A DNA stretch of 64,000 bases from positions 1,879,086-1,943,085 of the forward strand of contig JADJQN010000001.1 in NCBI GenBank assembly GCA_016712745.1. The letters run 5' to 3'. Shown here piece after piece: positions 1 through 64,000 of the stretch (positions are counted from its first letter, which is position 1; every line of letters begins with the position of its first letter). The position numbers and the translations under genes are program-made. Origin of the DNA: Sandaracinaceae bacterium. GTDB lineage: Bacteria; Myxococcota_A; Polyangia; Polyangiales; JADJQN01. The notes under the pieces are model-generated. The model saw nothing but the letters and a program-made list of their open reading frames with translations, did no database searches and had not been told where the DNA came from.

Positions 1-1227
1 CTTGCCTGTCTCGTACTTCTTGGTCTCAGTGAAGAGAGCAATCTGTGCCAAGACCGGGTTCGTGAAGCTTGCGCTCATCACGAAGCTCGGGTGACCGGTT
101 GCGCAGCCGAGGTTCACAAGGCGGCCGCGTGCAAGCACGGTGAGCTTCTTGCCATCCGGGAAGATGAAGTGATCCACCTGGGGCTTGATGTTCTCTTCCT
201 TGATGTCCTTCTGGCTCTCGAGCCATGCCATCTGGATCTCGCTGTCGAAGTGACCGATGTTGCAGAGGATGGCTTCGTTCTTCATCTTCTTCATGTGCTC
301 GCCGGTGACGACGTCGCAGCAGCCGGTGGCCGTTACGAAGATGTCGCCGATCGATGCAGCTTCATCCATCGTGACGACTTCGAAACCTTCCATCGCGGCC
401 TGAAGAGCGCAGATCGGATCGATCTCGGTGACCATTACGCGCGCGCCGTAGGGGCGAAGCGAAGTTGCGCAGCCCTTGCCCACGTCGCCGTAGCCGCAAA
501 CAACAACGACTTTGCCAGCGAGCATGACGTCGGTCGCGCGCTTGATGCCGTCGACAAGTGATTCGCGGCAGCCGTAGAGGTTGTCGAACTTCGACTTGGT
601 GACCGAATCGTTGACGTTGATGGCGGGGCACTTGAGCTCGCCCTTCTTCGCCATCTCGTAAAGACGATGCACGCCCGTGGTCGTCTCTTCCGACAAACCG
701 CGGATGCCGTCCGGACCCGTGAACATCTCGGGGTACTTCTTGTGGATCAAGATGGTGAGGTCGCCGCCGTCGTCGAGGATCATGTTCGGAGCCTTGCCGC
801 CCTCGAAACACTTCAACTGCTGCTCGATGCACCATTCGTATTCAGCTTCGGTCTCGCCCTTCCAAGCGAAGACGGGGATGTCGGCAGCGGCGATAGCTGC
901 TGCTGCGTGATCTTGAGTCGAGAAGATGTTGCAGCTGGTCCAGGTCACTTCGGCGCCGAGGTCGCGAAGAGTCTCGATGAGAACCGCAGTCTGAATGGTC
1001 ATGTGCAAGCAACCAGCAATGCGCGCGCCCTTGAGCGGCTGCGTTGCTTTGTACTCGGCGCGAATGGCCATGAGGCCGGGCATCTCGGTCTCGGCGATTT
1101 GGATTTCCTTGCGGCCCCAGCTCGCGAGAGTGATGTCAGCGACCTTGTACTTGGCCGTGGTGTTCTGCGTCTTGGTGGTCGTCTTCGTAGTGGTCGTGTT
1201 CATCGTGTTCGTATCCGTGGTCTGCAT
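1..1227 (-). CDS. ahcY: S-adenosyl-L-homocysteine hydrolase; the C-terminus runs off the window start
   Basis: Own reverse-strand translation (the ORF is open at the edge, so it is not in the track): [13 protein letters not shown]...[34 protein letters not shown]...[12 protein letters not shown]...[33 protein letters not shown]. These are hallmark AhcY motifs. ATG at 1227 (alternative 1203), with GGAGAA a few nt upstream. Confidence 0.9.
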
Positions 1228-1270
1228 TTCGTTCTCCGTTAAACAGTGAGTCTTTAAAACGTTGCGCGAA

Positions 1271-2278
1271 CTAACTGAGCTTCGCGGCAACCAAAACTTG
1301 CCAACTTAGGTGTCGATCGGGACCGGCACCGTTCATAGTCGATGGAATGGGATGTACTTCCGCGCGCGAAAGTCCTGCGCGCTTGGCCCATTGAATAAGG
1401 TCTTCAGCAGGGAATCCGAGCCAAACATCGGCCTGATCCCCACGCATCGCTTCATCCTCGTGCGGAGCGTAGTCGATCACGACTACCGACCCGCCTTCGC
1501 GTAGAAGATCGGCAAGCGCCTTCATCGCATGTGCCGGGCGCGCGGCGTGATGCAAAACGCGCGACGCAAAAACCACATTCGCGCCGCCATGCTTTTTCAC
1601 CAGCGCGCGTACGTCGGCGTCGTCGATGTCGCCGCGAATGAGATCAACGTTCGCGTAGTTGCGTTTCGAGATGCGCTCTTGAGCCCGCGCGAGCTGCGCT
1701 TCTTCACGCTCCACACCAACGACGTGCTTGAAGACGGGCGCAAGCACATCGAGCAGCTTGCCCTCGCCGGTGCCGGCGTCTACTGCAAGCGCGCGCTGGG
1801 GAATGAGCGGAGCAAGAGCTGCGAGGTACGCCGGAAGCTCAGGAGGCAACTGCATCACGGCTCCGCCGTCGCGCGGCTTGCCGAAGAACTCACGTGTCTG
1901 CGCGTCGCGGGCGCGCACAATCGAAGCAACACGCGCAAGACTGCCGTCTTCGCTTGCAATGGCACGGCCCGACGCGAGGGCATCGGCGATCACGGGATCT
2001 TTGTCGGCGCCGTCCGCGAGCGCGACGAACACGCGCGTGCCCTGCTTGCGCTCCTTCAAGAGGCCCACGCGACGCAGGGACGAGATGTGGCGCGAGACGT
2101 TGGGCTGCGACTCTTCGAGGAGGTCCGCGAGCTCCCCGATTGCAAGCTCTTCGCTTGCCGTGAGAGCCAAAAGACGAAGGCGAATCGGCTCGCCGAGAAG
2201 CTTATAAAGCTCCCAACGAAGTGCCCCTTGGGTCTGAACGGCTGCATCCACATGCCTGATATATGCGATCATACGCAT
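1271..2278 (-). CDS. sahR: ArsR-type HTH fused to a class I SAM-methyltransferase-like domain; SahR-like regulator of the SAM/SAH cycle
   Basis: The N-terminus [51 protein letters not shown] is an ArsR/SmtB wHTH. The C-terminus [17 protein letters not shown]...VVGVE...[11 protein letters not shown] is a Rossmann SAM-binding fold. It lies 43 nt upstream of ahcY on the same strand, which is the architecture and context described for SahR. The start is uncertain: the tracked ORF runs to 2371, and I prefer ATG 2278/2272 or the GTG just downstream. Confidence 0.6.
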
Positions 2279-2299
2279 ACATGCAATCAGAAGATTATA
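2262..2299 (-). promoter_or_regulatory. Candidate -10 box and operator palindrome upstream of, or overlapping, the start of the SahR-like gene
   Basis: On the minus strand there is a perfect TATAAT (plus-strand attata, 2294-2299). The palindrome TATGCG-N6-CGCATA at 2262-2279 overlaps the candidate ATG starts. The near-palindrome GAATTCGCGCCAATTC at 2305-2320 lies just upstream. No convincing -35 box. Confidence 0.25.
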
Positions 2300-2462
2300 T
2301 CGCTGAATTCGCGCCAATTCGGCGGGGTCCGCGGGCGTGAATCCACGGCACAGCTGTGTATGACGCAGCACAGTGTAGGGCGCAGTGCGAAACCGATTAC
2401 GCGGCTTTACGCGCCTTTCCGACGAGGCACGGCGCTTGCTCTAGCGAGACCTCGGAGGCCAC

Positions 2463-3170
2463 ATGCTTTTCTTCGCAGACCAGTCCGTCGACGTCGTCAT
2501 CAAGCTCGTACGCGAGCGCTTCTTCAAAGATGCACCGCGCGCTTACGCCGATACGCACTCGGTCGCGCTCTCGCTTTTCGAAAGTGCCCCACCCTGTCGC
2601 GTGCTCGACATCGCAGCCGGACGCGGCGACCTGACGCGCAAGCTTATTAACCGTGGTCACCAGGTTACCGCGCTCGAATCCTACACGCCGCAGTTCAACG
2701 CGCCTTTCGCGACGCTCGTTGAAGGCGACGCAAACCGTGAGTGGCCCTTCCCTGACGCCTCGTTCGACGCGCTCTTTGGCATTGAGATCATCGAGCACGT
2801 GGAGAACCCGCGATTCTTCCTGCGCGAGGCCATGCGCGTGCTGCGCCCCGGTGGCATTGCGATCATTTCGACACCCAATCTCACCACGCTCGTCTCGCGC
2901 GTATTCTTTGGTGTGACGGGGCAATGGGATCTCTTCGTCAACAATCGCTTTCGCCTGCGCGATCCCTATGACGACGCGCTCGACGGGCACATTTCGCCCA
3001 TTCCGAACTGGCTACTGCGCCATCACGCTCGCGACGCAGGGCTTGAGCACGAGGAGACAGCGTATTCGCGCGCGTGGTTGCCCCTGCTCCCGTGGAAGCT
3101 CAATCCGCTTCCAGCGAGCGCGAGCTTTGGACGAATACTCGTCGCCCGCTTCAGGAAGCCGGTCGCGTAA
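2463..3170 (+). CDS. Class I SAM-dependent methyltransferase
   Basis: VLDIAAGRGDLTRKLINRGHQVTALE (motif I), FDALFGIEIIEHVENP, LRPGGIAIISTPN. Divergent from the SahR-like gene. Confidence 0.7.
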   Translation: MLFFADQSVDVVIKLVRERFFKDAPRAYADTHSVALSLFESAPPCRVLDIAAGRGDLTRKLINRGHQVTALESYTPQFNAPFATLVEGDANREWPFPDASFDALFGIEIIEHVENPRFFLREAMRVLRPGGIAIISTPNLTTLVSRVFFGVTGQWDLFVNNRFRLRDPYDDALDGHISPIPNWLLRHHARDAGLEHEETAYSRAWLPLLPWKLNPLPASASFGRILVARFRKPVA

Positions 3171-4569
3171 ACGGAACGGTCGCGCGAAAATCGAACCAAC
3201 CGTCGCTGCGACGAACGGATTCCAAATCTTCGTCCTGGTCGAGCGAGTGTCGATCCGCAAACCCCGCGTCGCGCGCCTTGCCTAGCCAAACGAGGGCTTT
3301 CTGAGGGTCGCCGGCCTTCGCAAACGAACGCGCGGTGTCGTACGCCAACCCCGGATCGGCGAAGCGCGCGAAGATGGTCTCCCCGAGCTTTCCCGCGATT
3401 TCGTACTGGCCAGCTGCGCGGGCTTCCTGCACGAGCGGCACGAGCTGAGCTGCGGCGAATACTTGCAAGTTGGCTGTGCTGACGAAGGCCAGCACCTCAT
3501 TCCAGTTGTTTGCATCCACGTGCGCGCGAATGATTGTCACTCCGAGGCCCGCATTGGGCTTGGCCTGCATCGCCTCCTCGAGCCGCGCGATCCCTGCTTC
3601 GAATTGCCCCGAGTGCACCATGACGATGCCTTCGAGGATCGGGTCAATCTCTTGCGTCTCGGAAATTCCCGAGAGCACATGCGCCGCGTCCGCGTAGTTC
3701 TTCTCGAATGTGAAGCTCCACGCGACAATCTCCGTCGCCGCGAGGCGCACGACGTCGGTCTTCGCCTCGGCTTGTGCACGGAGCGCGAGCTCACGCGCTT
3801 GTGGAAGTGCTCGCTGCGCCAAGAGCGTGCGCGCTTGCTCGAGCATGGGCAGCGCAACGCGATCACGCATGCGCACGAGCTCGCTGCGAAACGCGGTCCA
3901 CGATTGCAGCGCAAGCATCACGGTGACCATGGCCGTCCAATAGGACTGAATGCGCAACGAAAGAATTGCGAGCGTAGCCGCCAGCAGCATGGAGACAACG
4001 AGAGCCACACCTCGTCCGCGGCCCGGCGCGATGAGATCGGCAAACGAAGCAAAGACCTGTCCGCCATCGAGCGGAAAAATGGGAAGCAGGTTGAGCACGC
4101 CCCATCCGCCGTTCACGAAAAGGATGTAGCCAATGACAAGCTCACGCAGGGGCGCTCGTGCATCGCTCGCCCCGAGGGCTGCATCAAGTAAATGCATGGG
4201 ATGCATGCCGCCCACCATTGCGCCCAGTGCCACGATGCACGCGATGGCTATTCCTGTGAACGGGCCGGCCAGCGAAATTAGAATGCGTGCGCCAGACCCA
4301 ACCGGTTTTGCCGCATCCTGCTGCCACGCGGTTACGCCACCAAAGCCGTGCAAGGTAATCGTGGGCTTGTGGCCGAAGGCTAAAATTGCCAACGCGTGAC
4401 CAAACTCGTGTGCGAGCACGCCGGTAAAGACGACGAGCACCCACGCGAGGAGCGCGTCAGGGCGCGATAGCACCGACGTGTTGAGAATCAGCACGATGAC
4501 GAGAAACATCGGCTGCACGTGAATCGGCACGCCGAAAATGGTAAAGCCGCGTCGCTGCTTCTCGTTCAT
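3151..4569 (-). CDS. M50 (site-2 protease family) membrane metallopeptidase fused to a C-terminal TPR-like domain
   Basis: HEFGH zinc motif (VLAHEFGHALAILAF), a second M50 motif NLLPIFPLDGGQVF, and multiple TM segments. The C-terminal ~230 aa is helical-repeat or TPR-like. The gene starts 44 nt downstream of the 60-aa ORF on the same strand. Confidence 0.75.
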   Translation of the reverse strand: MNEKQRRGFTIFGVPIHVQPMFLVIVLILNTSVLSRPDALLAWVLVVFTGVLAHEFGHALAILAFGHKPTITLHGFGGVTAWQQDAAKPVGSGARILISLAGPFTGIAIACIVALGAMVGGMHPMHLLDAALGASDARAPLRELVIGYILFVNGGWGVLNLLPIFPLDGGQVFASFADLIAPGRGRGVALVVSMLLAATLAILSLRIQSYWTAMVTVMLALQSWTAFRSELVRMRDRVALPMLEQARTLLAQRALPQARELALRAQAEAKTDVVRLAATEIVAWSFTFEKNYADAAHVLSGISETQEIDPILEGIVMVHSGQFEAGIARLEEAMQAKPNAGLGVTIIRAHVDANNWNEVLAFVSTANLQVFAAAQLVPLVQEARAAGQYEIAGKLGETIFARFADPGLAYDTARSFAKAGDPQKALVWLGKARDAGFADRHSLDQDEDLESVRRSDGWFDFRATVPFTRPAS

Positions 4570-4586
4570 CTAGCGCGCAGCATAGC

Positions 4587-4600
4587 AGGCCCGTCGGCCT
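4587..4600 (-). other. Short hairpin (AGGCC-CGTC-GGCCT) between the 60-aa ORF and the M50 gene
   Basis: A 5-bp inverted repeat with a 4-nt loop, read directly from the sequence, with no U-tract. It may be a weak attenuator or RNA-processing stem, or nothing at all. Confidence 0.15.
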
Positions 4601-4613
4601 CGCGAGATCGCAG

Positions 4614-4796
4614 CTACGACGCAGAGAAGACTGGGCAGTTGATCGGGTCGCCCTTGCCACCCGGAGAGGTGCATGAGATTGCAAGCGCTTCGAGAGGCTC
4701 GCGATACAGGATGCGCGGGCGCTCGTAGGGTTTGCGAGGATTCTCGGTGGCTGCCGCCGCTAGCGTCGACGTCGGATCTGGATGCGTCTTGCTCAT
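4614..4796 (-). CDS. Candidate RiPP precursor peptide (60 aa)
   Basis: MSKTHPDPTSTLAAAATENPRKPYERPRILYREPLEALAISCTSPGGKGDPINCPVFSAS. Its ATG overlaps the rSAM stop codon (ATGA at 4793-4796). Third codon positions are GC-rich like the neighbouring genes. The N-terminal part is Cys-free and the C-terminal part has two Cys. No homology call is possible by eye. Confidence 0.45.
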   Translation of the reverse strand: MSKTHPDPTSTLAAAATENPRKPYERPRILYREPLEALAISCTSPGGKGDPINCPVFSAS

Positions 4797-5842
4797 GACG
4801 CCTCGCGAAGTAGCGGCAAATGCACGTGGGCTTTCTGCGGCGCGATCGAGCCCGGAACGTGCGGATTGCCCGTCTGAAGCTCAGCAAGGCCTGGACAGAA
4901 CGCAAACGCCCCCGTGACGCTCGCCTTTTGCGCGACTTCGTTGCGCACGGACACCGTGATGTCTCGCACCGCAGCCAACGTCTGCGACCCATTCCAAAGC
5001 TCGCGGATGGAGGCCTCGTGAAGATTGCCAATCGGGCGACGCCATTGAACGCAGGGCAGAACGTTGCCGTAAGGATCGATCGCGAGGTTCGACGCACCCG
5101 CGCCGCAATGCTTGTCGCGCGAATCAACGGGAGCATCGGCGTGACTCGGCACGGTCGAAAAATGCTCAAGCCGTTCGCTACGCGCTTTGAAGAATGCGTT
5201 CGTTTTCGAAACTCCCTCGGCAGTAGGCGCGAGGCTCAAGGGCGATAGATCTCCGTTGTCGCGTGGCTTCACCTCGGGGTCGACCTGCAACGCGATGCCA
5301 AGCGTCGCGGCGAGCGCGAACATCTCTTGCAGTTCATTCTCATTCCACCGCGTGAGCGTCGAGTTTGCCTTGACCCGCAGTCCGAGCGCGCGCATCTCGC
5401 CAATGTTTGCGATCAGCTGATTGAAACTGCCGCCAACGCGAGTCAGGCGATCGTGGGTCGCCGCCGTCGCGCCGTGCAGCGAGACCTCGACGAGGAAGGG
5501 ATCGATTTCGTCGCGAACGCGTCTCGCAAGCTCGGAGCTTAGCGCGTGACCATTCGACTTGATGCGGAGCACGAAGCCGCGATCGCGCGCCATTTTCCCG
5601 ATCTCGAAAAATTGTGGATGGGAAAGAGGTTCACCGCCGCTCAGAATCACGGTGAGCACGTTCATCGCCGCCAGCTCATCGAGAAGGACCTCGTATTGCT
5701 CGAGGCGCAACGGCCGGCCTTTGAGGGCCATGTCGTTGTAGCAAAACGCGCAATCGAGATTGCAGCGATACGTCAGCTCGAGGAGCACCGATAGGAGGTG
5801 ATTGTCGCGCCATGCGCGCTCAACCGAGGAGCGAAAACTCAT
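4793..5842 (-). CDS. Radical SAM/SPASM-domain peptide-modifying enzyme
   Basis: LELTYRCNLDCAFCYND (CxxxCxxC cluster), GGEPLSHP, and a C-terminal Cys-rich SPASM-like region HCGAGASNLAIDPYGNVLPCVQW...AFAFCPG. The start overlaps the PqqD stop codon (ATGA). Confidence 0.85.
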   Translation of the reverse strand: MSFRSSVERAWRDNHLLSVLLELTYRCNLDCAFCYNDMALKGRPLRLEQYEVLLDELAAMNVLTVILSGGEPLSHPQFFEIGKMARDRGFVLRIKSNGHALSSELARRVRDEIDPFLVEVSLHGATAATHDRLTRVGGSFNQLIANIGEMRALGLRVKANSTLTRWNENELQEMFALAATLGIALQVDPEVKPRDNGDLSPLSLAPTAEGVSKTNAFFKARSERLEHFSTVPSHADAPVDSRDKHCGAGASNLAIDPYGNVLPCVQWRRPIGNLHEASIRELWNGSQTLAAVRDITVSVRNEVAQKASVTGAFAFCPGLAELQTGNPHVPGSIAPQKAHVHLPLLREAS

Positions 5843-6126
5843 GGCGAGCCTGCTTTCTCGACAATGCCGGCTTCCTCGAGCTCGCGCGCGAATTCAGAGG
5901 CGTCCTGCTCGGCGACGAGCTTGTCCACGTCGAAGCGTTCCACGATGCATGCGGCAACGTCTCCAAGCGTGCGTGTTCCGTCGCGCATGAGCTCCAGCAT
6001 CGCCGCGCCGATACCGTTTAGCGCCACGACTTCAGCTCCGTCCAAGCGCACAACAACGCCTTCGTCTCCGACGACGCGGAAACGACAGCGTGACGACAAA
6101 CGATAGGGCTGCGCCAACTCGATCAT
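5839..6126 (-). CDS. PqqD-family peptide chaperone (RiPP recognition element)
   Basis: MIELAQPYRLSSRCRFRVVGDEGVVVRLDGAEVVALNGIGAAMLELMRDGTRTLGDVAACIVERFDV...ASEFARELEEAGIV fits the PqqD pattern. I trimmed the tracked ORF (to 6219) back to ATG 6126, which overlaps the upstream stop codon as ATGA. Confidence 0.7.
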   Translation of the reverse strand: MIELAQPYRLSSRCRFRVVGDEGVVVRLDGAEVVALNGIGAAMLELMRDGTRTLGDVAACIVERFDVDKLVAEQDASEFARELEEAGIVEKAGSP

Positions 6127-7076
6127 ACAGCGTCGACCCTCTCGCCTTGTGCAGAGTCGGATGAGATGAGCGACATGAAGCCGACATCTTTTGCAAAGCA
6201 GAGCGATTCGACTCGACACGATGTGACTATGTCTGCAATGACGCCCACGAGCGTGTCTGCGCGGTGCGGGTCGCTATTCACGAAGGGCGCGGCCGCAACC
6301 AGCATCGCGATGCTCTCCGCCTTGCCGAGCGGCGTAGTTCCGTGGACCTTGGCCTGTTTCAAACGGAAGATGCGGCGCAGCGGTACACGGACACAGCGCG
6401 TCGCGACTCGGCCGAGGTCGCCAGCAAATGGAACCTGGGCCACGTGGAGAGCGCCACTGTCGAGCGACAACGCGTTCAAGTCATCGCTCAAAACCGTGTA
6501 ACCAGCGGCCTGTGACAAACGCGCGACGGTGCTCTTACCCGCGCCGGACGGCCCGAACATCAGCAGCGCTTCGCCGTTCGCCACGATACCGGCGCTGTGT
6601 AAGAGAACGCCGCGCCCTTCGAGCAAGCGATACGCAACCAAAAGGCGAAAGAAGTTTTCAAAGACGATGGGAAATTCGTGCGCAGTGTCGGCGCTCGTCC
6701 AGAGCGCGGCGCGCGTTGTTTCGCCGAGCTGGATGCGACCCATAAATGATGGACCAGAAACGGACACGCTGTCCGTCTCGTACGTGAATGCAAGTTCGTA
6801 CACTCCGCGATCGAATACCGGCGGCAAGAAGTCGAAAGAGCCGGAACGGAACACAGCCACGTCAACACAAGCACCCGTAGCGACTGCGACCGAGTCAATG
6901 ATCATTGAGCCAAACGCCGGATCGATGGCCGCGCGTTGGCCCGCGGATAGTCCGTGCACGTGGTAGGGCCCGCCCGAAAAATCGATGTTCGCCACGAGAG
7001 CCCCGCATGGCTCGCCCGCCAAACGGCCCGGAAAGAGTTCGGGGTAGCGAATGAAGTGAGCGTGCGTCTTAGTCAT
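6123..7076 (-). CDS. HPr-kinase-related (HprK C-terminal-like) P-loop kinase
   Basis: LLHSAGIVANGEALLMFGPSGAGKSTVARLSQAAGYTVLSDDLNAL matches the HprK core (lHg..v...g.GvLi.G.SG.GKS..al.L...G..LvaDD). I trimmed to ATG 7076 (MTKTHAHF...), which overlaps the peptidase stop codon as ATGA. Confidence 0.7.
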   Translation of the reverse strand: MTKTHAHFIRYPELFPGRLAGEPCGALVANIDFSGGPYHVHGLSAGQRAAIDPAFGSMIIDSVAVATGACVDVAVFRSGSFDFLPPVFDRGVYELAFTYETDSVSVSGPSFMGRIQLGETTRAALWTSADTAHEFPIVFENFFRLLVAYRLLEGRGVLLHSAGIVANGEALLMFGPSGAGKSTVARLSQAAGYTVLSDDLNALSLDSGALHVAQVPFAGDLGRVATRCVRVPLRRIFRLKQAKVHGTTPLGKAESIAMLVAAAPFVNSDPHRADTLVGVIADIVTSCRVESLCFAKDVGFMSLISSDSAQGERVDAV

Positions 7077-7567
7077 GCGCCAAATCTCCGCGCAACCCCA
7101 TGCGCGGCCGAAGATAGAAACCATCGGGCCGCACTTAGCCGATCGGTAGTCCCAATCGACAGGCGGGTGCCCCACTCGTCGCGTGTGCTTACGCGCCCAA
7201 GCACTGAACTGATTGGCGTGAGCGCATCGGCAGCGGTGCCCGCATCAGCCTTTGTCACGGCGTGCAATGCCCCATTCTTCCATGCGTAGCCAAGGAAGCG
7301 ATGTACCGAGAGCGCCCCGTCGGACCGCGCATAAGCGATCACATCGCCTGGCCAAAGCCACCGGGTCGCCCGCACTCTGACGCGGGCCCCGCGCAGGAGT
7401 TGGGGCCGCATGCAATCTCCGGCGACGCGTATCTGAATTGCGTCATGCCCGATCACCGCTCGAAGCATGCTGGCTGAAATGTTCAACGGACGCCCTCCAG
7501 ATGGGCTCCGCGCCGTATCGCTGCCGGCTCCCCCTCGGAGTCCTAGGTTCAAGAGACCTAGATGCAA
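7073..7567 (-). CDS. S24/S26-fold (LexA/signal-peptidase-like) peptidase homologue with Cys and His at the Ser/Lys dyad positions
   Basis: IQIRVAGDCMRPQLLRGARVRVRA...PGDVIAYARSDGALSVHRFLG follows the S24 pattern v.GdSM.P.l..Gd.v.v...GDiv.....g...vKRl. The start is uncertain (7567, or the internal ATG at 7468). Confidence 0.5.
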   Translation of the reverse strand: MHLGLLNLGLRGGAGSDTARSPSGGRPLNISASMLRAVIGHDAIQIRVAGDCMRPQLLRGARVRVRATRWLWPGDVIAYARSDGALSVHRFLGYAWKNGALHAVTKADAGTAADALTPISSVLGRVSTRDEWGTRLSIGTTDRLSAARWFLSSAAHGVARRFGA

Positions 7568-7694
7568 ATCTGCGACGTTTCACTCATAGCACGCAGTCTC
7601 GGAGAATTGGGGAGCGGCTGAAAAAACGCGCTGATTTCCTAATATTGCCACGTACCAATCGCACGCGCTTTGAACGTGACGTATCTTCCCGCGC

Positions 7695-9329
7695 ATGACT
7701 CTCTCCTTCGATACGCACCCCGACCGATACAAGCACTGGAAGCTCTCTGTTGAGGGGGACATCGCCACGCTCGCGATGGACGTGGATCCGCAAGGCGGGC
7801 TCACGCCCGGCTACGAGCTGAAGTTGAACTCGTACGATCTTGGCGTAGACATTGAGCTCGCGGACGCCGTGCAACGTTTGCGGTTTGAACACCCCAATGT
7901 GAAGAGCGTCGTTGTGACGAGCGCAAACGACCGTGTGTTTTGCGCGGGTGCCAACATCCCGATGCTCGGAAGCTCAGCACACGCGTTCAAAGTGAACTTC
8001 TGCAAGTTCACAAACGAAACGCGTCTCTCCATTGAAGACGCCTCCGCGAAGAGCCAGCAAAAATACCTCGCCGCGGTCAACGGGCCATGTGCGGGCGGCG
8101 GCTACGAGCTAGCGCTGGCATGCGACGAGATTCTTCTCGTGGATGACGGCGCCTCGTCGGTGAGGCTGCCGGAAGTACCCCTTCTGGGAGTTTTACCCGG
8201 CACCGGTGGACTTACGCGTCTTGTCGACAAGCGCAAAGTGCGTCGTGATCGTGCGGATGTGTTTTGCACGACGAGTGAAGGCATTCGCGGCAAGCGCGCT
8301 GTCGAGTGGGGTCTGGTCGATGCGACAGCGCCCAAGAGTAAATTCGCGGATGCGGTCAAAGCTCACGCCGCGACGCTCGCCAAAAAGTCTGGCGCCAAGA
8401 GCAAAGGGCCCGGCATCGCGTTGGGACCCGTCGCGCCGCGCATCGAGGACGGCGTGTTTACGTACAAGTTTCTTACCATGAAGATTGATGCTGCGGCCCG
8501 CCGCGCTGACGTCGAACTGCGTGGCCCGGACGGCGCCCAGCCCAAGACCGCCGATGAGATTCAGGCGGCCGGCGCTATGCAATGGTCCCTTCACGCATTC
8601 CGCGAACTGGACGACGCGCTTTTGCGCCTACGTATCGAGCACTTGAATATCGGCCTCTTGGTATTGCGCACGCGCGGGAGCGTCGACGCTGTGCTTGCGG
8701 TGGACGAAGCGCTCTTCCAAGCGCGTGAGCACTGGCTGGCCAATGAGATCCTAGCGTTGCAGGCACGCGTCTTGCGGCGCCTCGACCTCACCTCGCGGAG
8801 CACCTTTGCGTTGGTCGACCAGGGTTCGTGTTTTGCTGGCAGCTTGCTTGAGCTCGCGCTCGCGTGTGACCGCATCTACATGCTTGCCGACGACGCAGAG
8901 AAAGTCGCCGTTGCGATCTCTTCATTGAACGGAGGGCTTCTGCTGATGAGCCACGGCGTCTCGCGTCTTCAAGCGCGTTTCCTAGCCGAGCCTGCGCGCG
9001 TGGAGCGCGTTCTTGCGACGAAGGGATTGATCACCACAGCCGATGCGGACGACCTGGGGCTCGTGACTGTGGCTCCCGACGAGATCGATTGGGACGACGA
9101 CGTACGCATCGCGCTGGAAGAGCGCGCGAGTATGTCGCCCGACGCTCTCACAGGCATGGAAGCGAGCCTGCGCTTTGCCGGTCCGGAAAGCTGCGACAGC
9201 AAAATCTTCGCGCGCCTGAGCGCCTGGCAGAATTGGATCTTCCAACGACCCAACGCGGTTGGTCCGCAAGGCGCGCTAACGAAGTATGGTCAACCGGATC
9301 GACCGACGTTTGATTGGAAGCGTTGCTAA
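7695..9329 (+). CDS. boxC: Benzoyl-CoA-dihydrodiol lyase (2,3-epoxybenzoyl-CoA dihydrolase), crotonase superfamily
   Basis: 544 aa. YELKLNSYDLGVDIELADAVQRLRFEHP, FCAGANIPMLG, KVNFCKFTNETR, GGGYELALACDEILLVDD, LPEVPLLGVLPGTGGLTRLVDKRKVRRDRADVF. These match BoxC as I remember it. Confidence 0.8.
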   Translation: MTLSFDTHPDRYKHWKLSVEGDIATLAMDVDPQGGLTPGYELKLNSYDLGVDIELADAVQRLRFEHPNVKSVVVTSANDRVFCAGANIPMLGSSAHAFKVNFCKFTNETRLSIEDASAKSQQKYLAAVNGPCAGGGYELALACDEILLVDDGASSVRLPEVPLLGVLPGTGGLTRLVDKRKVRRDRADVFCTTSEGIRGKRAVEWGLVDATAPKSKFADAVKAHAATLAKKSGAKSKGPGIALGPVAPRIEDGVFTYKFLTMKIDAAARRADVELRGPDGAQPKTADEIQAAGAMQWSLHAFRELDDALLRLRIEHLNIGLLVLRTRGSVDAVLAVDEALFQAREHWLANEILALQARVLRRLDLTSRSTFALVDQGSCFAGSLLELALACDRIYMLADDAEKVAVAISSLNGGLLLMSHGVSRLQARFLAEPARVERVLATKGLITTADADDLGLVTVAPDEIDWDDDVRIALEERASMSPDALTGMEASLRFAGPESCDSKIFARLSAWQNWIFQRPNAVGPQGALTKYGQPDRPTFDWKRC

Positions 9330-9330
9330 G

Positions 9331-10548
9331 CTAGCGCCGCGTCATCCAGACGTACGCTCCCGCTACAGCCGCAAGCACCAAGAGAGTTGTCCACAGCAGC
9401 CAGCGCGAGCGCCTCGCCGTTGGCGCTGTGTTCGGTGCAGCAGCGAGCGCGTGCTTGGGCAACGGCCGCGGGGCTGCACTGGGGATCGAAAACCGCGGAA
9501 CCTCGAGCGCTGCGCTTACACCAGGCTCCGAGAGGCGAGCCGGCGCTTTGAAAGCGATGTGATCGAGCGGCAAAGCTGCGACCGGGCTGTCTCCTGCTTC
9601 ACTGGCAACGCGCAGTGCCATCATAAGCGCCGACGGACTTGCGTACCTTTCCTCGGCTTTGACACTCATTGCTTTCGTCAGAATCGGAGAGATGTGCGCA
9701 AGCCTCGGCTCAATCGAGCCCAAGGACTGGATGCGCCCGTGCAAGATCGCACCGAGTAGCGTGGCGCGATCGATTTCTCCGAAGGGCGAGACGCCGGCGA
9801 GCGATTCGAAGATGCACAACGCGAGAGCATAGACATCGACCGTAGGGCCTGCGGACTTCGCCGACATGATTTGTTCGGGGGCCATGTACTTCGGCGTGCC
9901 GATCGAATCTCCAGTGCGTGTGAGAGTCCCGTCACCGACGAGCGACGAGAGACCAAAATCGAGCACCTTGAGCGGAGTCGGCCCGCTATCGAGCAGGAAT
10001 AGATTCTCGGGTTTCAAATCGCGGTGAACGATTCCGCGCGCATGCGCCGCGTCGATAGCGTCGGCGGCCGGAGTGAAAATGCGTAGCACTTCCGGCAGCG
10101 ACAATTTCTTCTCGCGCCGTAAACGAGCGCCCAGCGTTTCGCCTGCGAGGCGCTCCATCGCCATGAAGCAGGTTCCATCGTTCGCAACGCCGAGGTTGAA
10201 GAGGCGCACGACGGCGGGATGCTCGAGCGTGTTGAGGATTGCCCCTTCGCGCTTGAATCGCTCGCGCACACTGTCTTCATTGCCGGGCGCTCGCCGCAAG
10301 ATCTTGAGAATCACGGGGCGCTCTGCCGCGACTTCTGTCGCCTCGTAGACGAACGTCGTCCCATTCTTCGCGATCATCTTCTCGATGCAGTACGCGTCCG
10401 CGTAGATCGCGCCAGGCGAGAACGCCTTTACGACCACCGTAGCCACGCCGTCGTCGAAAGATTGAGTCACAGCAGATACCCCAGCGTATTTTGGCCCCGC
10501 GAAAACACAAGCCTTTGATTCGCCACCCAAGACCGTGAGCCAGCGCAC
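9331..10548 (-). CDS. Eukaryote-like Ser/Thr protein kinase with a C-terminal TM anchor
   Basis: VILKIL (catalytic Lys), HRDLKPENLFL, DFGLS, GTPKYMAPE. The Gly-rich loop is degenerate (IAKNGTTFVY). C-terminal TM segment WLLWTTLLVLAAVAGAYVW. The N-terminal start is uncertain. Confidence 0.85.
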   Translation of the reverse strand: MRWLTVLGGESKACVFAGPKYAGVSAVTQSFDDGVATVVVKAFSPGAIYADAYCIEKMIAKNGTTFVYEATEVAAERPVILKILRRAPGNEDSVRERFKREGAILNTLEHPAVVRLFNLGVANDGTCFMAMERLAGETLGARLRREKKLSLPEVLRIFTPAADAIDAAHARGIVHRDLKPENLFLLDSGPTPLKVLDFGLSSLVGDGTLTRTGDSIGTPKYMAPEQIMSAKSAGPTVDVYALALCIFESLAGVSPFGEIDRATLLGAILHGRIQSLGSIEPRLAHISPILTKAMSVKAEERYASPSALMMALRVASEAGDSPVAALPLDHIAFKAPARLSEPGVSAALEVPRFSIPSAAPRPLPKHALAAAPNTAPTARRSRWLLWTTLLVLAAVAGAYVWMTRR

Positions 10549-10583
10549 GGCGCGGCCGAGCTATCGCCATTATCCTCCCCGGT

Positions 10584-12002
10584 ATGTCGCTCACTGACTC
10601 CATTCCGAACAATGTCGACCTCGCATCCGACCCCAAGCTCCTGCGAGCTCTCGAAAAATGGCAGCCAAACTTTCTCTCCTGGTGGCGCGACATGGGGCCG
10701 GACGGCTTCCAAGAAGACAAGATTTGGCTTCGCACGGCGATCTCCGTCGACTCCAATGGCTGGGCTCAGTACGACTACGTGAAGATGCCGGACTACCGCT
10801 GGGGCATTTTCTTGGCCGAGCGCAAAGAGGAACGCCCGATTCAGTTTGGCGATCACATCGGCAAAACTCCTTGGGCCGACGTGCCGGGCGAGTTGCGCGG
10901 CATTCTGCGTCGCATCATCGTGACGCAAGCGCATACGGAACCGGCTAGCGTTGAGCAGCAGCGCCTCTTGGGAAAAACCGCACCCTCGCTCTACGACCTC
11001 CGCAACCTCTTTCAGGTGAACGTTGAAGAAGGTCGTCACCTCTGGGCGATGGTGCACTTGCTCCATCAGTACTTCGGACGCGACGGTCGTGAAGAAGCTG
11101 AAGCCTTGCTCGAACGTCGCAGCGGCGACCCCGACAAACCGCGCATCTTGCAAACATTCAACGAGACGACGAGCGAATGGCTCTCCTTCTTCATGTTCAC
11201 AATGTTCACCGACCGCGACGGAAAGTATCAGCTCGCATCGCTAAGCGAATCGGGATTTGATCCGTTAGCGCGTTGCACGCAGTTCATGTTGACCGAAGAA
11301 GCATTCCATCTCTTCTGCGGTGAGACAGGCATCGATCGGGTCGTACGAAAATCAGCCGAGCTCACCGCCAAGGATCCGAATGGCGACGCGCGCAAGCTGG
11401 GCGGCATCGACATTCCCACGATTCAGAAATGGATCAACTTCTGGTTTTCGAGCGCAGTCGAGCTCTTTGGCGGCGAGATCAGCAGCAACGCCGCCGATTA
11501 CTTCGCAACAGGTCTGAAGGGGCGCTACCGCGAAGACAAGTACAGCGACCACGTCGCGATGGAAAACATCTACTCCATGGACGTTCTCGAGGATGGCCGT
11601 TTGACGAAGCGCGAAGTGCCGATGCGCACCGCGCTCAACGAAGTCCTCCGAGATGAGTACGTCGAAGATTGCGAACGCGCCGTGCGCAAGTGGAATAAGA
11701 CTATCGAAGCGGCTGGGCTCTCGGAGCGGCTCTTCCTGCCAAGCCGTCGTTTCAATCGCAGCATGGGCATGTACGCAGGATTTCACTTCTCGGTCACGGG
11801 CGAGCCGCTTACACGCGAGCAGTTCGAAGCCAAGCGCGACGAATGGCTGCCAACTGCTGCCGACCGCGCCTATGTCCAATCGCTCATGAAACCCGTCTAC
11901 GAGCCAGGTCAGTTCGCGTCCTGGATCGCGCCACCGCTTCACGGGGTCAAGGGAACGCCCATCGACTACGAGTACGTGAAGTTCAACGAACGCGAGCGCT
12001 AG
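10584..12002 (+). CDS. boxB: Benzoyl-CoA 2,3-epoxidase (oxygenase) component B, diiron enzyme
   Basis: 472 aa. Two ExxH motifs (NVEEGRHLWAM, LTEEAFHLFCGE). The N-terminus SIPNNVDLASDPKLLRALEKWQPNFLSWW and the overall length match BoxB. Confidence 0.85.
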   Translation: MSLTDSIPNNVDLASDPKLLRALEKWQPNFLSWWRDMGPDGFQEDKIWLRTAISVDSNGWAQYDYVKMPDYRWGIFLAERKEERPIQFGDHIGKTPWADVPGELRGILRRIIVTQAHTEPASVEQQRLLGKTAPSLYDLRNLFQVNVEEGRHLWAMVHLLHQYFGRDGREEAEALLERRSGDPDKPRILQTFNETTSEWLSFFMFTMFTDRDGKYQLASLSESGFDPLARCTQFMLTEEAFHLFCGETGIDRVVRKSAELTAKDPNGDARKLGGIDIPTIQKWINFWFSSAVELFGGEISSNAADYFATGLKGRYREDKYSDHVAMENIYSMDVLEDGRLTKREVPMRTALNEVLRDEYVEDCERAVRKWNKTIEAAGLSERLFLPSRRFNRSMGMYAGFHFSVTGEPLTREQFEAKRDEWLPTAADRAYVQSLMKPVYEPGQFASWIAPPLHGVKGTPIDYEYVKFNERER

Positions 12003-12005
12003 GCT

Positions 12006-13748
12006 GTGACGAAAGCGCGTCCGTCTCTCGCAAGCCTCGCGCGTGGCTTTCGGTCGAGCTATCTCTCGTGGACGGATATCGAGGCGCAGCTTCGTGCGTG
12101 GGCTGATGCCTATCCGGAGATCGCCCATCTCGAGTCGATCGGGAAAACGAAAGAGGGACGCGAGCTCTGGGTACTCACGCTGGGACGCGACCCCCTACGC
12201 GTTCGTCCGGCCGTTTGGATCGACGGTAACATGCATGCGAGCGAGCTCTGCGGATCGAGCGTAGCGCTTGGCATCGCCGAAGATATTCTCGCGCTGCATT
12301 TGAACGCGACGACCGAGCATGTGCGCGAGCTTCCTGCCCACACGCTGGCGACACTCGAGAACGTTCTCTTCCACATCATGCCGCGCATCTCGCCCGACGG
12401 TGCGGAGGCTGTGCTCACCACCGGCAAGTACGTGCGTTCGGTTCCTCGCGATCGCAGACCCAACAAGAACCACGCCTATTTTACGGCATACGACGTTGAC
12501 GGTGACGGCGAGGCGCTACTTATGCGCGTGCAAGATCCCACGGGCGAATACGTCGAATCGAAGAACGAGAAAGATCTGATGCTGTTGCGTCGGCTCGAAG
12601 ACGAGGGCCCTTTCTACAAGATCTATCCGGAGGGGCTCATCGAGAACTTCGATGGCTCGCATGTGCCGTCGCCCACCTTTCTCTCTGACAACGACACAGA
12701 TCTCAATCGCAACTTTCCGCATTCGTGGCTGCCTGAACCCGAGCAGGTCGGTGCCGGACGCTTTGCGTTGAGCGAGCCCGAGTCGCGTGCCGTCGTGGAG
12801 TTCACGTCCGCTCGCCCTCATATCTTCGCTTGGTTGAATCTGCACACCTTTGGTGGCGTGTTCATCAGGCCGCTCGGCGACAAGCCCGATACGAAGATGA
12901 ACCCTGAGGATCTCGCGCTCTTCCGCGAGATCGGACGCTGGAACGAAAAGCTGACCGGCTACCCCACAGTCAGTGGCTTTGAAGAGTTTACGTACGAGCC
13001 TGACAAGCCGCTGCACGGCGACCTTAGCGACTACGCCTATGTACAACGCGGGTGCATCGCGTACGTGTGCGAGCTTTGGGATCTCTTCCGTCAGATCGGA
13101 ATGGAGAAGCATAAACGCTTCGTCGATCACTACACGCACATGACGCGCGAGGACCTCGAGCGCCTCGCCAAATGGGATCGCGAGAAGAATCGGGGACGGA
13201 CCGTGCGACCGTGGCGCGCGTTCAAACATCCGCAACTTGGCGAAGTCGAACTGGGCGGAATTGATTCCCGCGTAGGTCTGTGGAATCCGCCGTACGAGAT
13301 GCTCGACGAAATCTGTCGCGCTCAAAGCGCGGCGTTCTTGCGTGTTGCCGCACTTGCTCCGCGTCTCATCATCGCCGACATCACACAGGCGAAGCTCGGG
13401 GAGCAGATCACCGAGGTCACCCTCACCGTGAGAAACGACGGTTATCTCCCAACATACGTGCTCGCCTCATCCAAAGCCCTCGCGTGGAACGAACCGCTAT
13501 ACGCCACGCTCACACGCCGCACGCCGACACTGAGTATCCATCCGGGCGACGCGCGCCGTGAACTGGGACACCTCGACGGCTGGGGCCGCGGCCAATTTGG
13601 CGAAGGTAACTCGATCTTCTTTCAGCGCAGCCGCGGAAGCACCGCCTCGCGTACCGTCCGACTTCAAGTGAAGGGGCGCGGACCACTCAGGTTGAGCATC
13701 GGCAGCTGCCGGGTTGGCTACGTCGAGACTGAAATTGAAATCAGCTGA
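12006..13748 (+). CDS. M14-family zinc carboxypeptidase-like protein
   Basis: [14 protein letters not shown] (HxxE zinc ligands), NRNFP, NLHTFGG. The GTG start lies 3 nt after the boxB stop codon. Confidence 0.7.
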
Positions 13749-13771
13749 GCGGCCCGGCGTTAGACGACGCG

Positions 13772-14527
13772 CTACGAGCTGCTGATCGCGTCGGAGTGGC
13801 AGAAGCGGCGCGTGCCGGAAAGATCGGTTCGTACTTGGCAGGCATAACCGCCGGGGCATTCGCAATCTGCACGGCACTTGATCTCGCACGAGTACGTGGT
13901 GCCAAGAGCGGAGGTGTTCGCTGCGCACTCATAGCCTGTGCCGCAGGCTTCGGCATCTCCAGGATCGCACGTCACGCCCACTGCGCCTCCGCCCGGGGCT
14001 GCAAGGCACGCGCTTTCTGGCAGCCTGCAAAAGTGGTGAGTCCCGGCTTTGTCTGAAATCGTAGCGCACGTAAACTCGTCCGGGCACTCGCATGCGGTGG
14101 TGCACGGGATCTCGCAGTGCGGCGGTCCGGCAACGATGCCCGTCATGCTGAAGCATTCGTAATCAGACGGGCAGACTTCTTCGCCATCGTCGCAACCGGC
14201 ACCGGCGTAAAGTCCTTCGTCACTTACCGACTCGAGGCACATGCCTGCGTCGCCGCCTGACCCGCTATCGATGCTGAAGCCAGCATCGGCGCCGAGGTCG
14301 GGCCTGACGTTCGCATCGACGCCACTGTCGATGATCACGTCTGCGTCGAATCCTGCGTCGCGTGACCCACCGTCCGTGCTCGTTCCGAGATCGGACGCAC
14401 TCGCATCACCCGCAGTTCCGCTGTCAGCAGCGCCCGAGTCCGTACCGGGCACGCCTGCGGGGTCATCGCTGCAGGCAACAAGGAAAATTCCGACAAGTAA
14501 GGAGAAGCGCAAGCCATGCATCGTCAT
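13772..14527 (-). CDS. Secreted Cys-rich lipoprotein with an internal duplication
   Basis: Signal peptide and lipobox LLVGIFLVAC, followed by a low-complexity D/S/G linker. Two related modules: ...CECPDEFTCATISDKAGTHHFCRLP and ...CECPGGYACQVRTDLSGTRRFCHSD. Confidence 0.6.
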   Translation of the reverse strand: MTMHGLRFSLLVGIFLVACSDDPAGVPGTDSGAADSGTAGDASASDLGTSTDGGSRDAGFDADVIIDSGVDANVRPDLGADAGFSIDSGSGGDAGMCLESVSDEGLYAGAGCDDGEEVCPSDYECFSMTGIVAGPPHCEIPCTTACECPDEFTCATISDKAGTHHFCRLPESACLAAPGGGAVGVTCDPGDAEACGTGYECAANTSALGTTYSCEIKCRADCECPGGYACQVRTDLSGTRRFCHSDAISSS

Positions 14528-14598
14528 GGGTGACAGTTATGACACACGTGGCGGGGCCTTTGCAGTATCTGAGCGTTTCGGTAATAAGCTGGGCTTGC

Positions 14599-14826
14599 AT
14601 GATCGAGGATCACGAAGAGCGCGTGTTGGCTGTGCACCTCGGACGTAGCGCGAATTGCTCGTCGATCGGCAGTGTCGTCGACATGCTCTTTGTTAGTGGC
14701 GTTGTCGGAGCCGCCCTTTTGTCGGCGCTCGCCGTGATGCTGCGGTCGCCCAAGGGCAACAACGAGCCCCATCAGCCAGATGCCGAAGCGGCGGCGACCG
14801 AGCAACCGCCCGAGGACTCGGAGTGA
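14599..14826 (+). CDS. Hypothetical small single-TM protein (75 aa) coupled to the second rSAM gene
   Basis: MIEDHEERVLAVHLGRSANCSSIGSVVDMLFVSGVVGAALLSALAVMLRSPKGNNEPHQPDAEAAATEQPPEDSE. GC3-rich. Its TGA overlaps the GTG start of the rSAM gene (GTGA at 14823-14826). The start is uncertain (alternative ATG encoding MLFVSG...). Confidence 0.3.
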   Translation: MIEDHEERVLAVHLGRSANCSSIGSVVDMLFVSGVVGAALLSALAVMLRSPKGNNEPHQPDAEAAATEQPPEDSE

Positions 14827-16016
14827 AAGGCGGCGTGCGAGCTCGAGCCGAACGCTTCGGCGCGATCGTGGCGATGGACGAGCCGCCCGCGCTGATCTCG
14901 GTGAACCGCGCGTTCGCACGGCGGTTGGGCGTTGCTCCGGATGGACAATGGGGCGAAGACGAAGCAGGTCTCGAGATCGAAGTGCTGCGTGCACCCACGG
15001 AGGTGCACCTCGCTGCGACCATGCGATGCCCCGCAGCATGCACATCGTGCTACGCGGATGCGACGCCGCGCGGTCACGAGCCAAGCTTTGACGAGGTAGT
15101 CGCGCGCATCGACGCACTCGCTAGCGCATCGGTTTTCTCGATCGCCTTTGGCGGTGGGGAAGCGGCTTTGCGCGAGGACATCGTGAAGCTCGCCGCCCAC
15201 GCCCGCGCGCGCGGCCTGATGCCTACCCTCACCACGAGCGGGCTTGGCATGAACTCCAAACGCGCCGAGTCGTTCCGAGTCTTCGCACAGGTGAACGTAA
15301 GCTACGACGGCGCGACAGATGTATCAACAAGCGTTCGCGGCTACGACGGCGCTACGGTCGCAAAAGAAGCGATGCGATGTTTGGGCGAAGCCGGCGTTCC
15401 GTTCGGCATCAACACAGTTCTCACGCGAACTAGCTACGAGCACGTGGCCGACACCGCGCGCGACGTGCAGGCACTCGGCGCGTGCGAGATGCAGCTCTTG
15501 CGTTTTAAACCTTCTGGGCGGGGCCGGATGAACTACCTCGCCGAGCGCCTGACGTTCGCGCAAATCGATTCATTTGCCGAGACGCTTCGCACGCTATCTA
15601 CCCGCCACAGCTTCGCGTTGCGAATCGATTGCGCGCTGATGCCTTTCTTGGTGCAAGCCAAGGACGTGTCGCCAGAAGCCATCGCGACTTTTGGGGTGAT
15701 GGGTTGCGAAGCGGGCCGTTCGCTTTGCGCGACCAAGTCCGACGGAAGCATGTCTCCGTGTAGTTTTTGGGACGGAGGCCCAAGCGGCGAGCTCGACTTT
15801 CAAGAGGCGTGGGAGAAAGACCCAACGCTAAGCGCGTTTCGGTCCTACGTGCGCAACGCCCCCGAACCCTGCAAGAGCTGCGAATTTCGACAAGTGTGTC
15901 GAAGCGGATGCCGCATCGTAGCCCGTGAGCTGACGGGCGATGCGTTTGCGCCCGATCCCGAGTGCCCTCGCGTGCGATCTATGAGAGAAACAGACCCGGC
16001 AAGGAGCTCGACATGA
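14823..16016 (+). CDS. Radical SAM/SPASM-domain protein (second copy in the window)
   Basis: ATMRCPAACTSCYA (CxxxCxxC), FGGGEAALRED, and a C-terminal Cys cluster GCEAGRSLCATKSDGSMSPCSFW...PCKSCEFRQVCRSGCR (SPASM/twitch-like). The start is GTG 14823 or the downstream ATG (MDEPP...). Confidence 0.8.
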   Translation: MKGGVRARAERFGAIVAMDEPPALISVNRAFARRLGVAPDGQWGEDEAGLEIEVLRAPTEVHLAATMRCPAACTSCYADATPRGHEPSFDEVVARIDALASASVFSIAFGGGEAALREDIVKLAAHARARGLMPTLTTSGLGMNSKRAESFRVFAQVNVSYDGATDVSTSVRGYDGATVAKEAMRCLGEAGVPFGINTVLTRTSYEHVADTARDVQALGACEMQLLRFKPSGRGRMNYLAERLTFAQIDSFAETLRTLSTRHSFALRIDCALMPFLVQAKDVSPEAIATFGVMGCEAGRSLCATKSDGSMSPCSFWDGGPSGELDFQEAWEKDPTLSAFRSYVRNAPEPCKSCEFRQVCRSGCRIVARELTGDAFAPDPECPRVRSMRETDPARSST

Positions 16017-16402
16017 AGAATACCGTTCTCGCCCCCGCAGTTCTCGCCTCGGCAATCCTGGCCTGCGTTGGTTGTGGCGCGCAAGCAAACAGCCGCGCCA
16101 CGCTCGAAGAGCTCAAGGCCGCGATGGGCGCACGCTCGACAACGCCAGGCGACCGCGAGGCAAACACTCAGCTTGCCGTGCGCGTGGTCGAGGAAGGCGC
16201 GCTCGAAAACCTCCGTCGTGACGAGGTCATCGATGCGATTGGGCGCGGCAATCCTTGCAGCGTTCGCCCCGCCTGCGCGGAGCGCGGTTACGAAGACGAC
16301 GATTGGATCTACGACATCGGGGACGACCCGACGGCACCATCGATCGTGGTCGGTTTCGACACGAGCGGTCGCGTCAGCCGCAGTACGTACATCACGCACT
16401 GA
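16013..16402 (+). CDS. Small lipoprotein (possibly SmpA/OmlA/BamE-like fold)
   Basis: MKNTVLAPAVLASAILACVGCG (lipobox). Its ATG overlaps the rSAM stop codon (ATGA at 16013-16016). I trimmed the tracked ORF (from 15962). The fold assignment is only a guess from ...WIYDIG...VVGFDTSGRV. Confidence 0.5.
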   Translation: MKNTVLAPAVLASAILACVGCGAQANSRATLEELKAAMGARSTTPGDREANTQLAVRVVEEGALENLRRDEVIDAIGRGNPCSVRPACAERGYEDDDWIYDIGDDPTAPSIVVGFDTSGRVSRSTYITH

Positions 16403-16407
16403 TTTTC

Positions 16408-17280
16408 GTGCCGCGCACTTCGCATCGCTCGCGCGACGACGCGAACCACAACTTTGTTACGCACGAGTTCGCCGCGGAAATTGTCCGCAGAGTATCTGTC
16501 GCGCTTGGCGATAACGCGCGCGTAACACCGATGAAGGGCGCACTTCTCGCTCGCACTTACTACGAGGATGTCTCGCAGCGGCCTATGTCGGATGTGGACG
16601 TGCTGGTCACCGACATCTCATTGCGCAAATCGCTGCACGAGTTGAAGCGCGCAGGCTTCGTGCGAGTCGGCGTTAGCAGCGACCTCGGGGTCCGCACCCT
16701 GTCGCATCCATGCGCGCCTGAGCTCCTTCTCGACTTGCATCGCTTTCCCTTGCCCCTTGGCCTCGGTCGAGTGACCAACGCGTGGTTCTTGGTTGATGCG
16801 CGTGCCGACGACTCGCTCTTTGGTGCTCGCGTGTTCATACCCACGCGTACTCGCTTGCTCGCCCATACGCTGGGCGTCATCGCCAACGACGATGTCTATC
16901 GTGCTCACGCTCACACACTCGAAGACGTGAACCGCCTCGCGCGCGCACAGAACGTCGACGAAGACGTGCGCACGATTTCCGATGCGGGCCTACGCATCGC
17001 CGCCGTGCTCGCGCTCAAACGCGTGTGCGAGGAGAAGCCCTCAAGTGCGGCGTCCGCGTTGCTCACCGCGATTGAGCTGACTGCAGCCGAGCGACGCTTT
17101 GCTGCACGTTTGCATGCCGAGCTTGTGCGTTTGCGTTACACGCCAGAGCGCGCTTTGCGCGGGAAGATCGTTTCTCGCTTCGTGGCTGATACCTACGCGC
17201 TGCGAGCGAGATCGGTGCTTTCCGCGGGCTTAGGCAAAGCGCAGGCGCTGCTGCTAAACCGCTGGCGAAATTCGCCCTAA
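16408..17280 (+). CDS. Nucleotidyltransferase family protein (NTP_transf_5 / PF14907-like)
   Basis: VTPMKGALLARTYYEDVSQRPMSDVDVLVTD...ELKRAGF matches the lKG.al...Y.d...R.m.DiDlLv signature. I trimmed the tracked ORF (from 16255, overlapping the lipoprotein gene) to the in-frame GTG at 16408. Confidence 0.55.
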   Translation: MPRTSHRSRDDANHNFVTHEFAAEIVRRVSVALGDNARVTPMKGALLARTYYEDVSQRPMSDVDVLVTDISLRKSLHELKRAGFVRVGVSSDLGVRTLSHPCAPELLLDLHRFPLPLGLGRVTNAWFLVDARADDSLFGARVFIPTRTRLLAHTLGVIANDDVYRAHAHTLEDVNRLARAQNVDEDVRTISDAGLRIAAVLALKRVCEEKPSSAASALLTAIELTAAERRFAARLHAELVRLRYTPERALRGKIVSRFVADTYALRARSVLSAGLGKAQALLLNRWRNSP

Positions 17281-17306
17281 ATTCTTCTGTATTTAGGCGT
17301 TTACGC

Positions 17307-17335
17307 TTGACGCGACGCGTTGGGAGAACATAAAT
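17307..17335 (+). promoter_or_regulatory. Sigma70-like promoter for the acyl-CoA dehydrogenase gene
   Basis: TTGACG (17307-17312), a 17-nt spacer, then ATAAAT (17330-17335), all read directly from the sequence. Confidence 0.4.
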
Positions 17336-17359
17336 GAAGCGCCATTCATTTAGTGAATG
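17332..17359. promoter_or_regulatory. Two overlapping palindromes; candidate operator
   Basis: AAATGAA-gcgcca-TTCATTT (17332-17351) and CATTCA-tttag-TGAATG (17343-17359). They overlap the -10 box and the predicted transcription start. Confidence 0.3.
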
Positions 17360-17379
17360 CGCCCATCTTAGGAGTCTCT

Positions 17380-19221
17380 GTGGCAGCCCCCCTCAATCGT
17401 TACAAGGCGGACCTTCGCGAAATCCAGTTTCTACTTTTCGAGCAATTCCATTTGGAAGAGTTGCTTGGAAAAGCGCCGTACGAAAACTGGGATAAGGAAA
17501 CCACCGAGCAAGTGATTGCCGAAGTCTATCGCTTCGCGTGTGACGTGAGCGGTCCGTACAATGCGATTGGCGACGAAGAGGGTTGCAAGCTCGTTGACGG
17601 ACGCGTCAAGACGCCGACCGGATTTAAAGGCGCATGGGACAAGCTCTACGCTGCCGGTTGGAAGTCGCTCGCGACGCCCGAGGAGTACGGCGGCCAAGGC
17701 GCGCCGCGCACGCTGCAGGCAGTCGGCGAAGAATTTTTGAGCGGCTCGAACACCGCGTGGAATATGTACTCGGGCCTCACGCTCGGCGCCGCTGAGGTTA
17801 TCCACGAGTTCGGCACTGACCGTCAGAAGAAGTTGTACGCGCACCGCATGTTCAACGGCCAGTTTGCCGGCACGATGTGTTTGTCGGAGCCGCACGCCGG
17901 CTCGGATGTCGGCGCGGCGACCACAACCGCGAAGAAGAACGCCGACGGCACCTACAGCATCCGCGGCACCAAGTGCTGGATCAGCGCTGGCGATCACGAC
18001 CTTGCCGAGAACGTCGTTCACCTTGCGCTCGCGCGCATCGAAGGTGCGTTGCCAGGTACCAAGGGTCTTTCGCTCTTCATCGTACCCGCGACGCGTGTGA
18101 ACGAAGACGGAACGCTCGGCAAGCGCAACGACGTCAAGGTGCCAAGCATCGAGCACAAGATGGGTTTGAATGGGTCGGCAACCTGCGTGCTCGAGTTTGG
18201 CGAAGAAGGCGAGTGCATCGGCGAGGTCGTTGGCAATGCGGAGCATCAGGGCATGCGCCAGATGTTCTTGCTCATGAATTTCGCGCGTATTGGTGTGGGA
18301 ATCCAGGGATTGGCTCTTGCGTCGACCGCTTATTTGAACGCGCTCGAGTACGCGCGCGAACGCAAGCAGGGCGCCAGCATGAAGGAGTTCAAGAACCCGA
18401 CAGCGCCGCGCGTCGCGATCATCGAGCACGCCGACGTGCGTCGCATGCTTCTCGACATGAAGTCGCGCGTCGAAGGTATTCGCGCGCTCATCTACAAGCT
18501 GAGCATCCACCAGGATCGCGCGGCCTTGCTCGAAGGCAAAGACGATGAAGCCGCGCAGTATCACAAGGGCCAAGTTGATTTGCTCACGCCAGTCGTCAAA
18601 TCGTACGCGTCCGATCAAGCGTTCCGTGTGGGTGAGACCGCGATTCAGGTCTATGGCGGCGCTGGCTACACGCGCGACTTTCCGGTCGAGCAATACTGCC
18701 GCGACTCAAAAGTCTTCTCGATTTACGAAGGAACAAATCATATTCAAGCGCTCGATCTTGTTTCGCGCAAGCTTGGACAGGTCGGCGGAAGAAACACGAA
18801 TGCGTTCTTCGGCGACATCGCGAAGTTTATCGCCGCGAACAAGAGCCACGCGGAGCTCGGCGCTAGCATTCAAGGTCTTGAACGCGCGCACGAGGCGGTC
18901 ACGGGTTCAGCGATGCAGCTGCTCACGTGGTTTCAGATGGGGCAAGCCGAACGCTTGCCGCTCGTCGCGAATCGCTTCCTCGAGATGATGAGCTTGCTCG
19001 TCGTGTCATGGCTCCTGCTTGACGGCGCAGTTGTCGCTGTCGACAAGGCCGGCAAACTTCCCGAAGGACACGCCGATTGCGTGTTCTACATGGGCAAGAA
19101 GCACGCGGCGATTTACTACGCACAGAACGTTTTGCCGGCGGCCATCGAGCTTGGCAAAAGCATCGCGTCCGGTGACAAGAGCGCGCTCGATATCCCGAAC
19201 GAGTCGTTCGCGACCGTTTGA
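17380..19221 (+). CDS. Long (~610 aa) acyl-CoA dehydrogenase
   Basis: RYKADLREIQFLLFEQF N-terminal domain, MCLSEPHAGSDVG, GGAGYTRDFPVEQYCRDSKVFSIYEGTNHIQ. I prefer GTG 17380, preceded by AGGAG with a 5-nt spacer, over the tracked GTG at 17353. Confidence 0.85.
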   Translation: MAAPLNRYKADLREIQFLLFEQFHLEELLGKAPYENWDKETTEQVIAEVYRFACDVSGPYNAIGDEEGCKLVDGRVKTPTGFKGAWDKLYAAGWKSLATPEEYGGQGAPRTLQAVGEEFLSGSNTAWNMYSGLTLGAAEVIHEFGTDRQKKLYAHRMFNGQFAGTMCLSEPHAGSDVGAATTTAKKNADGTYSIRGTKCWISAGDHDLAENVVHLALARIEGALPGTKGLSLFIVPATRVNEDGTLGKRNDVKVPSIEHKMGLNGSATCVLEFGEEGECIGEVVGNAEHQGMRQMFLLMNFARIGVGIQGLALASTAYLNALEYARERKQGASMKEFKNPTAPRVAIIEHADVRRMLLDMKSRVEGIRALIYKLSIHQDRAALLEGKDDEAAQYHKGQVDLLTPVVKSYASDQAFRVGETAIQVYGGAGYTRDFPVEQYCRDSKVFSIYEGTNHIQALDLVSRKLGQVGGRNTNAFFGDIAKFIAANKSHAELGASIQGLERAHEAVTGSAMQLLTWFQMGQAERLPLVANRFLEMMSLLVVSWLLLDGAVVAVDKAGKLPEGHADCVFYMGKKHAAIYYAQNVLPAAIELGKSIASGDKSALDIPNESFATV

Positions 19222-19326
19222 GCGCTCATGGGCCCCCGGGCGTTCGAGCGAGGACGAAGGACAGGGCTTGGGCAAAAGTCGAGCGCTCGGGTTGACGAAT
19301 GGGCCTGGCGCACGAAGATCTAGGCC

Positions 19327-19986
19327 ATGTGCCCGCACTGTCACAAAGACGCGCCCATCGTTCACCGGGGAATTGAGGCGTATTGCACGGCCTGTGGGCA
19401 GCCACGGTGGCCGCTCGCTAACGCTGCCTCAGTCAGCATTGCCGGCAAGCCCTCGAAGCTAGGCGGGCGCCTAGCGCGTGTGGTGGGCTTCAGTGCGTTG
19501 ATATTGGGTTCGTCGATGGCCCTCGGGATCGGCGCCATTCTCCAGGCGATCTTCGATCATGGCTATGCAGGCTATATCGTCGGCGGAGCGATCGAGCTCG
19601 TCGCCGTCGCCATTGGCTGGGCCTTTCTTGGAACCGGCAAGCAACTCTTTCAGGCCGGGGAGAGCAAACGGCGCGCAACCGTTTCGCAGGCAGCCTTTGC
19701 GCTAGCTGCGCACCGGGGCGGCATCGTTACGGCGCGCGAGCTCGCCCAAGCGATCAATGTGAGCGTCGCGGAAGCAGATCAGCTGCTCACCGACTTCGCC
19801 AAAACGCAGCACGAGGACGTCTCGCTCGAGTTCGACGACTCTGGAAGCATCTACTATCGCTTCAAGCGTTTCGCACCACCGGCACTGGTCGAAGCGTCTC
19901 CGCTGCAGGTGCGCGTCGAAGAACTCTCCGACGCCGAGCTCGTGACGCCGCCGCAAAGCGCAACGTTGAATCGTCGCGGCGTCTAG
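19327..19986 (+). CDS. Hypothetical zinc-ribbon membrane protein
   Basis: N-terminal CPHC...CTAC zinc ribbon, two TM segments, and a C-terminal soluble wHTH-like domain. There is no family I can name. Confidence 0.45.
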   Translation: MCPHCHKDAPIVHRGIEAYCTACGQPRWPLANAASVSIAGKPSKLGGRLARVVGFSALILGSSMALGIGAILQAIFDHGYAGYIVGGAIELVAVAIGWAFLGTGKQLFQAGESKRRATVSQAAFALAAHRGGIVTARELAQAINVSVAEADQLLTDFAKTQHEDVSLEFDDSGSIYYRFKRFAPPALVEASPLQVRVEELSDAELVTPPQSATLNRRGV

Positions 19987-20049
19987 GAAGCGCGATGCGG
20001 AGCCTTACGGCGCTCCCACGTCTATCCACTCGACGATCGTGCGCCGCTG

Positions 20050-20427
20050 CTAACACGTGAGGATGTTGGGATTGTCGAAAGGCATGATGTTCGACTCGCC
20101 CACGACGTTGCGAATGCGAACGAGGTTGTCGCGTACGCTCGCCTCGATGTCTAGGTTGACCGTGGCCGGAGCGCCATTGCGATCGGCGCCCGTGCGAGTG
20201 CTTTCGTGGCAGCGCGTGCAGTAGCGGCGAAAGAATGGGTCGGCGAAGGTTGTGTACGTGTGCCCGCCGATATCGTCGCCGGGTTGCCCGATGAGCATGT
20301 CGCGGTAGCTGTGGCAGCCGTTCGGACCAGCGTCGCCGATGGGCCCGGCGGGTTTTCCCTCGTCGGTGCAGGCCACAAGGAAGAGAGGGAGAAGTACGAG
20401 CCCAAGCTGCGCGACAGTCACTTTCAT
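20050..20427 (-). CDS. Small lipoprotein with a CxxCH haem-binding motif (cytochrome c-like)
   Basis: Lipobox LPLFLVAC. The FFRRYCTRCHES motif resembles the planctomycete-type cytochrome c domain. Confidence 0.55.
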   Translation of the reverse strand: MKVTVAQLGLVLLPLFLVACTDEGKPAGPIGDAGPNGCHSYRDMLIGQPGDDIGGHTYTTFADPFFRRYCTRCHESTRTGADRNGAPATVNLDIEASVRDNLVRIRNVVGESNIMPFDNPNILTC

Positions 20428-20505
20428 AGCGGATGCGAAAGAACATAGCAGACGCTGCGGCCAAACATTTACGTTCGCTCAAAAAACTCGTACGTATCGC
20501 GTCCC

Positions 20506-22224
20506 ATGCGCCTCGAACGAACCTTGAATGAGCTTGGCCAGGCAGCCATGCAAAAGGCCCTGCAATCCGACGCCCCGCCGGTGATCCGCCGCGCCTCCGA
20601 TCCAAAGCACGGCGATTTTCAGTTGAACGGTGTCCTGCCGCTGGCAAAGCAAATGAAGAAAGCCCCACGCGAACTCGCGGTTCCCGTGGCCGAAGCCTTG
20701 AGCGCGATGGACGGAGTCGAGAAGGCCGAAGTTGCGGGCCCCGGTTTCATCAATCTGACGATGTCGAAAGAATGGCTCGCTCGTCAGCTCGACGGAGATG
20801 TACAGGATGTCGCGCGTGACGGCGTTCATACCGTGGCTGAGCGCACGCGAATCGTCATCGACTTTTCCGGACCGAACATCGCGAAGCAAATGCACGTTGG
20901 TCATTTGCGTTCGACAATCCTGGGCGCGGCGCTCGTCGAAATGCTGCGCTTCGTTGGTCACGAGGTGATCGGCGACAATCATCTTGGTGATTGGGGCACG
21001 CAGTTTGGGCTACTCATTGTGGGGATGCGCACTTTCGGTGACGAAGCGGCGCTCGAGGCCAACGCGATCACCGAGCTTGAGCGCGTCTACAAACTCGCCA
21101 GCGCCAAGGCGAAAGAGGACACGACGTTTGCCGACGCCGCACGCGCTGAGCTGGCCAAATTGCAGAGCGGCGATCCCGAGAATCGCGCGACGTGGGCGCG
21201 CTTTGTCGCCACGACGCGTAAATCCCTCGACGAAGTTTATGCGAAGCTCGGCGTGACGTTCGACGAGTGGCTCGGTGAAAGTGCCTACGATTCGATGTTG
21301 GCCGGTGTTATCGACGAGCTCGTTAACAAGGGGGTTGCGCGCGAAGACCAAGGCGCCCTCTGCGTCTTTTTCGAAGATGATCCGGAGCTCTCCAAAGTAG
21401 AAACGCCCTTTATCGTACGTAAGAAGGACGGCGCCGCACTTTATGCGACGACCGACATCGCGACGCTGATGTATCGCCGCGACAAATTTCACGCGAGCGA
21501 ATCACTCTATGTCGTAGATGCGCGACAGGCGCTCCACTTCAAGCAGCTCTTTGCGACGGCTCGCAAGCTTGGCATCGAGATGAAGATGGAGCACGTGGGC
21601 TTCGGCTCGATCCTCGGCACAGACGGCAAGCCGCTCAAGACCCGCGATGGCGTTTCCGTCACACTCGCGTCACTTCTTGACGAGGCGGAAACGCGTGCCG
21701 CAGCACGCATCCGCGAAGAGGGTCTCGATGTTCCCGAGGATGAGTTGCTGAAAGTTGCGAGCGCAGTCGGGATCGGCGCCGTCAAATATGCCGACCTGCG
21801 CCAGAACCGCGTAAGCGACTATCAGTTCGACTGGGACAAGATGATTTCGTTCAAGGGCAACGCGGGGCCCTACATGCAGTACGCGTACGCGCGCATCGCG
21901 AGCATTTTTCGCAAAGGCGAGATTGACCCTCTCGATGCGAACGGCAAGCTGTCACTGACAGAGCCGACAGAAGTATCTCTAGCCAAGGAGCTGCTTCGAT
22001 TTGGTGATGTCGTGCATCACGCGGCCGAGACGCATCAGCCTCACCTCATCTGCGATCACCTCTACTCGATCGCCCGTCTGTTCAGTGCTTTTTACGAAGC
22101 ATGTCCTGTCCTGAAGTCGACCGATTCCGTACGGGAAAGCCGAATTGCGCTTTGTTCTCTGACTTTGCGCCAGCTACGCCGCGGGCTGCACCTCTTGGGG
22201 CTGCAAGTCGTCGAGCGCATGTGA
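20506..22224 (+). CDS. argS: Arginine--tRNA ligase
   Basis: 572 aa. HVGHLRST (HIGH motif), typical ArgS N-terminal add-1 domain, DALR-type anticodon-binding C-terminus ending in ...VERM. Confidence 0.92.
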   Translation: MRLERTLNELGQAAMQKALQSDAPPVIRRASDPKHGDFQLNGVLPLAKQMKKAPRELAVPVAEALSAMDGVEKAEVAGPGFINLTMSKEWLARQLDGDVQDVARDGVHTVAERTRIVIDFSGPNIAKQMHVGHLRSTILGAALVEMLRFVGHEVIGDNHLGDWGTQFGLLIVGMRTFGDEAALEANAITELERVYKLASAKAKEDTTFADAARAELAKLQSGDPENRATWARFVATTRKSLDEVYAKLGVTFDEWLGESAYDSMLAGVIDELVNKGVAREDQGALCVFFEDDPELSKVETPFIVRKKDGAALYATTDIATLMYRRDKFHASESLYVVDARQALHFKQLFATARKLGIEMKMEHVGFGSILGTDGKPLKTRDGVSVTLASLLDEAETRAAARIREEGLDVPEDELLKVASAVGIGAVKYADLRQNRVSDYQFDWDKMISFKGNAGPYMQYAYARIASIFRKGEIDPLDANGKLSLTEPTEVSLAKELLRFGDVVHHAAETHQPHLICDHLYSIARLFSAFYEACPVLKSTDSVRESRIALCSLTLRQLRRGLHLLGLQVVERM

Positions 22225-22279
22225 CGCAGAGTCTGGTATTCTTCCCAGCCCGTAGCACCCGAGGCTCGCAAAGCGCCCC

Positions 22280-23029
22280 ATGACGACGACTGGCTCAAAA
22301 CCGCCGAGCAATCCAGACGAAGGCAATCCAGCCGAAGGCTCTCCGCCCGAGGCGCAAGCGCCCAGCGTCGCTGGCGAAGCGTCAGCGAGTATTCCTCCAG
22401 AAGCGGGCACGCCGAGCAGCGCGCCCGAGGCGGCGGCAAAAAAGGGCGCCGCCGCGATCGCTGCGAAGATTATCGCCGAGCAGCAGACAAGCGCCGTCTC
22501 GAGTCATGGCGCAGCCCTGCTCGACGACAAGCCCACAGTTTCAACGCAGGCCGCGCGCGTGCTTGAGGAGATCGCGACGCAGAAGCCGGAGATGCTCGTG
22601 CCGCAAGTGGATCGCATTTGCACGGGCCTCTTCTCGAGCAACGCGCGCGTCGTGCAGACGTGTGCAGTCGCGCTTCCGCACCTAGCACGCGTGGCGCCCG
22701 CGCGCGTGGCGCGTCAGCTGCAGACACTCACCGACTCGTTCCCGAAGGCGAGCGAGATGGGTAAGGATGGATTGGTCCGCACGTTCGCCGCGCTTTGCGC
22801 AGCATCGGTTGCCTACCAGAAGCGCCTGGAACCGGCGCTTGAGGTTGCGCTCAGCACAGCGGATCCGAAGACGCTCGCCAGGTGGACCGAGATTGTCCTG
22901 CCGGCCCTCAAAGGTGAACCACATGCCGCCGCGCGTGCGGTGGTCGAGAAGCGTCTTGCCACCCTTCCGCGTCCCGTAGCGCAAGGCATTGCTGATTTTC
23001 TAGGCGTGAAACTGCGCGTGACGAGGTAG
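22280..23029 (+). CDS. Hypothetical protein: Pro/Ala/Glu-rich N-terminus followed by a HEAT/ARM-like helical domain
   Basis: Coding-like GC3 bias. A helical-repeat pattern is the only evidence. Confidence 0.4.
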   Translation: MTTTGSKPPSNPDEGNPAEGSPPEAQAPSVAGEASASIPPEAGTPSSAPEAAAKKGAAAIAAKIIAEQQTSAVSSHGAALLDDKPTVSTQAARVLEEIATQKPEMLVPQVDRICTGLFSSNARVVQTCAVALPHLARVAPARVARQLQTLTDSFPKASEMGKDGLVRTFAALCAASVAYQKRLEPALEVALSTADPKTLARWTEIVLPALKGEPHAAARAVVEKRLATLPRPVAQGIADFLGVKLRVTR

Positions 23030-23032
23030 CTC

Positions 23033-24118
23033 GTGCCTCTGGGCATTTTCCAAACCTACCGCGTCCTGCCAGTACTGGGTTTGGTCTTAGCCGCATGCGG
23101 CGAAGCGACGCCGCAGGCCCCAACGCAAGCGCCGACGAATGTCGAATCCAGTGCGCGTGCTGCAGCGCCCACACCTCCGCCGCCCGGTTTTCCGACCGAG
23201 CTCGTGACGGAAGCGGGCATTGGACCCGCGTTGTATATGGGCCCCGGCGCGGCCGCTCCCACGGTCGGCTACGTCTCGCAAGGTGTCGTTGTGAGTGTGG
23301 CAGGCGCACCGGAAGGCGATCGCGTCCCCGTGCGCATTCGAGGGCCACTCAAAGTGCGCGCATGGATGCCCCTTGCGCGGCTCGCGGGGCAAGTTACGCG
23401 ACGCGGACGCGTTCGCGGCGCGCCAGTCGCCGTTCGGCCCGGTGATCGCATTGGCATTCGTGGGCAGCGGGACGAGAACACATTGATCGTGTCCGTGCGC
23501 CCCAACCTCGGCGCATCGATTTCCATGGACCCATTCGAAGGCGACTTTCCGGCGGCGTGGATTTCCGCCCCTGCGGAGGCGCCGGTCGCGGTCGAGGAAG
23601 CGGGAGAGACCGGCTTGCTGGCTGCCGGGGATGAAGTGCCTGTTTACGATCGCCCGCAGGGAACGATTGTCGCGCGCGTGCCCCGGCACGAGCAGGCGAT
23701 CCCTGTGCAGATAGCCCGGCGGCAAGGCGAATGGAGTGCCGTCCGCATCGGCTTCGGCCCTTACCTCGTTGGCTATGTGCGCGCGCCCATCCAAGCGGGC
23801 GCATCGCCCACGCAGCAAGCGCCTGCGCCCGTGGCACAGGATGCGAACACGATGCCGGAACGTATTCAGAACGATGCCCAAGCGCCGCTAATCCGCGTTC
23901 GCGTCGGTGCGCGCATTCGCTTCGGCGGCACAGTCCTGGGAATCGTCGATCGTCTCGCGTACGCGCGCGTGCTGCATACCTATCCGAACGGGGACATCGA
24001 CGTGTTTGTCGCAGCCGACAACGAACTCGCACTACGCGGCATAATCCGCGCGGCCGACGTCGCAGCGAGCGCGCCGCCATTGACCGAGCCTGTCGCAGCC
24101 GAAGACGCCGCGCCGTAA
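23033..24118 (+). CDS. Hypothetical lipoprotein with SH3b-like repeats
   Basis: GTG start. Lipobox LGLVLAAC. Repeated motifs such as GYVSQGVVVSV...VPVRIRG and VPVYDRPQGTIVARV...EWSAVRIG. Confidence 0.45.
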   Translation: MPLGIFQTYRVLPVLGLVLAACGEATPQAPTQAPTNVESSARAAAPTPPPPGFPTELVTEAGIGPALYMGPGAAAPTVGYVSQGVVVSVAGAPEGDRVPVRIRGPLKVRAWMPLARLAGQVTRRGRVRGAPVAVRPGDRIGIRGQRDENTLIVSVRPNLGASISMDPFEGDFPAAWISAPAEAPVAVEEAGETGLLAAGDEVPVYDRPQGTIVARVPRHEQAIPVQIARRQGEWSAVRIGFGPYLVGYVRAPIQAGASPTQQAPAPVAQDANTMPERIQNDAQAPLIRVRVGARIRFGGTVLGIVDRLAYARVLHTYPNGDIDVFVAADNELALRGIIRAADVAASAPPLTEPVAAEDAAP

Positions 24119-24248
24119 GGACGGCGCGCCAAATAAAAACGACGGCGACAGAGCGAGGGGGGCGCGCTCCATCTAACCGTCGTGACACATACATAGGCCC
24201 GCGAAATAGGTTGGCAAGGGGTGCTCGGTGGGCCCCCCCTTTTTTTGC

Positions 24249-25793
24249 TTACTCGAAAATAGTCGCTACCGGGACGATGCGGATGTGGTCGCGCGAAATA
24301 TGCAATGGATACGCCTGTATCTCCCGATCCTCGGCCAGGACGGACTCGGCGGGAGGCGTGTCGTACGTGATCGGCGACGGTGCATCGGACGCTAGGGCGT
24401 CGGCGAACGTCGAGGCGTGACTGGTGACGACGGCTATCTGAAGGTGTGAGGGATCGAGGTGGCGGCGCACTGCTGCGTTGACCTCCGCCACCGTGAGCGA
24501 CTGCCAAGCGGCTCGGACCCGAGCGAGCCACTCCGCGTTCATTCCGTAGAAATGGTCGTCGATGGTGTAGCCGAGGCGACGCGACTCAGTCTGCAGAAAG
24601 AGCGCGTAGTACTGCGAGGCAAAATCACGGATACGTGTGAAGTCGGCATCGCTCATACCGCGATCGATTAGGTCCTGTAGCTCCCGTACGGCCATACGAA
24701 TGGCGAAATGTGCTTTGGCGGGAAGCACAGGCCGCAGCCAGATGCTGAAGTATTGGTGATGGCGCGAGATGTTCGGGAGTGGATAGCGCGACCAGCCATC
24801 CTGCTCGAAGTGCTCGATGTACGAGTAGTCACCGTAGTTCAAGCCTCGATCGCCGCGCATCTTCTGCATAAGCCTACCTGCGAACTGTCGATGCTGACCG
24901 AAGTACGCGGAAGCGATCAGGAGCGCGGGGTAGTCGGGGCTGTCTCGCGTCACGTCGATCGGCATGCCCATCGAGACCGCGGTGGATGCTGCGTCGGTCT
25001 TGTCGACAAGCTAAATACGACGTTGCTGGTCGTTCGGCGCTCGCACCGCGGGAAGCGTGTGGACGGTCGGACATGTGAGGCTCGTTAGATCAGACTGAAT
25101 GCGTTGCGCGAAGTCTTCGGGGAATGCGCCCGAAAGACCGATGTGCAGATTGGCCTCGCACATCATCGCCGTGCGTTGCGCACGCACCTGCTCGAGGGTC
25201 ATGGCCGAAAGCGCTGCTGCCGTGCCGAGCGCTGGATGACCGAAAGAATGGCCTTCGTAAAGCATCGCCTGCAACGTCTCTTGGCCGAGTGCTTCGTCAT
25301 CGTTGCCGCGAAGCTCAAGGGTAAGCTCGCTCTGCGTCTGTGCACGGACACGCGCAAAGTCCGCTTCAGTCATTTGCGGTGCGATGAGCATCGCGCGGAA
25401 GATTGCGTAGAAAGCATCTAGGTGGTCGCGATGAACGCGCGCGCTAAACACCGTCTGCTCGCGATCGACGTGAAAATCCACCGACGCGGCCATCGGAAAG
25501 AGACGCTCTTGGATCTGCGCGTACGAAAGCTCGCCCGCGGCCCCGTCGGTCATGAGGCGCGCGGCGAGAAGCGTCGCGCCGTCATGCAAATCGGTGCCAG
25601 AACCCGCGTCGTACACGATGCGGAAGCTGACAACGGGCGATTCGGTGCGCGAGGCGACGCTTTCGATCGTTCGCGCCGATGGCTGACTGACCGTTTCACG
25701 GATGGAAGGCAGACCGACGGTGGCGTTGGGCGTGGGGCTTCCACCGCACGAGGCGACGCACGCAGCCAGCGAGATAGTTACGAGTTTCTTCAT
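24249..25793 (-). pseudogene. M16-family (pitrilysin-like, non-catalytic partner) peptidase gene interrupted by one in-frame TAG
   Basis: Tracked ORFs 25011..25793 (lipoprotein signal SLAACVASC, M16 N-domain) and 24249..24971 (M16 C-domain) are in the same frame. The total span of 1545 nt is divisible by 3. The only break is the TAG at 25011-25013: ...VRAPNDQQRRI*LVDKTDAASTAVSMGMPIDV... Confidence 0.6.
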
Positions 25794-27286
25794 GGTACGG
25801 CTCCTGCTGCCACGGGCTGTTGAGCTGTGGCTCGGGGCGCCAAGGTGACGATGAAGCGGCGCGAGTCCGTGAGGTAGGTGCGCGCCGCGTGTTGCACGTC
25901 GTCAGCTGTGACAGACGCGAGTGCACTCAGATACGCATCGAGCGACGCGAGGTCGCCTGTCACCGACAGTATGCTCGCGATGAGTCCAGCAACATCGTCG
26001 GGTGTTTCCAGCGCCATCAGCAGCCCATAGCGAAGATTCGATTTCACCGCTTCGAGACGGGCTGCGTCAGCTCGGCCGGCCGCTATCGCGGACAGCTCGT
26101 TCTGCATCGCAGTTTGGATCGAGGGAAAATCAGTTTCGGGCTTCAGCGTTGCCGCGATAAGGAAAAGGCCAGGGTCGCGCGTGTAGCTGCCTGACATGCT
26201 GGAGAGCTCCAGAACTTTCTGTTGATCGACGACGAGCGATTGGTACAGGGGTGAGGACTGGGAGAAGGCGTAGGCGTGAATAACCTGCAACGCAGCAGTT
26301 TCACGCAGCGATGCTTGTCGGCGCGCTGGTGTATTGCCAGCCTCGAACGCCGGCACACGGTAAGCGACCCACAATCGTGGCGGCGACGAGCCATCCCAAT
26401 CGAGATGGCGCGACGCGCCGGCGCGGGGCTCTGGCTCTACCGGAATGCGCGGGCTATCGCGGCGGGTATTCCATGCGGAATATTGCGCGCGCACGAGCTC
26501 CATAAGGGCTGCGTGTTGTACGTCGCCCACAACGACGATCGTGGCGTTGTCAGGCGTGTAGAAGCGACGGAAGAAGTTGCGGGAGTAGTCGTAGTAGCCT
26601 GGCATCGCGCGCACGTCGCGAAGATATCCGATGACGGTGTGGCGGTAGGTGTGACGAGAGAAAGCAAGCTCGCTCATCGTCTCGTCCATGATCATTGATG
26701 GGTCGGCGGCACTCTTGTTGTACTCGCCCAGCACGGCGCCGGTCTCCGTTCGGAACTGAGTCTCGTCGTACTGCAGGTGCTGGAAGCGATCGGCTTCGAG
26801 CTCGACGATACGCGGCAGTGCGGTCGATGGCGCCGTCACTGTGTAACAAGTGTAGTCGTTCGACGTGAAGGCGTTGTTGTCAGCGCCGAAACTTTGAATG
26901 GTCCGCTCGTAAACTTCTTCTGGGAAACGTTCCGTGCCTCGGAACATCATGTGCTCGAAGAGATGCGCAAAGCCGGAGTGCCCGGCTTCGACTTCATCTC
27001 GCGACCCTACGCGCATCACTGTGTAGTAGGCGACGATGCCGGGGGTATCCCACGGCACTGAAATCACGGTGAGGCCGTTCGGAAGATGGTCGACGGTGGG
27101 CGCGTGCGGGAAGATGGTCGACGCAGGATTTGCCGTGGGCACAGGCGGCGTGGCCCGAATCGCCGTGTGCGCGGGCGGCGGCTGTGGCGTGGCAACGCGA
27201 TCTTGGGCGCGCGTGATTGTGTGCACTAGCGCGACGCCCGCGATGGCGACGCCTAGGGCGGGAAGGACGAAGCGAGGGGTCTTCAT
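25790..27286 (-). CDS. M16-family zinc peptidase (catalytic subunit)
   Basis: HxxEH motif in GFAHLFEHMMFRGT. Signal peptide present. Its stop codon overlaps the start of the downstream M16 partner (ATGA at 25790-25793). Confidence 0.8.
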   Translation of the reverse strand: MKTPRFVLPALGVAIAGVALVHTITRAQDRVATPQPPPAHTAIRATPPVPTANPASTIFPHAPTVDHLPNGLTVISVPWDTPGIVAYYTVMRVGSRDEVEAGHSGFAHLFEHMMFRGTERFPEEVYERTIQSFGADNNAFTSNDYTCYTVTAPSTALPRIVELEADRFQHLQYDETQFRTETGAVLGEYNKSAADPSMIMDETMSELAFSRHTYRHTVIGYLRDVRAMPGYYDYSRNFFRRFYTPDNATIVVVGDVQHAALMELVRAQYSAWNTRRDSPRIPVEPEPRAGASRHLDWDGSSPPRLWVAYRVPAFEAGNTPARRQASLRETAALQVIHAYAFSQSSPLYQSLVVDQQKVLELSSMSGSYTRDPGLFLIAATLKPETDFPSIQTAMQNELSAIAAGRADAARLEAVKSNLRYGLLMALETPDDVAGLIASILSVTGDLASLDAYLSALASVTADDVQHAARTYLTDSRRFIVTLAPRATAQQPVAAGAVP

Positions 27287-27390
27287 GCGCGCGACTTTAG
27301 CAGAGAGTCGGGTGCGGTGATCTGCGCTCTTGTAGCGAGGACGGTTTACAAGAGATCAGGAGATCAAGAGGAAGGCAGATTTCTGTTTGC

Positions 27391-29043
27391 TTATTCGATA
27401 AGGGACGGGTCGTAGCCTTCGGGGGGGGCGTAGCCCATGAGCGACAGTACCGTGGAGGCGATGTTGGAGAGGCCTTGGGTTTTGATGGGCGCCCGCTTGA
27501 GCTCGGCGGCCTTGGTGTAGATGTGGAACGGAACTCTGTTGAGCGTGTGGCTCGTTTTTGCGCGGGCGTGGCCGCTTGCGTCGCGCACGATAAGGTGTGT
27601 TTTTCTGTCCGTCTCGAACATCTCGTCAGCATTACCGTGATCGGCGGTGACGATGAGTGCGCCGTTGAGTTTTTCGATCACAGGGATGATGCGCCCGATT
27701 TGAATGTCGACAGCTTCGACAGCGACGATGGAAGATTCGTAGTTGCCGGTGTGGCCAACCATATCGCCGTTGGGAAAGTTGATGCGTGCGTGTTTGTATT
27801 TGCCCGTAACTAAGTTCTGCAGCGTTGCGTCCGTGATCTCGGCGGCCTTCATCCACGGCCGCTCTTCGAACGGGAGCGTATCGCTTGGGATCTCAAGGTA
27901 AGTTTCATTGGCAGCGTCGAACATACCGCCGCGGTTACCGTTCCAGAAATAGGTCACGTGACCGTACTTCTGCGTTTCGCTGCAGGCGAACTGCGAGATG
28001 TTGTTGCGCGCTAAATACTCACCGAGCGTGCGGTCGATGGTGGGCGGGCTCACCAAGTAATGGTGCGGGATTTTCAGATCGCCGTCGTACTGCATCATGC
28101 CAGCGAACGCGACATTGGGACGCTGACCGCGATCAAAGTACGGAAACGAGTCGTCGTCGAATGCGCGGCTGATCTCAATCGCGCGGTCGCCGCGGAAGTT
28201 GAACAGGATTACGCCGGCTCCATCGCGAATCGGCCCAACGGGAAGTCCATCGTCACTCACGATCACAAAGGGCGGCAGATTCTGATCGTCGATGCCCTTT
28301 TGCTCATCGCGCAGTGTGGCGATTGCAGCCTGGGTCGAATGAAACGCCCTGCCCTGGCCGTGCACATGCGTGCGATAGCCGCGCTCGACCATGGACCAGT
28401 CGGCGTTGTAGCGGTCCATCGTGATCTTCATGCGCCCCCCGCCCGACGCCACGCGGTAGTCGCGATCGGAACGCAGATTGAGTGACGCAAGCTCGCGTTC
28501 GAGTGCATCGAGGTAGGTGAGCGCACTCGTCGCCGGTACATCGCGACCATCGAGCAAGATGTGCAGTCGAACCTTTTCAATGCCGTCGCGCGAGGCGCCA
28601 CGCAGCATCGCGAAGAGATGCTGAATGTTGCTGTGAACGTTGCCGTCCGAGAGCAGCCCGATGAAATGCAACGGCTGGCCATGATCGCGTGCGAAGGACG
28701 TTACGCGCTTCCATTCGCTTCCATTGAATAGCGCACCACTCGCGATGGATTCGTTGATGCGCATCGCCCCCTGATCAAATACGCGACCGGCGCCCATCGC
28801 GTTGTGGCCCACCTCGCTGTTGCCCATATCGTCATCGCTCGGCAAACCAACCGCGCGCCCGTGAGCTGCAAGCGTCGTGGTCAGCGCATTGTGTGCGAGA
28901 AAGTCCAGGTTCGGTGTGCGCGCTAACCACACAGCATCACCTTCGTCGTGGCTTCCGCAGCCGACGCCGTCCATCACGACGACGAGTACGGGACCTGAAA
29001 CGCCCGGCAAACGAGGATGTTTCGCTAAGCGCCAATCCGTCAT
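27391..29043 (-). CDS. gpmI: 2,3-bisphosphoglycerate-independent phosphoglycerate mutase
   Basis: MTDWRLAKHPRLPGVSGPVLVVVMDGVG..., DDDMGNSEVGHNAMGAGR, TADHGNADEM. 550 aa. The tracked 897-aa ORF is trimmed to ATG 29043. Confidence 0.9.
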   Translation of the reverse strand: MTDWRLAKHPRLPGVSGPVLVVVMDGVGCGSHDEGDAVWLARTPNLDFLAHNALTTTLAAHGRAVGLPSDDDMGNSEVGHNAMGAGRVFDQGAMRINESIASGALFNGSEWKRVTSFARDHGQPLHFIGLLSDGNVHSNIQHLFAMLRGASRDGIEKVRLHILLDGRDVPATSALTYLDALERELASLNLRSDRDYRVASGGGRMKITMDRYNADWSMVERGYRTHVHGQGRAFHSTQAAIATLRDEQKGIDDQNLPPFVIVSDDGLPVGPIRDGAGVILFNFRGDRAIEISRAFDDDSFPYFDRGQRPNVAFAGMMQYDGDLKIPHHYLVSPPTIDRTLGEYLARNNISQFACSETQKYGHVTYFWNGNRGGMFDAANETYLEIPSDTLPFEERPWMKAAEITDATLQNLVTGKYKHARINFPNGDMVGHTGNYESSIVAVEAVDIQIGRIIPVIEKLNGALIVTADHGNADEMFETDRKTHLIVRDASGHARAKTSHTLNRVPFHIYTKAAELKRAPIKTQGLSNIASTVLSLMGYAPPEGYDPSLIE

Positions 29044-29148
29044 ACGAGCACCACGATAACACGATCGCAGGGTGCAACCGCGCACCATTCTACGCAGCGA
29101 ACATGACACCCGCGTAACACGATCGTTGTAGCGATCCGCTATTGCCAC

Positions 29149-31110
29149 GTGCAAAATACACAGCCCATGACGCGCCCCAACCCGATCAAGCTTTCTGGCC
29201 GCATCCTCTATCTGACGGATGACACGGAGCTCCTGAAGGCGCAGCTCGCCGGCGAAAATCTCGCGTTCGATCCAGAACGAAAACTGATGGACAACATCAG
29301 CACGGACGAAATCACACCCGGCTGGGTTTGCTTCTACTACGACGAGACTCTCGGCCGCTATTCTTGCGTCGGCTTGCGCGGCGGCGTGATGCAGAAGGAC
29401 TCGATCAAGAACGGCGGCTTCGACGTGATCGTAAGCGGCATGTCCAAGGGATGCGGCTCTTCGCGCGAGACTGCGCCGTACAGCGAGCTCACCGCAGGCG
29501 CGAAATTGGTGATCGCCAAAAGCATTGAAAAGATTTACGGGCAGAACAGCCAGAATATCGGCCTGCTCACGAGCACGGACTTCGGCTTGATTCCGCGCAT
29601 CTTGGCTGGCGAAGAGATCGATATCAACGAGTTCACCAAGGGTCTCGATCCGATCAGCGCTGACATCGTGCGTGCCGGAGGTCTCTTCGAGTACAACAAG
29701 CTGCGTCTTGCGGGAAAGATGTCGCCGCCCGCGATCGAAACAGCGGTCAGGCCCATGACGATGGTGGAGAAGATCATTGCGTCGCATGCAGTCGTGGACG
29801 CGAAGACCGGCACGCTTGGGGTGGCAGCTGTGCAACCAGGCGACGCCCTCTTCATCCGCGCCGACGTGCGCTTTAGCCATGAGTACGTGACGCCCATGGC
29901 CGATGCGCTCTTCCGTCAGGGTTTTGGCAACGACGCGCAGGTGAGCGAGCCGAAAAGCGTCTTTACCTTCCGCGATCATCTTACTTTCCTCGCCGATGTG
30001 ATGCCCGAGGACAAAAAGAAGATGGGCCTTCTCGACAACGCCAACGGCCTTGCGACAACGCAAAAGGCCTTCAGCGAGCGCCATGGCCTCAAACTCTATG
30101 GCGAGAACGAAAAAGGCGGGTCAGAAGCGATTTGCCATAACGCCGTGACCGAAGACCTCGCGTTGCCGGGCGATGTCGTTGCGGGCACCGATTCGCACAC
30201 GTGCATGGCCGGTGCCCTTGGATGTTTCGCGTTCGGCGTTGGCAGCACGGATATGGCCAACGCGTGGTTCACGCGGGACGTGCGTGTGCGCGTCCCGGAG
30301 ACCGTGAAGTTCGAGCTCATTGGTACCTTGCAAAAGGGCGTCGCCGCCAAAGATGTGATGCTCTACATCTTGAGCCAGCCCTTCTTCCGCACGAGCAAGG
30401 GCATCGGCAAGGTTTTAGAGTTCGCCGGCAACGGAATCGGTGCGATGCCTCTCGACGAGCGTGCGACTCTCACCAACATGGCCGTGGAAGCGGGCGGCTT
30501 CACCGGGATCATTGAGCCCGACGAAGTGACTGTCGACTATCTGTCGATGATGCGCGGTCTCGACAAGGAGTCGTTGCGCAAACGCATCGTGCGTAGCGAC
30601 AAAGACGCAACCTACCTCGACGCGTTCACGATCGACCTGGCGAAGGTGCCGGTCATGATCGCCACGCCCGGGGACCCGCGCAACGGCATCGCGCTTAGCG
30701 ACTTCAAGGAAGACGTGCGTATTGATATTGCGTACGGCGGCTCGTGCACCGGCGGCAAGAAGGCCGACATGGACATGTACGCGTCCGTGCTCAAAGACGC
30801 CGTCGAACACGGCAAGAAGATTGCCGACGGCGTGCAGGCGTTCATTCAGTTCGGGTCCCAGCACATCCGTAGGTACGCCGAGCAGCAAGGCTACGTGGAA
30901 GTGTTCAATGCTGCGGGTGTTGAAATGATCAACCCGAGCTGCGGCGCGTGTATCAACGCGGGGCCTGGCGCGTCCGCCACCAAAGAGCAGGTCACGATAA
31001 GCGCGATCAACCGCAATTTCCCTGGTCGCAGCGGGCCGGGCAAGGTTTACCTCGCAAGTCCGTACACCGTCGCGGCGAGTGCCGTGGCTGGCCGAATCGT
31101 CGGTGCGTGA
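29149..31110 (+). CDS. Aconitase-family dehydratase with the swivel (LeuD-like) domain N-terminal to the catalytic (LeuC-like) domains
   Basis: N-terminal NISTDEITPGW and GMSKGCGSSRETAP are LeuD-type motifs. These are followed by GTDSHTCMAG, YGGSCTGGK and NPSCGACINAG, which are the LeuC/aconitase Fe-S ligand motifs. The start is GTG 29149 or ATG 29167. Confidence 0.75.
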   Translation: MQNTQPMTRPNPIKLSGRILYLTDDTELLKAQLAGENLAFDPERKLMDNISTDEITPGWVCFYYDETLGRYSCVGLRGGVMQKDSIKNGGFDVIVSGMSKGCGSSRETAPYSELTAGAKLVIAKSIEKIYGQNSQNIGLLTSTDFGLIPRILAGEEIDINEFTKGLDPISADIVRAGGLFEYNKLRLAGKMSPPAIETAVRPMTMVEKIIASHAVVDAKTGTLGVAAVQPGDALFIRADVRFSHEYVTPMADALFRQGFGNDAQVSEPKSVFTFRDHLTFLADVMPEDKKKMGLLDNANGLATTQKAFSERHGLKLYGENEKGGSEAICHNAVTEDLALPGDVVAGTDSHTCMAGALGCFAFGVGSTDMANAWFTRDVRVRVPETVKFELIGTLQKGVAAKDVMLYILSQPFFRTSKGIGKVLEFAGNGIGAMPLDERATLTNMAVEAGGFTGIIEPDEVTVDYLSMMRGLDKESLRKRIVRSDKDATYLDAFTIDLAKVPVMIATPGDPRNGIALSDFKEDVRIDIAYGGSCTGGKKADMDMYASVLKDAVEHGKKIADGVQAFIQFGSQHIRRYAEQQGYVEVFNAAGVEMINPSCGACINAGPGASATKEQVTISAINRNFPGRSGPGKVYLASPYTVAASAVAGRIVGA

Positions 31111-31175
31111 GCTACCGCACTGCGCAGATTTAGCGCATTGAAACGATCAGCGATTGATGATTGGCTCTAGTCACA

Positions 31176-31445
31176 ATGCCTCCCAAAAATCTCCGTGCCA
31201 CAGTCGAAATGGTCGAAAAAACAACGGTCGTGCTCCAGTGCGGCGGTAAAGATGTTTTCTTTCCCCGCTCGCTTCTGCCAACCGTAAGTGAAGGCGACGT
31301 CGTCACCATCACGCTCGCTATCGATCAATCGACGTCCGACCGCGACGGACGCGCCGCCGAGCTCGACGACATGACGAGCAAGCGCGTGAGCAGTCGCAAG
31401 CGTGGCAATCCCCGCAGCGCATCGGCGCGCGGCAAGAAGAAGTAA
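31176..31445 (+). CDS. DUF3006-like small protein
   Basis: MPPKNLRATVEMVEKTTVVLQCGGKDVFFPRSLLPTVSEGDVVTITL, followed by a basic tail. Its stop codon overlaps the biotin carboxylase start (TAATG at 31443-31447). Confidence 0.45.
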   Translation: MPPKNLRATVEMVEKTTVVLQCGGKDVFFPRSLLPTVSEGDVVTITLAIDQSTSDRDGRAAELDDMTSKRVSSRKRGNPRSASARGKKK

Positions 31446-32968
31446 TGGCGCAGAAGGTGACGAAGGTCCTCGTCGCAAATCGCGGCGAGATCGCAGTGCG
31501 CATCATGCGCACCTGTCGCGAGATGGGAATTCGCACCGTTGCCGTCTACAGCGAAGCCGATCGCGCAGCGCTTCATGTGCGCATGGCTGACGAGGCGTAT
31601 CCCATTGGGCCCGCGCCGAGCGCGCAAAGCTATTTGCTGCCAGAGCGCATTATCGATGCGTGCAAGAAGAGCGGCGCGGACGCGGTGCATCCGGGCTATG
31701 GATTCTTGAGTGAGAAGCCTGCTTTTGCGCAAGCCTGCAAAGACGCAGGCCTCAACTTTATCGGGCCTGATGCAAGCGCGATGATTGCGATGGGAAGTAA
31801 GCCCGCAGCGCGCGAGAAGATGATCGCAGCGGGTGTGCCCGTCGTTCCTGGCGTAAGCGCAGGAACTGCGGATGAGCTCGCAGCCGCAGCCGACGAAGTT
31901 GGCTATCCGGTCATGTTGAAGGCGGCGAACGGAGGCGGGGGCAAGGGGATGCGCCTCGTTGAGAGGCGCGAAGATTTGCGCGACTCGTACGAACGTGCGC
32001 GTAGCGAAGCGAAGAGCGCATTCAATGACGACACGGTCTACCTCGAGAAGGCTGTCGTGCGGCCACGCCACGTGGAGATTCAGGTACTCGCCGACCAGCA
32101 CGGCAATGCGGTCCACTTGTTCGAGCGCGATTGCTCGATTCAGCGCCGCCATCAAAAGGTCGTTGAAGAAACGCCGACGCCCGCTGCCACTGCGACTCCC
32201 GAGCTCATCGCAAAGATGGGCGAAGTGGCTGTGCGCGCCGCAAAAGCGGTGAACTACCACTCCGCAGGGACCGTCGAGTTCCTGCTCTCGCAAACGGGCG
32301 AGTTCTATTTCCTCGAGATGAACACGCGCTTGCAGGTCGAGCATCCCATCACTGAGCTCATCACTGGCGTCGATATCGTTTACGAAATGATTCGCGTGGC
32401 GCGCGGTGAAAAGCTCGGCTTCACGCAGAACGACATCAAGCGCAAGGGTCACGCGATTGAGTGCCGAATCTACGCGGAAGATCCGGCAACGGGCTTTTTG
32501 CCCAGCCCAGGGCGCATCGAATGTCTGCGCGTGCCGGCCGGTCCAGGCGTACGCGACGATTCAGGCACTTACGAGGGCGCTGAAGTCTCGAGCTACTACG
32601 ACCCGATCATCAGCAAGCTGTGTGTGTGGGCGCCGGATCGCGCGCGTGCTCTCGCAAAGATGAAGCGTGCTCTGACCGAGTACGTGGTTACCGGCATTCA
32701 CACGAACATTCCTTTTCATCTGCGCTTGCTCGAGCACCCGGAGTACGCGCGAGGCGAATTCGACACCGGCTTCATTGATCGCCACCGCGATGCGCTTCTC
32801 GCCCCAGCTATTGCACTCGACGCGGATGCGATGACGATTGGCGCGGCTCTCGCGCAGGCGTATCGCGACGACGATGCGGCACGTGCGGCTCACAGCACTT
32901 CAATAAGCGGCGGCGCGAATGGAACGATGTCCGCGTGGCGCCTCGGAACGCTCGCGCGTTTACGTTAG
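31445..32968 (+). CDS. accC: Biotin carboxylase (acetyl/acyl-CoA carboxylase subunit)
   Basis: KVLVANRGEIAVRIMRTCREMGI, NGGGGKGMRLV, EMNTRLQVEHPITE. There is no BCCP domain visible at the C-terminus. Confidence 0.85.
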   Translation: MAQKVTKVLVANRGEIAVRIMRTCREMGIRTVAVYSEADRAALHVRMADEAYPIGPAPSAQSYLLPERIIDACKKSGADAVHPGYGFLSEKPAFAQACKDAGLNFIGPDASAMIAMGSKPAAREKMIAAGVPVVPGVSAGTADELAAAADEVGYPVMLKAANGGGGKGMRLVERREDLRDSYERARSEAKSAFNDDTVYLEKAVVRPRHVEIQVLADQHGNAVHLFERDCSIQRRHQKVVEETPTPAATATPELIAKMGEVAVRAAKAVNYHSAGTVEFLLSQTGEFYFLEMNTRLQVEHPITELITGVDIVYEMIRVARGEKLGFTQNDIKRKGHAIECRIYAEDPATGFLPSPGRIECLRVPAGPGVRDDSGTYEGAEVSSYYDPIISKLCVWAPDRARALAKMKRALTEYVVTGIHTNIPFHLRLLEHPEYARGEFDTGFIDRHRDALLAPAIALDADAMTIGAALAQAYRDDDAARAAHSTSISGGANGTMSAWRLGTLARLR

Positions 32969-33057
32969 ACAATTTCGTTTTGCACGCCGGTTTTTTTGAC
33001 CCTGCGTGAAGCCACTGTTAGCCAAGAAGAGGCTCTTTCTTCTGCGGCGGAGGCTTC

Positions 33058-33537
33058 ATGCATCAGGCACCAAGATTCTGGACCGCGCTTTTGGCCATGG
33101 GCCTTGTTGTCCTGCAAACAAACGTCGGCGTAGCGCCCGCGTATGCAAGCCCAGCCCGCAGTCCTCGAGTCTCGGTCGGCGAGATCGGTTCTCCCAGTAA
33201 CCGAAGCGATGCAGCCCACGCACTGCGTGCTGCGCTCGTGCACGAAATCGCCGCTATGCGAAACGTCGAGCTATCGTCGAGCGGTAACTCGCGTTTTGTC
33301 GTGCGTGGCTCAGTCACGCGCCTTGATAACCATCGGGTCGAGGACGGCCTTGTCGTTCAATGCGAGGTTTCGCTCGTGGTCGCCGAATCACGCAACGGCT
33401 CGGTACGCATGATGCTACGGGGCCACGCGGACGCGCGGGGTGACAACGACCGCATCCGCCTCGAAGACGCCGCCCTCTCCGCCGCCGTCCGCGGCGCAGT
33501 ACGGCCCCTCGCCCAATCCCTCTCCCGCATCCACTAA
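33058..33537 (+). CDS. Hypothetical secreted protein
   Basis: Signal peptide ending in AYASPA. No recognisable motif. Confidence 0.4.
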   Translation: MHQAPRFWTALLAMGLVVLQTNVGVAPAYASPARSPRVSVGEIGSPSNRSDAAHALRAALVHEIAAMRNVELSSSGNSRFVVRGSVTRLDNHRVEDGLVVQCEVSLVVAESRNGSVRMMLRGHADARGDNDRIRLEDAALSAAVRGAVRPLAQSLSRIH

Positions 33538-33573
33538 CCCCGCGCCTCTACGCTTCGCGTGCGGCGCGGCGGG

Positions 33574-34071
33574 TTACGCGGTGAGGGTGCGGACGAGGTC
33601 GAGGAAGGCGCCGGTGGCTACGTAGTTGGTGAGGGCGTGGTCGTCGTCCACTTCGATGAGGCGGACGAGTGATGGTGTGCCGGTTTGCGCGAGGCTGCGG
33701 CTGCCTTCAATGGCGACGATGTCGTCTTGCACGGCGTGCACGAGAGTGACGCGGACGTTTTCGGGAAGGCGGATGTTGGGATTGTAGTGGTTGGCGGCTT
33801 GCGCGAGGAGCAACGTGTTGCCAGTCCACAATCCGCGTTCGAGTAGAGCAGCTACGACTGCTCCACCAAACGATGAGCCGATGAGGAGGTCGGGTTTGAA
33901 GGTCTTGAGTGTTTCCGCGTGCACGGCGACGCAACTCTCGAAGTCGCGTGTGTTCATCGCAGGCGTACAGGCGTCGAAGTGTTCGGCGAGAAGGCGCGCT
34001 TTGCTTCCTTGCGGGCTGCTCTCAAGGCCGTGCGCGAACTGAACGCGTTTGCGTGAGACCGGCGTGCTCAT
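33574..34071 (-). CDS. Small alpha/beta-hydrolase (YqiA-like esterase fold)
   Basis: FAHGLESSPQGSK..., LIGSSFGGAVV (GxSxG), DDIV...DDHAL. I trimmed to ATG 34071, which overlaps the upstream stop codon (ATGA). Confidence 0.5.
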   Translation of the reverse strand: MSTPVSRKRVQFAHGLESSPQGSKARLLAEHFDACTPAMNTRDFESCVAVHAETLKTFKPDLLIGSSFGGAVVAALLERGLWTGNTLLLAQAANHYNPNIRLPENVRVTLVHAVQDDIVAIEGSRSLAQTGTPSLVRLIEVDDDHALTNYVATGAFLDLVRTLTA

Positions 34072-35051
34072 CGCGTAGTGCGGAAGATCACGTAGGGCGA
34101 CTGAGCGCCGTTCGGGAACGACGCGCCAATGGCTGAAATCGCGTTCATCGCGTTGGTTTCGGGATCCGCGAGGACCGTGATCCCGCAGGAGCGCGAGCCA
34201 CAAATTGGCGCGAACATTCCGCTGAACGGCGAGGGTTGTGCGGTGACCGCTGAAACACGGAACGTGTAGTGCGCATCGGCAACTGGCTCTTCGAGGTCTT
34301 CTTCCTCGGGAGCTGCTGTTCCCGCCACGCCTTCGATCATCTCAACTCGCGCGGGCGCAGCGGCTGCGACTTCGGGTGCGCCAAACTGCGTGAACTCTAC
34401 TTTGATTCCGTCGCCACGCGTGCGGATCAAGATATTGGTATTGCCCCCGGTCGCGGGGTTGGCGGACGGTGACGAGCATTCCGCACGCTGATCGTGGCGG
34501 CAGGCGTCTGTCACACTTCCCCACGCACGAACAAACTCGTCCCATGGAATAACCGCCGCGCCCGGAATCGCCACAGGGTTCTCACCAGGCGGCATCAGCG
34601 TATACGAGCTAATGTCGAGCCAGCCCACCGATGTTGGCGAAGAGACAGGACGTACGGCGAACACTACAGTGTCGATACGCGCCGCGGTGATTGTTGCAAG
34701 GATCTGCTTCATCGTTACGAACGGTGTAAGCACGTGCAGCCGGAGCACGACCGAAAGGTGACGAGTGCCGGTCGTCAGCGCATCGCGCAACTTGCCGATC
34801 GTCTCGCCTTGAAGCTCGCTCGCAGCAGGTCGTCCCTGCGTAAGCGTGAGAATGGGCTGGTGCTCGTAGCGCATCTCGGTGGGGCTCACTTCGATGAGAC
34901 CAGCACCGGGCGGAGATTGCGGCGCGGAACGATGCGACATCGGCAGCTCGAGCACGCCCACGATCTCAGTCGTGGAAACGGGAGCGACGGGCGCCTCTTT
35001 CTCACAAGCGACGAGACCAAGGAAGAGTACGCACACGACGAGCTTTTTCAT
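34068..35051 (-). CDS. Hypothetical lipoprotein
   Basis: MKKLVVCVLFLGLVAC lipobox at ATG 35051. The rest of the tracked 647-aa ORF is antisense to the aminotransferase gene. Confidence 0.5.
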   Translation of the reverse strand: MKKLVVCVLFLGLVACEKEAPVAPVSTTEIVGVLELPMSHRSAPQSPPGAGLIEVSPTEMRYEHQPILTLTQGRPAASELQGETIGKLRDALTTGTRHLSVVLRLHVLTPFVTMKQILATITAARIDTVVFAVRPVSSPTSVGWLDISSYTLMPPGENPVAIPGAAVIPWDEFVRAWGSVTDACRHDQRAECSSPSANPATGGNTNILIRTRGDGIKVEFTQFGAPEVAAAAPARVEMIEGVAGTAAPEEEDLEEPVADAHYTFRVSAVTAQPSPFSGMFAPICGSRSCGITVLADPETNAMNAISAIGASFPNGAQSPYVIFRTTR

Positions 35052-35111
35052 GCGCTGAGCATAGCCGAGGGGAGGCTGGCAAGTCGCGCGATTTCGCGTT
35101 ACCAAGATTGC

Positions 35112-36287
35112 GTGCCGCGACCACCTCACGCAGCCCCTACGTCGAACGGCCTTTCGGACCGCATTTACAGCGATCTCGTGGCGCGCGCGAAAGCACGGGG
35201 TGGCCGTGTGTACCCACTGCATGTGGGCGACACGTACCTGGAGCCGCCGGCGATGGCGCGCGCGGAGGCGCAGCACGTATCGACGACGACGCGTCTGCAC
35301 AACTACGCGAGCGTGCAGGGCGAGCCGGTCTTGCTGCAGGCGATACGCGATCACTTGAAGCGAAAGTCGACGCTCGACATCGACGAAAAGTGCATTCAGG
35401 TGATGAGCGGTGGCACCAGCGGCTTGTCTGTCGTTTGCAATACTCTGTTGAGCGCCGGTGACGAAGTGCTTCTGCCAGCGCCGTTCTGGCCGCTCATTCG
35501 CGGCATCGTTGCATCCCGCGGAGCTACTGCGGTGGAGATCCCGTTTTTCACGCGTCTCGACGAGACGGATTTCGACGTGACCGCGGCGCTCGAGACCTCG
35601 ATCACCGAACGCACGGTCGCCCTCTACATCAACACGCCGAACAACCCAACCGGCCGCGTCCTTAGCCCGCACGTGATCGACGCGATGTTGAAAGTCGCTG
35701 TGAAGCACAACCTCTGGGTGCTGACTGACGAAGCGTACGAAGAGTTGCGGTTCACGGATGAGGCGCCCTCCCCGGTTTGGGCGAACCCAACCGTTCGCGA
35801 CCGCGTGATTGCGACACACACGCTCTCCAAAGGCTACGGTCTCGCTGGCGCGCGCGTCGGCTTCACGCATGGACCGGTAGAGATCATGGCGCAAATCCGC
35901 GCCGTACAAACCTTCAACGTCTATTGCGCGGCGCGACCCATGCAGCTCGGCGCAGCGCGTGCGCTGAACGACGGGCGCGGCTGGGTCGATCACGCACGCG
36001 CTCTCTATCACGAAGCTGGCAGACGCTCTGCCGATGCGCTCGGCCTACCGCACCCAGAGGGCGGAACGTTTCTCTTCTTCGATACGAAGCCCTATTTGCG
36101 CGAGGGCGAAACGAGCAGCGTGCCCTTCCTGCTGCGCTGTCTCGACGCAGGAGTGCTGCTCACCCCTGGATCGGCCAGCGGCAGAGACTACGAACGCTAC
36201 GCACGCCTCTGCTTTACCTGCGTGCCGCGCCATGAGCTCGACGAAGCGCTCGCCTGCCTGAAGGCGGCCTTGAACGCGCAGCTCTGA
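35112..36287 (+). CDS. PLP-dependent aminotransferase, class I/II
   Basis: NTPNNPTG and THTLSKGYGLAGARVG (PLP lysine). I trimmed the tracked 597-aa ORF to the in-frame GTG at 35112, just past the divergent lipoprotein gene. The exact start is uncertain. Confidence 0.75.
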   Translation: MPRPPHAAPTSNGLSDRIYSDLVARAKARGGRVYPLHVGDTYLEPPAMARAEAQHVSTTTRLHNYASVQGEPVLLQAIRDHLKRKSTLDIDEKCIQVMSGGTSGLSVVCNTLLSAGDEVLLPAPFWPLIRGIVASRGATAVEIPFFTRLDETDFDVTAALETSITERTVALYINTPNNPTGRVLSPHVIDAMLKVAVKHNLWVLTDEAYEELRFTDEAPSPVWANPTVRDRVIATHTLSKGYGLAGARVGFTHGPVEIMAQIRAVQTFNVYCAARPMQLGAARALNDGRGWVDHARALYHEAGRRSADALGLPHPEGGTFLFFDTKPYLREGETSSVPFLLRCLDAGVLLTPGSASGRDYERYARLCFTCVPRHELDEALACLKAALNAQL

Positions 36288-36339
36288 ACGCGCAGAAGTG
36301 GGTATCGTCACGCCCAAGTCGTCGGGCCTGACGCCACAC

Positions 36340-36690
36340 TCAGGTGCGGATCTTAGCCGCCCACAGTCGGCAATTGCCTGCCGGGCTGATCGGTCCTTTG
36401 ATCACCTGACAGCCACCGCAAACGTTGTCGCCGCTTGACCGGAAGAAGTTGCAGTTCGCGCAGTTCTTGCTGGCGTCGGTGCTTACGTCCACGTAGAGGT
36501 TGGCAGTGCGCGTCGCGACGTCGCCCTGCGAGAGGCCTGCGGTGTCGGTGCAGGTGGGGCCGCTCCCGCCGCATGCTTGCAAGAAGCTCGAGCCAAGTGA
36601 CGCGGCCGCGCCGAAGAACAGGGTCGTGCCGAGAAGTTCGCGTCGGCTCATCTTCTTGTCAGTCATGGTTGGCTCCTTCGCCTTGATCAT
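36340..36690 (-). CDS. High-potential iron-sulfur protein (HiPIP) with a Tat signal
   Basis: SRRELLGTTLFFGAAA is a twin-arginine signal. KNCANCNFF...CGGCQVIKGPISPAGNCRLWAAK matches the HiPIP four-Cys pattern. ATG 36690 overlaps the DoxX stop codon (alternative start 36666). Confidence 0.8.
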   Translation of the reverse strand: MIKAKEPTMTDKKMSRRELLGTTLFFGAAASLGSSFLQACGGSGPTCTDTAGLSQGDVATRTANLYVDVSTDASKNCANCNFFRSSGDNVCGGCQVIKGPISPAGNCRLWAAKIRT

Positions 36691-37103
36691 TTCTTCTTAG
36701 CCTGGATGAGCTGGTCCACCGCAAAGCGACCGCCGCCCATTAAGATCAAGGTCAAGTACGGCACGAGATAGAGTATCGCTAGCTCTTTCTTTGCCAGCGG
36801 ATCATGCGCGTGCACAAGAAAGGCTGCGACACCCATCGTGATAGCGCTCGGCACAGCAGCGAAGCGCGTGCCAAAGCCGATGAGCACGAGCACTGGCATG
36901 AAGAATTCACCCACCACCGCCAGCGACAGACTGAGTCCGCTACCGATGTGAAGGGGATCGGCGAACGTGTCGGCCTTATCACCAAAGTGCCAGAGCTTGT
37001 CAGCGCCGTGCCGCAAAATGAGCATCAAGGACGGGATCACCCGCAAAAGAAGTAGTCCGACATCCGCCAGCTGCTTTTTGTGTTCTTCGTTCATGTCTCT
37101 CAT
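36687..37103 (-). CDS. DoxX-family membrane protein
   Basis: LLLLRVIPSLMLILRHGADKL... with four TM segments, about 138 aa. ATGA overlap with the upstream gene. Confidence 0.7.
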   Translation of the reverse strand: MRDMNEEHKKQLADVGLLLLRVIPSLMLILRHGADKLWHFGDKADTFADPLHIGSGLSLSLAVVGEFFMPVLVLIGFGTRFAAVPSAITMGVAAFLVHAHDPLAKKELAILYLVPYLTLILMGGGRFAVDQLIQAKKK

Positions 37104-38302
37104 TTCGCTTCGTCGAGATGTTCACGATGCATTGGGCTCTCCAGCATGAGCTCTTGGATCTCGCGCTGCACGGCCATGGCCTCGTGCCCTACATACTCTG
37201 CAACGGGCTCGCCCAAACGCTCATCCGCAATGAAGTGGGAGCTGTACACCTCCGAAGGCAAAAGCCCCCGCTTCAGCTTATGCATACCTTGCGCGCCCGC
37301 TTCAAACCTCTCGTAGCCCCGCGCAATCGCGCGATCTATGAGCACGTAATAGCAAAGCTCGAAGTGCAGCGCGTCGTACTCTTTCAGACAACCCCAATAG
37401 CGGCCATAGAGATGCTTGCCCTTCTCGAAGTTAATCGTGCCCGCAACGAGCCTTGGCCCGTCGTAGGCGAGGACGGCCACCACGCGGTTCTTGGCGTTGC
37501 TCCCCTGCAGATGTGTGAAGAACTTTTCGCTGAGGTATGCATCGGAGCCTTTTCGCGCGCAGGTGTCGCGATAGAAAGCGTCAAGCGCGCTCCATTCGTC
37601 GACGCTCAGCTCGTGCCCATCTGCAACGCGAATGCAGAGGCCGCTTTCGACAACCTTGCGGCGTTCGCGTCGCACTTGCTTGCGCGGCTCAGATCGGAAG
37701 TGCGACAGATAATCGTCGAATGTTTTGTCTCCACGCGAGCGCCAGTGAAACTGCATCGACAGCCGCGGGAAGAATGGCCGATGCGCGCGCATCACGGCAC
37801 GCTCCTGCTCGTTCAAAAAGAGCAAGTGCACAGACGATGCTTTAGTCTCGGTCATCGCAGCCTGAACTCCGGCGAGAAGCACCTCCACAATTTCCTCATA
37901 CGAACGAGAGGGGTCGACCAGAAAGCGAGTCCCCGTTGCCGGGGTGAACGGGGTCATGGATACGAGCTTCGGGTAGTATCGAATACGCGCTCGCGACGCC
38001 GCTTGGGCCCAGCCAAAGTCAAAGATGTACTCGCCGTAGCTGTGCGCCTTCACGTAGAGCGGAAGGGCACCGACCAGCTTGGCGTCATCCCATGCGGTTA
38101 CGTGGAGCGGCGACCAGCCCGTGCCAGGTCCCACGCTTCCGCTCGTCTCGAGCGCGCGTAAGAACGCGTACTCCGCGAACGGATCATTTTCACCGGAGAT
38201 CGCGTCCCACGCAGCTTCATCGATGCGATGCAGGTCTCCGTGAAGCTCGACACGCACTCTACGCTCCGTCACGGGGTGAAGACCTTGCGCCGGCCCGTCC
38301 AA
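37100..38302 (-). CDS. FemAB-like / GNAT-fold acyltransferase (DUF482 family)
   Basis: NDPFAEYAFLRALETSGSVGPGTGWSPLHV...LYVKAHSYGEYIFDFGWA...YYPKLVSMTPFTPATG are typical of that family. Confidence 0.7.
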   Translation of the reverse strand: MDGPAQGLHPVTERRVRVELHGDLHRIDEAAWDAISGENDPFAEYAFLRALETSGSVGPGTGWSPLHVTAWDDAKLVGALPLYVKAHSYGEYIFDFGWAQAASRARIRYYPKLVSMTPFTPATGTRFLVDPSRSYEEIVEVLLAGVQAAMTETKASSVHLLFLNEQERAVMRAHRPFFPRLSMQFHWRSRGDKTFDDYLSHFRSEPRKQVRRERRKVVESGLCIRVADGHELSVDEWSALDAFYRDTCARKGSDAYLSEKFFTHLQGSNAKNRVVAVLAYDGPRLVAGTINFEKGKHLYGRYWGCLKEYDALHFELCYYVLIDRAIARGYERFEAGAQGMHKLKRGLLPSEVYSSHFIADERLGEPVAEYVGHEAMAVQREIQELMLESPMHREHLDEAK

Positions 38303-38356
38303 ATGGCAAGGGGCCCAACGCTCATCGTTCCATCTTGTAGTAGCCTGGAGCTTGAC

Positions 38357-40216
38357 CTAATCGGCGAGAGCGCCTTCGTAGAGCTTGTCGAGCATGGATT
38401 TGTACTTCTGCTCGACAGCCTTGCGCTTCACCTTGAGGCTCGGCGTCAGCTCGCCTTCCTCAATAGTGAGATCCCGCGGGAGAATCGCGAACTTCTTGAT
38501 GGTTTCCCACTTTGCGAGGCTCTGATTGACCTCCTCCACGTAGGGCTCAATCAACGCGCGAAGCTCAGGGCTTTTCGTGACCTCAGCGTAGCTCTTCGCC
38601 CCGAGGCCATTCTCGCGTGCCCACTTCATGACCGCTTCTTCATCGACCGAAAAGAGTGCCGAGCAGAAGTTGCGCGTGTCGCCGTGGACGACGACTTGCG
38701 AAAGGTAGGGGCAAGCGGCCTTGAGCTTGCCTTCGATCATCTGCGGAGCGACGTACTTGCCGCCCGAGGTCTTGATGAGATCCTTTTTGCGATCAGTGAT
38801 GCGGATGAACCCATCGGCATCGATCTCGCCGATATCACCGGTGTGCAGCCAGCCGTCTGCAGTAAGCGCCTCGGCCGTTTGCTCGGGAAGATTGTGATAG
38901 CCACGCATAACGCCGGGGCTCTTGATGAGGATCTCGCTGTCGGACTCCGCCAAGCGGATCGTTGTGCCGGGCAGCGGAATGCCTACCGTACCGAAGCGAT
39001 ACTTGCTCAGGCGATTGACCGAGCTTGCCGCGCTCGACTCCGTCAGGCCGTAGCCTTCCAAGATCAAAATGCCGCATGCGTGGAAGAACTCAGCAATCTC
39101 GCGCGAGAGCGGGGCTGATCCCGAGATGAAAAAGCGCAAGCGTCCGCCGAAGCGCTGCTTGATCTTAGAGAAGACGAGCTTCTCGGCGAGCGCGAGCTGA
39201 AGCGCGAGAAGCCCGCCCGGCGTCTTGCCCTCCTGCTTAACGACCGAGCCTCGCTTTCCAACAGCGACAGCCCAGCGGAAAATCTTCTCCGAGAAGCCGC
39301 CCTTCTCTTTGATGCCTTGTATGACCTTGTTGTAGACCTTCTCGAAAATGCGCGGAGCAGCCGCCATCAGGGTGGGGCGAACCACCGCGAGATTGTCGAT
39401 GATCTTCGGAATGCGGCCGTCGATAGCCGTGACGGAGCCAGACATCAGGTGGCCGCACATCAGCACTTTGCCAAAGACGTGGGCCATTGGCAGCCACAAG
39501 AACTGAATCTCGTCGCGCTGCCACAAGCCCGTCGCGTCGATGCCGTCTGCCGTATAGGCCCAGCACTCTTGAACGAGGCGCACGCCTTTGGGCTTACCGG
39601 TCGTGCCGGAGGTGTAAACGAGAGTTGCGATCTGCTCGGGCTGAATAGCTTCAACAATCTTTTCGATCTCACCAGGGTTGGCGGCCAACCAGGTTTTGCC
39701 CAGGGCTTCGAGCTCGGGGAGAGTCATCACCCAGTCGCCATCTGCAGCCGGGCGCTCGCCGTCGATGAGAATCACTTTGCTGAGCTTCGACATCGCGCTG
39801 CGCTGTGAGCGCAATTTGTCGAGCTGGGCTTTGTCTTCCACGACGACAAACTTCGATGCCGAGTCATCGAGAATGAAGGCGCAATCCTCCGCGGTCGTGG
39901 ACGGGTATACGGTCGTTGTCGCGCCGCCCGCACACAGTACGCCAAGGTCGGCAAGGATCCATTCGACGCGCGTGCCGCTCAACACGCCAACACGTTCTTC
40001 GGCGACAAGGCCGAGCGAACGTAAGCCCCCAGCAATCGCGTGTACGCGCTCTCCGGCCGCCTTCCAAGTCATCGACTTCCACTCATCGACACCGTTCTTG
40101 GTCACGGGAAACCGAAAGGCCTCGCGTTCCGCATTGTCTTTGGTGCGCAGCAGGAACAACGCTGCGAGCGATTTAGTTCTGCGAGTTAGGGGCTCAAAGG
40201 CCTTGGATTCCATCAT
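38357..40216 (-). CDS. Long-chain acyl-CoA synthetase (AMP-forming)
   Basis: YTSGTTGKPKGV, GYGLTE, TGDIGEIDADGFIRITDRKKDLIKTSGGKYVAPQ. Confidence 0.85.
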   Translation of the reverse strand: MMESKAFEPLTRRTKSLAALFLLRTKDNAEREAFRFPVTKNGVDEWKSMTWKAAGERVHAIAGGLRSLGLVAEERVGVLSGTRVEWILADLGVLCAGGATTTVYPSTTAEDCAFILDDSASKFVVVEDKAQLDKLRSQRSAMSKLSKVILIDGERPAADGDWVMTLPELEALGKTWLAANPGEIEKIVEAIQPEQIATLVYTSGTTGKPKGVRLVQECWAYTADGIDATGLWQRDEIQFLWLPMAHVFGKVLMCGHLMSGSVTAIDGRIPKIIDNLAVVRPTLMAAAPRIFEKVYNKVIQGIKEKGGFSEKIFRWAVAVGKRGSVVKQEGKTPGGLLALQLALAEKLVFSKIKQRFGGRLRFFISGSAPLSREIAEFFHACGILILEGYGLTESSAASSVNRLSKYRFGTVGIPLPGTTIRLAESDSEILIKSPGVMRGYHNLPEQTAEALTADGWLHTGDIGEIDADGFIRITDRKKDLIKTSGGKYVAPQMIEGKLKAACPYLSQVVVHGDTRNFCSALFSVDEEAVMKWARENGLGAKSYAEVTKSPELRALIEPYVEEVNQSLAKWETIKKFAILPRDLTIEEGELTPSLKVKRKAVEQKYKSMLDKLYEGALAD

Positions 40217-40300
40217 CGGATCCGAATGATGCCCGCCCCAAAGGGATCAGAGCAAGCCCAGGTTCATCAGATGCAGCGGAGGTAACGTCACGGCAGCGAC

Positions 40301-40320
40301 GAGAAACCCGAAGGTTTCTT
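40301..40320 (-). terminator. Stable hairpin downstream of the tRNA pair (7-bp stem, UUCG loop on the transcribed strand), without a U-tract
   Basis: Plus strand: gAGAAACC-cgaa-GGTTTCTt. It lies 20-40 nt 3' of tRNA-Arg. Confidence 0.25.
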
Positions 40321-40339
40321 CGCCGCCCCTCGTTACTAG

Positions 40340-40413
40340 CGCACCCGGGTGGACTCGAACCACCGACCTGCGGCTTAGAAGGCCGATGCTCTATCCAACT
40401 GAGCTACGGGCGC
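40340..40413 (-). tRNA. tRNA-Arg (anticodon TCT)
   Basis: The reverse complement GCGCCCGTAGCTCAGTTGGATAGAGCATCGGCCTTCTAAGCCGCAGGTCGGTGGTTCGAGTCCACCCGGGTGCG folds as a cloverleaf. Acceptor stem 7 bp with one G-U pair, T-arm GGTGG/CCACC, anticodon loop CT-TCT-AA. CCA is not encoded. Confidence 0.9.
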
Positions 40414-40425
40414 TTGTATCGAGAC

Positions 40426-40502
40426 TGGTCGGGGAGGAGGGATTCGAACCCACGACAACCAGCTCCCAAAGCTGGTGCACTACCAGGCTGTGCTACTCCC
40501 CG
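40426..40502 (-). tRNA. tRNA-Pro (anticodon TGG)
   Basis: Reverse complement CGGGGAGTAGCACAGCCTGGTAGTGCACCAGCTTTGGGAGCTGGTTGTCGTGGGTTCGAATCCCTCCTCCCCGACCA. Acceptor stem CGGGGAG/CTCCCCG, anticodon stem CCAGC/GCTGG, loop TT-TGG-GA. CCA is encoded. There is one U-U mismatch in the T-stem. Confidence 0.85.
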
Positions 40503-40545
40503 GACAACGCGCGCACCATAGCGGACCCACGCCCGACACTCAAGG

Positions 40546-41166
40546 TCAGCGCACCTGCAGATAGTTCGCGAGAAATCCGATCATCGCGCGTGCCGCGATA
40601 GCGCGATGGCTGCGGGCGTTTTTCTCGTCCGGCAAAAGCTCGCCATTGGTGCGGGTTTCACCATCGGAGATAAACAGCGAATCGTAGCCAAATCCACACG
40701 TACCGCTCTCAGCATCGGCGACCGTGCCTTCCCAGACCCCCTCCTCGATGTGAACACGAGTCCCGAGCGGTCCGGTCGGGTCCGACAACGCAAGGACACA
40801 TCGGAAACGCGCACCGCGTTGTTCAGTCGGCACGTGGGCCAACTTCTGCAGCAGCAATCGGTTGTTGTCGGCGTCCGAAGCACCTTCCCCAGCGAAGCGC
40901 GCGGAGACAACCCCCGGTGCGCCGCCAAGTGCATCCACTTCGATGCCGCTGTCGTCCGCAAGCGTGAGCATCCCGGTCGCGGAGGAGACCTCCTGCGCTT
41001 TCTTCGTCGCGTTAGCGATGAAGGTGTCGCCGTCTTCTACGACCTCACGCGGCGCACTCTGCACCTCGTCCATCGAGACGACCTGAACGTCAGTGAGAGG
41101 CGCGAGGAGCTTTTGAAACTCTACGAGCTTTCCTCGATTACGCGTCGCCACTAGCAAGCGAATCAT
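40546..41166 (-). CDS. rdgB: Non-canonical purine NTP pyrophosphatase (RdgB/HAM1)
   Basis: LLVATRNRGKLVEF, GFGYDSLF, SHRAIA. Confidence 0.88.
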   Translation of the reverse strand: MIRLLVATRNRGKLVEFQKLLAPLTDVQVVSMDEVQSAPREVVEDGDTFIANATKKAQEVSSATGMLTLADDSGIEVDALGGAPGVVSARFAGEGASDADNNRLLLQKLAHVPTEQRGARFRCVLALSDPTGPLGTRVHIEEGVWEGTVADAESGTCGFGYDSLFISDGETRTNGELLPDEKNARSHRAIAARAMIGFLANYLQVR

Positions 41167-41927
41167 GCTTGGCCCAAAAGGCGCGCGATATCCACACCGA
41201 CTTTCGCAAGCGCCGCTTTCTGCGCATCAAACAAAGTCGGGATGGCACCGATGCCAAGGCTAACCAAGGCGTCCAACTGAGGCCGGCTCATGGGCTCGTC
41301 TTCAGCGGTGCCTTGAACTTCCACGACATCGCCCGTGGCGGTTGCGACGATATTCAAATCGACCTGCGCATCGCGGTCTTCCGTGTAGCAAAGATCCAGA
41401 AGCGGAACGTGTTCGAGCAGCCCCACGCTCACTGCCGCCAAAGGCGCGCGCAATACACCCGGACCCACGAGCCCGCGCTTGCGCAGACCATCAAGTGCCA
41501 TTGCCAGGGCGATAAAACCTCCCGTGACCGACGCCGTGCGAGTGCCACCATCGGCATCGAGGACGTCGCAATCGACGGTGATCGTCCGCTCCCCGAGTTT
41601 CTTCGGATCGATCGCCGCGCGCAGCGCGCGCCCGATCAGCCGTTGAATCTCTTGTGTCCGCCCGTCGATACCCGAGGAGCGCCGTCCATCGCGCGACTGA
41701 CGCGAAGGGTTTGCGCGCGGGTGCATCGCGTACTCCGCGGTGACCCAGCCTTTGCCTTGCCCGCGGAGAAAATCGCGCACGCCTTCGTCCACCGATGCCG
41801 AGCACAGCACGGTCGTACCTCCACACCGATAGAGAACGGAGCCCTCCGGATTTCGCTGCAGACCTGTCTCGATCGAAATGGGCCTTAGAGTCTTTGCGTC
41901 GCGACCATCTGCTCGAGTCTTCATCAT
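41163..41927 (-). CDS. rph: Ribonuclease PH
   Basis: RADGRDAKTLRPISIETG, GSVLYRCGGTTVLC, DGGTRTASVTGG. ATGA overlaps on both sides. Confidence 0.9.
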   Translation of the reverse strand: MMKTRADGRDAKTLRPISIETGLQRNPEGSVLYRCGGTTVLCSASVDEGVRDFLRGQGKGWVTAEYAMHPRANPSRQSRDGRRSSGIDGRTQEIQRLIGRALRAAIDPKKLGERTITVDCDVLDADGGTRTASVTGGFIALAMALDGLRKRGLVGPGVLRAPLAAVSVGLLEHVPLLDLCYTEDRDAQVDLNIVATATGDVVEVQGTAEDEPMSRPQLDALVSLGIGAIPTLFDAQKAALAKVGVDIARLLGQA

Positions 41928-43462
41928 GCAGTTCCTTTGTTGGCGTCATCCGCACTTGGAGCGGGCGGCTGTTCTAAGAATATGAGCGTAAATCGTGTGC
42001 CCCGCGGCGATGCCGCCTCGCAAGCGATGCTTCCGCCATGCGCGAGCATCACCTGCTGCGTGAGCGGCAGCCCCAGGCCAGTTCCGCCTTGCTTGGTCGT
42101 GAAGAAGGGATCGAAGATGTGAGCGCGTACGTCTTCCGACATCCCCTCGCCTTCATCTTCGACGATAAGCCTGACGACGGGCAGGTGCGCGTCTTCATGG
42201 CGCGCAACTCGAACGACAATCTTTCCGCCCTTCGGCATCGCTTCGCGGGCGTTGCGCAGCAGATTGAGCAACGCTTGTCGCACTTGCCCCTCGTCGAGAC
42301 TGACAAGGGCCGACTCGTCGCCCTGTACCTCGAGGTGGATGTCTGCGCTTTCCATTTCGGCACGCACAAACGACGTGACGTCGCGGACGAGCTCGCTCAA
42401 ATCCTCGCTCGTAAAGCGAGGGGCCGGCAAGCGTGCGAGCCGAAGGTACTCCTCGGTCACGCCGGTGAGGCGATCCACTTCGCGATGGATTGCACGCAGC
42501 AGCGCTTTGACCTCAGGGCCTGAGCTCGCGGTCTCTTCTTCGAGCATCTCTACATTCAAACCGATGCTCGACAACGGATTGCGGACTTCGTGCGTGACAT
42601 GCGCTGCCATACGGCCTATTGCCGCCAGGCGTTCGGACTGAAGCAATCGGGCGTCGCGCGCCGTAATCGCTTCAACCATGCGCTCGAACTCGAGAGTCAG
42701 GCGCCCGATCTCGTCGTCGCGCAGGGCGTGGAGTCGCTCGGTTGAGTCACCTCGACCGACCGCCGCAACTCGTTCCTGCAAGCGTGAAAGCGGGGCCAGC
42801 ACACGCCGCGCCCACCATGTTATTGCGAGCCCTACTCCAAGCGCGATAAACGCAATGGCCGCAAAGAGCTGCACCGAACGCGTTTCCACGTCCTCGGCCG
42901 CTGCACTCATCGCAGCGAGCCCATCCTGCACTGAGTCTGTGGCGCGTCGCAGGTTGCGCTCGATGTCACGCTCACGCGACCTCAGCTGCGCAAGCACTCG
43001 CTCAGCGCGTGGGCGATCTCGAGCGACGAGCGCACGCGTTAGATCATCAAAGTGCGCATCGTCGGTGACATAAGCGGCACGCACCTGCACAAGCCGTTGG
43101 CGTAGCGAACTCAGCAGCGCGCGCTCGCGTTCGGGCGGTGCCATTGCTTCAACACGATCGATGCCAATAAGAGCGCGATGCAAAATGGCCGGTCGTGCGC
43201 GCCGAGCCGAGTTTAGCCAACTGCGGGTGGCGCTCGTGTCTTCTTCTTCGAGAATGCGATCGACCAAGGTGCCGAACACCGCCTGATTGGCCCGCACCTC
43301 GGCAACATCGAGCGCCAGCGGCAAATAGCCATCGTGCAAAAGACGAAGCGTGCTCGCCGTTCGCTGATGCTGCCGAATCGACGCGCTCGCGACGACGCCG
43401 AATGCCACGAGCACAAACGCGAAGCCCAAGAAGATGCGTGTCGGAATCGAAAGCTTAGGCAT
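41924..43462 (-). CDS. Membrane sensor histidine kinase (HAMP-HisKA-HATPase)
   Basis: H-box HVTHEVRNPLSSI, N-box NLLRNAREA, G-boxes DEGEGM and GGTGLGL. Two TM segments. No response regulator gene adjacent. Confidence 0.8.
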   Translation of the reverse strand: MPKLSIPTRIFLGFAFVLVAFGVVASASIRQHQRTASTLRLLHDGYLPLALDVAEVRANQAVFGTLVDRILEEEDTSATRSWLNSARRARPAILHRALIGIDRVEAMAPPERERALLSSLRQRLVQVRAAYVTDDAHFDDLTRALVARDRPRAERVLAQLRSRERDIERNLRRATDSVQDGLAAMSAAAEDVETRSVQLFAAIAFIALGVGLAITWWARRVLAPLSRLQERVAAVGRGDSTERLHALRDDEIGRLTLEFERMVEAITARDARLLQSERLAAIGRMAAHVTHEVRNPLSSIGLNVEMLEEETASSGPEVKALLRAIHREVDRLTGVTEEYLRLARLPAPRFTSEDLSELVRDVTSFVRAEMESADIHLEVQGDESALVSLDEGQVRQALLNLLRNAREAMPKGGKIVVRVARHEDAHLPVVRLIVEDEGEGMSEDVRAHIFDPFFTTKQGGTGLGLPLTQQVMLAHGGSIACEAASPRGTRFTLIFLEQPPAPSADDANKGTA

Positions 43463-43471
43463 GAGGTCGTA

Positions 43472-46408
43472 TCAATGAGTGCCCAGGAGTGTACCCACTT
43501 CGCCCGCCAAGCTGGGATCGGCGCGCGTCGCTTCCTGCGCGGCCTGACGCGCATCCGCTGTGCGACGCAATGCTACGAGTGCGCGCACGCGCCCGACCTG
43601 AATCGGCCCCGGATGCTCCGGATGCAGGCGCAGAGCTTGATCAAGCTCCACGAGCCCCTGCTGCGCGTGATTTGTGCGCACATACGCTTCGCCAAGGATG
43701 CGGTGCGTCTCGGCCCGGCCTGGATTCACGAACAGTCCCATCTCGCCGATGGGAATCGCATCGGCCCAACGACCGCGAGTTGCGAGCATATCGAGCAAGG
43801 CATCGTTTGCCGCACGGTCGTGCTGATCAATGTGCGCGATGCGGTCGAGCGCGCGAAGTTTGAGCTCATCGTCATGCGCTTGCTCTGCCAGCTCAAGCAG
43901 GCCTTGCCATGCTCCTGCGCGTTCGCCGTCGATGCGTATCGCAGCTTCAAGCGCGGCCCGCATTCCAGCGGAGTCGTGCTTTGCAGCGGCGATGCGCGCG
44001 CTCAGCATGCGCACTTCGTACCCGTCGTGCTGGCTTGCGATCAAGTCCTGGACATGTGCCTCTGCGCGCGGAGCGTCGTTGCGCGACAGCGAGTAACGCG
44101 CGAGCAAAAAGTGCGCGACGGGCTCGTGCGCATCGAGACGCAAGGCGCGCTGCGCGTTGCTTACGGCCGTGTCCGCGTGCCCGTCCTGAAGCTGCCCCAT
44201 TGCAAGGGCAGCGAGCGCGTGAGCGTCTTGCGGAGCCGCATCCACCGCATGCTGCAGCGGCGGCACGTCGAGATAGCGTAAGGGATCGACCGCAAAATCA
44301 GTGGCATAGGCCGCGAGTCGCTGCAAGGTGTGCGCGCGAAAATCGCTATCGAGTTGCTCGGCGCTTATGTGCAGCACGCGCGAGATGACGTCCGACGTCG
44401 AAGCGCCCTGCCCCCACTCGCGCAGCATCCGCGGAACTACTTCAAACCCGTAGCGCCCCACCAGGTACACAATGATCTGCGATGATCCGTAGTAGGCCGT
44501 GAGTATTTGCTGCGGATGGCGCACGTGCGTGAACGCGGAATTCATGTCGCGAATCGCCGGAAAACGACCGGCCTGCATGGCCAGATAGAGCGTGGCATCG
44601 TCTTCGCGTTTCCATTCAGGGCGCGCAACGATGGTTTCGTACTCGGCCAGCCCTTCGGTAAACCAGCGGGGGACGTGGTTGTGCGAGAGCTGGATGTGAA
44701 AGACGTGCGCAAGCTCGTGCCAAATGATGTTGCCCCAGTTGAATGGGCCACCCGCGGGCGAGATCGCCGTGACGACCTTGCCAAAGCAAACGCCTTGCAC
44801 GCCTACGTTGGGAAGGCCGGTCGTGCGAATAGAGAAGTGTTCCGGACTGGCGAACATCTCGATGCGCACGGGTCCTTCGGGCGTAAAGCCATAGCGGCGC
44901 ACCATGTCGGCGTACGCCCGTCGTAGGGTCGGCACCACGTATGGTTCGAGAGCCGGGCGCTCGTCGCGGTGCATGCGCATGACGAAGGGCGCAGCCTGGA
45001 ACTCTTCGTACTCGCGCGTCACGATGTTGTCGTAAAAATTGAGCGTATTGTAGACGTGCACGTTGAAGTGATCGCGACTCCAAGCGTCGCGCAGAGCGGC
45101 AAGGCCTTCCGTCTCCTCGCCCATGCGCAAGAGATTGAGACCCAAGGTGGCGTGCGCCAGTGCGTCGTCCGAATTGAGGGTGACCGCCTCGCGTGCCATG
45201 CGCACGATTTCCGGATAGCGATGCTCCCAGTCCGCGTAGTCGCCGATGATGCTGTACATGCGGCTGTAGCGACGATTGCGACGAAACACTTCGCTCTTCG
45301 CGCGCTCAAACCCTTGCGCGTCGTCTGCGAGGAAACGAATCGCTGCCCGCACGCTCAGGGCCTCCAAATCGTTGGCGTTGATGTTAAGCGCACGTGAAAT
45401 GTGCTCGTCGGCGAGCCGAATATCCATGTCCCGCAGTGCCATGCCGGCACGCGTCACGTGAGCAAGCACGAGGTTTGGATTGGTGGTGAGCGCGGCGTCC
45501 GTTTCCTCGTTCGCGCCGGGGAAATCGAAGGTCTGTTCGAGCTTGATGCGGGCTAAGAGTGCGCGGCCAAGAGCGCTGTGCGGATTGTGTTCGAGCGCTT
45601 CACGCACGCACTCCTCGGCATGACCCGTGTCGTACTTCTCCATGAAGAGCTGAGCCCACTCGAGCTGCGTCTCGACACGCGTTGCGTCAGCGCGAGCTGC
45701 ATCGCGGAACGCTTCGTTCGCATCCTGAAAACTTCCAAGGCCCCAGGCGGCCATGCCTACGTACGTGAGCCCTTCGGCATCGCGATCGGAGATGCGATCG
45801 TCGTTATACGCATCGATGAGCGTCATCAAGACCGCTTGCGCTTCGGCGTCGCGTCCCCGGTCGATCATCAACCGACCCAAAAGCACATGCGCACGAAACG
45901 CTGAAGCATCAGTCGTAAGCGACGCGAGCAATCGTTCGCCGTCGTCGAGCTTACCCTGACGTAGAATCGCTTCGGCCTGCAGCGTCACAGCGGCTCTGTG
46001 CATGGCAGGATTCGAGCTCGACGCAGCGGCTACCTGTCGCGCCATTGCCTCACACTCGGCATACCGGCCTGTGTCGAGTTGCAGACGCGCCATCAACATC
46101 TGCGCGCGCAAGACATCGGCGCCCGTCATCATCGTCTCGAGCGCACGCGTCGCTGCAACGTATGCACCGCGACCGATGGCGGCTTCAACTCCCGGCAAGT
46201 CGGTGGGAACAACGTCTGGCTGCGCTGGAGTCGCCGGCGGCGCTGCAACTAAGGCAGGGTCAGCAGCAATCGCTGCGGCCGGGCCCGCTTGTGACGAGTT
46301 GGGCTCTGCCGTGGCGGGGACGGCGGGCGGTGCGCCCGAGCACGCTGCGAGCAGCGCAAATCCAATCGTACCAATGCTGCCTCGCCCCGCACCGCGTGCC
46401 AGTTTCAT
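43472..46408 (-). CDS. Large TPR-repeat protein with an embedded MA-clan (HExxH) peptidase-like domain
   Basis: Signal/lipobox LLAAC. WHELAHVFH...WFTEGLAEYE (gluzincin-like). TPR-like helices flank it on both sides. Confidence 0.65.
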   Translation of the reverse strand: MKLARGAGRGSIGTIGFALLAACSGAPPAVPATAEPNSSQAGPAAAIAADPALVAAPPATPAQPDVVPTDLPGVEAAIGRGAYVAATRALETMMTGADVLRAQMLMARLQLDTGRYAECEAMARQVAAASSSNPAMHRAAVTLQAEAILRQGKLDDGERLLASLTTDASAFRAHVLLGRLMIDRGRDAEAQAVLMTLIDAYNDDRISDRDAEGLTYVGMAAWGLGSFQDANEAFRDAARADATRVETQLEWAQLFMEKYDTGHAEECVREALEHNPHSALGRALLARIKLEQTFDFPGANEETDAALTTNPNLVLAHVTRAGMALRDMDIRLADEHISRALNINANDLEALSVRAAIRFLADDAQGFERAKSEVFRRNRRYSRMYSIIGDYADWEHRYPEIVRMAREAVTLNSDDALAHATLGLNLLRMGEETEGLAALRDAWSRDHFNVHVYNTLNFYDNIVTREYEEFQAAPFVMRMHRDERPALEPYVVPTLRRAYADMVRRYGFTPEGPVRIEMFASPEHFSIRTTGLPNVGVQGVCFGKVVTAISPAGGPFNWGNIIWHELAHVFHIQLSHNHVPRWFTEGLAEYETIVARPEWKREDDATLYLAMQAGRFPAIRDMNSAFTHVRHPQQILTAYYGSSQIIVYLVGRYGFEVVPRMLREWGQGASTSDVISRVLHISAEQLDSDFRAHTLQRLAAYATDFAVDPLRYLDVPPLQHAVDAAPQDAHALAALAMGQLQDGHADTAVSNAQRALRLDAHEPVAHFLLARYSLSRNDAPRAEAHVQDLIASQHDGYEVRMLSARIAAAKHDSAGMRAALEAAIRIDGERAGAWQGLLELAEQAHDDELKLRALDRIAHIDQHDRAANDALLDMLATRGRWADAIPIGEMGLFVNPGRAETHRILGEAYVRTNHAQQGLVELDQALRLHPEHPGPIQVGRVRALVALRRTADARQAAQEATRADPSLAGEVGTLLGTH

Positions 46409-46445
46409 GCGCGCAGTGTACGTCGACGTGTAAAGAAAGGCCCGT

Positions 46446-48806
46446 TCAACTCGAACCGCGGTCCGGGGGCGGCGGAGGCCGGGAAATCGTCGTGCTCGTC
46501 GCAGGATCGTTGCTTGGCTCCACGGTCAGTGTATCCACCTCATGCGTCGGTCGATTGCGCACCGGGCGAACAACGAATGGACGATCACGACGCGCTTTGG
46601 CGTCGGCCTGCTCGGCAATGCCCTTTGCGGTTTCGAGGAAGCGCTTCTGACACCGGGTATGCACTTCGTTCGGGCCGACGGGCAAGTGCACGTACGTGCC
46701 TTCGGAGGTCAAACGCGATGCTTTCACGTTGTCTTCGAGTTGCGAGCCCAAGATCTCTTGGCTGATGCGTGCCTTCAATCGCTCGTCTTCGATGGGAAAC
46801 ATCACTTCGATGCGGCGTTGAAAGTTGCGCGGCATCCAGTCTGCGCTCGAGGCGAAAACATCGTGTTCCCCGCCAGCCTCAAAGAAGAAGAGGCGCGCGT
46901 GTTCCAGAAAACGATCCACGATACTCGTCACGCGAATGCGTTCGCTGACGCCCGAAAGGCCGGGCCGTAGACAGCAAATGCCGCGCACGATGAGATCGAT
47001 CTCGACCCCGGCGTTCGACGCCCGATAGAGCGCCATGATGACGTCCGGGTCGACGAGCGAGTTCATCTTGGCAACGATGCGTGCCTTCTTCCCGGCACGT
47101 GCAAACGCTGCCTCGCGCTCGATCAGGCCCAAGATCCGCTCATGCAAACCGAGCGGTGCAATCGTCAACTTGCGCCAGGTCGGCGGCGCCGTGCAGGAGG
47201 TCAGTAGATTGAACAGCGAAGTCGCGTCTTCGCCGAACTCCGGACGCGCCGTGAAAAAGCTCATGTCGGTGTAGAGACGCGCGGTCGATGGATTGTAGTT
47301 GCCTGTGCCAAGGTGCACATAGCGTCGAAGGTGATCTCCTTCACGGCGAACGATGAGCGCGACCTTCGCGTGCGTCTTCAAACCGACCAAGCCGTAGACG
47401 ACGTGCACGCCCGCTTCTTCGAGCTTGCGCGCCCAAATGATGTTGTTCTCTTCATCGAAGCGCGCCTTGATCTCAACAAGCGCTGTAACTTGCTTGCCAT
47501 TCTCGGCCGCGCGTACCAGCGCTTTAACGATCGGGCTGTCGCCGCTCGTGCGATAGAGAGTCTGCTTGATAGCAAGGACATGCGGATCGAGGGCCGCCCG
47601 CTCCACGAATTGCACCACCGGATCGAACGACTCGTAGGGGTGATGCATGAGAAGGTCTTCGCGCGCCATCACATCGAAGATGTTCTCGTCGTCGCGCAAC
47701 TGCGAGATGACCTGCGGCGTGAAGGGCTCGTCGCGCAGAGCCTTGTTGCCTTCCAGTGGCTCGGCCATTGCTGCCAAATCCACCAGGTTTTGCGGGCCAT
47801 CAATCGCGAACACAAACTCGGATGAGATGCCGATAGCCTCGCGCAGCATGTCGACCGCTGCCGGCGCCATACTCTGCTCGACCGTTAAGCGAACGGCAGC
47901 TCCTCGATCGCGGCGGCGCACTTCGGCTTGCACGCTCTCGAGCAAATCTTCAGCTTCTTCCTCATCGACGGAGAGATCGAAGTTGCGCACGACGCGGAAA
48001 GTCCACGCGCCCAGGCAACGGAATCCGGGGAAGAGGTCACCGATGTAGATCGCGATAATCTGATCGAGTAGGACGAAGGTCGCGCTGCCGTCGGTCGACG
48101 GCACCTGCACCAAGCGACGAAGCACGCTGGGAACCTGCACAACGGCGAACGCCGGCGCGACGTCGCTGCGACGCGAGCCGGAGAGCATCGCGATCAGGTT
48201 GAGGCTGCGATTTCGCAAGTGCGGGAATGGATGTCCCGGGTCAATCGCGAGAGGCGTGAGCACGGGCATGACTTGCGTGCGAAAGTGATGCTGAATGAAC
48301 GCTCGCCCCTGCGTGTCGAGCTCATGCACCTGCATCAAGCGAACACCGTGCGCTGCAAGCTCTGGTAAAAGCTCGTTTTGCAAGAGCGCCGACATATCGT
48401 CGAACATGCGTCGTGCGCGCGCCGAGATGGCGATGAGTTGGTCGGCTGCACGTAGACCGTCTGGGCCGACTTCTTGGACTTGGGAGGTGCGCTGACCAAT
48501 GAGACCTGCAACGCGCACCATGAAGAACTCATCGAGGTTCGCCGAAGCAATGGTCAAAAACTTCAAACGCTCGAGCAGTGGGACATCCGCGTGTTCCGCC
48601 TCATCGAGAACGCGCTGATTGAACTCGAGCCACGAAAGCTCCCGGTTGAAAAAGAGCGAAGGTTGGAGCTCGATCGGCGTCTCGTTTCCGTCGCGAAGGG
48701 AGGGCGTGATGGCCTCGCGCCCCGCATCGGCGCGGTCCTCCGGGTTGGAATTTGCGGCCGGCGTAACTGCGCCAAATCTCGTCGAAAATGAGTCGTCCAT
48801 GGTCAT
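46446..48806 (-). CDS. ppk: Polyphosphate kinase 1
   Basis: 786 aa. FFNRELSWLEFNQRVL, DEFFMVRVAG, HAKVALIVRREG, and two PLD-like HKD regions (THAK...; RFLEHARLFFF). Confidence 0.9.
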   Translation of the reverse strand: MTMDDSFSTRFGAVTPAANSNPEDRADAGREAITPSLRDGNETPIELQPSLFFNRELSWLEFNQRVLDEAEHADVPLLERLKFLTIASANLDEFFMVRVAGLIGQRTSQVQEVGPDGLRAADQLIAISARARRMFDDMSALLQNELLPELAAHGVRLMQVHELDTQGRAFIQHHFRTQVMPVLTPLAIDPGHPFPHLRNRSLNLIAMLSGSRRSDVAPAFAVVQVPSVLRRLVQVPSTDGSATFVLLDQIIAIYIGDLFPGFRCLGAWTFRVVRNFDLSVDEEEAEDLLESVQAEVRRRDRGAAVRLTVEQSMAPAAVDMLREAIGISSEFVFAIDGPQNLVDLAAMAEPLEGNKALRDEPFTPQVISQLRDDENIFDVMAREDLLMHHPYESFDPVVQFVERAALDPHVLAIKQTLYRTSGDSPIVKALVRAAENGKQVTALVEIKARFDEENNIIWARKLEEAGVHVVYGLVGLKTHAKVALIVRREGDHLRRYVHLGTGNYNPSTARLYTDMSFFTARPEFGEDATSLFNLLTSCTAPPTWRKLTIAPLGLHERILGLIEREAAFARAGKKARIVAKMNSLVDPDVIMALYRASNAGVEIDLIVRGICCLRPGLSGVSERIRVTSIVDRFLEHARLFFFEAGGEHDVFASSADWMPRNFQRRIEVMFPIEDERLKARISQEILGSQLEDNVKASRLTSEGTYVHLPVGPNEVHTRCQKRFLETAKGIAEQADAKARRDRPFVVRPVRNRPTHEVDTLTVEPSNDPATSTTISRPPPPPDRGSS

Positions 48807-48851
48807 GCGGGGTCGTCATCAATTGTCTGGGCCGGCCACACTCCCCGTCAA

Positions 48852-49409
48852 GTGACGGTTATGCATCCCCACAGCACGGAATGTCCGTATAGTGAAAGCG
48901 TGAATCCCTTGTCATTTGATGCGCGTACGGAAGAACGACGGGTTCGTTACCGGGACGTGCGCGAAAGTCTTCGTGCCCTTCTTCTTGGCGAATCCGACTG
49001 GATCGCCGCGATGGCGACGACCGCATGCGAGTTGCACCACGCGTTTGTCTACTTCGATTGGACTGGTTTTTATCGCGCGGTCGATGGCCAGACGCTCGTG
49101 CTCGGCCCTTACCAAGGAGGGCACGGTTGCTTACGCATCGAGCTAACGCGCGGGGTCTGTGGAGCGGCGGCTCGCACGCGCACGACGCAGCTCGTCGATG
49201 ACGTAAGCGCGCGCGAAGATCACATAGCGTGTTCGACGTCTACGCAATCGGAAATCGTCGTTCCCATCATCGCGCCGACGGGTCGCTTGCTCGCCGTGCT
49301 GGACGTCGACTCAAATACAAGGGCTGCATTCGGCGTGATCGACCGCGAGGAGCTCGAAGCAATCTGCTCGATGCTCGCAGCGCAGTTTGCGAACACCGCT
49401 CTCTTATAG
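48852..49409 (+). CDS. GAF-domain protein (free methionine-R-sulfoxide reductase-like)
   Basis: WTGFYRAVDGQTLVLGPYQGGHGCLRIELTRGVCGAAA...HIACSTSTQSEIVVPI. The start is GTG 48852 or ATG 48861. Confidence 0.7.
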   Translation: MTVMHPHSTECPYSESVNPLSFDARTEERRVRYRDVRESLRALLLGESDWIAAMATTACELHHAFVYFDWTGFYRAVDGQTLVLGPYQGGHGCLRIELTRGVCGAAARTRTTQLVDDVSAREDHIACSTSTQSEIVVPIIAPTGRLLAVLDVDSNTRAAFGVIDREELEAICSMLAAQFANTALL

Positions 49410-50729
49410 AGCGTGACGTGCTTTGATTTCCAAGTAACGATTGACCGTCGCTGCGGCAAGCTCTCCAGGCGGCGCCTCCACAACGCCTACGCCCTTCGAT
49501 GATAGCTCCGCCTTGATCTGCTCGCGGTCGTGCAACACGTCAATCGCCGCCGCACGTACGTATACGCCCTGGTCGTCGGTCACGGCAGCGTCGGCCATCT
49601 GGCGCGCGACGGGATCGTGCATCGTCACGCATACCGGTAGATGCTTGCGTTTGAGCAGTGCGGCGTTTTCGGCGAGAGGCTGCGCCTGGGCTTCGTCGAG
49701 CAAATCGCTGAAGAGCACGAGCAACGCGCGGCGTGGCATGCGCACTTGAATGAATTCCACCAGCCGTCGAAAGTCGACGTAGGTTGGACGCGCCTCTGTG
49801 CGATAGAGAGCATCTAGGATCTTCCGGTACTGGCCCGGCCCGCGCCCCGGCGCGACGAAGTGCTGCACCGAATCGGCGAACACGATAAGCCCAACGCGAT
49901 CCCCTTCGCGCAGCGCGACGTAGGCGAGCAGAAGGGCGGCATTGATCGCATGGTCGAGCTTGGTCAGGTCTGACAAGCGCGTGGCCATCATGCGGCCCGC
50001 ATCCACGGCCAGCATTACAATTTGGCTTTTTTCCTGCTGGTAGACGCGCGTAATTGGGCGCTGGCGCTTCGCCGTGCTCTTCCAGTCAAAATCTCGATAG
50101 GCGTCGCCGTGCACGTACTCGCGCAGCTGCTCAAACTCGCCGCCGCCCCCAACGCGCCGGACGTTGCGGTAACCCATGCTCCGCAAATCCCCTAGACGCG
50201 CCGCGAGCTCAAAGCGTCGTGGGCCAAGCACATTGGGAAAGACACGAGCGTCCGCACGCGCTGGCACTTGCACCATGAGCGCCCCAAGACCCACCGGCCC
50301 TTCGATACGCAGGTGAATATCACCGAACTCGAACTGACCGCGTCGTTCGGGCTTGACGCGGTAGGTCAACGTGCGGCGCGCAAAGGGAGGGAGCACTAGG
50401 TCCTGACGCTCAGGCGCAGGATGAAACTCTGCGGGAACTTCGTCTCGAACAGTCAAACGCACGCGCGCGCTCGAGCTATTGTGAAAATCGAGCGAGACCG
50501 TGTTCTCGATCCCAACCACCAAACGCCCCGTCGTACGTCGCGTCACGCGCGGGACGCGAGCATGCAACAAGCGCGATTCGATCAGCGCTCCAGCAAACAC
50601 CAGCGCGTCGAAAGCCAAGGCTGCCCCCAGACCGAGGCCCCCGCCCCCAAGCAAGGTCAGCGGCAACCCAAGCGCAGCAGCGGCTGCGAGGCGCCCTCCG
50701 GGCGTAAAATGCGCAGCGAGCTTGTTCAT
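49404..50729 (-). CDS. DUF58-domain protein (vWA-like), MoxR partner
   Basis: [31 protein letters not shown]-terminal TM segments. ATGA overlap with moxR. Confidence 0.8.
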
Positions 50730-51676
50730 CTCGGGACAGGCACCGTTGCCGCAACGCGATTCAAGACCTCTTCAACCGAGAGGCCATCGAGCTCGACTTC
50801 AGGCGCGAGAGCCAAGCGATGGCCAAGCACGGCATGCATGATGCGCACGACATCGTCAGGCGTAACGAATGTGCGGCCATCAAGTGCGGCTATCCACCGC
50901 GACGCCACCATCAAATGCACGCCGGCGCGCGGTCCTGCGCCGAGCAAGATCATCGACGTATTTCGCGTAGCGCGTACCAAGTCGCGCACATACCCGCGGA
51001 CGCGTTCATCCACCAGCACGGCTTCGCCCATCTGCCGCACTTGGCGAATGGATTCGGCCGGAACGATGGCGCGCACTTGCTCGAGCGCTTGCGCGAACGA
51101 GCCGACGCCCGCAGTGCTCTGGGCCAAGATTCGATCTTCATCTTCGACACTCGGATAGCCGACGTGAATCTTCAACAAGAAGCGATCGAGCTGCGCTTCG
51201 GGAAGCGGATAGGTTCCTTCTTGCTCAACTGGGTTTTGCGTCGCGAACACCGTGAAATGCTCACTCAGTTGATGCCGCTGTCCGTCGAGACTCACTTGGC
51301 GCTCCTGCATCGCCTCCAAGAGCGCACTCTGCGTCTTGGCGGGCGCGCGATTGATTTCGTCGGCGAGCAAGAGCTCGGTGAAAATGGGGCCTTGAGTCAG
51401 GCGAAACTGCGTCGTCTTCAAATCGAAGATGTTGGTGCCGATCACATCGCTCGGCATGAGATCCGGAGTGAACTGAATGCGCCCGAACTTGAGCCCCATG
51501 GTGGAAGCAAGCGTACGCACCATCAGCGTCTTGGCCGTTCCGGGGACGCCTTCCAAAAGCGCGTGGCCTTGCGCAAAGAGCGCGATCATCAGGCCATCGA
51601 GTGCCTCGTCTTGGCCCACGATCACTTTGCGCGCTTCCGCCAATATCTGATCTCGAAGATTTCGAAGTTCTTGCAT
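50726..51676 (-). CDS. MoxR-family AAA+ ATPase
   Basis: [11 protein letters not shown] (Walker A), [23 protein letters not shown]. Confidence 0.9.
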
Positions 51677-51681
51677 TCTCG

Positions 51682-52902
51682 CTATCCCTTTGTCTGCACT
51701 TGATCGGTCGTGGCCATATGCACTGCGTGATCGATTTGCCGCGCTAGCTGCGTAAGGTTTGCGGTGGGCGCTGCGTTTTCGAGCGCTACCAGCGCGCGGG
51801 CCCCGTTGGCCGCCGAGGTGAGGCGCGCCTGCTCAAGCGCGCTCACGAGCGCACCAGCGCCGTGTTGCGTTGGCAACGCGTGATGCCGCGCGATCCTGCG
51901 AATCGCGTCGCGCACAAGAACTCGTAGCGCCGCGGCGCCATCTTTTGAGCTGCCGTAAAGCGCTCCGATTGCAGCGACATACGACGCCGTGCCGGCGGGA
52001 GGTGTTGCAAGCGGAGAGACGGGGCTGCCCATGCGAGCGGCCGCACGCATGAACGCAAAAAGCGCGATGACCAAGAGTTGCGCCACAACCGCGCCCAAGC
52101 CAAAGTCAGAAAGATATTTTACGTACGAGCGACGTTCGCCAACGCCAAGATGATACTCGTCGAAGTAGACTGGGCCCCGCGGAGCATACTGGTGAGCAAT
52201 ACGCGCAAAGAGTGGCGCCCCGTCTGCCTCGACGAGATCACGATTCTGAAAAATGCTAGCCGATGCCAACGCAATGACGGTCCCGCGACCGACCTGAAGG
52301 GAGACAGCCAGCGGCCCAGCGTCGCTGTTGAATAGAATGACTGGCGCCGTGCTCGCAGTGAAGGTGATTGCTTGAGGCTGCCTGAATCCCGCGGCACCGA
52401 GGCCATCAAAGAGTGGCGACGTCGAGCGCCCGAGCACAAGCTGCGCCGGAGCTGTAGATGGCGCCGCACTGGCGATGTCTGTTTGAGCGCCGGAGCCTGG
52501 GCCGGCCTCTGCGTAAGCGTGAATCTGCAAACCAAGATCCTCGGGCAGATAGTCGACCGGTCCCGCCACGACCAAAGTGCCACCGCCTTCCACAAAGCGG
52601 CGTAGCAGACGTTTCTCAGCGGCAGTCGGTTTCCGGCTTTCGATCGCGTCGGGTGCGGAAAGCGCAACGAGCATGCCGGTGCGCGGCAGTGCACCAAAAT
52701 CCTGGGTGAGTCGCACAGGTGAAAGCCGATCACGCTCGGCGAGGGAAAAGAGTCCGCGTGTTCCCGCTGGGCCAGCGCTGAGCGTCGAGCACGCAGTCGC
52801 GAATCGACCTCGCGCGGCAACGCGGGTGCACATGAATGCGCTCGCGCCCAGAGCAATCAGCAGGACAGCCGCCACCGCGACACGCTTGAGCCAAATGATC
52901 AT
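51682..52902 (-). CDS. DUF4350-like membrane-anchored protein
   Basis: [22 protein letters not shown] segment, plus its position in the MoxR operon. I trimmed to ATG 52902 (ATGA overlap). The family assignment is from memory of typical operon content. Confidence 0.5.
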
Positions 52903-54485
52903 GTCGCGCGCTCCGTCGCAGGGGCGCAGATGCGATCGGCAAGTGAACGGCACCGCACGTAGTCCTCTTCGGTGGTGGCCTCGTTCCCGTACCACTTCCA
53001 GTCGAACACCCGTGTAAACGTACCAAATAGATCGCGCGCCTCGTTCCGGGGCATCTGGCGCATGTACTGCCAGTTGGTCAGATGTGGATCAAAGGAGATC
53101 AGCCGACGTCGATCAAGGGCGACGAGTGTCGCGAGGTAGAGAGAGCGCAGCGCTTCGCGATAGAGGCCACGAGCCGCCAATTGCGCTGCTTCGTCGAGGA
53201 AAACGGTCGGCGCTTTCTCACGAATATCTGGAGCAGTGGCCACGTCAGCGGCGACCTCTTCGCTCAACTCTTTCTTTCGCGAACGGGCCAGGACAAGCGC
53301 GAGCGACACAATCAGAAGCAAGATGACGCCCAGCACGATAAAGATCTGTGCGCTCGGCAGTCCAAGGCCCGCGCCGGGCAGGCCGCCCCCGCCCGAGGCT
53401 GTCTCGTGGTCACCCTGGTTGAGCCAGCGCATGAGCCGGTCCCACCAACTCTCGCCTGGCTCGACGTGGTCCCGTGGTGCATCGGCAAACTCGCGGTACT
53501 CAGGCTGACTCAAGATGATCCCTGCGCTCGTGCGAGCTTCGGCATCGGCAGGATTGGTTTTGGGAAAGTCCTGCGCGCGCGCTGCCCCCGAAAGGCCCGC
53601 GAGAATCGACAACGCGACAACGACGAGCGTGCCCTGCGAAAGTGCCGTCTTCTTCGTCGTGTGCTGAACCGCAGCGTCAATGTTCGCCGTAAGATCGAGT
53701 CCTTCGCTAAGCGCGCGAGCTCCGACGAAATGAACGCACGACAAGCTCACGCGCAAGGGTTCGAGCAGAATGAGCGTGCCGCATGCCAGCACGATCATCA
53801 TAAAATCGTTGCGGCCCGAGAAAAAGCTTTCAACCATGGCGAGATCAAAGCCGAAGTAAGCGCGGCCCGCGTAAACGAAAAAACGAAGCAGGAGAAAGAA
53901 ATTTACGAAAAGGCCAAGGGCGCCGAAGTAGACGAAGAGCTCCGCGAAAGCACCTGTCGCGCGCTTGCGCGCGGAATCACGGAACGCACCGAGCCAGGTA
54001 GCGATTCCGCTCTCGTCGAGGACGCCGGTGCGCGCAATCCAGCTCGGCGCAAGTGCGCCTCGACCTGCGAGTAGAGGCAGAAGTAAGAACGCAAGCGGGG
54101 GCTCGACCCAACTCATGAAGACTAGCGGCCACAGCCAAAACCATAGACCGATGCCAAAGACGAGTGCGGCAAGAACAGTATTGCCCGCGGTTTGGCGGCT
54201 GCGTTTCATCTCCGGCGAAAGTAGCGCCACGGCGTCGGCGGCAACCTTCTTTAGAAGAAGCGCGCGCAAGCACCACGTAACCACCAACACGAACGCGAAG
54301 CCGAGGCGCGCGGTGCGCAACGACTCCACGCGCTCGAAGTAAAAGAGGACGATCAACGCGGCGCCCGGTAGCGCTGCGGCGGCCCACGCGCGCAATGCGG
54401 AGCGCGCTCCAAGCGTGCGCGCAGTCCGAATCGCTTCGTCGAGGAGGTCGACGGGACCTGTCCCGCGCATTTCCCGTACGCTCAT
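52899..54485 (-). CDS. Polytopic membrane protein with a DUF4129-like C-terminal domain
   Basis: Multiple TM segments. The C-terminus AAQLAARGLYREALRSLYLATLVALDRRRLISFDPHLTNWQYMRQ is typical of DUF4129. Confidence 0.55.
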   Translation of the reverse strand: MSVREMRGTGPVDLLDEAIRTARTLGARSALRAWAAAALPGAALIVLFYFERVESLRTARLGFAFVLVVTWCLRALLLKKVAADAVALLSPEMKRSRQTAGNTVLAALVFGIGLWFWLWPLVFMSWVEPPLAFLLLPLLAGRGALAPSWIARTGVLDESGIATWLGAFRDSARKRATGAFAELFVYFGALGLFVNFFLLLRFFVYAGRAYFGFDLAMVESFFSGRNDFMMIVLACGTLILLEPLRVSLSCVHFVGARALSEGLDLTANIDAAVQHTTKKTALSQGTLVVVALSILAGLSGAARAQDFPKTNPADAEARTSAGIILSQPEYREFADAPRDHVEPGESWWDRLMRWLNQGDHETASGGGGLPGAGLGLPSAQIFIVLGVILLLIVSLALVLARSRKKELSEEVAADVATAPDIREKAPTVFLDEAAQLAARGLYREALRSLYLATLVALDRRRLISFDPHLTNWQYMRQMPRNEARDLFGTFTRVFDWKWYGNEATTEEDYVRCRSLADRICAPATERAT

Positions 54486-54769
54486 GCCGCCTCTGGCAGA
54501 GCGGCTTCAAGCATGCCCCACGCCATCAACACAAATATGACTCCGACAAACAGCACCAGCGCCCAGGTGAGCGCCGGCACGAGCCGCGTTGCTGCCTCAG
54601 CGCCGCCGTCAGTTGGCTGGGCAAGCGCGGCCAGGCAATTCACGCAATAGTTGATGCCGTCGACCTTGGTAACGCACTCGCTGCAGACTTGTGCGCGGCA
54701 TCGAACGCAGATCCCCAGAGCCTCACGCCCCGGATGATTCTGGCAAGCCGCTGCGCTGAACACGTTCAC
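54482..54769 (-). CDS. B-box-type zinc-ribbon protein with a C-terminal TM segment
   Basis: CQNHPGREALGICVRCRAQVCSECVTKVDGINYCVNC, then the TM segment LTWALVLFVGVIFVLMAWGM. ATGA overlap with the downstream gene. Confidence 0.5.
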   Translation of the reverse strand: MNVFSAAACQNHPGREALGICVRCRAQVCSECVTKVDGINYCVNCLAALAQPTDGGAEAATRLVPALTWALVLFVGVIFVLMAWGMLEAALPEAA

Positions 54770-54832
54770 AGGAACCTTGTAGAAAAGGCGAGGAGCCGCG
54801 TCAAACCTATGCCGCGCAGCGCAGCTTAAGGT

Positions 54833-55714
54833 TCAGGGGCGGCCGCTCGGAAGCGGCTCCGTGCAAACGCCGGTACCAGGAGGCGAATAGGCATAGCTGC
54901 GGCACATCGTGCCTGGAAGGGCAGCGCAACTCGTGCTCACGGCGAGGTCGCAGATCTGAGCGCACTTCTTGACGCCAACCCCGGTGCACACTAGCTCGGG
55001 CGCACAGTCATTTGCGCGAACGCACGACTCACCCACCGCCGCCGCGCCTTGCGGACGGCAGTCTGTGTCACCCGTGCCCGACACGACGTAGCAAGCCTCT
55101 CCCGGATCACATGTGTCTTGCGTGAGCACGTCGCAGGGACGACTCACCGGCACGCAGCGCCCCCACGTCGAGGTGCCGCCACCCACCAACATAGACGGAG
55201 CGTCGCAACGCAACGAAGCTGTGCCGCAGGCAAAGGCGTCGCCGGCGCAGCACACACGTTCGCAGCGTCCGCCCGCTCGTGACGCGAAGCAGGCAAGCGT
55301 CGAGCTGCAATCGCCGTCGAGGACACATGCATCACCCTGGCGACCGCGTCCGACCATGGCCTCACAGATCGGTCCATCGTCCTCGAGGAGACAAGCGCTC
55401 GACATCGTCGGTGAACACTGGTTCGAGCTGCGCGGATCACACATAGGCGAGTAGCATGCGCTGGGCGTACCACTGTCGACACTGCCATCTGGCCCGACGC
55501 TGCCGTCAAGAGATACGGACATATCAGACTGCGTTGCGTCGATAGGCGCGCGATCGACGAAGAGCATGTCGCGCACGCCGCCGTCGGCCGTTTGTAAGTC
55601 GTAGCCCGCGCTGCAAGACGACACAATGAAAGACGCGAGTAAGAGTGCGAAAGGGGCTGTGGCGCGTTGCACCCCAGCATCCTCGCATTTCTTCGCGCGC
55701 ACCCTGAACTTCAC
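54833..55714 (-). CDS. Secreted Cys-rich (lipo)protein, paralogue of 55742..56551
   Basis: FALLLASFIVSSC lipobox-like signal, and more than 30 Cys in repeated C-x-C-rich modules. The start is uncertain. Confidence 0.5.
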   Translation of the reverse strand: MKFRVRAKKCEDAGVQRATAPFALLLASFIVSSCSAGYDLQTADGGVRDMLFVDRAPIDATQSDMSVSLDGSVGPDGSVDSGTPSACYSPMCDPRSSNQCSPTMSSACLLEDDGPICEAMVGRGRQGDACVLDGDCSSTLACFASRAGGRCERVCCAGDAFACGTASLRCDAPSMLVGGGTSTWGRCVPVSRPCDVLTQDTCDPGEACYVVSGTGDTDCRPQGAAAVGESCVRANDCAPELVCTGVGVKKCAQICDLAVSTSCAALPGTMCRSYAYSPPGTGVCTEPLPSGRP

Positions 55715-55741
55715 GACAACCTCAGTGCGGCCATGCCGCGA

Positions 55742-56551
55742 TCACGCGGGCGGACGGCAGACACCCAAGTTTGGCATGCCCGTAACAACGATGCCCGCGC
55801 ACACGGCAGGCGAAGCACACGACGTTGCGTCGGTCGTGTTGCAGAACTTGCGGCATAGCGCGTCGCCGGAATCGAGCTGCAAGCACTGAAGGCCAGTGGT
55901 GCACTGATCTGCCGCGATGTCGCATGTTGCGCCCTCTGCAAGCGTTCCTGCGCTGGTGTTGCGGCAAAGGCGGTCGCCAGAGTTTGTGATCAAATCGCAG
56001 GTTTCGCCGGTCGCGCAGCCCGATTGAGCAATGAGGTTGCAGTCGTCCGTCGGATCGCAGATGCCGATGCCCGTGCGGGCGCCACCCAAAGTGACCTCGC
56101 GCGCGCAAAGATAGCCGGTGCCGCATTCGCCTGCCGTCGAGCCCGTGCAGCACATGTGCAAGCACTGGCTTGAGATGCACATGAAGCCCGGCATGCAGCC
56201 CGTGTCGTCCGTGCACGCCGCCTCATGGCCGCCAGCACCCGCGCTGATACACGCAGTCGTTACGGGAAGTGCCGATGAGGTTACGCTGCAACGCTCCGCT
56301 GCCTCGCATCCGGTGTTGGCGATGAGATCGCACGTTGTCATCGGACAAATGCCGGTGGCAGGCCCTGCGTCAGTGCCGGGTCCCGAGTCGGTACCGGGCC
56401 CGCTATCAGTCGCAACACCAAGGTCAGTGCCGGGACCTGAATCTGCGCCGCCCCCGGCGTCGACATTCGCCGGTGGGTTATCGCCCCCGCACGCTGCAAG
56501 CAAGGTTGCGACACACATTCCGAACGCGATTTGTTTGAGTGACATCGTCAT
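55742..56551 (-). CDS. Secreted Cys-rich lipoprotein
   Basis: MTMSLKQIAFGMCVATLLAAC lipobox, a (GPGTD)n linker, and Cys-rich modules such as CDLIANTGCEAAERC and CNLIAQSGCATGETC. Confidence 0.55.
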   Translation of the reverse strand: MTMSLKQIAFGMCVATLLAACGGDNPPANVDAGGGADSGPGTDLGVATDSGPGTDSGPGTDAGPATGICPMTTCDLIANTGCEAAERCSVTSSALPVTTACISAGAGGHEAACTDDTGCMPGFMCISSQCLHMCCTGSTAGECGTGYLCAREVTLGGARTGIGICDPTDDCNLIAQSGCATGETCDLITNSGDRLCRNTSAGTLAEGATCDIAADQCTTGLQCLQLDSGDALCRKFCNTTDATSCASPAVCAGIVVTGMPNLGVCRPPA

Positions 56552-56688
56552 GGTCCCGACTCCTGGCGCGAAAGCGCGCGGAGTATAGCCAAATCGGATG
56601 CACGGGCCATGCCCTGCATATTCGAAGGAAACTACAGTCTATTTAGACGGCGAACCCAGGGTTTGCGGCGGCCGCTATGACAGGGATG

Positions 56689-58429
<1,741 letters not shown>

Positions 58430-58524
58430 CGCGAAGCGCGATCTTGCGGAGATCCGCGGTGCTGCCTGACCACCTCTCTACACACATGAAATGACTTCGC
58501 GATTTCGACGGTAGTGTCTCCACA

Positions 58525-59727
58525 TCACGTGCGGGGGGCGCGGGTGTGGGGGTGAAGATTGGCGATCGTTTCGTCCTCCGGCTCGAGCAACGCGGCGCGC
58601 GTGACTCCTTGTTTGCCGAAGCGGTCACGTAGAGCTTGGGTCGCAGTCTCGATAGCTCGGCCGCGGACGATGCGTTCGTCGGGAAAAAGCGATTGTGGAG
58701 CGCTCGCCTGCGCGAAGTCGGACATCGACACTCCCGTGAGACGCACACGCTTGCCGGCGATCGGAATGCGCGAGAGTAGCTCGCGGGCGGCGTGGAAGAT
58801 GGAGTCGGTGTCGCAGACCGCTTCGCGTAGTGTGAGTTGGCGCGAAACGGCCGTAAAATCCGAGTATTTGATCTTTACGCTCACGCAACGCGCGACGAGC
58901 TCTTCGCGCACGAGACGAGACGCGACGCGCGCGGACTGTGCGAGCAGATAGTGCTCCATCGATGCGCGGTCCGTTAAATCTTGCTCGAACGTTTCTTCCG
59001 CTCCAATGGATTTGGCATCACCGTCGGCAATCACGTCGCGATCGTCTTGGCCGCGTGCAAGTTGGTTGATGTACGCACCCCAACTGCCAAGCAGGTACTC
59101 AAGATGCTGCGCGTCCGCGCGGGCCAAGTCGCCAATCGTACTGTATCCCGCGTCGCGCACGCGTTTGGCCGTCTTGGGACCGATCCCCCACATGCGCTCG
59201 ACGGGCAAAGGAGCCAAAAAGGCAGCGACGTCGTCGGGCACCACAACAAGCCCGTCAGGTTTGCGCAGATCGCTCGCTATCTTCGCGACAAACTTGCAGT
59301 GGGCCACACCCGCGGAGGCTGTGAGTCCCGTCTCGGCGCGAATTGCGTCCTTGATCTGGCGCGCGATTTCCTCGCCCCTGCCGAAGAGTCGTTGGCTACC
59401 TGTCACGTCAAGGAAAGCCTCGTCGAGTGAAAGGCCTTCCACGAGCGGCGTATAACGTCGAAAGATACCGAAGATGCTGCGGCTCACTTCCGCGTAGCGA
59501 GCATGGCGCGGCGCAACGACGATGCCTTCTGGGCATTTGCGCATCGCCTCGACCATAGGCATGGCTGACCGCACGCCAAATGGACGCGCCTCGTACGATG
59601 CTGCGCACACGATGCCCCGCTTGGACGGGCCGCCCACGATGACAGGCTTACCGCGCAGCTCCGGCCGGTCGTGCTGTTCGACTGAGGCGTAATACGCGTC
59701 CATGTCGACGTGGAGAATCTGGCGCAT
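58525..59727 (-). CDS. dinB: DNA polymerase IV (Y-family)
   Basis: MRQILHVDMDAYYASVEQ..., SLDEAFLDVT. I trimmed the tracked 461-aa ORF to ATG 59727 (alternative 59775). Confidence 0.88.
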   Translation of the reverse strand: MRQILHVDMDAYYASVEQHDRPELRGKPVIVGGPSKRGIVCAASYEARPFGVRSAMPMVEAMRKCPEGIVVAPRHARYAEVSRSIFGIFRRYTPLVEGLSLDEAFLDVTGSQRLFGRGEEIARQIKDAIRAETGLTASAGVAHCKFVAKIASDLRKPDGLVVVPDDVAAFLAPLPVERMWGIGPKTAKRVRDAGYSTIGDLARADAQHLEYLLGSWGAYINQLARGQDDRDVIADGDAKSIGAEETFEQDLTDRASMEHYLLAQSARVASRLVREELVARCVSVKIKYSDFTAVSRQLTLREAVCDTDSIFHAARELLSRIPIAGKRVRLTGVSMSDFAQASAPQSLFPDERIVRGRAIETATQALRDRFGKQGVTRAALLEPEDETIANLHPHTRAPRT

Positions 59728-59756
59728 CACTTCAACTTCGTTCGCGCGAAGAGCAT

Positions 59757-62700
59757 TTACGGAGGAGTAATCCATGTTGGGTCGCTCGCGTCCACCGCGC
59801 CCATCGTGACGCCGAGATATCCGGCAGGTCCCGCGCTCGCGGCCGCAGTGTCGCCACTGCCATCGTTGAAGCGCCAGCCGCCAGCCATTCCTGCGGGCGC
59901 GGCAGTCCACATGTCCGTCCGGATCTGTGCCGCCGTTCGACCCGTTCCAAAGACGCGCGCGCTGTGCATTCGTCCATCGAGATTGCTCTGAGTGAGGTTG
60001 ACGGTCTCTCTGCCGAAGAACAAAGGCCCGCCTACCGATGAGACATCTGCTGTCGCGCCGTAGGATCCCGTGCTCACTCCGTCGAGATAGAGATCAATCA
60101 CGCCGCTCACCCGCGAGACCGCCAGGTGATGCCAGGTGGCGTCGAAAATATTCGTGGCATCCCAGAAGCGTCCAAAGAACGAATAATTGACGCCGCCCAT
60201 CTGCACGCGCGGTTGCGGTTGGCCGGCGCAGCCGTCTCGGCAAACGTAGAAGAGAAAGCCATTGCCCGAGGTGCTGCGCTTGGACGCGATGGTCGGAAAG
60301 CGCTGGCTTTGCGTCGTCGCAAATTGGACCCATGCCTCAACCGTAAAATCGCCGCTCCCGAAGTTGAGCGCCGTCGCGTCCGGCACCGTCACCCTGTCGT
60401 CGGCAACGAACGAGAGCGCGCGCGTCTGCGCTAAGCAGACCGCGAAAGCCGTTCCACTGCCGTCACACGTCACGAGTGGAACGTTGGTCGCCGCTACTCC
60501 ATTGAACCCCGTATCGGCACTCGAGAGGGTTCCGAGCACCACATTGTAGTACTGCGTACCGTCCGAGATGGCGTCGGCGATGCCTGTCACCGTTACGGTT
60601 TGCGGCGTGCTCCAGTTTGCACTTGTGAATGTAAGCGACCCAGGGCTCACACTCGCTTCCGTCGTATCTCCGCTCGTCACTGTCATCGAGACGTTCGCCG
60701 TGGGCGCCTGGCTCAACTTAACCGCAAATGTCGCCTGCGCCCCGCTCTCGGTCGTGCCGAGGGCGCTCGATGCTTTCCAGAGCACAAAGCCGCGGTCGTT
60801 GTCGAGATTGGTGACGCTGACATCGCTCGGATTGAATCCGTTGTAGCCCGTGTCCGAGCTAACGCACGGTGCGGTAACTACCGTGTACGCGATGCTGCCG
60901 TCGACGACAGCGTCATCCACGCCGGACACCACAATTGTCTGTGGCACGTTCCAGCTTGTGGTCGTAAAGGTCAGCGATGTTGGACTAACGGTTCCTTCAG
61001 CCGCGTTGCTGCTCGACACAGAGACACTCACGCTCGCCGTGGGCTGGCTGGTAAGCACCATCGTGAAGGTCGCGACGCGCAAGTACTCCTGGGTCTGCAA
61101 TCCCGATGTCGGCGTTACCGTCACGCCCACCGTATCGTTGTCATTGTTGGTCACGGCAACGTCGGCAGGATTGAATCCGTTGTACGCGGCATCCGCGCTC
61201 ACTCCTGCTGCGGTTACAATCGTGTACATCTTAGCCCCGTCCGCTACCGAGTCGTTCTGGCCGACCACGGCAATGGTCTGCGCAACGTTCCAGCTGGCAG
61301 TCGTGAAAGTCACGCTCGAAGGGCTCACAATGCCTTCGGCAGTATTCGTGCTTGAAAGGCCGAACGTCACGCTCGCTGTCGGTTGCGAGGTAAGCACCAT
61401 CGTGAATGACGCCGACGATCCAGACTCGCTCGTTACCAATCCGCTGCTCGGAGTAACGGTCACGCCCAACGCGTCGTTGTCTGTGTTCGTAACTGTCACG
61501 TCAGTCACAGCGCGCGCACTGTAGCCCGGGTCGGTACTCACTGCCGCACCGGTCACAACCACATACGCGACCGAGCCATCGACAATGAAATCGTTCACCC
61601 CAGTCACGGTAACTGTCCGAGCCGTTGCCCAGTTGGCACTCGTGAAGGCAAGCGAGGCTGGGCTCACTGTTCCTTCGGTCGTATCACTACTCGATAGCGC
61701 AATCGTCACGTTGGCCGTCGGTTGCGAGGTCAGTACAACGGAGAACGTGGCTGTGGTGCCCGCTTCACTTGTGACAAGGCCGCTCGTGGGCGTGACTGTG
61801 ATCCCGGCAACGTCGTTGTCCAGGTTGGTCACCGAAACGTCGGCGACAACGCGGCCACTATAGCCAGCGTCGGTGCTGACGCAGGCGCCCGTGACGATCG
61901 CGTACGCGACGCTCCCGTCGGCAACGGCGTCATTCACTCCGGTCACAGTCACCGTTTGAGCGCTGCTCCAGTTGGCACTCGTAAACGTTACGCTAGCGGG
62001 GCTCACGGTTCCCTCCGCCGTATTGCTACTCATCAATGAGATTGTGACGTTCGCAGTCGGCTGCGATGCAAGCACGATGGAGAAGGTGGCGGTGCCGGAA
62101 GCCTCCGTCGTCATCAGCCCGGCGGTGGGGCTCACCGTCACGCCCGGCGCGTCGTTGTCATTGTTCGTGACTGACACGTCGCTCGGATTTCTCGCGCTGT
62201 AGTTCGCGTCCGTGCTCACCGCAGCTGCCGTGACAATGGTGTATGCGATGTTTCCGTCGGCGACCGAATCATTCACGCCGGTCACGGTGACCGTGCGCGC
62301 GGCGTTCCAGTTTGCAGTGGTGAAAACGAGCGATGCGGGGCTCACGGTTCCTTCCGCGGCATTGCTACTCGTCATGTTGATCGTCACGCTGGCAGTGGGC
62401 TGTGAGCTCAGGACCACCGTGAAGCTTGCGGTGCCGCCCGCTTCACTTGTGACGAGACCCGCGGTGGGCGTGACGCTAATGCCGGCTGTGTCGTTATCGG
62501 TATTGGAAACGCTGACGTCAGCGACAACGAGATTGTTGTAGACCGCATCGGAGCTGCCGGCGTTGCTCGTCACGATGGTGTACGCAACCGTTCCATCGAC
62601 AACGAAATCGTTCACGCCAGTCACCGTGACGGTCTGCGCGACGTTCCAGTTCGCCGAGGTGAATGTGGTCGCGGACGGGGCGACAGTTCCCTCGGCAGCG

Positions 62701-64000
62701 TTGCTGCTGCTCAGGGAGACAACGACGTTGGCCGTCGGCTGCGACGTAAGCACGACCGTGAACGTCGCAGTGCCCCCGGCTTCTGTCGTGACCAGACCAC
62801 TGGTCGGCGCGACAACTACGCCCGCCATGTCGTTGTCGATGTTGCTCAGCGTGACGTCGGTAGGATTGACGCCGTTGTACGTCGTGTCTCCACTCGTCAC
62901 CGCAGCGGTCACGACGCTGTAAACGACGTTGCCGTCGGCGATTAGGTCATCGACGCCCGTGACGGTCACCGTCTGCGCCATGTTCCAGTTGCTCATCGAG
63001 AAGCTCAGTGAGGCCGGGCTCATCGTGCCTTCCGTTGCGTCACTGCTTGCCAGGTTGATGGTGACGCTGGCCGTAGGCTGCGACGTCAGCCGCACGGTGA
63101 ACGTTGTCGTGGCGCCCGCCTCGCTCGTGCTCAGCCCAGTCGTTGGCGTAACAGTGACTCCGACAACGTCGTTGTCGAGATTGGTCACTGTTACATCCGC
63201 GGCGTCTCGGCCGTTGTATGTTGGATCCGTACTCGTGGCCGCTGCCGTGATGATGTGGTAAACGCGATTTCCGTCGGCCGTAAGATCATCGAGACCGGTA
63301 ACGGTGACCGTCTGCTGTGTGTTCCAGTTGAGCGCTGTGAACGTGAGGAGCGACGGGCTCGCGCTGCCTTCAAGGGGCACATCGGACGAAACCGAAACGC
63401 TAACATCGAACGTGGGCTCGGAATTTAGTGCGATGGTGAACGTCGCCGTGCCACCGGCTTCGGTCGTCATGAGTCCCGTGATGGGCGTCACGGTAATGCC
63501 GGGCGTTTCGTTGTCCGTGTTGGTGAGCGTTGCACGCTGATCGGCAAGCGCGGCATACGCCGCATCTCCGCTCGTCGTCACATGAACGACAACGAAGTAG
63601 GATTGGTCGCCATCGGCAACGGCGTCGTTCACACCGGTGACGGTGACGGTCTGTGGCGTGTTCCAGTTGCTCGTCGAGAAGCTCAGCGTCGCTGGCGCCA
63701 CGGTTCCCTCCGTGGTGTCCGAACTCGTAACGCTTAGCGCGACACTCGACAACGGTTCGGAGCGCAGCACCACTGTAAAGCTTGCAGTCGTCGCGCCTTC
63801 GCTCGTGACGAGACCCGTCATCGGCGAAACTTCGAAGCCTGCAGATTCGTCATCGGTATTGCTTGCCGCGACATCAGGCCCGCTCAACCCCGAGTACTCC
63901 GAGTCGCTACTCGAGGCGGGCCCCACAAGGACGCGGTACGGCTGGTCGCCATCGGCAACCGAGTCGTTCACGCCCGTGACCAAGACCGCTTGCGGGACGT
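59757..64000 (-). CDS. Giant secreted adhesin-like protein with tandem beta-sandwich (Calx-beta/Ig-like) repeats and a C-terminal LamG/concanavalin-like domain; the N-terminus lies beyond the window end
   Basis: There are 10 complete and 1 partial copies of a 113-aa unit, consensus roughly GVTVTPTSGLVTSEAGGTATFTVVLTSQPTANVTISLSSSxxxEGTVSPASLTFTSANWNxAQTVTVTGVNDxVADGxxAYTIVTxxxxSxDxxYxxxxxxDVSVTNxDND. The final 231 aa (ALNFGSGDFTVEAWVQF...WHHLAVS...LYLDG) are Laminin_G_3-like. The ORF stays open to position 64000. Confidence 0.8.
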   Translation of the reverse strand, partial: VPQAVLVTGVNDSVADGDQPYRVLVGPASSSDSEYSGLSGPDVAASNTDDESAGFEVSPMTGLVTSEGATTASFTVVLRSEPLSSVALSVTSSDTTEGTVAPATLSFSTSNWNTPQTVTVTGVNDAVADGDQSYFVVVHVTTSGDAAYAALADQRATLTNTDNETPGITVTPITGLMTTEAGGTATFTIALNSEPTFDVSVSVSSDVPLEGSASPSLLTFTALNWNTQQTVTVTGLDDLTADGNRVYHIITAAATSTDPTYNGRDAADVTVTNLDNDVVGVTVTPTTGLSTSEAGATTTFTVRLTSQPTASVTINLASSDATEGTMSPASLSFSMSNWNMAQTVTVTGVDDLIADGNVVYSVVTAAVTSGDTTYNGVNPTDVTLSNIDNDMAGVVVAPTSGLVTTEAGGTATFTVVLTSQPTANVVVSLSSSNAAEGTVAPSATTFTSANWNVAQTVTVTGVNDFVVDGTVAYTIVTSNAGSSDAVYNNLVVADVSVSNTDNDTAGISVTPTAGLVTSEAGGTASFTVVLSSQPTASVTINMTSSNAAEGTVSPASLVFTTANWNAARTVTVTGVNDSVADGNIAYTIVTAAAVSTDANYSARNPSDVSVTNNDNDAPGVTVSPTAGLMTTEASGTATFSIVLASQPTANVTISLMSSNTAEGTVSPASVTFTSANWSSAQTVTVTGVNDAVADGSVAYAIVTGACVSTDAGYSGRVVADVSVTNLDNDVAGITVTPTSGLVTSEAGTTATFSVVLTSQPTANVTIALSSSDTTEGTVSPASLAFTSANWATARTVTVTGVNDFIVDGSVAYVVVTGAAVSTDPGYSARAVTDVTVTNTDNDALGVTVTPSSGLVTSESGSSASFTMVLTSQPTASVTFGLSSTNTAEGIVSPSSVTFTTASWNVAQTIAVVGQNDSVADGAKMYTIVTAAGVSADAAYNGFNPADVAVTNNDNDTVGVTVTPTSGLQTQEYLRVATFTMVLTSQPTASVSVSVSSSNAAEGTVSPTSLTFTTTSWNVPQTIVVSGVDDAVVDGSIAYTVVTAPCVSSDTGYNGFNPSDVSVTNLDNDRGFVLWKASSALGTTESGAQATFAVKLSQAPTANVSMTVTSGDTTEASVSPGSLTFTSANWSTPQTVTVTGIADAISDGTQYYNVVLGTLSSADTGFNGVAATNVPLVTCDGSGTAFAVCLAQTRALSFVADDRVTVPDATALNFGSGDFTVEAWVQFATTQSQRFPTIASKRSTSGNGFLFYVCRDGCAGQPQPRVQMGGVNYSFFGRFWDATNIFDATWHHLAVSRVSGVIDLYLDGVSTGSYGATADVSSVGGPLFFGRETVNLTQSNLDGRMHSARVFGTGRTAAQIRTDMWTAAPAGMAGGWRFNDGSGDTAAASAGPAGYLGVTMGAVDASDPTWITPP
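60453..64000 (-). repeat. Tandem coding repeat array, period 339 bp (113 codons), at least 10.4 copies
   Basis: I counted the units directly in the translated ORF. The copies are diverged at the nucleotide level but keep recurrent strings (for example the reverse complements of ACGGTCACCGTGACC-type motifs encoding TVTVTG). Confidence 0.8.

Follow-up and report, generated by a model that had tools for sequence, protein, structure and literature searches.

A translationally coupled radical SAM operon for the probable maturation of a small conserved peptide, related to the LPP phosphorylated-peptide systems

In the linear polyphosphorylated peptide (LPP) family of Bacillota (LppA/K/B/S/D/N), an HprK-like kinase occurs together with a discrete RRE and a leader peptidase of SpI-like type (Popov et al., Nat Commun 2026, PMC13381572). 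LppS (SpI-like, Ser29/His68/Asp93) needs the RRE for leader cleavage and LppK polyphosphorylates the core; the precursors carry the motif YxxPxVLxHQxIxFET|xxS, the phosphosite is Ser +3 and not the C-terminus, and the family was stated to be restricted to Bacillota (PMC13381572). In the paeninodin-type systems, HprK-like kinases phosphorylate a conserved C-terminal Ser of the precursor, and a His-Lys-Asp-Asp set is needed for this.

The window analysed here, the whole 64-kb stretch of Sandaracinaceae DNA, contained five minus-strand genes (7486..4614) for an SpI-like peptidase, an HprK-like kinase, a PqqD-family RRE, a radical SAM enzyme and a 60-aa peptide. They were linked through four 4-nt ATGA stop/start overlaps, read from the sequence at 7076-7073, 6126-6123, 5842-5839 and 4796-4793, exactly where a preliminary description of this DNA had placed them. 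The single translationally coupled unit proposed there is confirmed; the same 4-nt overlaps recur in the orthologous operons L003 and L034-L038 and in L029 of Acidobacteriota, and all five of its gene assignments were upheld by profile searches, folds, active sites and codon pattern. The five genes are a genuine translationally coupled operon, most likely for maturing a small conserved peptide.

The likeliest start of the peptidase gene is TTG 7486 rather than the maximal-ORF TTG 7567, because a GGAGGG Shine-Dalgarno sequence lies 6 nt 5′ of it (7498-7493) and the product then has 137 aa, the length of the orthologues. Translation of the kinase begins at ATG 7076, the coupled start, instead of GTG 7175 of the maximal ORF. 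A 44-nt gap separates the peptide gene from a downstream M50-TPR gene, and a scan revealed no terminator-like site between the genes. The operon promoter presumably lies, from the gene layout, in the intergenic region 7487..7694 before the divergent enoyl-CoA-hydratase-family gene (7695..9329); neither a sigma-70 consensus nor an inverted repeat turned up in the scans.

Linkage was counted among 80 independent metagenome loci encoding a peptide homologue, using those with enough flank. All four enzyme genes were present at 17/17 co-directional and 13/14 convergent loci, and these 30/31 linked loci span three gene orders, with the peptide gene always adjacent and, in half of the loci, on the opposite strand. 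The small ORF and its linkage to the enzyme genes are conserved, a point the preliminary description had left for checking. Chance does not account for the arrangement, since the overlaps recur in orthologues and 30 of 31 loci carry the four enzymes. The system occurs in Acidobacteriota and further non-Bacillota lineages; it is chromosomal and syntenic, and in Acidobacteriota it stands in a polysaccharide/EPS gene context.

The first gene (7073..7486, minus strand) encodes a soluble protein of the archaeal/ER-type signal peptidase I fold, with no hydrophobic segment or membrane anchor found in it. Its active-site boxes are GDCMRP, PGDVIAY, HRFLGY and TKAD...D, giving a Cys-His-Asp set. The best PDB match of the family profile was SEC11A, with the Cys aligned to the nucleophile Ser, and the AF2 model (pLDDT 94.5) matched SEC11C/A, LexA and SipA at the top of the Foldseek results. 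Among 151 peptidase sequences the His-Arg pair was found in every one and both Asp were invariant; the nucleophile position, covered by 148, was Cys in 133 and Ser in 15, with no other residue. Alignment, structure model and survey together confirm the Cys/His active site that had been claimed. The accompanying label of S24-like peptidase holds for a Cys/His peptidase of this fold, but the protein is better called archaeal/ER-type SPase I-like (S26B: SipW/SEC11) than LexA-type S24. It scored 20.5 bits against Pfam S24, below GA, and 24.9 (1.5e-5) against TIGR02228 sigpep_I_arch, where the cutoff of 51.85 was not reached. The protein is best explained as a leader peptidase, which from its sequence would remove the precursor leader.

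The kinase (317 aa, 6123..7076, minus strand) is a P-loop kinase of the HprK/PEPCK fold. Residues H160, K181 and D198-D199 were invariant in 28 homologues, and the AF2 model (pLDDT 91.4) matched PEPCK and HPr kinase/phosphatase 1ko7 by Foldseek; fold and residue set bear out the HprK-like kinase of the earlier reading. The same His-Lys-Asp-Asp residues as in paeninodin-type kinases are thus seen in this kinase family. Pfam PF27840 'ScmC' is the precomputed annotation of this kinase and of nearly all of 120 listed homologues, the model being newer than the Pfam copy used for scoring here. The kinase profile aligned with the LppK-like kinase of Paenibacillus cremeus (locus L015) at an hhalign probability of 99 % (E 6.5e-18, 149 columns), and that kinase matches the LppK fragment printed in the supplement of PMC13381572. 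The claimed PqqD-family RRE (95 aa, 5839..6126, minus strand) passed the Pfam PqqD cutoff with 51.5 bits vs 23.4 (E-value 1.2e-13); its best NCBIfam match was the lasso PqqD chaperone, below cutoff.

The radical SAM enzyme (349 aa, 4793..5842, minus strand) comprises a CxxxCxxC motif (C27/C31/C34) and a partial, Twitch-like SPASM domain (C246, C264, C316), and both Pfam Radical_SAM (1.1e-20) and SPASM (9.4e-9) passed their cutoffs. These six were the only invariant Cys across 10 orthologues, in which CxxCx5Cx3C was absent. The rSAM/SPASM assignment stands for both domains, but the SPASM part is incomplete, with three conserved C-terminal Cys only. The best solved relatives were PqqE (6c8v), SkfB and CteB. 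Every NCBIfam cutoff was missed, including those of AlbA, PapB, StsB and SkfB by far, and the domain set with a Cys core is compatible with the thioether classes. The nearest named NCBIfam relatives (NirJ, MftC, AhbD and PqqE) are cofactor enzymes, not sactisynthases; therefore, going by these relatives, the reaction could be epimerisation, C-C coupling or something else.

The precursor leader (residues 1-39, 4680..4796, minus strand) contains Y24-E-R-P-R-I-L, by its sequence a motif of the RRE-binding type, and ends in A37-L-A39, after which cleavage is predicted. The predicted 21-residue core ISCTSPGGKGDPINCPVFSAS, encoded with the stop codon at 4614..4679 (minus strand), has one Cys at +3 and another after the central Lys, and it ends in Ser; these positions are the conserved ones. 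Every member examined showed the same plan, namely YxxPxIL in the leader, [ATVS]-x-A preceding the core and the Cys/Lys/Cys/Ser core: both Cys and the C-terminal Ser were found in 118/118 database and 79/79 metagenome members, a Lys within the Cys pair in 135 of 135 distinct cores, and Ala at -1 in 79/79 metagenome peptides, with A/T/V/S at -3. A terminal Ser is likewise present in the precursors at distant ScmC-type loci. The 60-aa Cys-containing ORF noticed earlier is a real coding gene, since its homologues adjoin the rSAM gene at all loci, close and distant, form 1,223 clusters (unnamed), and differ between orthologues mainly at codon position 3 (18-22 of 23-30 nucleotide differences). The core is near-identical across Acidobacteriota and other lineages and is under strong purifying selection, which speaks for a conserved function in the cell, or one tied to the envelope/EPS, and against an arms-race antibiotic.

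The downstream gene (3151..4569, minus strand) encodes the M50-TPR protease of the preliminary description, a 472-aa polytopic metalloprotease of the site-2-protease type that shows the motifs HEFGH and LDG and carries a TPR domain at its C-terminus; Pfam M50 passed its cutoff (1.1e-9), and TPR_19 and TPR_END_plus also matched. This gene lies downstream of the peptide gene in L003, L034-L038 and L043 and was absent from the other subfamilies among the loci compared; we class it as accessory and as peculiar to the subfamily of the window. An NTP_transf_5 gene recurs beside the system as a partner in most relatives. The one in the window (16255..17280, plus strand; Pfam NTP_transf_5 45.6 bits vs cutoff 31.2) is 9 kb from the operon and adjoins a second rSAM/SPASM gene. 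Its best matches in all loci compared (E down to 2e-17, identity about 30 %) were NTP_transf_5 genes located immediately downstream of the peptide gene, an order seen in about 35 co-directional loci, and with low confidence it might be considered a candidate relocated partner of the operon. No ABC exporter was found in the window, nor is one encoded within the operon, and the PorU-like C25 partner of close relatives was absent from the window. The lack of an exporter in the operon, the distance of NTP_transf_5 and the absence of PorU-like C25 count against the explanation that we prefer, as do the cofactor-enzyme relatives of the rSAM protein and the LPP phosphosite at Ser +3.

That explanation, to which we give a probability of roughly 0.75, is a RiPP-type maturation operon of the LPP/paeninodin-type phosphorylated-peptide lineage with an rSAM step added. 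The PqqD-type RRE would bind the 60-aa precursor via its Y-x-x-P-x-I-L leader motif, and the rSAM enzyme, with a single auxiliary-cluster site of three Cys ligands, would then act on the invariant Cys/Lys positions of the core, with one or two thioether-type cross-links as the likeliest result. The HprK-like kinase would next phosphorylate a Ser. By analogy with the lasso peptides, whose kinases need the four residues that are invariant here, this is most likely the invariant C-terminal Ser60; the residue at the LPP site, Ser +3, is Cys here. In most relatives the NTP_transf_5 enzyme probably decorates the phosphate further. The soluble SpI-like Cys-His-Asp peptidase would cut after A37-L-A39 to give the 21-residue core, and in this subfamily the membrane M50-TPR protease would carry out further processing or an export-linked step.

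The same parts could be read as a conventional antimicrobial sactipeptide or ranthipeptide (bacteriocin) cluster, with phosphorylation as minor tailoring or self-protection. In its favour are a Cys core next to an RRE and to an rSAM enzyme whose C-terminal domain is of Twitch/partial-SPASM type, and the place of SkfB and CteB among the solved relatives of that enzyme. Nevertheless we consider it unlikely: bacteriocin cores are variable, unlike the near-identical core here, exporter and immunity genes are absent, and the system is chromosomal, syntenic and within EPS loci. An almost invariant core across phyla, as in PqqA and MftA, would also suit a redox cofactor pathway of the PQQ or mycofactocin kind, in which the rSAM enzyme and the proteases turn the peptide, a sacrificial scaffold, into a small cofactor; the named rSAM matches, PqqE as best solved relative, the PqqD partner and the presence of two proteases all agree with it. 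The family cutoffs were widely missed, however (MftC 111.8 vs 265, PqqE 93.6 vs 381), the core has neither Tyr nor Glu and ends in Ser, not in the Glu..Tyr or C-terminal Val-Tyr arrangement of such precursors, and no cofactor-dependent dehydrogenase is linked. Kinase, SpI-like peptidase, NTP_transf_5 and polysaccharide context are LPP/paeninodin-type features, and a cofactor pathway is accordingly quite improbable.

Two further readings concern single components. We know of no tested precedent for a Cys-for-Ser swap in the SPase I-like fold, and SipA is a non-catalytic member of this fold; the SpI-like protein might then be a thioester transpeptidase/acyl-transferase or an inactive scaffold, with cleavage left to M50, whose gene is downstream of the peptide gene in this subfamily, or to PorU-like C25, of which 'sortase' relatives accompany the system in three lineages. 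But only Cys and Ser interchange at the nucleophile while His, Arg and both Asp are invariant, as expected of an active hydrolase. The small residues at -3/-1 are retained in 79/79 peptides, many loci lack C25 and many lack M50, and its homologue LppS has been proven to remove leaders in an RRE-dependent way (PMC13381572), so that we regard a role other than that of a simple leader peptidase as very improbable. The second reading, in which the enzymes have some other protein or a polysaccharide as substrate instead of the small ORF, would fit the polysaccharide genes around the system in Acidobacteriota and the opposite strand of the peptide gene in half of loci. This is hardly credible, given that the peptide gene stays adjacent whatever the arrangement, its leader motif of the RRE type is in register with a proven LPP precursor, and its codons evolve as coding sequence.

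Compared with other known systems, no NCBIfam cutoff for Scm, HPr-rel-A, lasso, PQQ or mycofactocin was reached by the operon products, so full membership of a characterised class, raised earlier as a counter-possibility, did not appear. The kinase carries the Pfam 'ScmC' domain and has ScmC as its best NCBIfam match, and PqqD with a PqqE-like radical SAM enzyme is shared with Scm and HPr-rel-A. The scores remained low for SynChlorMet (TIGR04248-04251: ScmC 36.9 vs 125, ScmF 81.5 and ScmE 79.7 vs 400, ScmD no match) and for HPr-rel-A (TIGR04352/TIGR04353: HprK_rel_A 34.1 vs 200, PqqD_rel_X 21.1 vs 35). Unlike both, the window system has an SpI-like peptidase and a defined precursor, and its operon holds one rSAM gene where the Scm cassette has two. 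With sactipeptide/ranthipeptide maturases (SkfB, CteB, PapB, AlbA) it shares an rSAM core, a C-terminal auxiliary-cluster domain and an RRE-assisted Cys-containing precursor, whereas only three auxiliary Cys are conserved here and kinase and SpI-like peptidase are foreign to those classes.

The peptidase resembles ER/archaeal SPase I (S26B: SEC11A/C, SipW) in fold, in four conserved boxes, in the aligned His general base and Asp, and in the small residues that substrates of the system retain at -3 and -1. It differs in the mostly Cys nucleophile of its family, in having no membrane anchor and in its presumed substrate, a cytoplasmic RiPP leader; measured by boxes B-E, Ser nucleophile, His base and membrane anchor it falls outside S26B, with fold and boxes present. 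Paeninodin-type lasso peptides (PadeK/ThcoK/PsmK, PsmN) have in common with the window an HprK-like kinase with His-Lys-Asp-Asp, an invariant C-terminal Ser, a PqqD RRE recognising [Y/W]xxP and an NTP_transf_5-type partner. In contrast, as the preliminary description had noted, there is no Asn-synthetase-like lasso cyclase and no B2 transglutaminase-like protease (nothing by tblastn in the 64-kb window, and no such domain in six products), the leader would be removed by an SpI-like enzyme, and an rSAM step is present.

The closest comparison is with LPP. The system had been put forward as undescribed; this holds for the full combination of rSAM, Cys nucleophile, near-invariant Cys/Lys/Cys/Ser core and M50-TPR, which has no NCBIfam name and no description in the searchable literature, but SpI-like peptidase, RRE and HprK-like kinase already occur together in LPP (PMC13381572). 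In the window the SpI-like gene (7486..7073) and PqqD (6126..5839) belong to one coupled operon, two genes apart, the kinase is homologous to LppK, relatives mostly have the NTP_transf_5 partner, and many genomes embed the system in polysaccharide loci. The leader motif Y-x-x-P-x-[VI]-L is common to both, and YERPRILYREPLEALA|ISC is in the LPP register, with Y at -16, L at -10 and the predicted cleavage after -1. On the other side, HQ..FET of the full LPP motif is replaced by RE[PS]LEAxA, Ser29 of LppS by Cys (His and Asp are kept), and the phospho-Ser at +3 by an invariant Cys. Cores of the window family are 19-25 residues and near-invariant, whereas those of LPP are 35-200 aa with variable C-termini. 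[quoted passage not shown] The operon is a widespread, unnamed, rSAM-containing relative of the LPP phosphorylated-peptide systems, which works like the LPP family but forms a distinct branch.

The ORF listing of the window gave six successive ORFs on the minus strand between 7567 and 3151. They encode in order an archaeal/ER-type signal peptidase I-like (SpI-like) peptidase, an HprK-like kinase, a PqqD-type RiPP recognition element (RRE), a radical SAM (rSAM) enzyme, a 60-aa peptide and an M50-TPR protein. Reading of the sequence placed ATGA stop/start overlaps at 7076-7073, 6126-6123, 5842-5839 and 4796-4793, so all four 4-nt overlaps of the preliminary description were present in their positions; overlaps of 4 nt also occurred in the orthologous operons L003 and L034-L038 and in the Acidobacteriota locus L029. 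The sixth gene, M50-TPR (4569..3151, minus strand), follows the peptide gene after a gap of 44 nt. A scan of the operon found no terminator-like site between the genes, and searches for promoters, terminators and inverted repeats, both in the operon and in the sequence preceding it, revealed nothing informative. The operon had been given as 4614-7567; the gene order stood and the 5' end was revised. Because GGAGGG is located 6 nt upstream of TTG 7486 and the resulting 137-aa product has the length of the orthologues, the first gene probably starts at this TTG.

By tblastn, each related locus has a homologue of the 60-aa peptide directly adjoining the rSAM gene, encoded on the same strand in the close relatives and on the opposite one in four Acidobacteriota loci. 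A profile search assigned 1,223 clusters to the peptide family, none of which carried a name or Pfam domain. Conservation was counted in 118 members parsed from databases and 79 complete ones from metagenomes, with positions numbered from the predicted cleavage site. The leader motif [Y/W]xxPx[ILV] was present in 118/118 and 79/79 peptides, and all members of both sets had Ala at -1, A/T/V/S at -3, Cys at +3, a second Cys and a C-terminal Ser. Lys was found between the two Cys in all 135 distinct cores. Most members have a core of 23 residues, xxCxPxPPAKxNxGxCPxGPISS; that of the window, ISCTSPGGKGDPINCPVFSAS, belongs to a rarer 21-residue type. In the last 39 codons, 18-22 of the 23-30 nucleotide differences between the window and three orthologues fall at codon position 3. 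This bias, the conserved place beside the rSAM gene and the size of the family bear out the small ORF of the preliminary description, which on sequence grounds is a real, conserved precursor gene.

The peptidase had been described as a Cys/His S24-like enzyme. Its match to Pfam Peptidase_S24 was weak (20.5 bits, GA 23.3). Since a word-index homology search with this short protein returned just two relatives, an exhaustive HMMER search was needed, giving 555 representatives (50% identity level). Among 151 aligned members the position of the catalytic Ser was occupied by Cys in 133 and by Ser in 15, never by another residue, and His-Arg, Pro-Gly-Asp and both box-E Asp were essentially invariant. 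Human SEC11A was the top PDB match of the family profile, with GdCMaP aligned on SGSMEP, HR on HR and TraD..D on TKGDNNAVDD. The AlphaFold2 model (pLDDT 94.5) ranked SEC11C/A first, followed by LexA, SipA and SpsB, and the protein contains no hydrophobic segment. Based on this alignment, profile match and model, the peptidase is predicted to be soluble, to resemble signal peptidase I of the archaeal/ER type and to have a Cys-His-Asp site; the Cys/His site is retained, and signal peptidase I describes the enzyme better than S24 does. The public gene call for the protein (P0241, 112 aa, 7073..7411) starts at the Met within the GDCM motif and loses the catalytic Cys, and the active site of the family is therefore hidden by automatic annotation.

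Pfam cutoffs were exceeded by PqqD (1.2e-13), Radical_SAM (1.1e-20), SPASM (9.4e-9) and Peptidase_M50 (1.1e-9), in agreement with the earlier assignments, including the downstream M50-TPR gene. Against NCBIfam, including the HprK-related, HPr-rel-A and Scm models, every operon product stayed below the curated cutoffs: ScmC 36.9 bits (cutoff 125), HprK_rel_A 34.1 (200), ScmE and ScmF about 80 (400), MftC 112 (265), PqqE 94 (381) and sigpep_I_arch 24.9 (51.85). In Pfam the kinase matched only P-loop models; a word-index search gave 598 homologues, all "hypothetical" and mostly from Thermoanaerobaculia, on which PF27840 "ScmC" is the precomputed Pfam domain. Its H160, K181 and D198-D199 are invariant and form the His-Lys-Asp-Asp set that lasso-peptide kinases require (PMC9266682). 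The kinase model (pLDDT 91.4) is similar to PEP carboxykinases and HPr kinase/phosphatase, which upholds the relation to HPr kinase proposed before. The rSAM enzyme, whose closest solved relatives are PqqE, SkfB and CteB, has only six invariant Cys, CxxxCxxC and C246, C264 and C316. As the CxxCx5Cx3C motif is absent and three invariant Cys are C-terminal, the predicted C-terminal domain is a partial, Twitch-like SPASM with one auxiliary-cluster site. The M50 protein is polytopic; it carries HEFGH and LDG motifs and, C-terminally, a TPR domain.

Eighty metagenome loci were recovered through peptide homologues. The co-directional order of the window (SpI, kinase, PqqD, rSAM, peptide) was found in 34, a convergent peptide gene in another 34 and the peptide gene first in one; 11 were too short for the arrangement to be read. 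Where the flank was long enough, all four enzymes were present in 17/17 co-directional and 13/14 convergent loci, so the neighbourhood proved conserved. In the subfamily of the window the M50-TPR gene always follows the peptide gene, and a 1,400-aa protein with a Peptidase_C25 domain is coupled upstream, its top NCBIfam match being the type IX secretion sortase PorU (227 bits, cutoff 420). No C25-like partner gene was detected by tblastn of the window. A 1,408-aa ORF at 59757..63983 was considered as the displaced partner and rejected as unrelated (BLASTP E 0.79); with Calx-beta-like and Laminin_G_3 domains and many ...TSQPTA[SN]VT... repeats, it has the appearance of an adhesin-like surface protein. 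In Acidobacteriota a C25-like gene is sometimes located directly upstream of the peptide gene, and the block is surrounded by genes for Wzy_C, TPR, NTP_transf_5 and an EPS priming glycosylphosphotransferase (TIGR03025, above cutoff).

NTP_transf_5 lies immediately 3' of the peptide gene in about 35 loci of the co-directional group. The window carries one such gene (16255..17280, plus strand), 9 kb from the operon, and its closest matches among the comparison loci are the system-linked copies; it is at most a candidate partner. This gene adjoins a full rSAM/SPASM gene (14823..16016, plus strand; top NCBIfam MftC and GeoRSP, below cutoff) in a possible second peptide-modification locus at 13772..17280, which also includes a 146-aa ORF and a predicted Cys-rich lipoprotein of 251 aa ending ...AISSS (13772..14527, minus strand).

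An M14 zinc carboxypeptidase of 580 aa is encoded at 12006..13748, 4.4 kb away from the operon; an enzyme of this type might conceivably act on a peptide C-terminus. The region 7695..12002 contains a 544-aa enoyl-CoA hydratase-family gene divergent from the operon, a 472-aa protein weakly matching PaaA/PaaC and, on the minus strand at 9331..10548, a Ser/Thr protein kinase; this gene set resembles one for aromatic-CoA catabolism and seems to have no connection with the operon. Methionine/SAM-cycle genes repeatedly adjoin the system (window 1271..3170, L003, L035 and L029-L033): in the window and close relatives an ArsR-HTH and SAM-methyltransferase fusion (1271..2371), which we take to be SahR-like, and a methyltransferase (2463..3170), and in Acidobacteriota MetH and MTHFR. 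Their proximity could be functional, supplying SAM for the rSAM step, or due to chance. Rfam matched the window only at 40340..40502, far from the operon, where two tRNA genes lie side by side on the minus strand. In cluster look-ups the proteins of the window came out as nameless singletons.

A genome-collection scan with the kinase alignment, in which the P-loop pattern was generic, gave at least two close loci and useful distant ones. Among the latter, L009-L012 and L023 (Nitrospirota, Verrucomicrobia and Acidobacteriota MAGs) contain a looser toolkit in a different order: PqqD, rSAM/SPASM, peptide and ScmC-like kinase, then a SpI-like gene in L010 and L012. Their precursor-like ORFs, PYxxPx[LIV]...GCK...C...GS, are Ser-terminated and may indicate what sort of precursor ScmC-type cassettes use. 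These loci were rejected as true Scm cassettes, none reaching the NCBIfam Scm cutoffs. In L012 (8185..15885) a 2,566-aa open reading frame begins with an in-frame SpI-like domain of the Ser type (GQSMQP); this may be a giant-protein fusion or an artefact of maximal ORF calling. About 2.5 kb downstream of the system in L001 (10785..12915) is a second PqqD-containing set with Transglut_core3 (lasso B2-like), a 319-aa protein weakly matching the kinase and NTP_transf_5; it is HPr-rel-A or lasso-like, and no cyclase was visible in the stretch examined.

For the pathway, we propose that the leader would be bound by the RRE, all steps beyond this being what we infer. The rSAM enzyme would alter the core at the invariant Cys/Lys positions and the kinase would phosphorylate the invariant C-terminal Ser, because this is the sole invariant hydroxyl residue of the core, paeninodin-type kinases offer an analogy and the precursor-like ORFs of the distant ScmC-type loci also end in Ser. 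NTP_transf_5 may then lengthen the phosphate, like PsmN in pseudomycoidin (PMC9266682). The SpI-like enzyme would cut after [ATVS]-x-A, and the M50-TPR protein may add a subfamily-specific step. A cofactor pathway like that of PQQ or mycofactocin, an ordinary sactipeptide bacteriocin, a non-hydrolytic role of the Cys enzyme and a substrate other than the peptide were weighed against this scheme. Each fits less well than peptide maturation with the homology of the kinase, SpI and NTP_transf_5 to the linear polyphosphorylated peptide (LPP) system of Bacillota, and both the near-invariant core and the EPS setting speak against the role of a typical bacteriocin.

Taken jointly, the maturation scheme might be extended to a phylum-spanning pathway making one near-invariant peptide, cross-linked by rSAM, phosphorylated C-terminally and further decorated. 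The product would not be an antibiotic; PorU-like C25 transpeptidase relatives, Wzy_C-type membrane proteins and the EPS priming transferase, all of them envelope machinery, would receive it as an exopolysaccharide building block or anchor or a conserved signal. With the leader peptidase, the signal-peptidase (S24/S26) fold would gain its first natural branch with a Cys nucleophile; we regard this whole as unlikely, with a probability of about 0.15. The extreme conservation and the polysaccharide-locus setting do point to a conserved physiological role, and the four invariant core positions (Cys, Lys, Cys, C-terminal Ser) allow unusually sharp predictions of cross-link, phosphosite and cleavage site. 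The family may help to explain the purpose of LPP- and paeninodin-type peptides, and it supplies likely precursors to the ScmC-type cassettes, which have long been orphans.

In the RiPP field, SpI-like leader peptidases have been known only since 2026, from a single Bacillota family without an assigned function, the LPP (Popov et al., Nat Commun 2026, PMC13381572). [quoted passage not shown] The LPP paper states a restriction to Bacillota and makes no mention of radical SAM enzymes; in its supplementary list a few Ser-type SpI homologues come from unexplored clusters of Acidobacteriota and Myxococcota, and no Cys-type member is included (PMC13381572). The Paenibacillus cremeus locus L015 has an LppK-like kinase, RRE, ABC exporter, NTP_transf_5 and lasso cyclase; as no SpI gene was found there, it was rejected as a full LPP comparator and used for the kinase comparison only. 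The system had been proposed as a candidate for an undescribed, or at least uncharacterised, one. This does not hold for the SpI, RRE and kinase module, known since 2026, and it does hold in the openly searchable literature and NCBIfam for the union with an rSAM enzyme, the Cys nucleophile, the Cys/Lys/Cys/Ser core, the breadth beyond Bacillota and the M50-TPR and PorU-like partners, for which neither description nor name was found. The module extends far outside Bacillota, to at least about 1,200 peptide clusters, and was seen in Acidobacteriota and the lineage of the window, with looser versions in Nitrospirota and Verrucomicrobia. The LPP leader motif YxxPxVLxHQxIxFET/xxS (cleavage at the slash) has Tyr at -16 and a functionally important Leu at -10 (PMC13381572), and YERPRILYREPLEALA/ISC of the window stands in the same register, provided that cleavage follows A-L-A. 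The kinase profile likewise matches the LppK-like kinase with 99% probability, whereas the rSAM enzyme and the Cys nucleophile, in place of Ser29 of LppS, set the present system apart.

What the first reader, a model, noticed from the sequence alone, without database searches (positions are those of the whole stretch)
7073..7567. S24/S26-fold peptidase in which the Ser/Lys dyad appears replaced by Cys/His
The protein follows the LexA/signal-peptidase pattern, but the nucleophile motif reads GDCMRP instead of GDSMxP. The position of the general-base Lys (vKRl) reads SVHRF.

The Cys and the His are 37 residues apart by my count. That is the same spacing as Ser119-Lys156 in E. coli LexA, as I remember those numbers.

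A concerted Ser to Cys and Lys to His swap would turn a Ser/Lys hydrolase scaffold into a Cys/His one, rather than simply inactivating it. As the first gene of the RiPP-like operon, it is a candidate leader peptidase.
Basis: partly seen in the sequence, partly recalled or inferred. Interest (0 to 1): 0.65.

Follow-up and report, generated by a model that had tools for sequence, protein, structure and literature searches.

The report
Cysteine-type signal-peptidase-like RiPP leader protease
This small gene encodes a soluble relative of the ER/archaeal signal peptidase that carries cysteine where the catalytic serine normally sits. It belongs to a large unnamed family that sits at the head of a conserved peptide-modification operon, where it most likely cuts the leader off the modified peptide.

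Summary
The minus-strand ORF 7073-7567 reads GDCMRP and SVHRF, with the Cys and His 37 residues apart. The real gene is probably 7073-7486 (137 aa; Cys25, His62).

The protein is not degenerate. Among the 150 best 50%-identity cluster representatives (567 hits in all), the nucleophile column is Cys in 134 and Ser in 15. His62, Arg63, Met26 and Asp87 are invariant.

Profile, pairwise and fold comparisons place it in the signal-peptidase/LexA fold. Its nearest relatives are the Ser-His-Asp (S26B) enzymes SEC11A/C and LppS. LppS is a soluble SipW-like RiPP leader peptidase shown in 2026 to need an RRE partner and the residues S29/H68/D93. Cys25, His62 and Asp87 align exactly with those three residues.

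So the His is normal for this branch, and only Ser to Cys is new. This is a single swap in a triad, not a concerted Ser/Lys to Cys/His swap.

In all seven informative loci the gene heads the same cassette: peptidase, ScmC/HprK-like kinase, PqqD, rSAM/SPASM and precursor. The precursors share [Y/W]xxPxIL...LE-[A/V]-x-A before the Cys-containing core. That is a signal-peptidase-type AxA site at the same distance from the RRE motif as in LPP peptides.

Best reading: a thiol (Cys-His-Asp), PqqD-assisted leader peptidase. Catalysis has not been tested.

The parts
7073..7486 (-). Gene for the 137-aa soluble signal-peptidase-like (S26B/LppS-like) protein with a Cys25-His62-Asp87 putative triad
   Evidence: ORF. 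TTG start with GGAGGG 6 nt upstream. Homologue P0002 is also 137 aa. 567 cluster representatives at E<=1e-3. AlphaFold pLDDT 94.4. No TM segment: maximum Kyte-Doolittle 19-residue window 0.89.
7412..7414 (-). Cys25 codon (TGC), the nucleophile position of the G-x-[C/S]-M-x-P box
   Evidence: The column is Cys in 134 and Ser in 15 of the top 150 representatives plus the query (2 gaps). It aligns with the Ser of the SGSMEP box of SEC11A and with LppS Ser29. Unchanged in three independent assemblies.
7301..7303 (-). His62 codon (CAT), the general-base position (HR motif)
   Evidence: His and the following Arg are invariant, 151/151. Aligns with the VHRV His of SEC11A and with LppS His68.
7226..7228 (-). 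Asp87 codon (GAT), putative third triad residue
   Evidence: Invariant in 150 sequences. Aligns with LppS Asp93, whose D93A mutant is inactive, and with the second Asp of SEC11A GDNNAVDD. Asp81 (7244-7246) is >=90% conserved.
7487..7567 (-). 5' extension of the ORF as flagged (27 codons from TTG 7567), probably untranslated leader
   Evidence: It has no counterpart in the 137-aa homologue P0002. The SD box lies inside it, just before TTG 7486. N-terminal extensions of other members are not conserved.
6123..7076 (-). ScmC/HprK-related P-loop protein (predicted peptide kinase). Its ATG overlaps the peptidase stop (ATGA at 7073-7076).
   Evidence: TIGR04249 ScmC at 3e-9 and HprK_rel_A at 2e-8, both below cut-off. 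The homologues carry Pfam PF27840 ScmC. The overlap was read. Adjacent to the peptidase gene, or within 2 kb of it (L002), in all informative loci.
5839..6126 (-). PqqD-family RiPP recognition element (95 aa)
   Evidence: PF05402 at 2e-13. Weak lasso/GeoRSP PqqD matches. Conserved downstream of ScmC in L001, L003, L004, L006/7 and L009, with a fragment at the contig end of L002.
4793..5842 (-). Radical SAM/SPASM peptide maturase
   Evidence: PF04055 at 1e-20 and PF13186 at 9e-9. 48-70% identical homologues in L001, L003, L004, L006/7 and L009.
4614..4796 (-). 60-aa precursor peptide. RRE motif Y24-E-R-P-R-I-L30; predicted cleavage after A37-L38-A39 (4680-4688); 21-aa core ISCTSPGGKGDPINCPVFSAS.
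   Evidence: Translations and homologues in L001, L003, L004, L006 and L009. Coordinates. Leader motif compared with the LPP consensus YxxPxVLxHQxIxFET|. The cleavage site is inferred, not shown.
3151..4569 (-). M50 (site-2-protease-type) membrane metalloprotease with a TPR-like tail. An accessory gene, not part of the conserved core.
   Evidence: PF02163 at 1e-9. Present only here and in the closest relative L001 among the loci examined.

Best explanation
The gene encodes a cytoplasmic, anchor-less member of the signal-peptidase/LexA fold. It descends from the Ser-His-Asp (ER/archaeal, S26B, SipW-like) branch, and the nucleophile Ser has been replaced by Cys, giving a Cys25-His62-Asp87 triad.

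It is the dedicated leader peptidase of a conserved RiPP cassette: peptidase, ScmC/HprK-like kinase, PqqD RRE, rSAM/SPASM maturase and precursor.

Proposed mechanism:
1. The PqqD protein binds the Y-x-x-P-x-I-L motif of the leader.
2. As in the LppB-LppS pair, it presents the stretch about 16 residues downstream to the peptidase.
3. The peptidase cuts after the signal-peptidase-type A/V-x-A site (A37-L38-A39 | I40).
4. This releases a 21-residue two-Cys core ending in Ser, probably after or alongside rSAM modification and phosphorylation.

Shown here:
- the sequence motifs;
- family-wide conservation and Cys/Ser alternation at the nucleophile column;
- homology and residue-by-residue correspondence with LppS and SEC11;
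- the predicted fold;
- conserved synteny;
- the conserved AxA site in the precursors.

Inferred: catalytic activity of the thiol, dependence on PqqD, the cleavage site, and the order of steps.
For: 1. Conservation. In the top 150 representatives the nucleophile column is Cys 134 / Ser 15. Met26, Pro46, Gly47, His62, Arg63, Asp87 and Gly97 are invariant. Only the two residues able to act as nucleophile occur, and a Ser member uses AGC, one step from TGC. On a tree rooted with LppS, Cys is the majority state, and Ser appears in at least 3 and up to 11 separate places.

2. Homology. The family profile against PDB hits SEC11A/C best (E 1e-4 to 3e-4), aligning C with the SGSMEP Ser, H with the VHRV His, and D87 with the second D of GDNNAVDD. 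hhalign against LppS gives 97.7% and E 2e-12, and BLASTP gives 29% identity at E 2e-10, with C25/S29, H62/H68 and D87/D93 in register. LppS S29A, H68A and D93A are inactive, and LppS needs the RRE LppB (PMC13381572).

3. Fold. The AlphaFold2 model has pLDDT 94.4. Foldseek top hits are SEC11C, the LexA C-domain, SipA, SpsB and LepB.

4. Context. The peptidase-ScmC-PqqD-rSAM-precursor arrangement occurs in all 7 informative loci, including a Ser-type member. The ATGA stop/start overlap with ScmC was read directly.

5. Substrate. Six precursors share [Y/W]xxPxIL-x-RE-x-LE-[A/V]-x-A followed by x-x-C. The A at -1 lies 16 residues from the Tyr, the same register as the LPP leader YxxPxVLxHQxIxFET|.

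6. Location. There is no TM segment or signal peptide, so a thiol nucleophile would sit in the reducing cytoplasm.
Against: - No biochemical evidence exists for any Cys-type member.
- I could not read the model's coordinates, so the Cys-His-Asp distances were not measured.
- The single sequence stays below the curated cut-offs of PF00717 (20.5 vs 23.3 bits) and TIGR02228 (24.9 vs 51.85 bits).
- A second protease (M50) lies just downstream of the precursor here and in L001, and could take part in processing.
- The tree is poorly resolved (15 of 149 inner branches well supported), so the number and direction of Cys/Ser switches are uncertain.
- Only the 150 best of 567 hits could be inspected.
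- The AxA cleavage site is an analogy, not an observation.
Confidence: 0.7

Rival explanations
1. Pseudo-peptidase or scaffold. The protein keeps the signal-peptidase fold but does not hydrolyse anything. Like the streptococcal SipA pilus chaperone, it would only hold the precursor (with PqqD) for the kinase and the rSAM enzyme. The leader would be removed by M50 or by a housekeeping protease.
For: SipA, a non-catalytic signal-peptidase homologue, is among the Foldseek hits. An M50 protease follows the precursor in the window and in L001. There are no activity data for Cys-type members.
Against: Invariant His62, Arg63 and Asp87, and a column restricted to Cys or Ser across about 150 divergent clusters, are what selection on catalysis produces. 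M50 is absent from L003, L004, L006/7 and L009, so it cannot be the general leader peptidase. The homologue LppS is catalytically active through the aligned residues.
Confidence: 0.1
2. An active thiol protease with a different job. It could trim another site of the peptide (for example the far N-terminus or the C-terminal tail), process a partner protein, or act in immunity or regulation, while leader removal at AxA is done by something else.
For: The cleavage site is inferred only. The cassette in some loci carries other proteases: M50 here, and a C25 peptidase upstream in L001.
Against: The only peptidase common to all cassettes is this one. The conserved A/V-x-A lies at the LPP-equivalent distance from the RRE motif. 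LppS does exactly this job.
Confidence: 0.12
3. One reading: a LexA/UmuD- or bacterial SPase-type Ser/Lys dyad enzyme in which both residues were exchanged together (Ser to Cys, Lys to His), giving a two-residue Cys/His dyad.
For: PF00717 (S24) is the only Pfam match. The LexA C-domain is the second Foldseek hit. The 37-residue spacing equals that recalled for LexA.
Against: The best sequence matches are His-type enzymes: TIGR02228 and SipW, SEC11A/C and LppS. The alignments to LexA and SpsB stop before the Asp region, whereas those to SEC11 and LppS run through it. An invariant Asp87 matches the triad Asp of those enzymes. The Ser-type members of the family also carry His, so His did not arrive together with Cys.
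Confidence: 0.05
4. The Cys serves non-hydrolytic chemistry, for example a thioester acyl-enzyme resolved by an amine (transpeptidation or cyclisation, as the S26-type TraF does for pilin), or a redox switch that couples leader removal to reducing conditions.
For: Thiol acyl-enzymes favour transpeptidation in other folds (general knowledge). The partner rSAM enzyme is oxygen-sensitive.
Against: Natural Ser-type members sit in the same cassette with similar precursors, so the chemistry is probably the same with either nucleophile. Cleavage at the leader/core junction would put the leader, not the core, on the enzyme.
Confidence: 0.05

Closest known systems
LppS, the SpI-like (SipW-homologous) leader peptidase of linear polyphosphorylated peptide (LPP) clusters of Bacillota (Popov et al., Nat Commun 2026, PMC13381572)
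   Same: Same size and build: about 140-150 aa, an N-terminal helix, a beta core, a C-terminal helix and no signal-peptidase membrane anchor. It is a homologue (hhalign 97.7%, E 2e-12; 29% identity). The catalytic residues are in register: S29/H68/D93 against C25/H62/D87. It is encoded next to a discrete PqqD-type RRE and an HprK-like kinase. The leader carries a [Y/W]xxPx[V/I]L motif, with the cut 16 residues after the Tyr.
   Different: The nucleophile is Cys, not Ser. The cassette has an rSAM/SPASM maturase and a two-Cys core, which LPP clusters lack. No MsbA-like transporter is present, and the NTP transferase is 8 kb away rather than in the operon. The -3/-1 residues are A/V and A instead of F and T. 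The hosts are Gram-negative-type environmental bacteria (an Acidobacteriota MAG, wastewater MAGs), not Bacillota. The LPP paper mentions no Cys-type members and no radical SAM enzyme.
ER/archaeal-type signal peptidase I, MEROPS S26B: SEC11A/C (PDB 7p2p, 7p2q), archaeal SPase I (TIGR02228), B. subtilis SipW
   Same: Best PDB sequence and fold matches. Shares the G-x-S/C-M-x-P box, the HR box and the GD...D box. Ser-His-Asp architecture with His, not Lys, as base.
   Different: Cys instead of Ser. No transmembrane anchor. Cytoplasmic, operon-encoded partner of a RiPP chaperone rather than a secretion enzyme. Scores lie far below the curated family cut-offs.
LexA/UmuD/lambda cI C-terminal domains (S24) and bacterial SPase I LepB/SpsB (S26A), the Ser/Lys dyad enzymes
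   Same: Same clan SF fold, the same nucleophile box and the same 37-residue distance to the base.
   Different: The base is His, not Lys, and an invariant Asp is present. There is no self-cleavage site or DNA-binding domain. The alignments cover only the first half of the domain.
Engineered thiol-leader peptidase (E. coli LepB Ser90Cys; recalled from the 1990s Dalbey-laboratory literature, not retrieved here)
   Same: As I recall it, the mutant showed that this fold can work with a Cys nucleophile and then becomes sensitive to thiol reagents.
   Different: It is a laboratory mutant of a Ser/Lys enzyme, whereas here Cys is the natural majority state of a whole family with a His base. My searches did not retrieve the papers, so this is memory only.
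Lasso-peptide B1/B2 pair (PqqD RRE plus a transglutaminase-fold Cys protease)
   Same: Same logic: a discrete RRE binds YxxPxL in the leader and presents it to a cysteine protease (as discussed in PMC13381572).
   Different: Unrelated protease fold. No lasso cyclase is present here.
SynChlorMet (SCM) cassette: ScmC, ScmD (PqqD), ScmE/ScmF (rSAM/SPASM)
   Same: The neighbours are ScmC-like, PqqD and rSAM/SPASM proteins.
   Different: All matches lie far below the equivalog cut-offs. As I recall its description, the SCM definition contains no peptidase and had no identified precursor.

Membership tests
MEROPS S24 / Pfam PF00717 (LexA, UmuD type) | Score above the Pfam gathering threshold | tested here: not met
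   20.5 bits (164-aa ORF) and 19.2 bits (137 aa) against a cut-off of 23.3. 114/150 relatives match at E<0.01, best 1e-8.
MEROPS S24 / Pfam PF00717 (LexA, UmuD type) | Ser nucleophile and Lys general base (Ser/Lys dyad) | tested here: not met
   Cys25 and His62 occupy these columns.
Clan SF fold (signal peptidase/LexA beta fold) | Predicted structure matches solved clan SF structures | tested here: met
   Model pLDDT 94.4. Foldseek: SEC11C E 3.3e-4 with TM 0.53/0.49. LexA CTD, SipA, SpsB, LepB and lambda cI follow.
MEROPS S26B / TIGR02228 archaeal-ER type signal peptidase I | Score above the NCBIfam cut-off | tested here: not met
   24.9 bits against 51.85. SipW model: 14.7 against 190.
MEROPS S26B / TIGR02228 archaeal-ER type signal peptidase I | His general base and Asp third residue in the HR and GD...D boxes | tested here: met
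   His62 and Asp87 are invariant and align with the SEC11A VHRV His and the GDNNAVDD second Asp.
MEROPS S26B / TIGR02228 archaeal-ER type signal peptidase I | Serine nucleophile | tested here: not met
   Cys25. Cys in 134 and Ser in 15 of the representatives.
MEROPS S26B / TIGR02228 archaeal-ER type signal peptidase I | Membrane anchor, with the active site on the trans side of the membrane | tested here: not met
   No hydrophobic segment (maximum KD19 0.89). The model shows an amphipathic N-terminal helix 5-12 and a C-terminal helix 113-136.
LppS-type SpI-like RiPP leader peptidase (PMC13381572) | Sequence homology to LppS over the catalytic core | tested here: met
   hhalign probability 97.7%, E 2.2e-12 over 99 columns. 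BLASTP 29% identity, E 2e-10.
LppS-type SpI-like RiPP leader peptidase (PMC13381572) | Catalytic Ser29-His68-Asp93 | tested here: inconclusive
   His and Asp are conserved in register, but the Ser position holds Cys. About 10% of this family have Ser. Activity was not tested.
LppS-type SpI-like RiPP leader peptidase (PMC13381572) | Co-located discrete RRE and HprK-like kinase | tested here: met
   PqqD and an ScmC/HprK-like gene lie directly downstream here and in all informative loci.
LppS-type SpI-like RiPP leader peptidase (PMC13381572) | Precursor leader with the [Y/W]xxPx[L/V/I] RRE motif and a cleavage site about 16 residues downstream | tested here: inconclusive
   The motif is present in six precursors, and a conserved A/V-x-A lies at +14..+16. 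Cleavage itself cannot be tested here.
LppS-type SpI-like RiPP leader peptidase (PMC13381572) | RRE-dependent cleavage of the leader | not testable with these tools
   Needs co-expression or an in vitro assay.
LPP biosynthetic gene cluster (as a RiPP class) | Core set of SpI, RRE, HprK kinase, NTP transferase and MsbA-like transporter, with no other core maturase | tested here: not met
   An rSAM/SPASM enzyme is a fixed member here. No transporter is present in the operon. NTP_transf_5 lies 8 kb away in another module.
SynChlorMet cassette (TIGR04249-04251) | Equivalog-level matches to ScmC, ScmE and ScmF | tested here: not met
   ScmC 36.6 against 125 bits. ScmE/F about 80 against 400 bits.

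The most novel reading that the evidence does not exclude
This family is a natural thiol branch (Cys-His-Asp) of the signal-peptidase/LexA clan, which as far as I know is otherwise all-serine. It comprises hundreds of 50%-identity clusters. It works in the cytoplasm as the PqqD-guided leader peptidase of an undescribed rSAM/kinase RiPP class.

The Ser to Cys change would have become possible once a SipW-like enzyme lost its membrane anchor and moved into the reducing cytoplasm. The repeated returns to Ser would show that both nucleophiles work on the same scaffold.

A bolder corollary, much less likely, is that the thiol makes leader removal redox-gated, in step with the oxygen-sensitive rSAM partner.
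Probability: 0.55. Interest if true: 0.72.

Novelty: new variant of a known kind. Interest (0 to 1): 0.6.

Why it matters
Protease clans in which Ser and Cys nucleophiles alternate naturally on one fold (chymotrypsin-like clan PA, for example) are textbook cases for how catalytic machinery evolves. To my knowledge the signal-peptidase/LexA clan has been considered purely serine-based, so a large natural Cys-His-Asp branch would add a new mixed clan.

It would also offer a ready-made natural experiment, because Cys-type and Ser-type orthologues sit in the same operon.

For natural-product work, the protein is a compact (137 aa), probably sequence-specific (AxA, RRE-guided) leader peptidase. It also marks an uncharacterised RiPP class (rSAM plus kinase, two-Cys core, C-terminal Ser) found in wastewater, sludge and soil bacteria, and it could serve as a genome-mining handle.

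The SpI-like leader peptidase concept was published only in 2026 and only for Ser-type enzymes of Bacillota.

Tried and rejected
- phmmer of the single protein against PDB sequences found nothing meaningful. Only the family profile did.
- The word-indexed homologue search returned just two relatives. The exhaustive search was needed.
- The search for related loci with the 150-sequence and 17-sequence alignments failed for lack of a conserved 7-10 column block. With the single protein it found only two loci in one Acidobacteriota MAG.
- The genome search and the fetch from genomes were shut, so the window's own genome and its taxonomy were not examined.
- One member was reported with a Pfam PqqD match, but phmmer with the window's PqqD did not find it among the 150. 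I do not use it as evidence.
- Source names for ten family members were empty, or in one case an apparent mis-annotation as a KEOPS Pcc1 subunit.
- Literature searches for SynChlorMet/ScmC, thiol leader peptidase S90C, S24 with PqqD, and clan SF with cysteine gave nothing relevant.
- No sigma-70-like promoter or terminator was found in 7400-7750.
- The model's coordinates are not exposed, so active-site distances could not be measured.
- I considered a LexA-like self-cleaving regulator and rejected it: there is no DNA-binding domain and no conserved Ala-Gly site.
- I considered a sequencing error at the Cys codon and rejected it: the codon is the same in independent assemblies, and Cys is the family majority.
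Full report
**Observation**

The minus-strand ORF 7073..7567 exists and translates to a 164-aa protein containing VAGDCMRP and LSVHRF.

The codons are TGC at 7412-7414 and CAT at 7301-7303. Contigs assembled from three other wastewater metagenome runs, belonging to three different studies, carry the gene at >=99% identity. Their differences lie only at 7077, 7084, 7205 and 7383, and none touches the catalytic codons. The Cys is therefore not an assembly artefact.

**Gene model**

The first 27 codons of the flagged ORF are probably not translated.
- TTG 7486 is preceded by GGAGGG at a 6-nt distance.
- The closest homologue for which I have context (P0002, 45% identical) is 137 aa and aligns from that residue.
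- N-terminal extensions in other members are unconserved.

I therefore number the protein from 7486: 137 aa, with Cys25, His62 and Asp87. Its stop overlaps the ATG of the next gene (ATGA at 7073-7076, read).

**A large, conserved family, not a degenerate copy**

The word-indexed search found only two relatives. The exhaustive HMMER search against 1.84 billion cluster representatives found 567 at E<=1e-3 and 164 at E<=1e-10.

In an alignment of the best 150:
- Met26, Pro46, Gly47, His62, Arg63, Asp87 and Gly97 are invariant.
- Gly23, Pro28, Gly33, Asp48, Gly66, Asp81 and Arg116 are >=90% conserved.
- The nucleophile column holds Cys in 134 sequences and Ser in 15, and nothing else.
- The Cys/Ser-to-His distance is 37 in every locus checked. 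A Ser-type member uses AGC, one step from TGC.

I built a FastTree rooted with two Ser-type LppS-like sequences. On it Cys is the majority and apparently basal state of this clade. Ser members fall in at least 3 places by well-supported branches alone, and in up to 11 by parsimony. The tree is weakly resolved, so these numbers are rough.

A column that admits only the two possible nucleophiles, next to an invariant His and Asp, is the signature of a working active site. They do not.

**Which branch of the fold**

For the single sequence, Pfam gives only a sub-threshold PF00717 match (E 4e-4). NCBIfam gives sub-threshold matches to archaeal-type signal peptidase I (TIGR02228, E 1.5e-5) and SipW.

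The family profile searched against PDB sequences hits human SEC11A and SEC11C best (E 1e-4 to 3e-4), then SpsB and LexA. In the SEC11A alignment:
- the family's G-x-C-M-x-P lies on SGSMEP;
- vHRllG lies on VHRVLK;
- ADaasrpD lies on GDNNAVDD.

Cys25, His62 and Asp87 thus fall on the residues that I recall as the SEC11A triad, Ser56, His96 and Asp122. The alignments to the Lys-type enzymes (SpsB, LexA) stop before the Asp region.

**Correspondence with LppS**

It pointed to Popov et al. 2026 (PMC13381572). That paper describes LppS:
- It is an anchor-less SipW homologue found next to discrete RREs and HprK-like kinases in Bacillota.
- It removes the leader of linear polyphosphorylated peptides only when the RRE LppB is present.
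- It is inactivated by S29A, H68A or D93A.

I took the LppS sequence from the paper's Supplementary Data 1. hhalign of the family against it gives 97.7% probability and E 2.2e-12. BLASTP with the window protein gives 29% identity and E 2e-10. Cys25/Ser29, His62/His68 and Asp87/Asp93 are in register.

The paper mentions no Cys-type enzymes and no radical SAM enzymes.

**Structure**

AlphaFold2 with the 150-sequence alignment gives a confident model: mean pLDDT 94.4 and pTM 0.87. It has an N-terminal helix (5-12), a beta core and a long C-terminal helix (113-136).

Foldseek against the PDB returns SEC11C first (E 3.3e-4, TM 0.53/0.49). Next come the LexA C-domains, SEC11A, SipA, SpsB, LepB and lambda cI, which are all clan SF.

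There is no hydrophobic segment (maximum 19-residue Kyte-Doolittle mean 0.89), so the protein should be cytoplasmic. I could not read coordinates, so the Cys-His-Asp geometry itself remains unmeasured.

**Context**

Downstream on the same strand, with overlapping stops and starts, lie four genes:
- an ScmC/HprK-related P-loop protein (7076-6123);
- a PqqD RRE (6126-5839);
- an rSAM/SPASM enzyme (5842-4793);
- a 60-codon ORF (4796-4614).

I looked up contigs for six family members and fetched two loci from an Acidobacteriota MAG. In every locus long enough to judge (L001, L002, L003, L004, L006/7, L008 in part, L009) the peptidase gene is followed by ScmC and PqqD. Where the contig continues, the rSAM/SPASM enzyme and a homologous small ORF follow.

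This includes L003, whose peptidase is Ser-type, so Cys and Ser members are orthologues in the same system. The M50 protease that follows the precursor in the window recurs only in the closest relative L001. It is therefore not the general leader peptidase.

**Substrate**

The six precursors align as [Y/W]-x-x-P-x-I-L-x-R-E-x-L-E-[A/V]-x-A, followed by x-x-C...C...S-COOH.
- The first part is the RRE-binding [Y/W]xxPx[L/V/I] motif of lasso and LPP leaders.
- The LPP consensus YxxPxVLxHQxIxFET is cut after its 16th residue, with Leu at -10 important.
- Here residue 16 after the Tyr is the invariant Ala, -3 is Ala or Val, and -10 is Leu.
- Small residues at -3 and -1 are the classical signal-peptidase rule (general knowledge).

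I therefore predict cleavage between Ala39 and Ile40 (codons at 4680-4682 and 4677-4679). This would release ISCTSPGGKGDPINCPVFSAS. It is an inference.

**Mechanism proposed**

1. PqqD binds the leader motif and docks on the peptidase, by analogy with the contacts between LppB and the N-terminal helix of LppS.
2. The A-x-A stretch is laid into the groove.
3. Cys25, deprotonated by His62 that is oriented by Asp87, attacks the Ala39 carbonyl.
4. The thioester is hydrolysed.

A cytoplasmic location makes a thiol nucleophile viable. Canonical signal peptidases work on the oxidising side of the membrane (inference). As I recall, E. coli leader peptidase tolerates Ser90Cys, but I could not retrieve those papers.

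**Rivals**

- A non-catalytic scaffold of the SipA kind is disfavoured by the invariant triad.
- A different proteolytic job is possible but less economical.
The nearest relatives, and the family's own Ser-type members, already use His plus Asp.
- Non-hydrolytic thiol chemistry is unlikely, because Ser-type orthologues serve the same cassette.

**Comparison with what is known, and novelty**

The protein works like LppS and is homologous to it. It fails the strict definitions of S24 (Ser/Lys), S26B (Ser nucleophile, membrane anchor, curated cut-offs) and the LPP cluster type (an rSAM enzyme is present, there is no transporter, and the core differs).

I found no paper describing natural Cys-type members of this fold or this cassette. 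That is absence of evidence within a limited library.

Earlier AI notes of this scan reached similar readings on relatives in other genomes. They are not independent evidence.

I class the finding as a new variant of a known kind: a thiol version of the SpI-like, RRE-guided RiPP leader peptidase. I am about 95% sure of the fold and the residue correspondence, and about 70% sure of the functional reading.

Noticed in passing
window 4614-4796 (-); L001 7261-7446; L003 10941-11099; L004 1497-1751; L006 3694-3897 (-); L009 ~1549-1730 (-): All six precursors end in Ser (…SAS, AAS, VNS, ISS, QNS, ISS). All keep two Cys in the core, the first at +3 after the predicted cut. The invariant C-terminal Ser would suit phosphorylation by the ScmC/HprK-like protein. 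This is by analogy with the C-terminal Ser phosphorylation of paeninodin-type lasso peptides, which I recall from memory. The two Cys would suit rSAM/SPASM thioether chemistry.
   Followed up: partly
window 14823-17280 (+): A second rSAM/SPASM gene (14823-16016) lies about 8 kb from the operon, followed by a small lipoprotein-like ORF and a PF14907 NTP_transf_5 protein (16255-17280, E 8e-12). LPP and paeninodin-type clusters also contain an uncharacterised NTP transferase, so this module may belong to the same pathway.
   Followed up: partly
window 3151-4569 (-); L001 7468-8880: An M50 site-2-protease-type membrane protein with a long TPR-like tail follows the precursor only in the window and its closest relative (52% identity). 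It may be a lineage-specific export or second-processing step.
   Followed up: partly
L001 369-4613: In the closest relative, a 1414-aa secreted Peptidase_C25 (gingipain-family) protein ends with its stop overlapping the start of the Cys-type peptidase gene. The window has nothing equivalent; a divergent boxC-like gene lies upstream there instead.
   Followed up: no
window 7543-7561: An inverted repeat, CTAGGT-N7-ACCTAG, lies in the region upstream of the likely start TTG 7486, inside the flagged ORF's 5' extension. It could be an operator, but with 6-bp arms it may be chance. No sigma-70-like promoter was found in 7400-7750.
   Followed up: no
L003 11268-12388 (-): The Ser-type locus carries a second, convergent ScmC-like gene (42% identical to the window's) and a PqqD-like fragment just after the precursor. 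This suggests a partial duplication of the cassette.
   Followed up: no
L008 8001-8686 and L009 3-2665: One Acidobacteriota MAG has two copies of the peptidase gene on different contigs. L009 has the full cassette with a WxxP-type leader (WQRPRIL). In L008 only a short, weak ScmC-like match (28% identity over about 100 residues) follows the peptidase gene.
   Followed up: partly
P0064 / L004 1793-2425: JGI names this family member 'KEOPS complex Pcc1 subunit', which looks like a mis-annotation. It has a repetitive N-terminal extension (MRATARDVLE x4) in front of the peptidase domain.
   Followed up: no
window 7383: A C>A strain variant is present in two of the three other assemblies. It changes Arg35 to Leu in the peptidase, matching the truncated database protein P0001.
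   Followed up: yes
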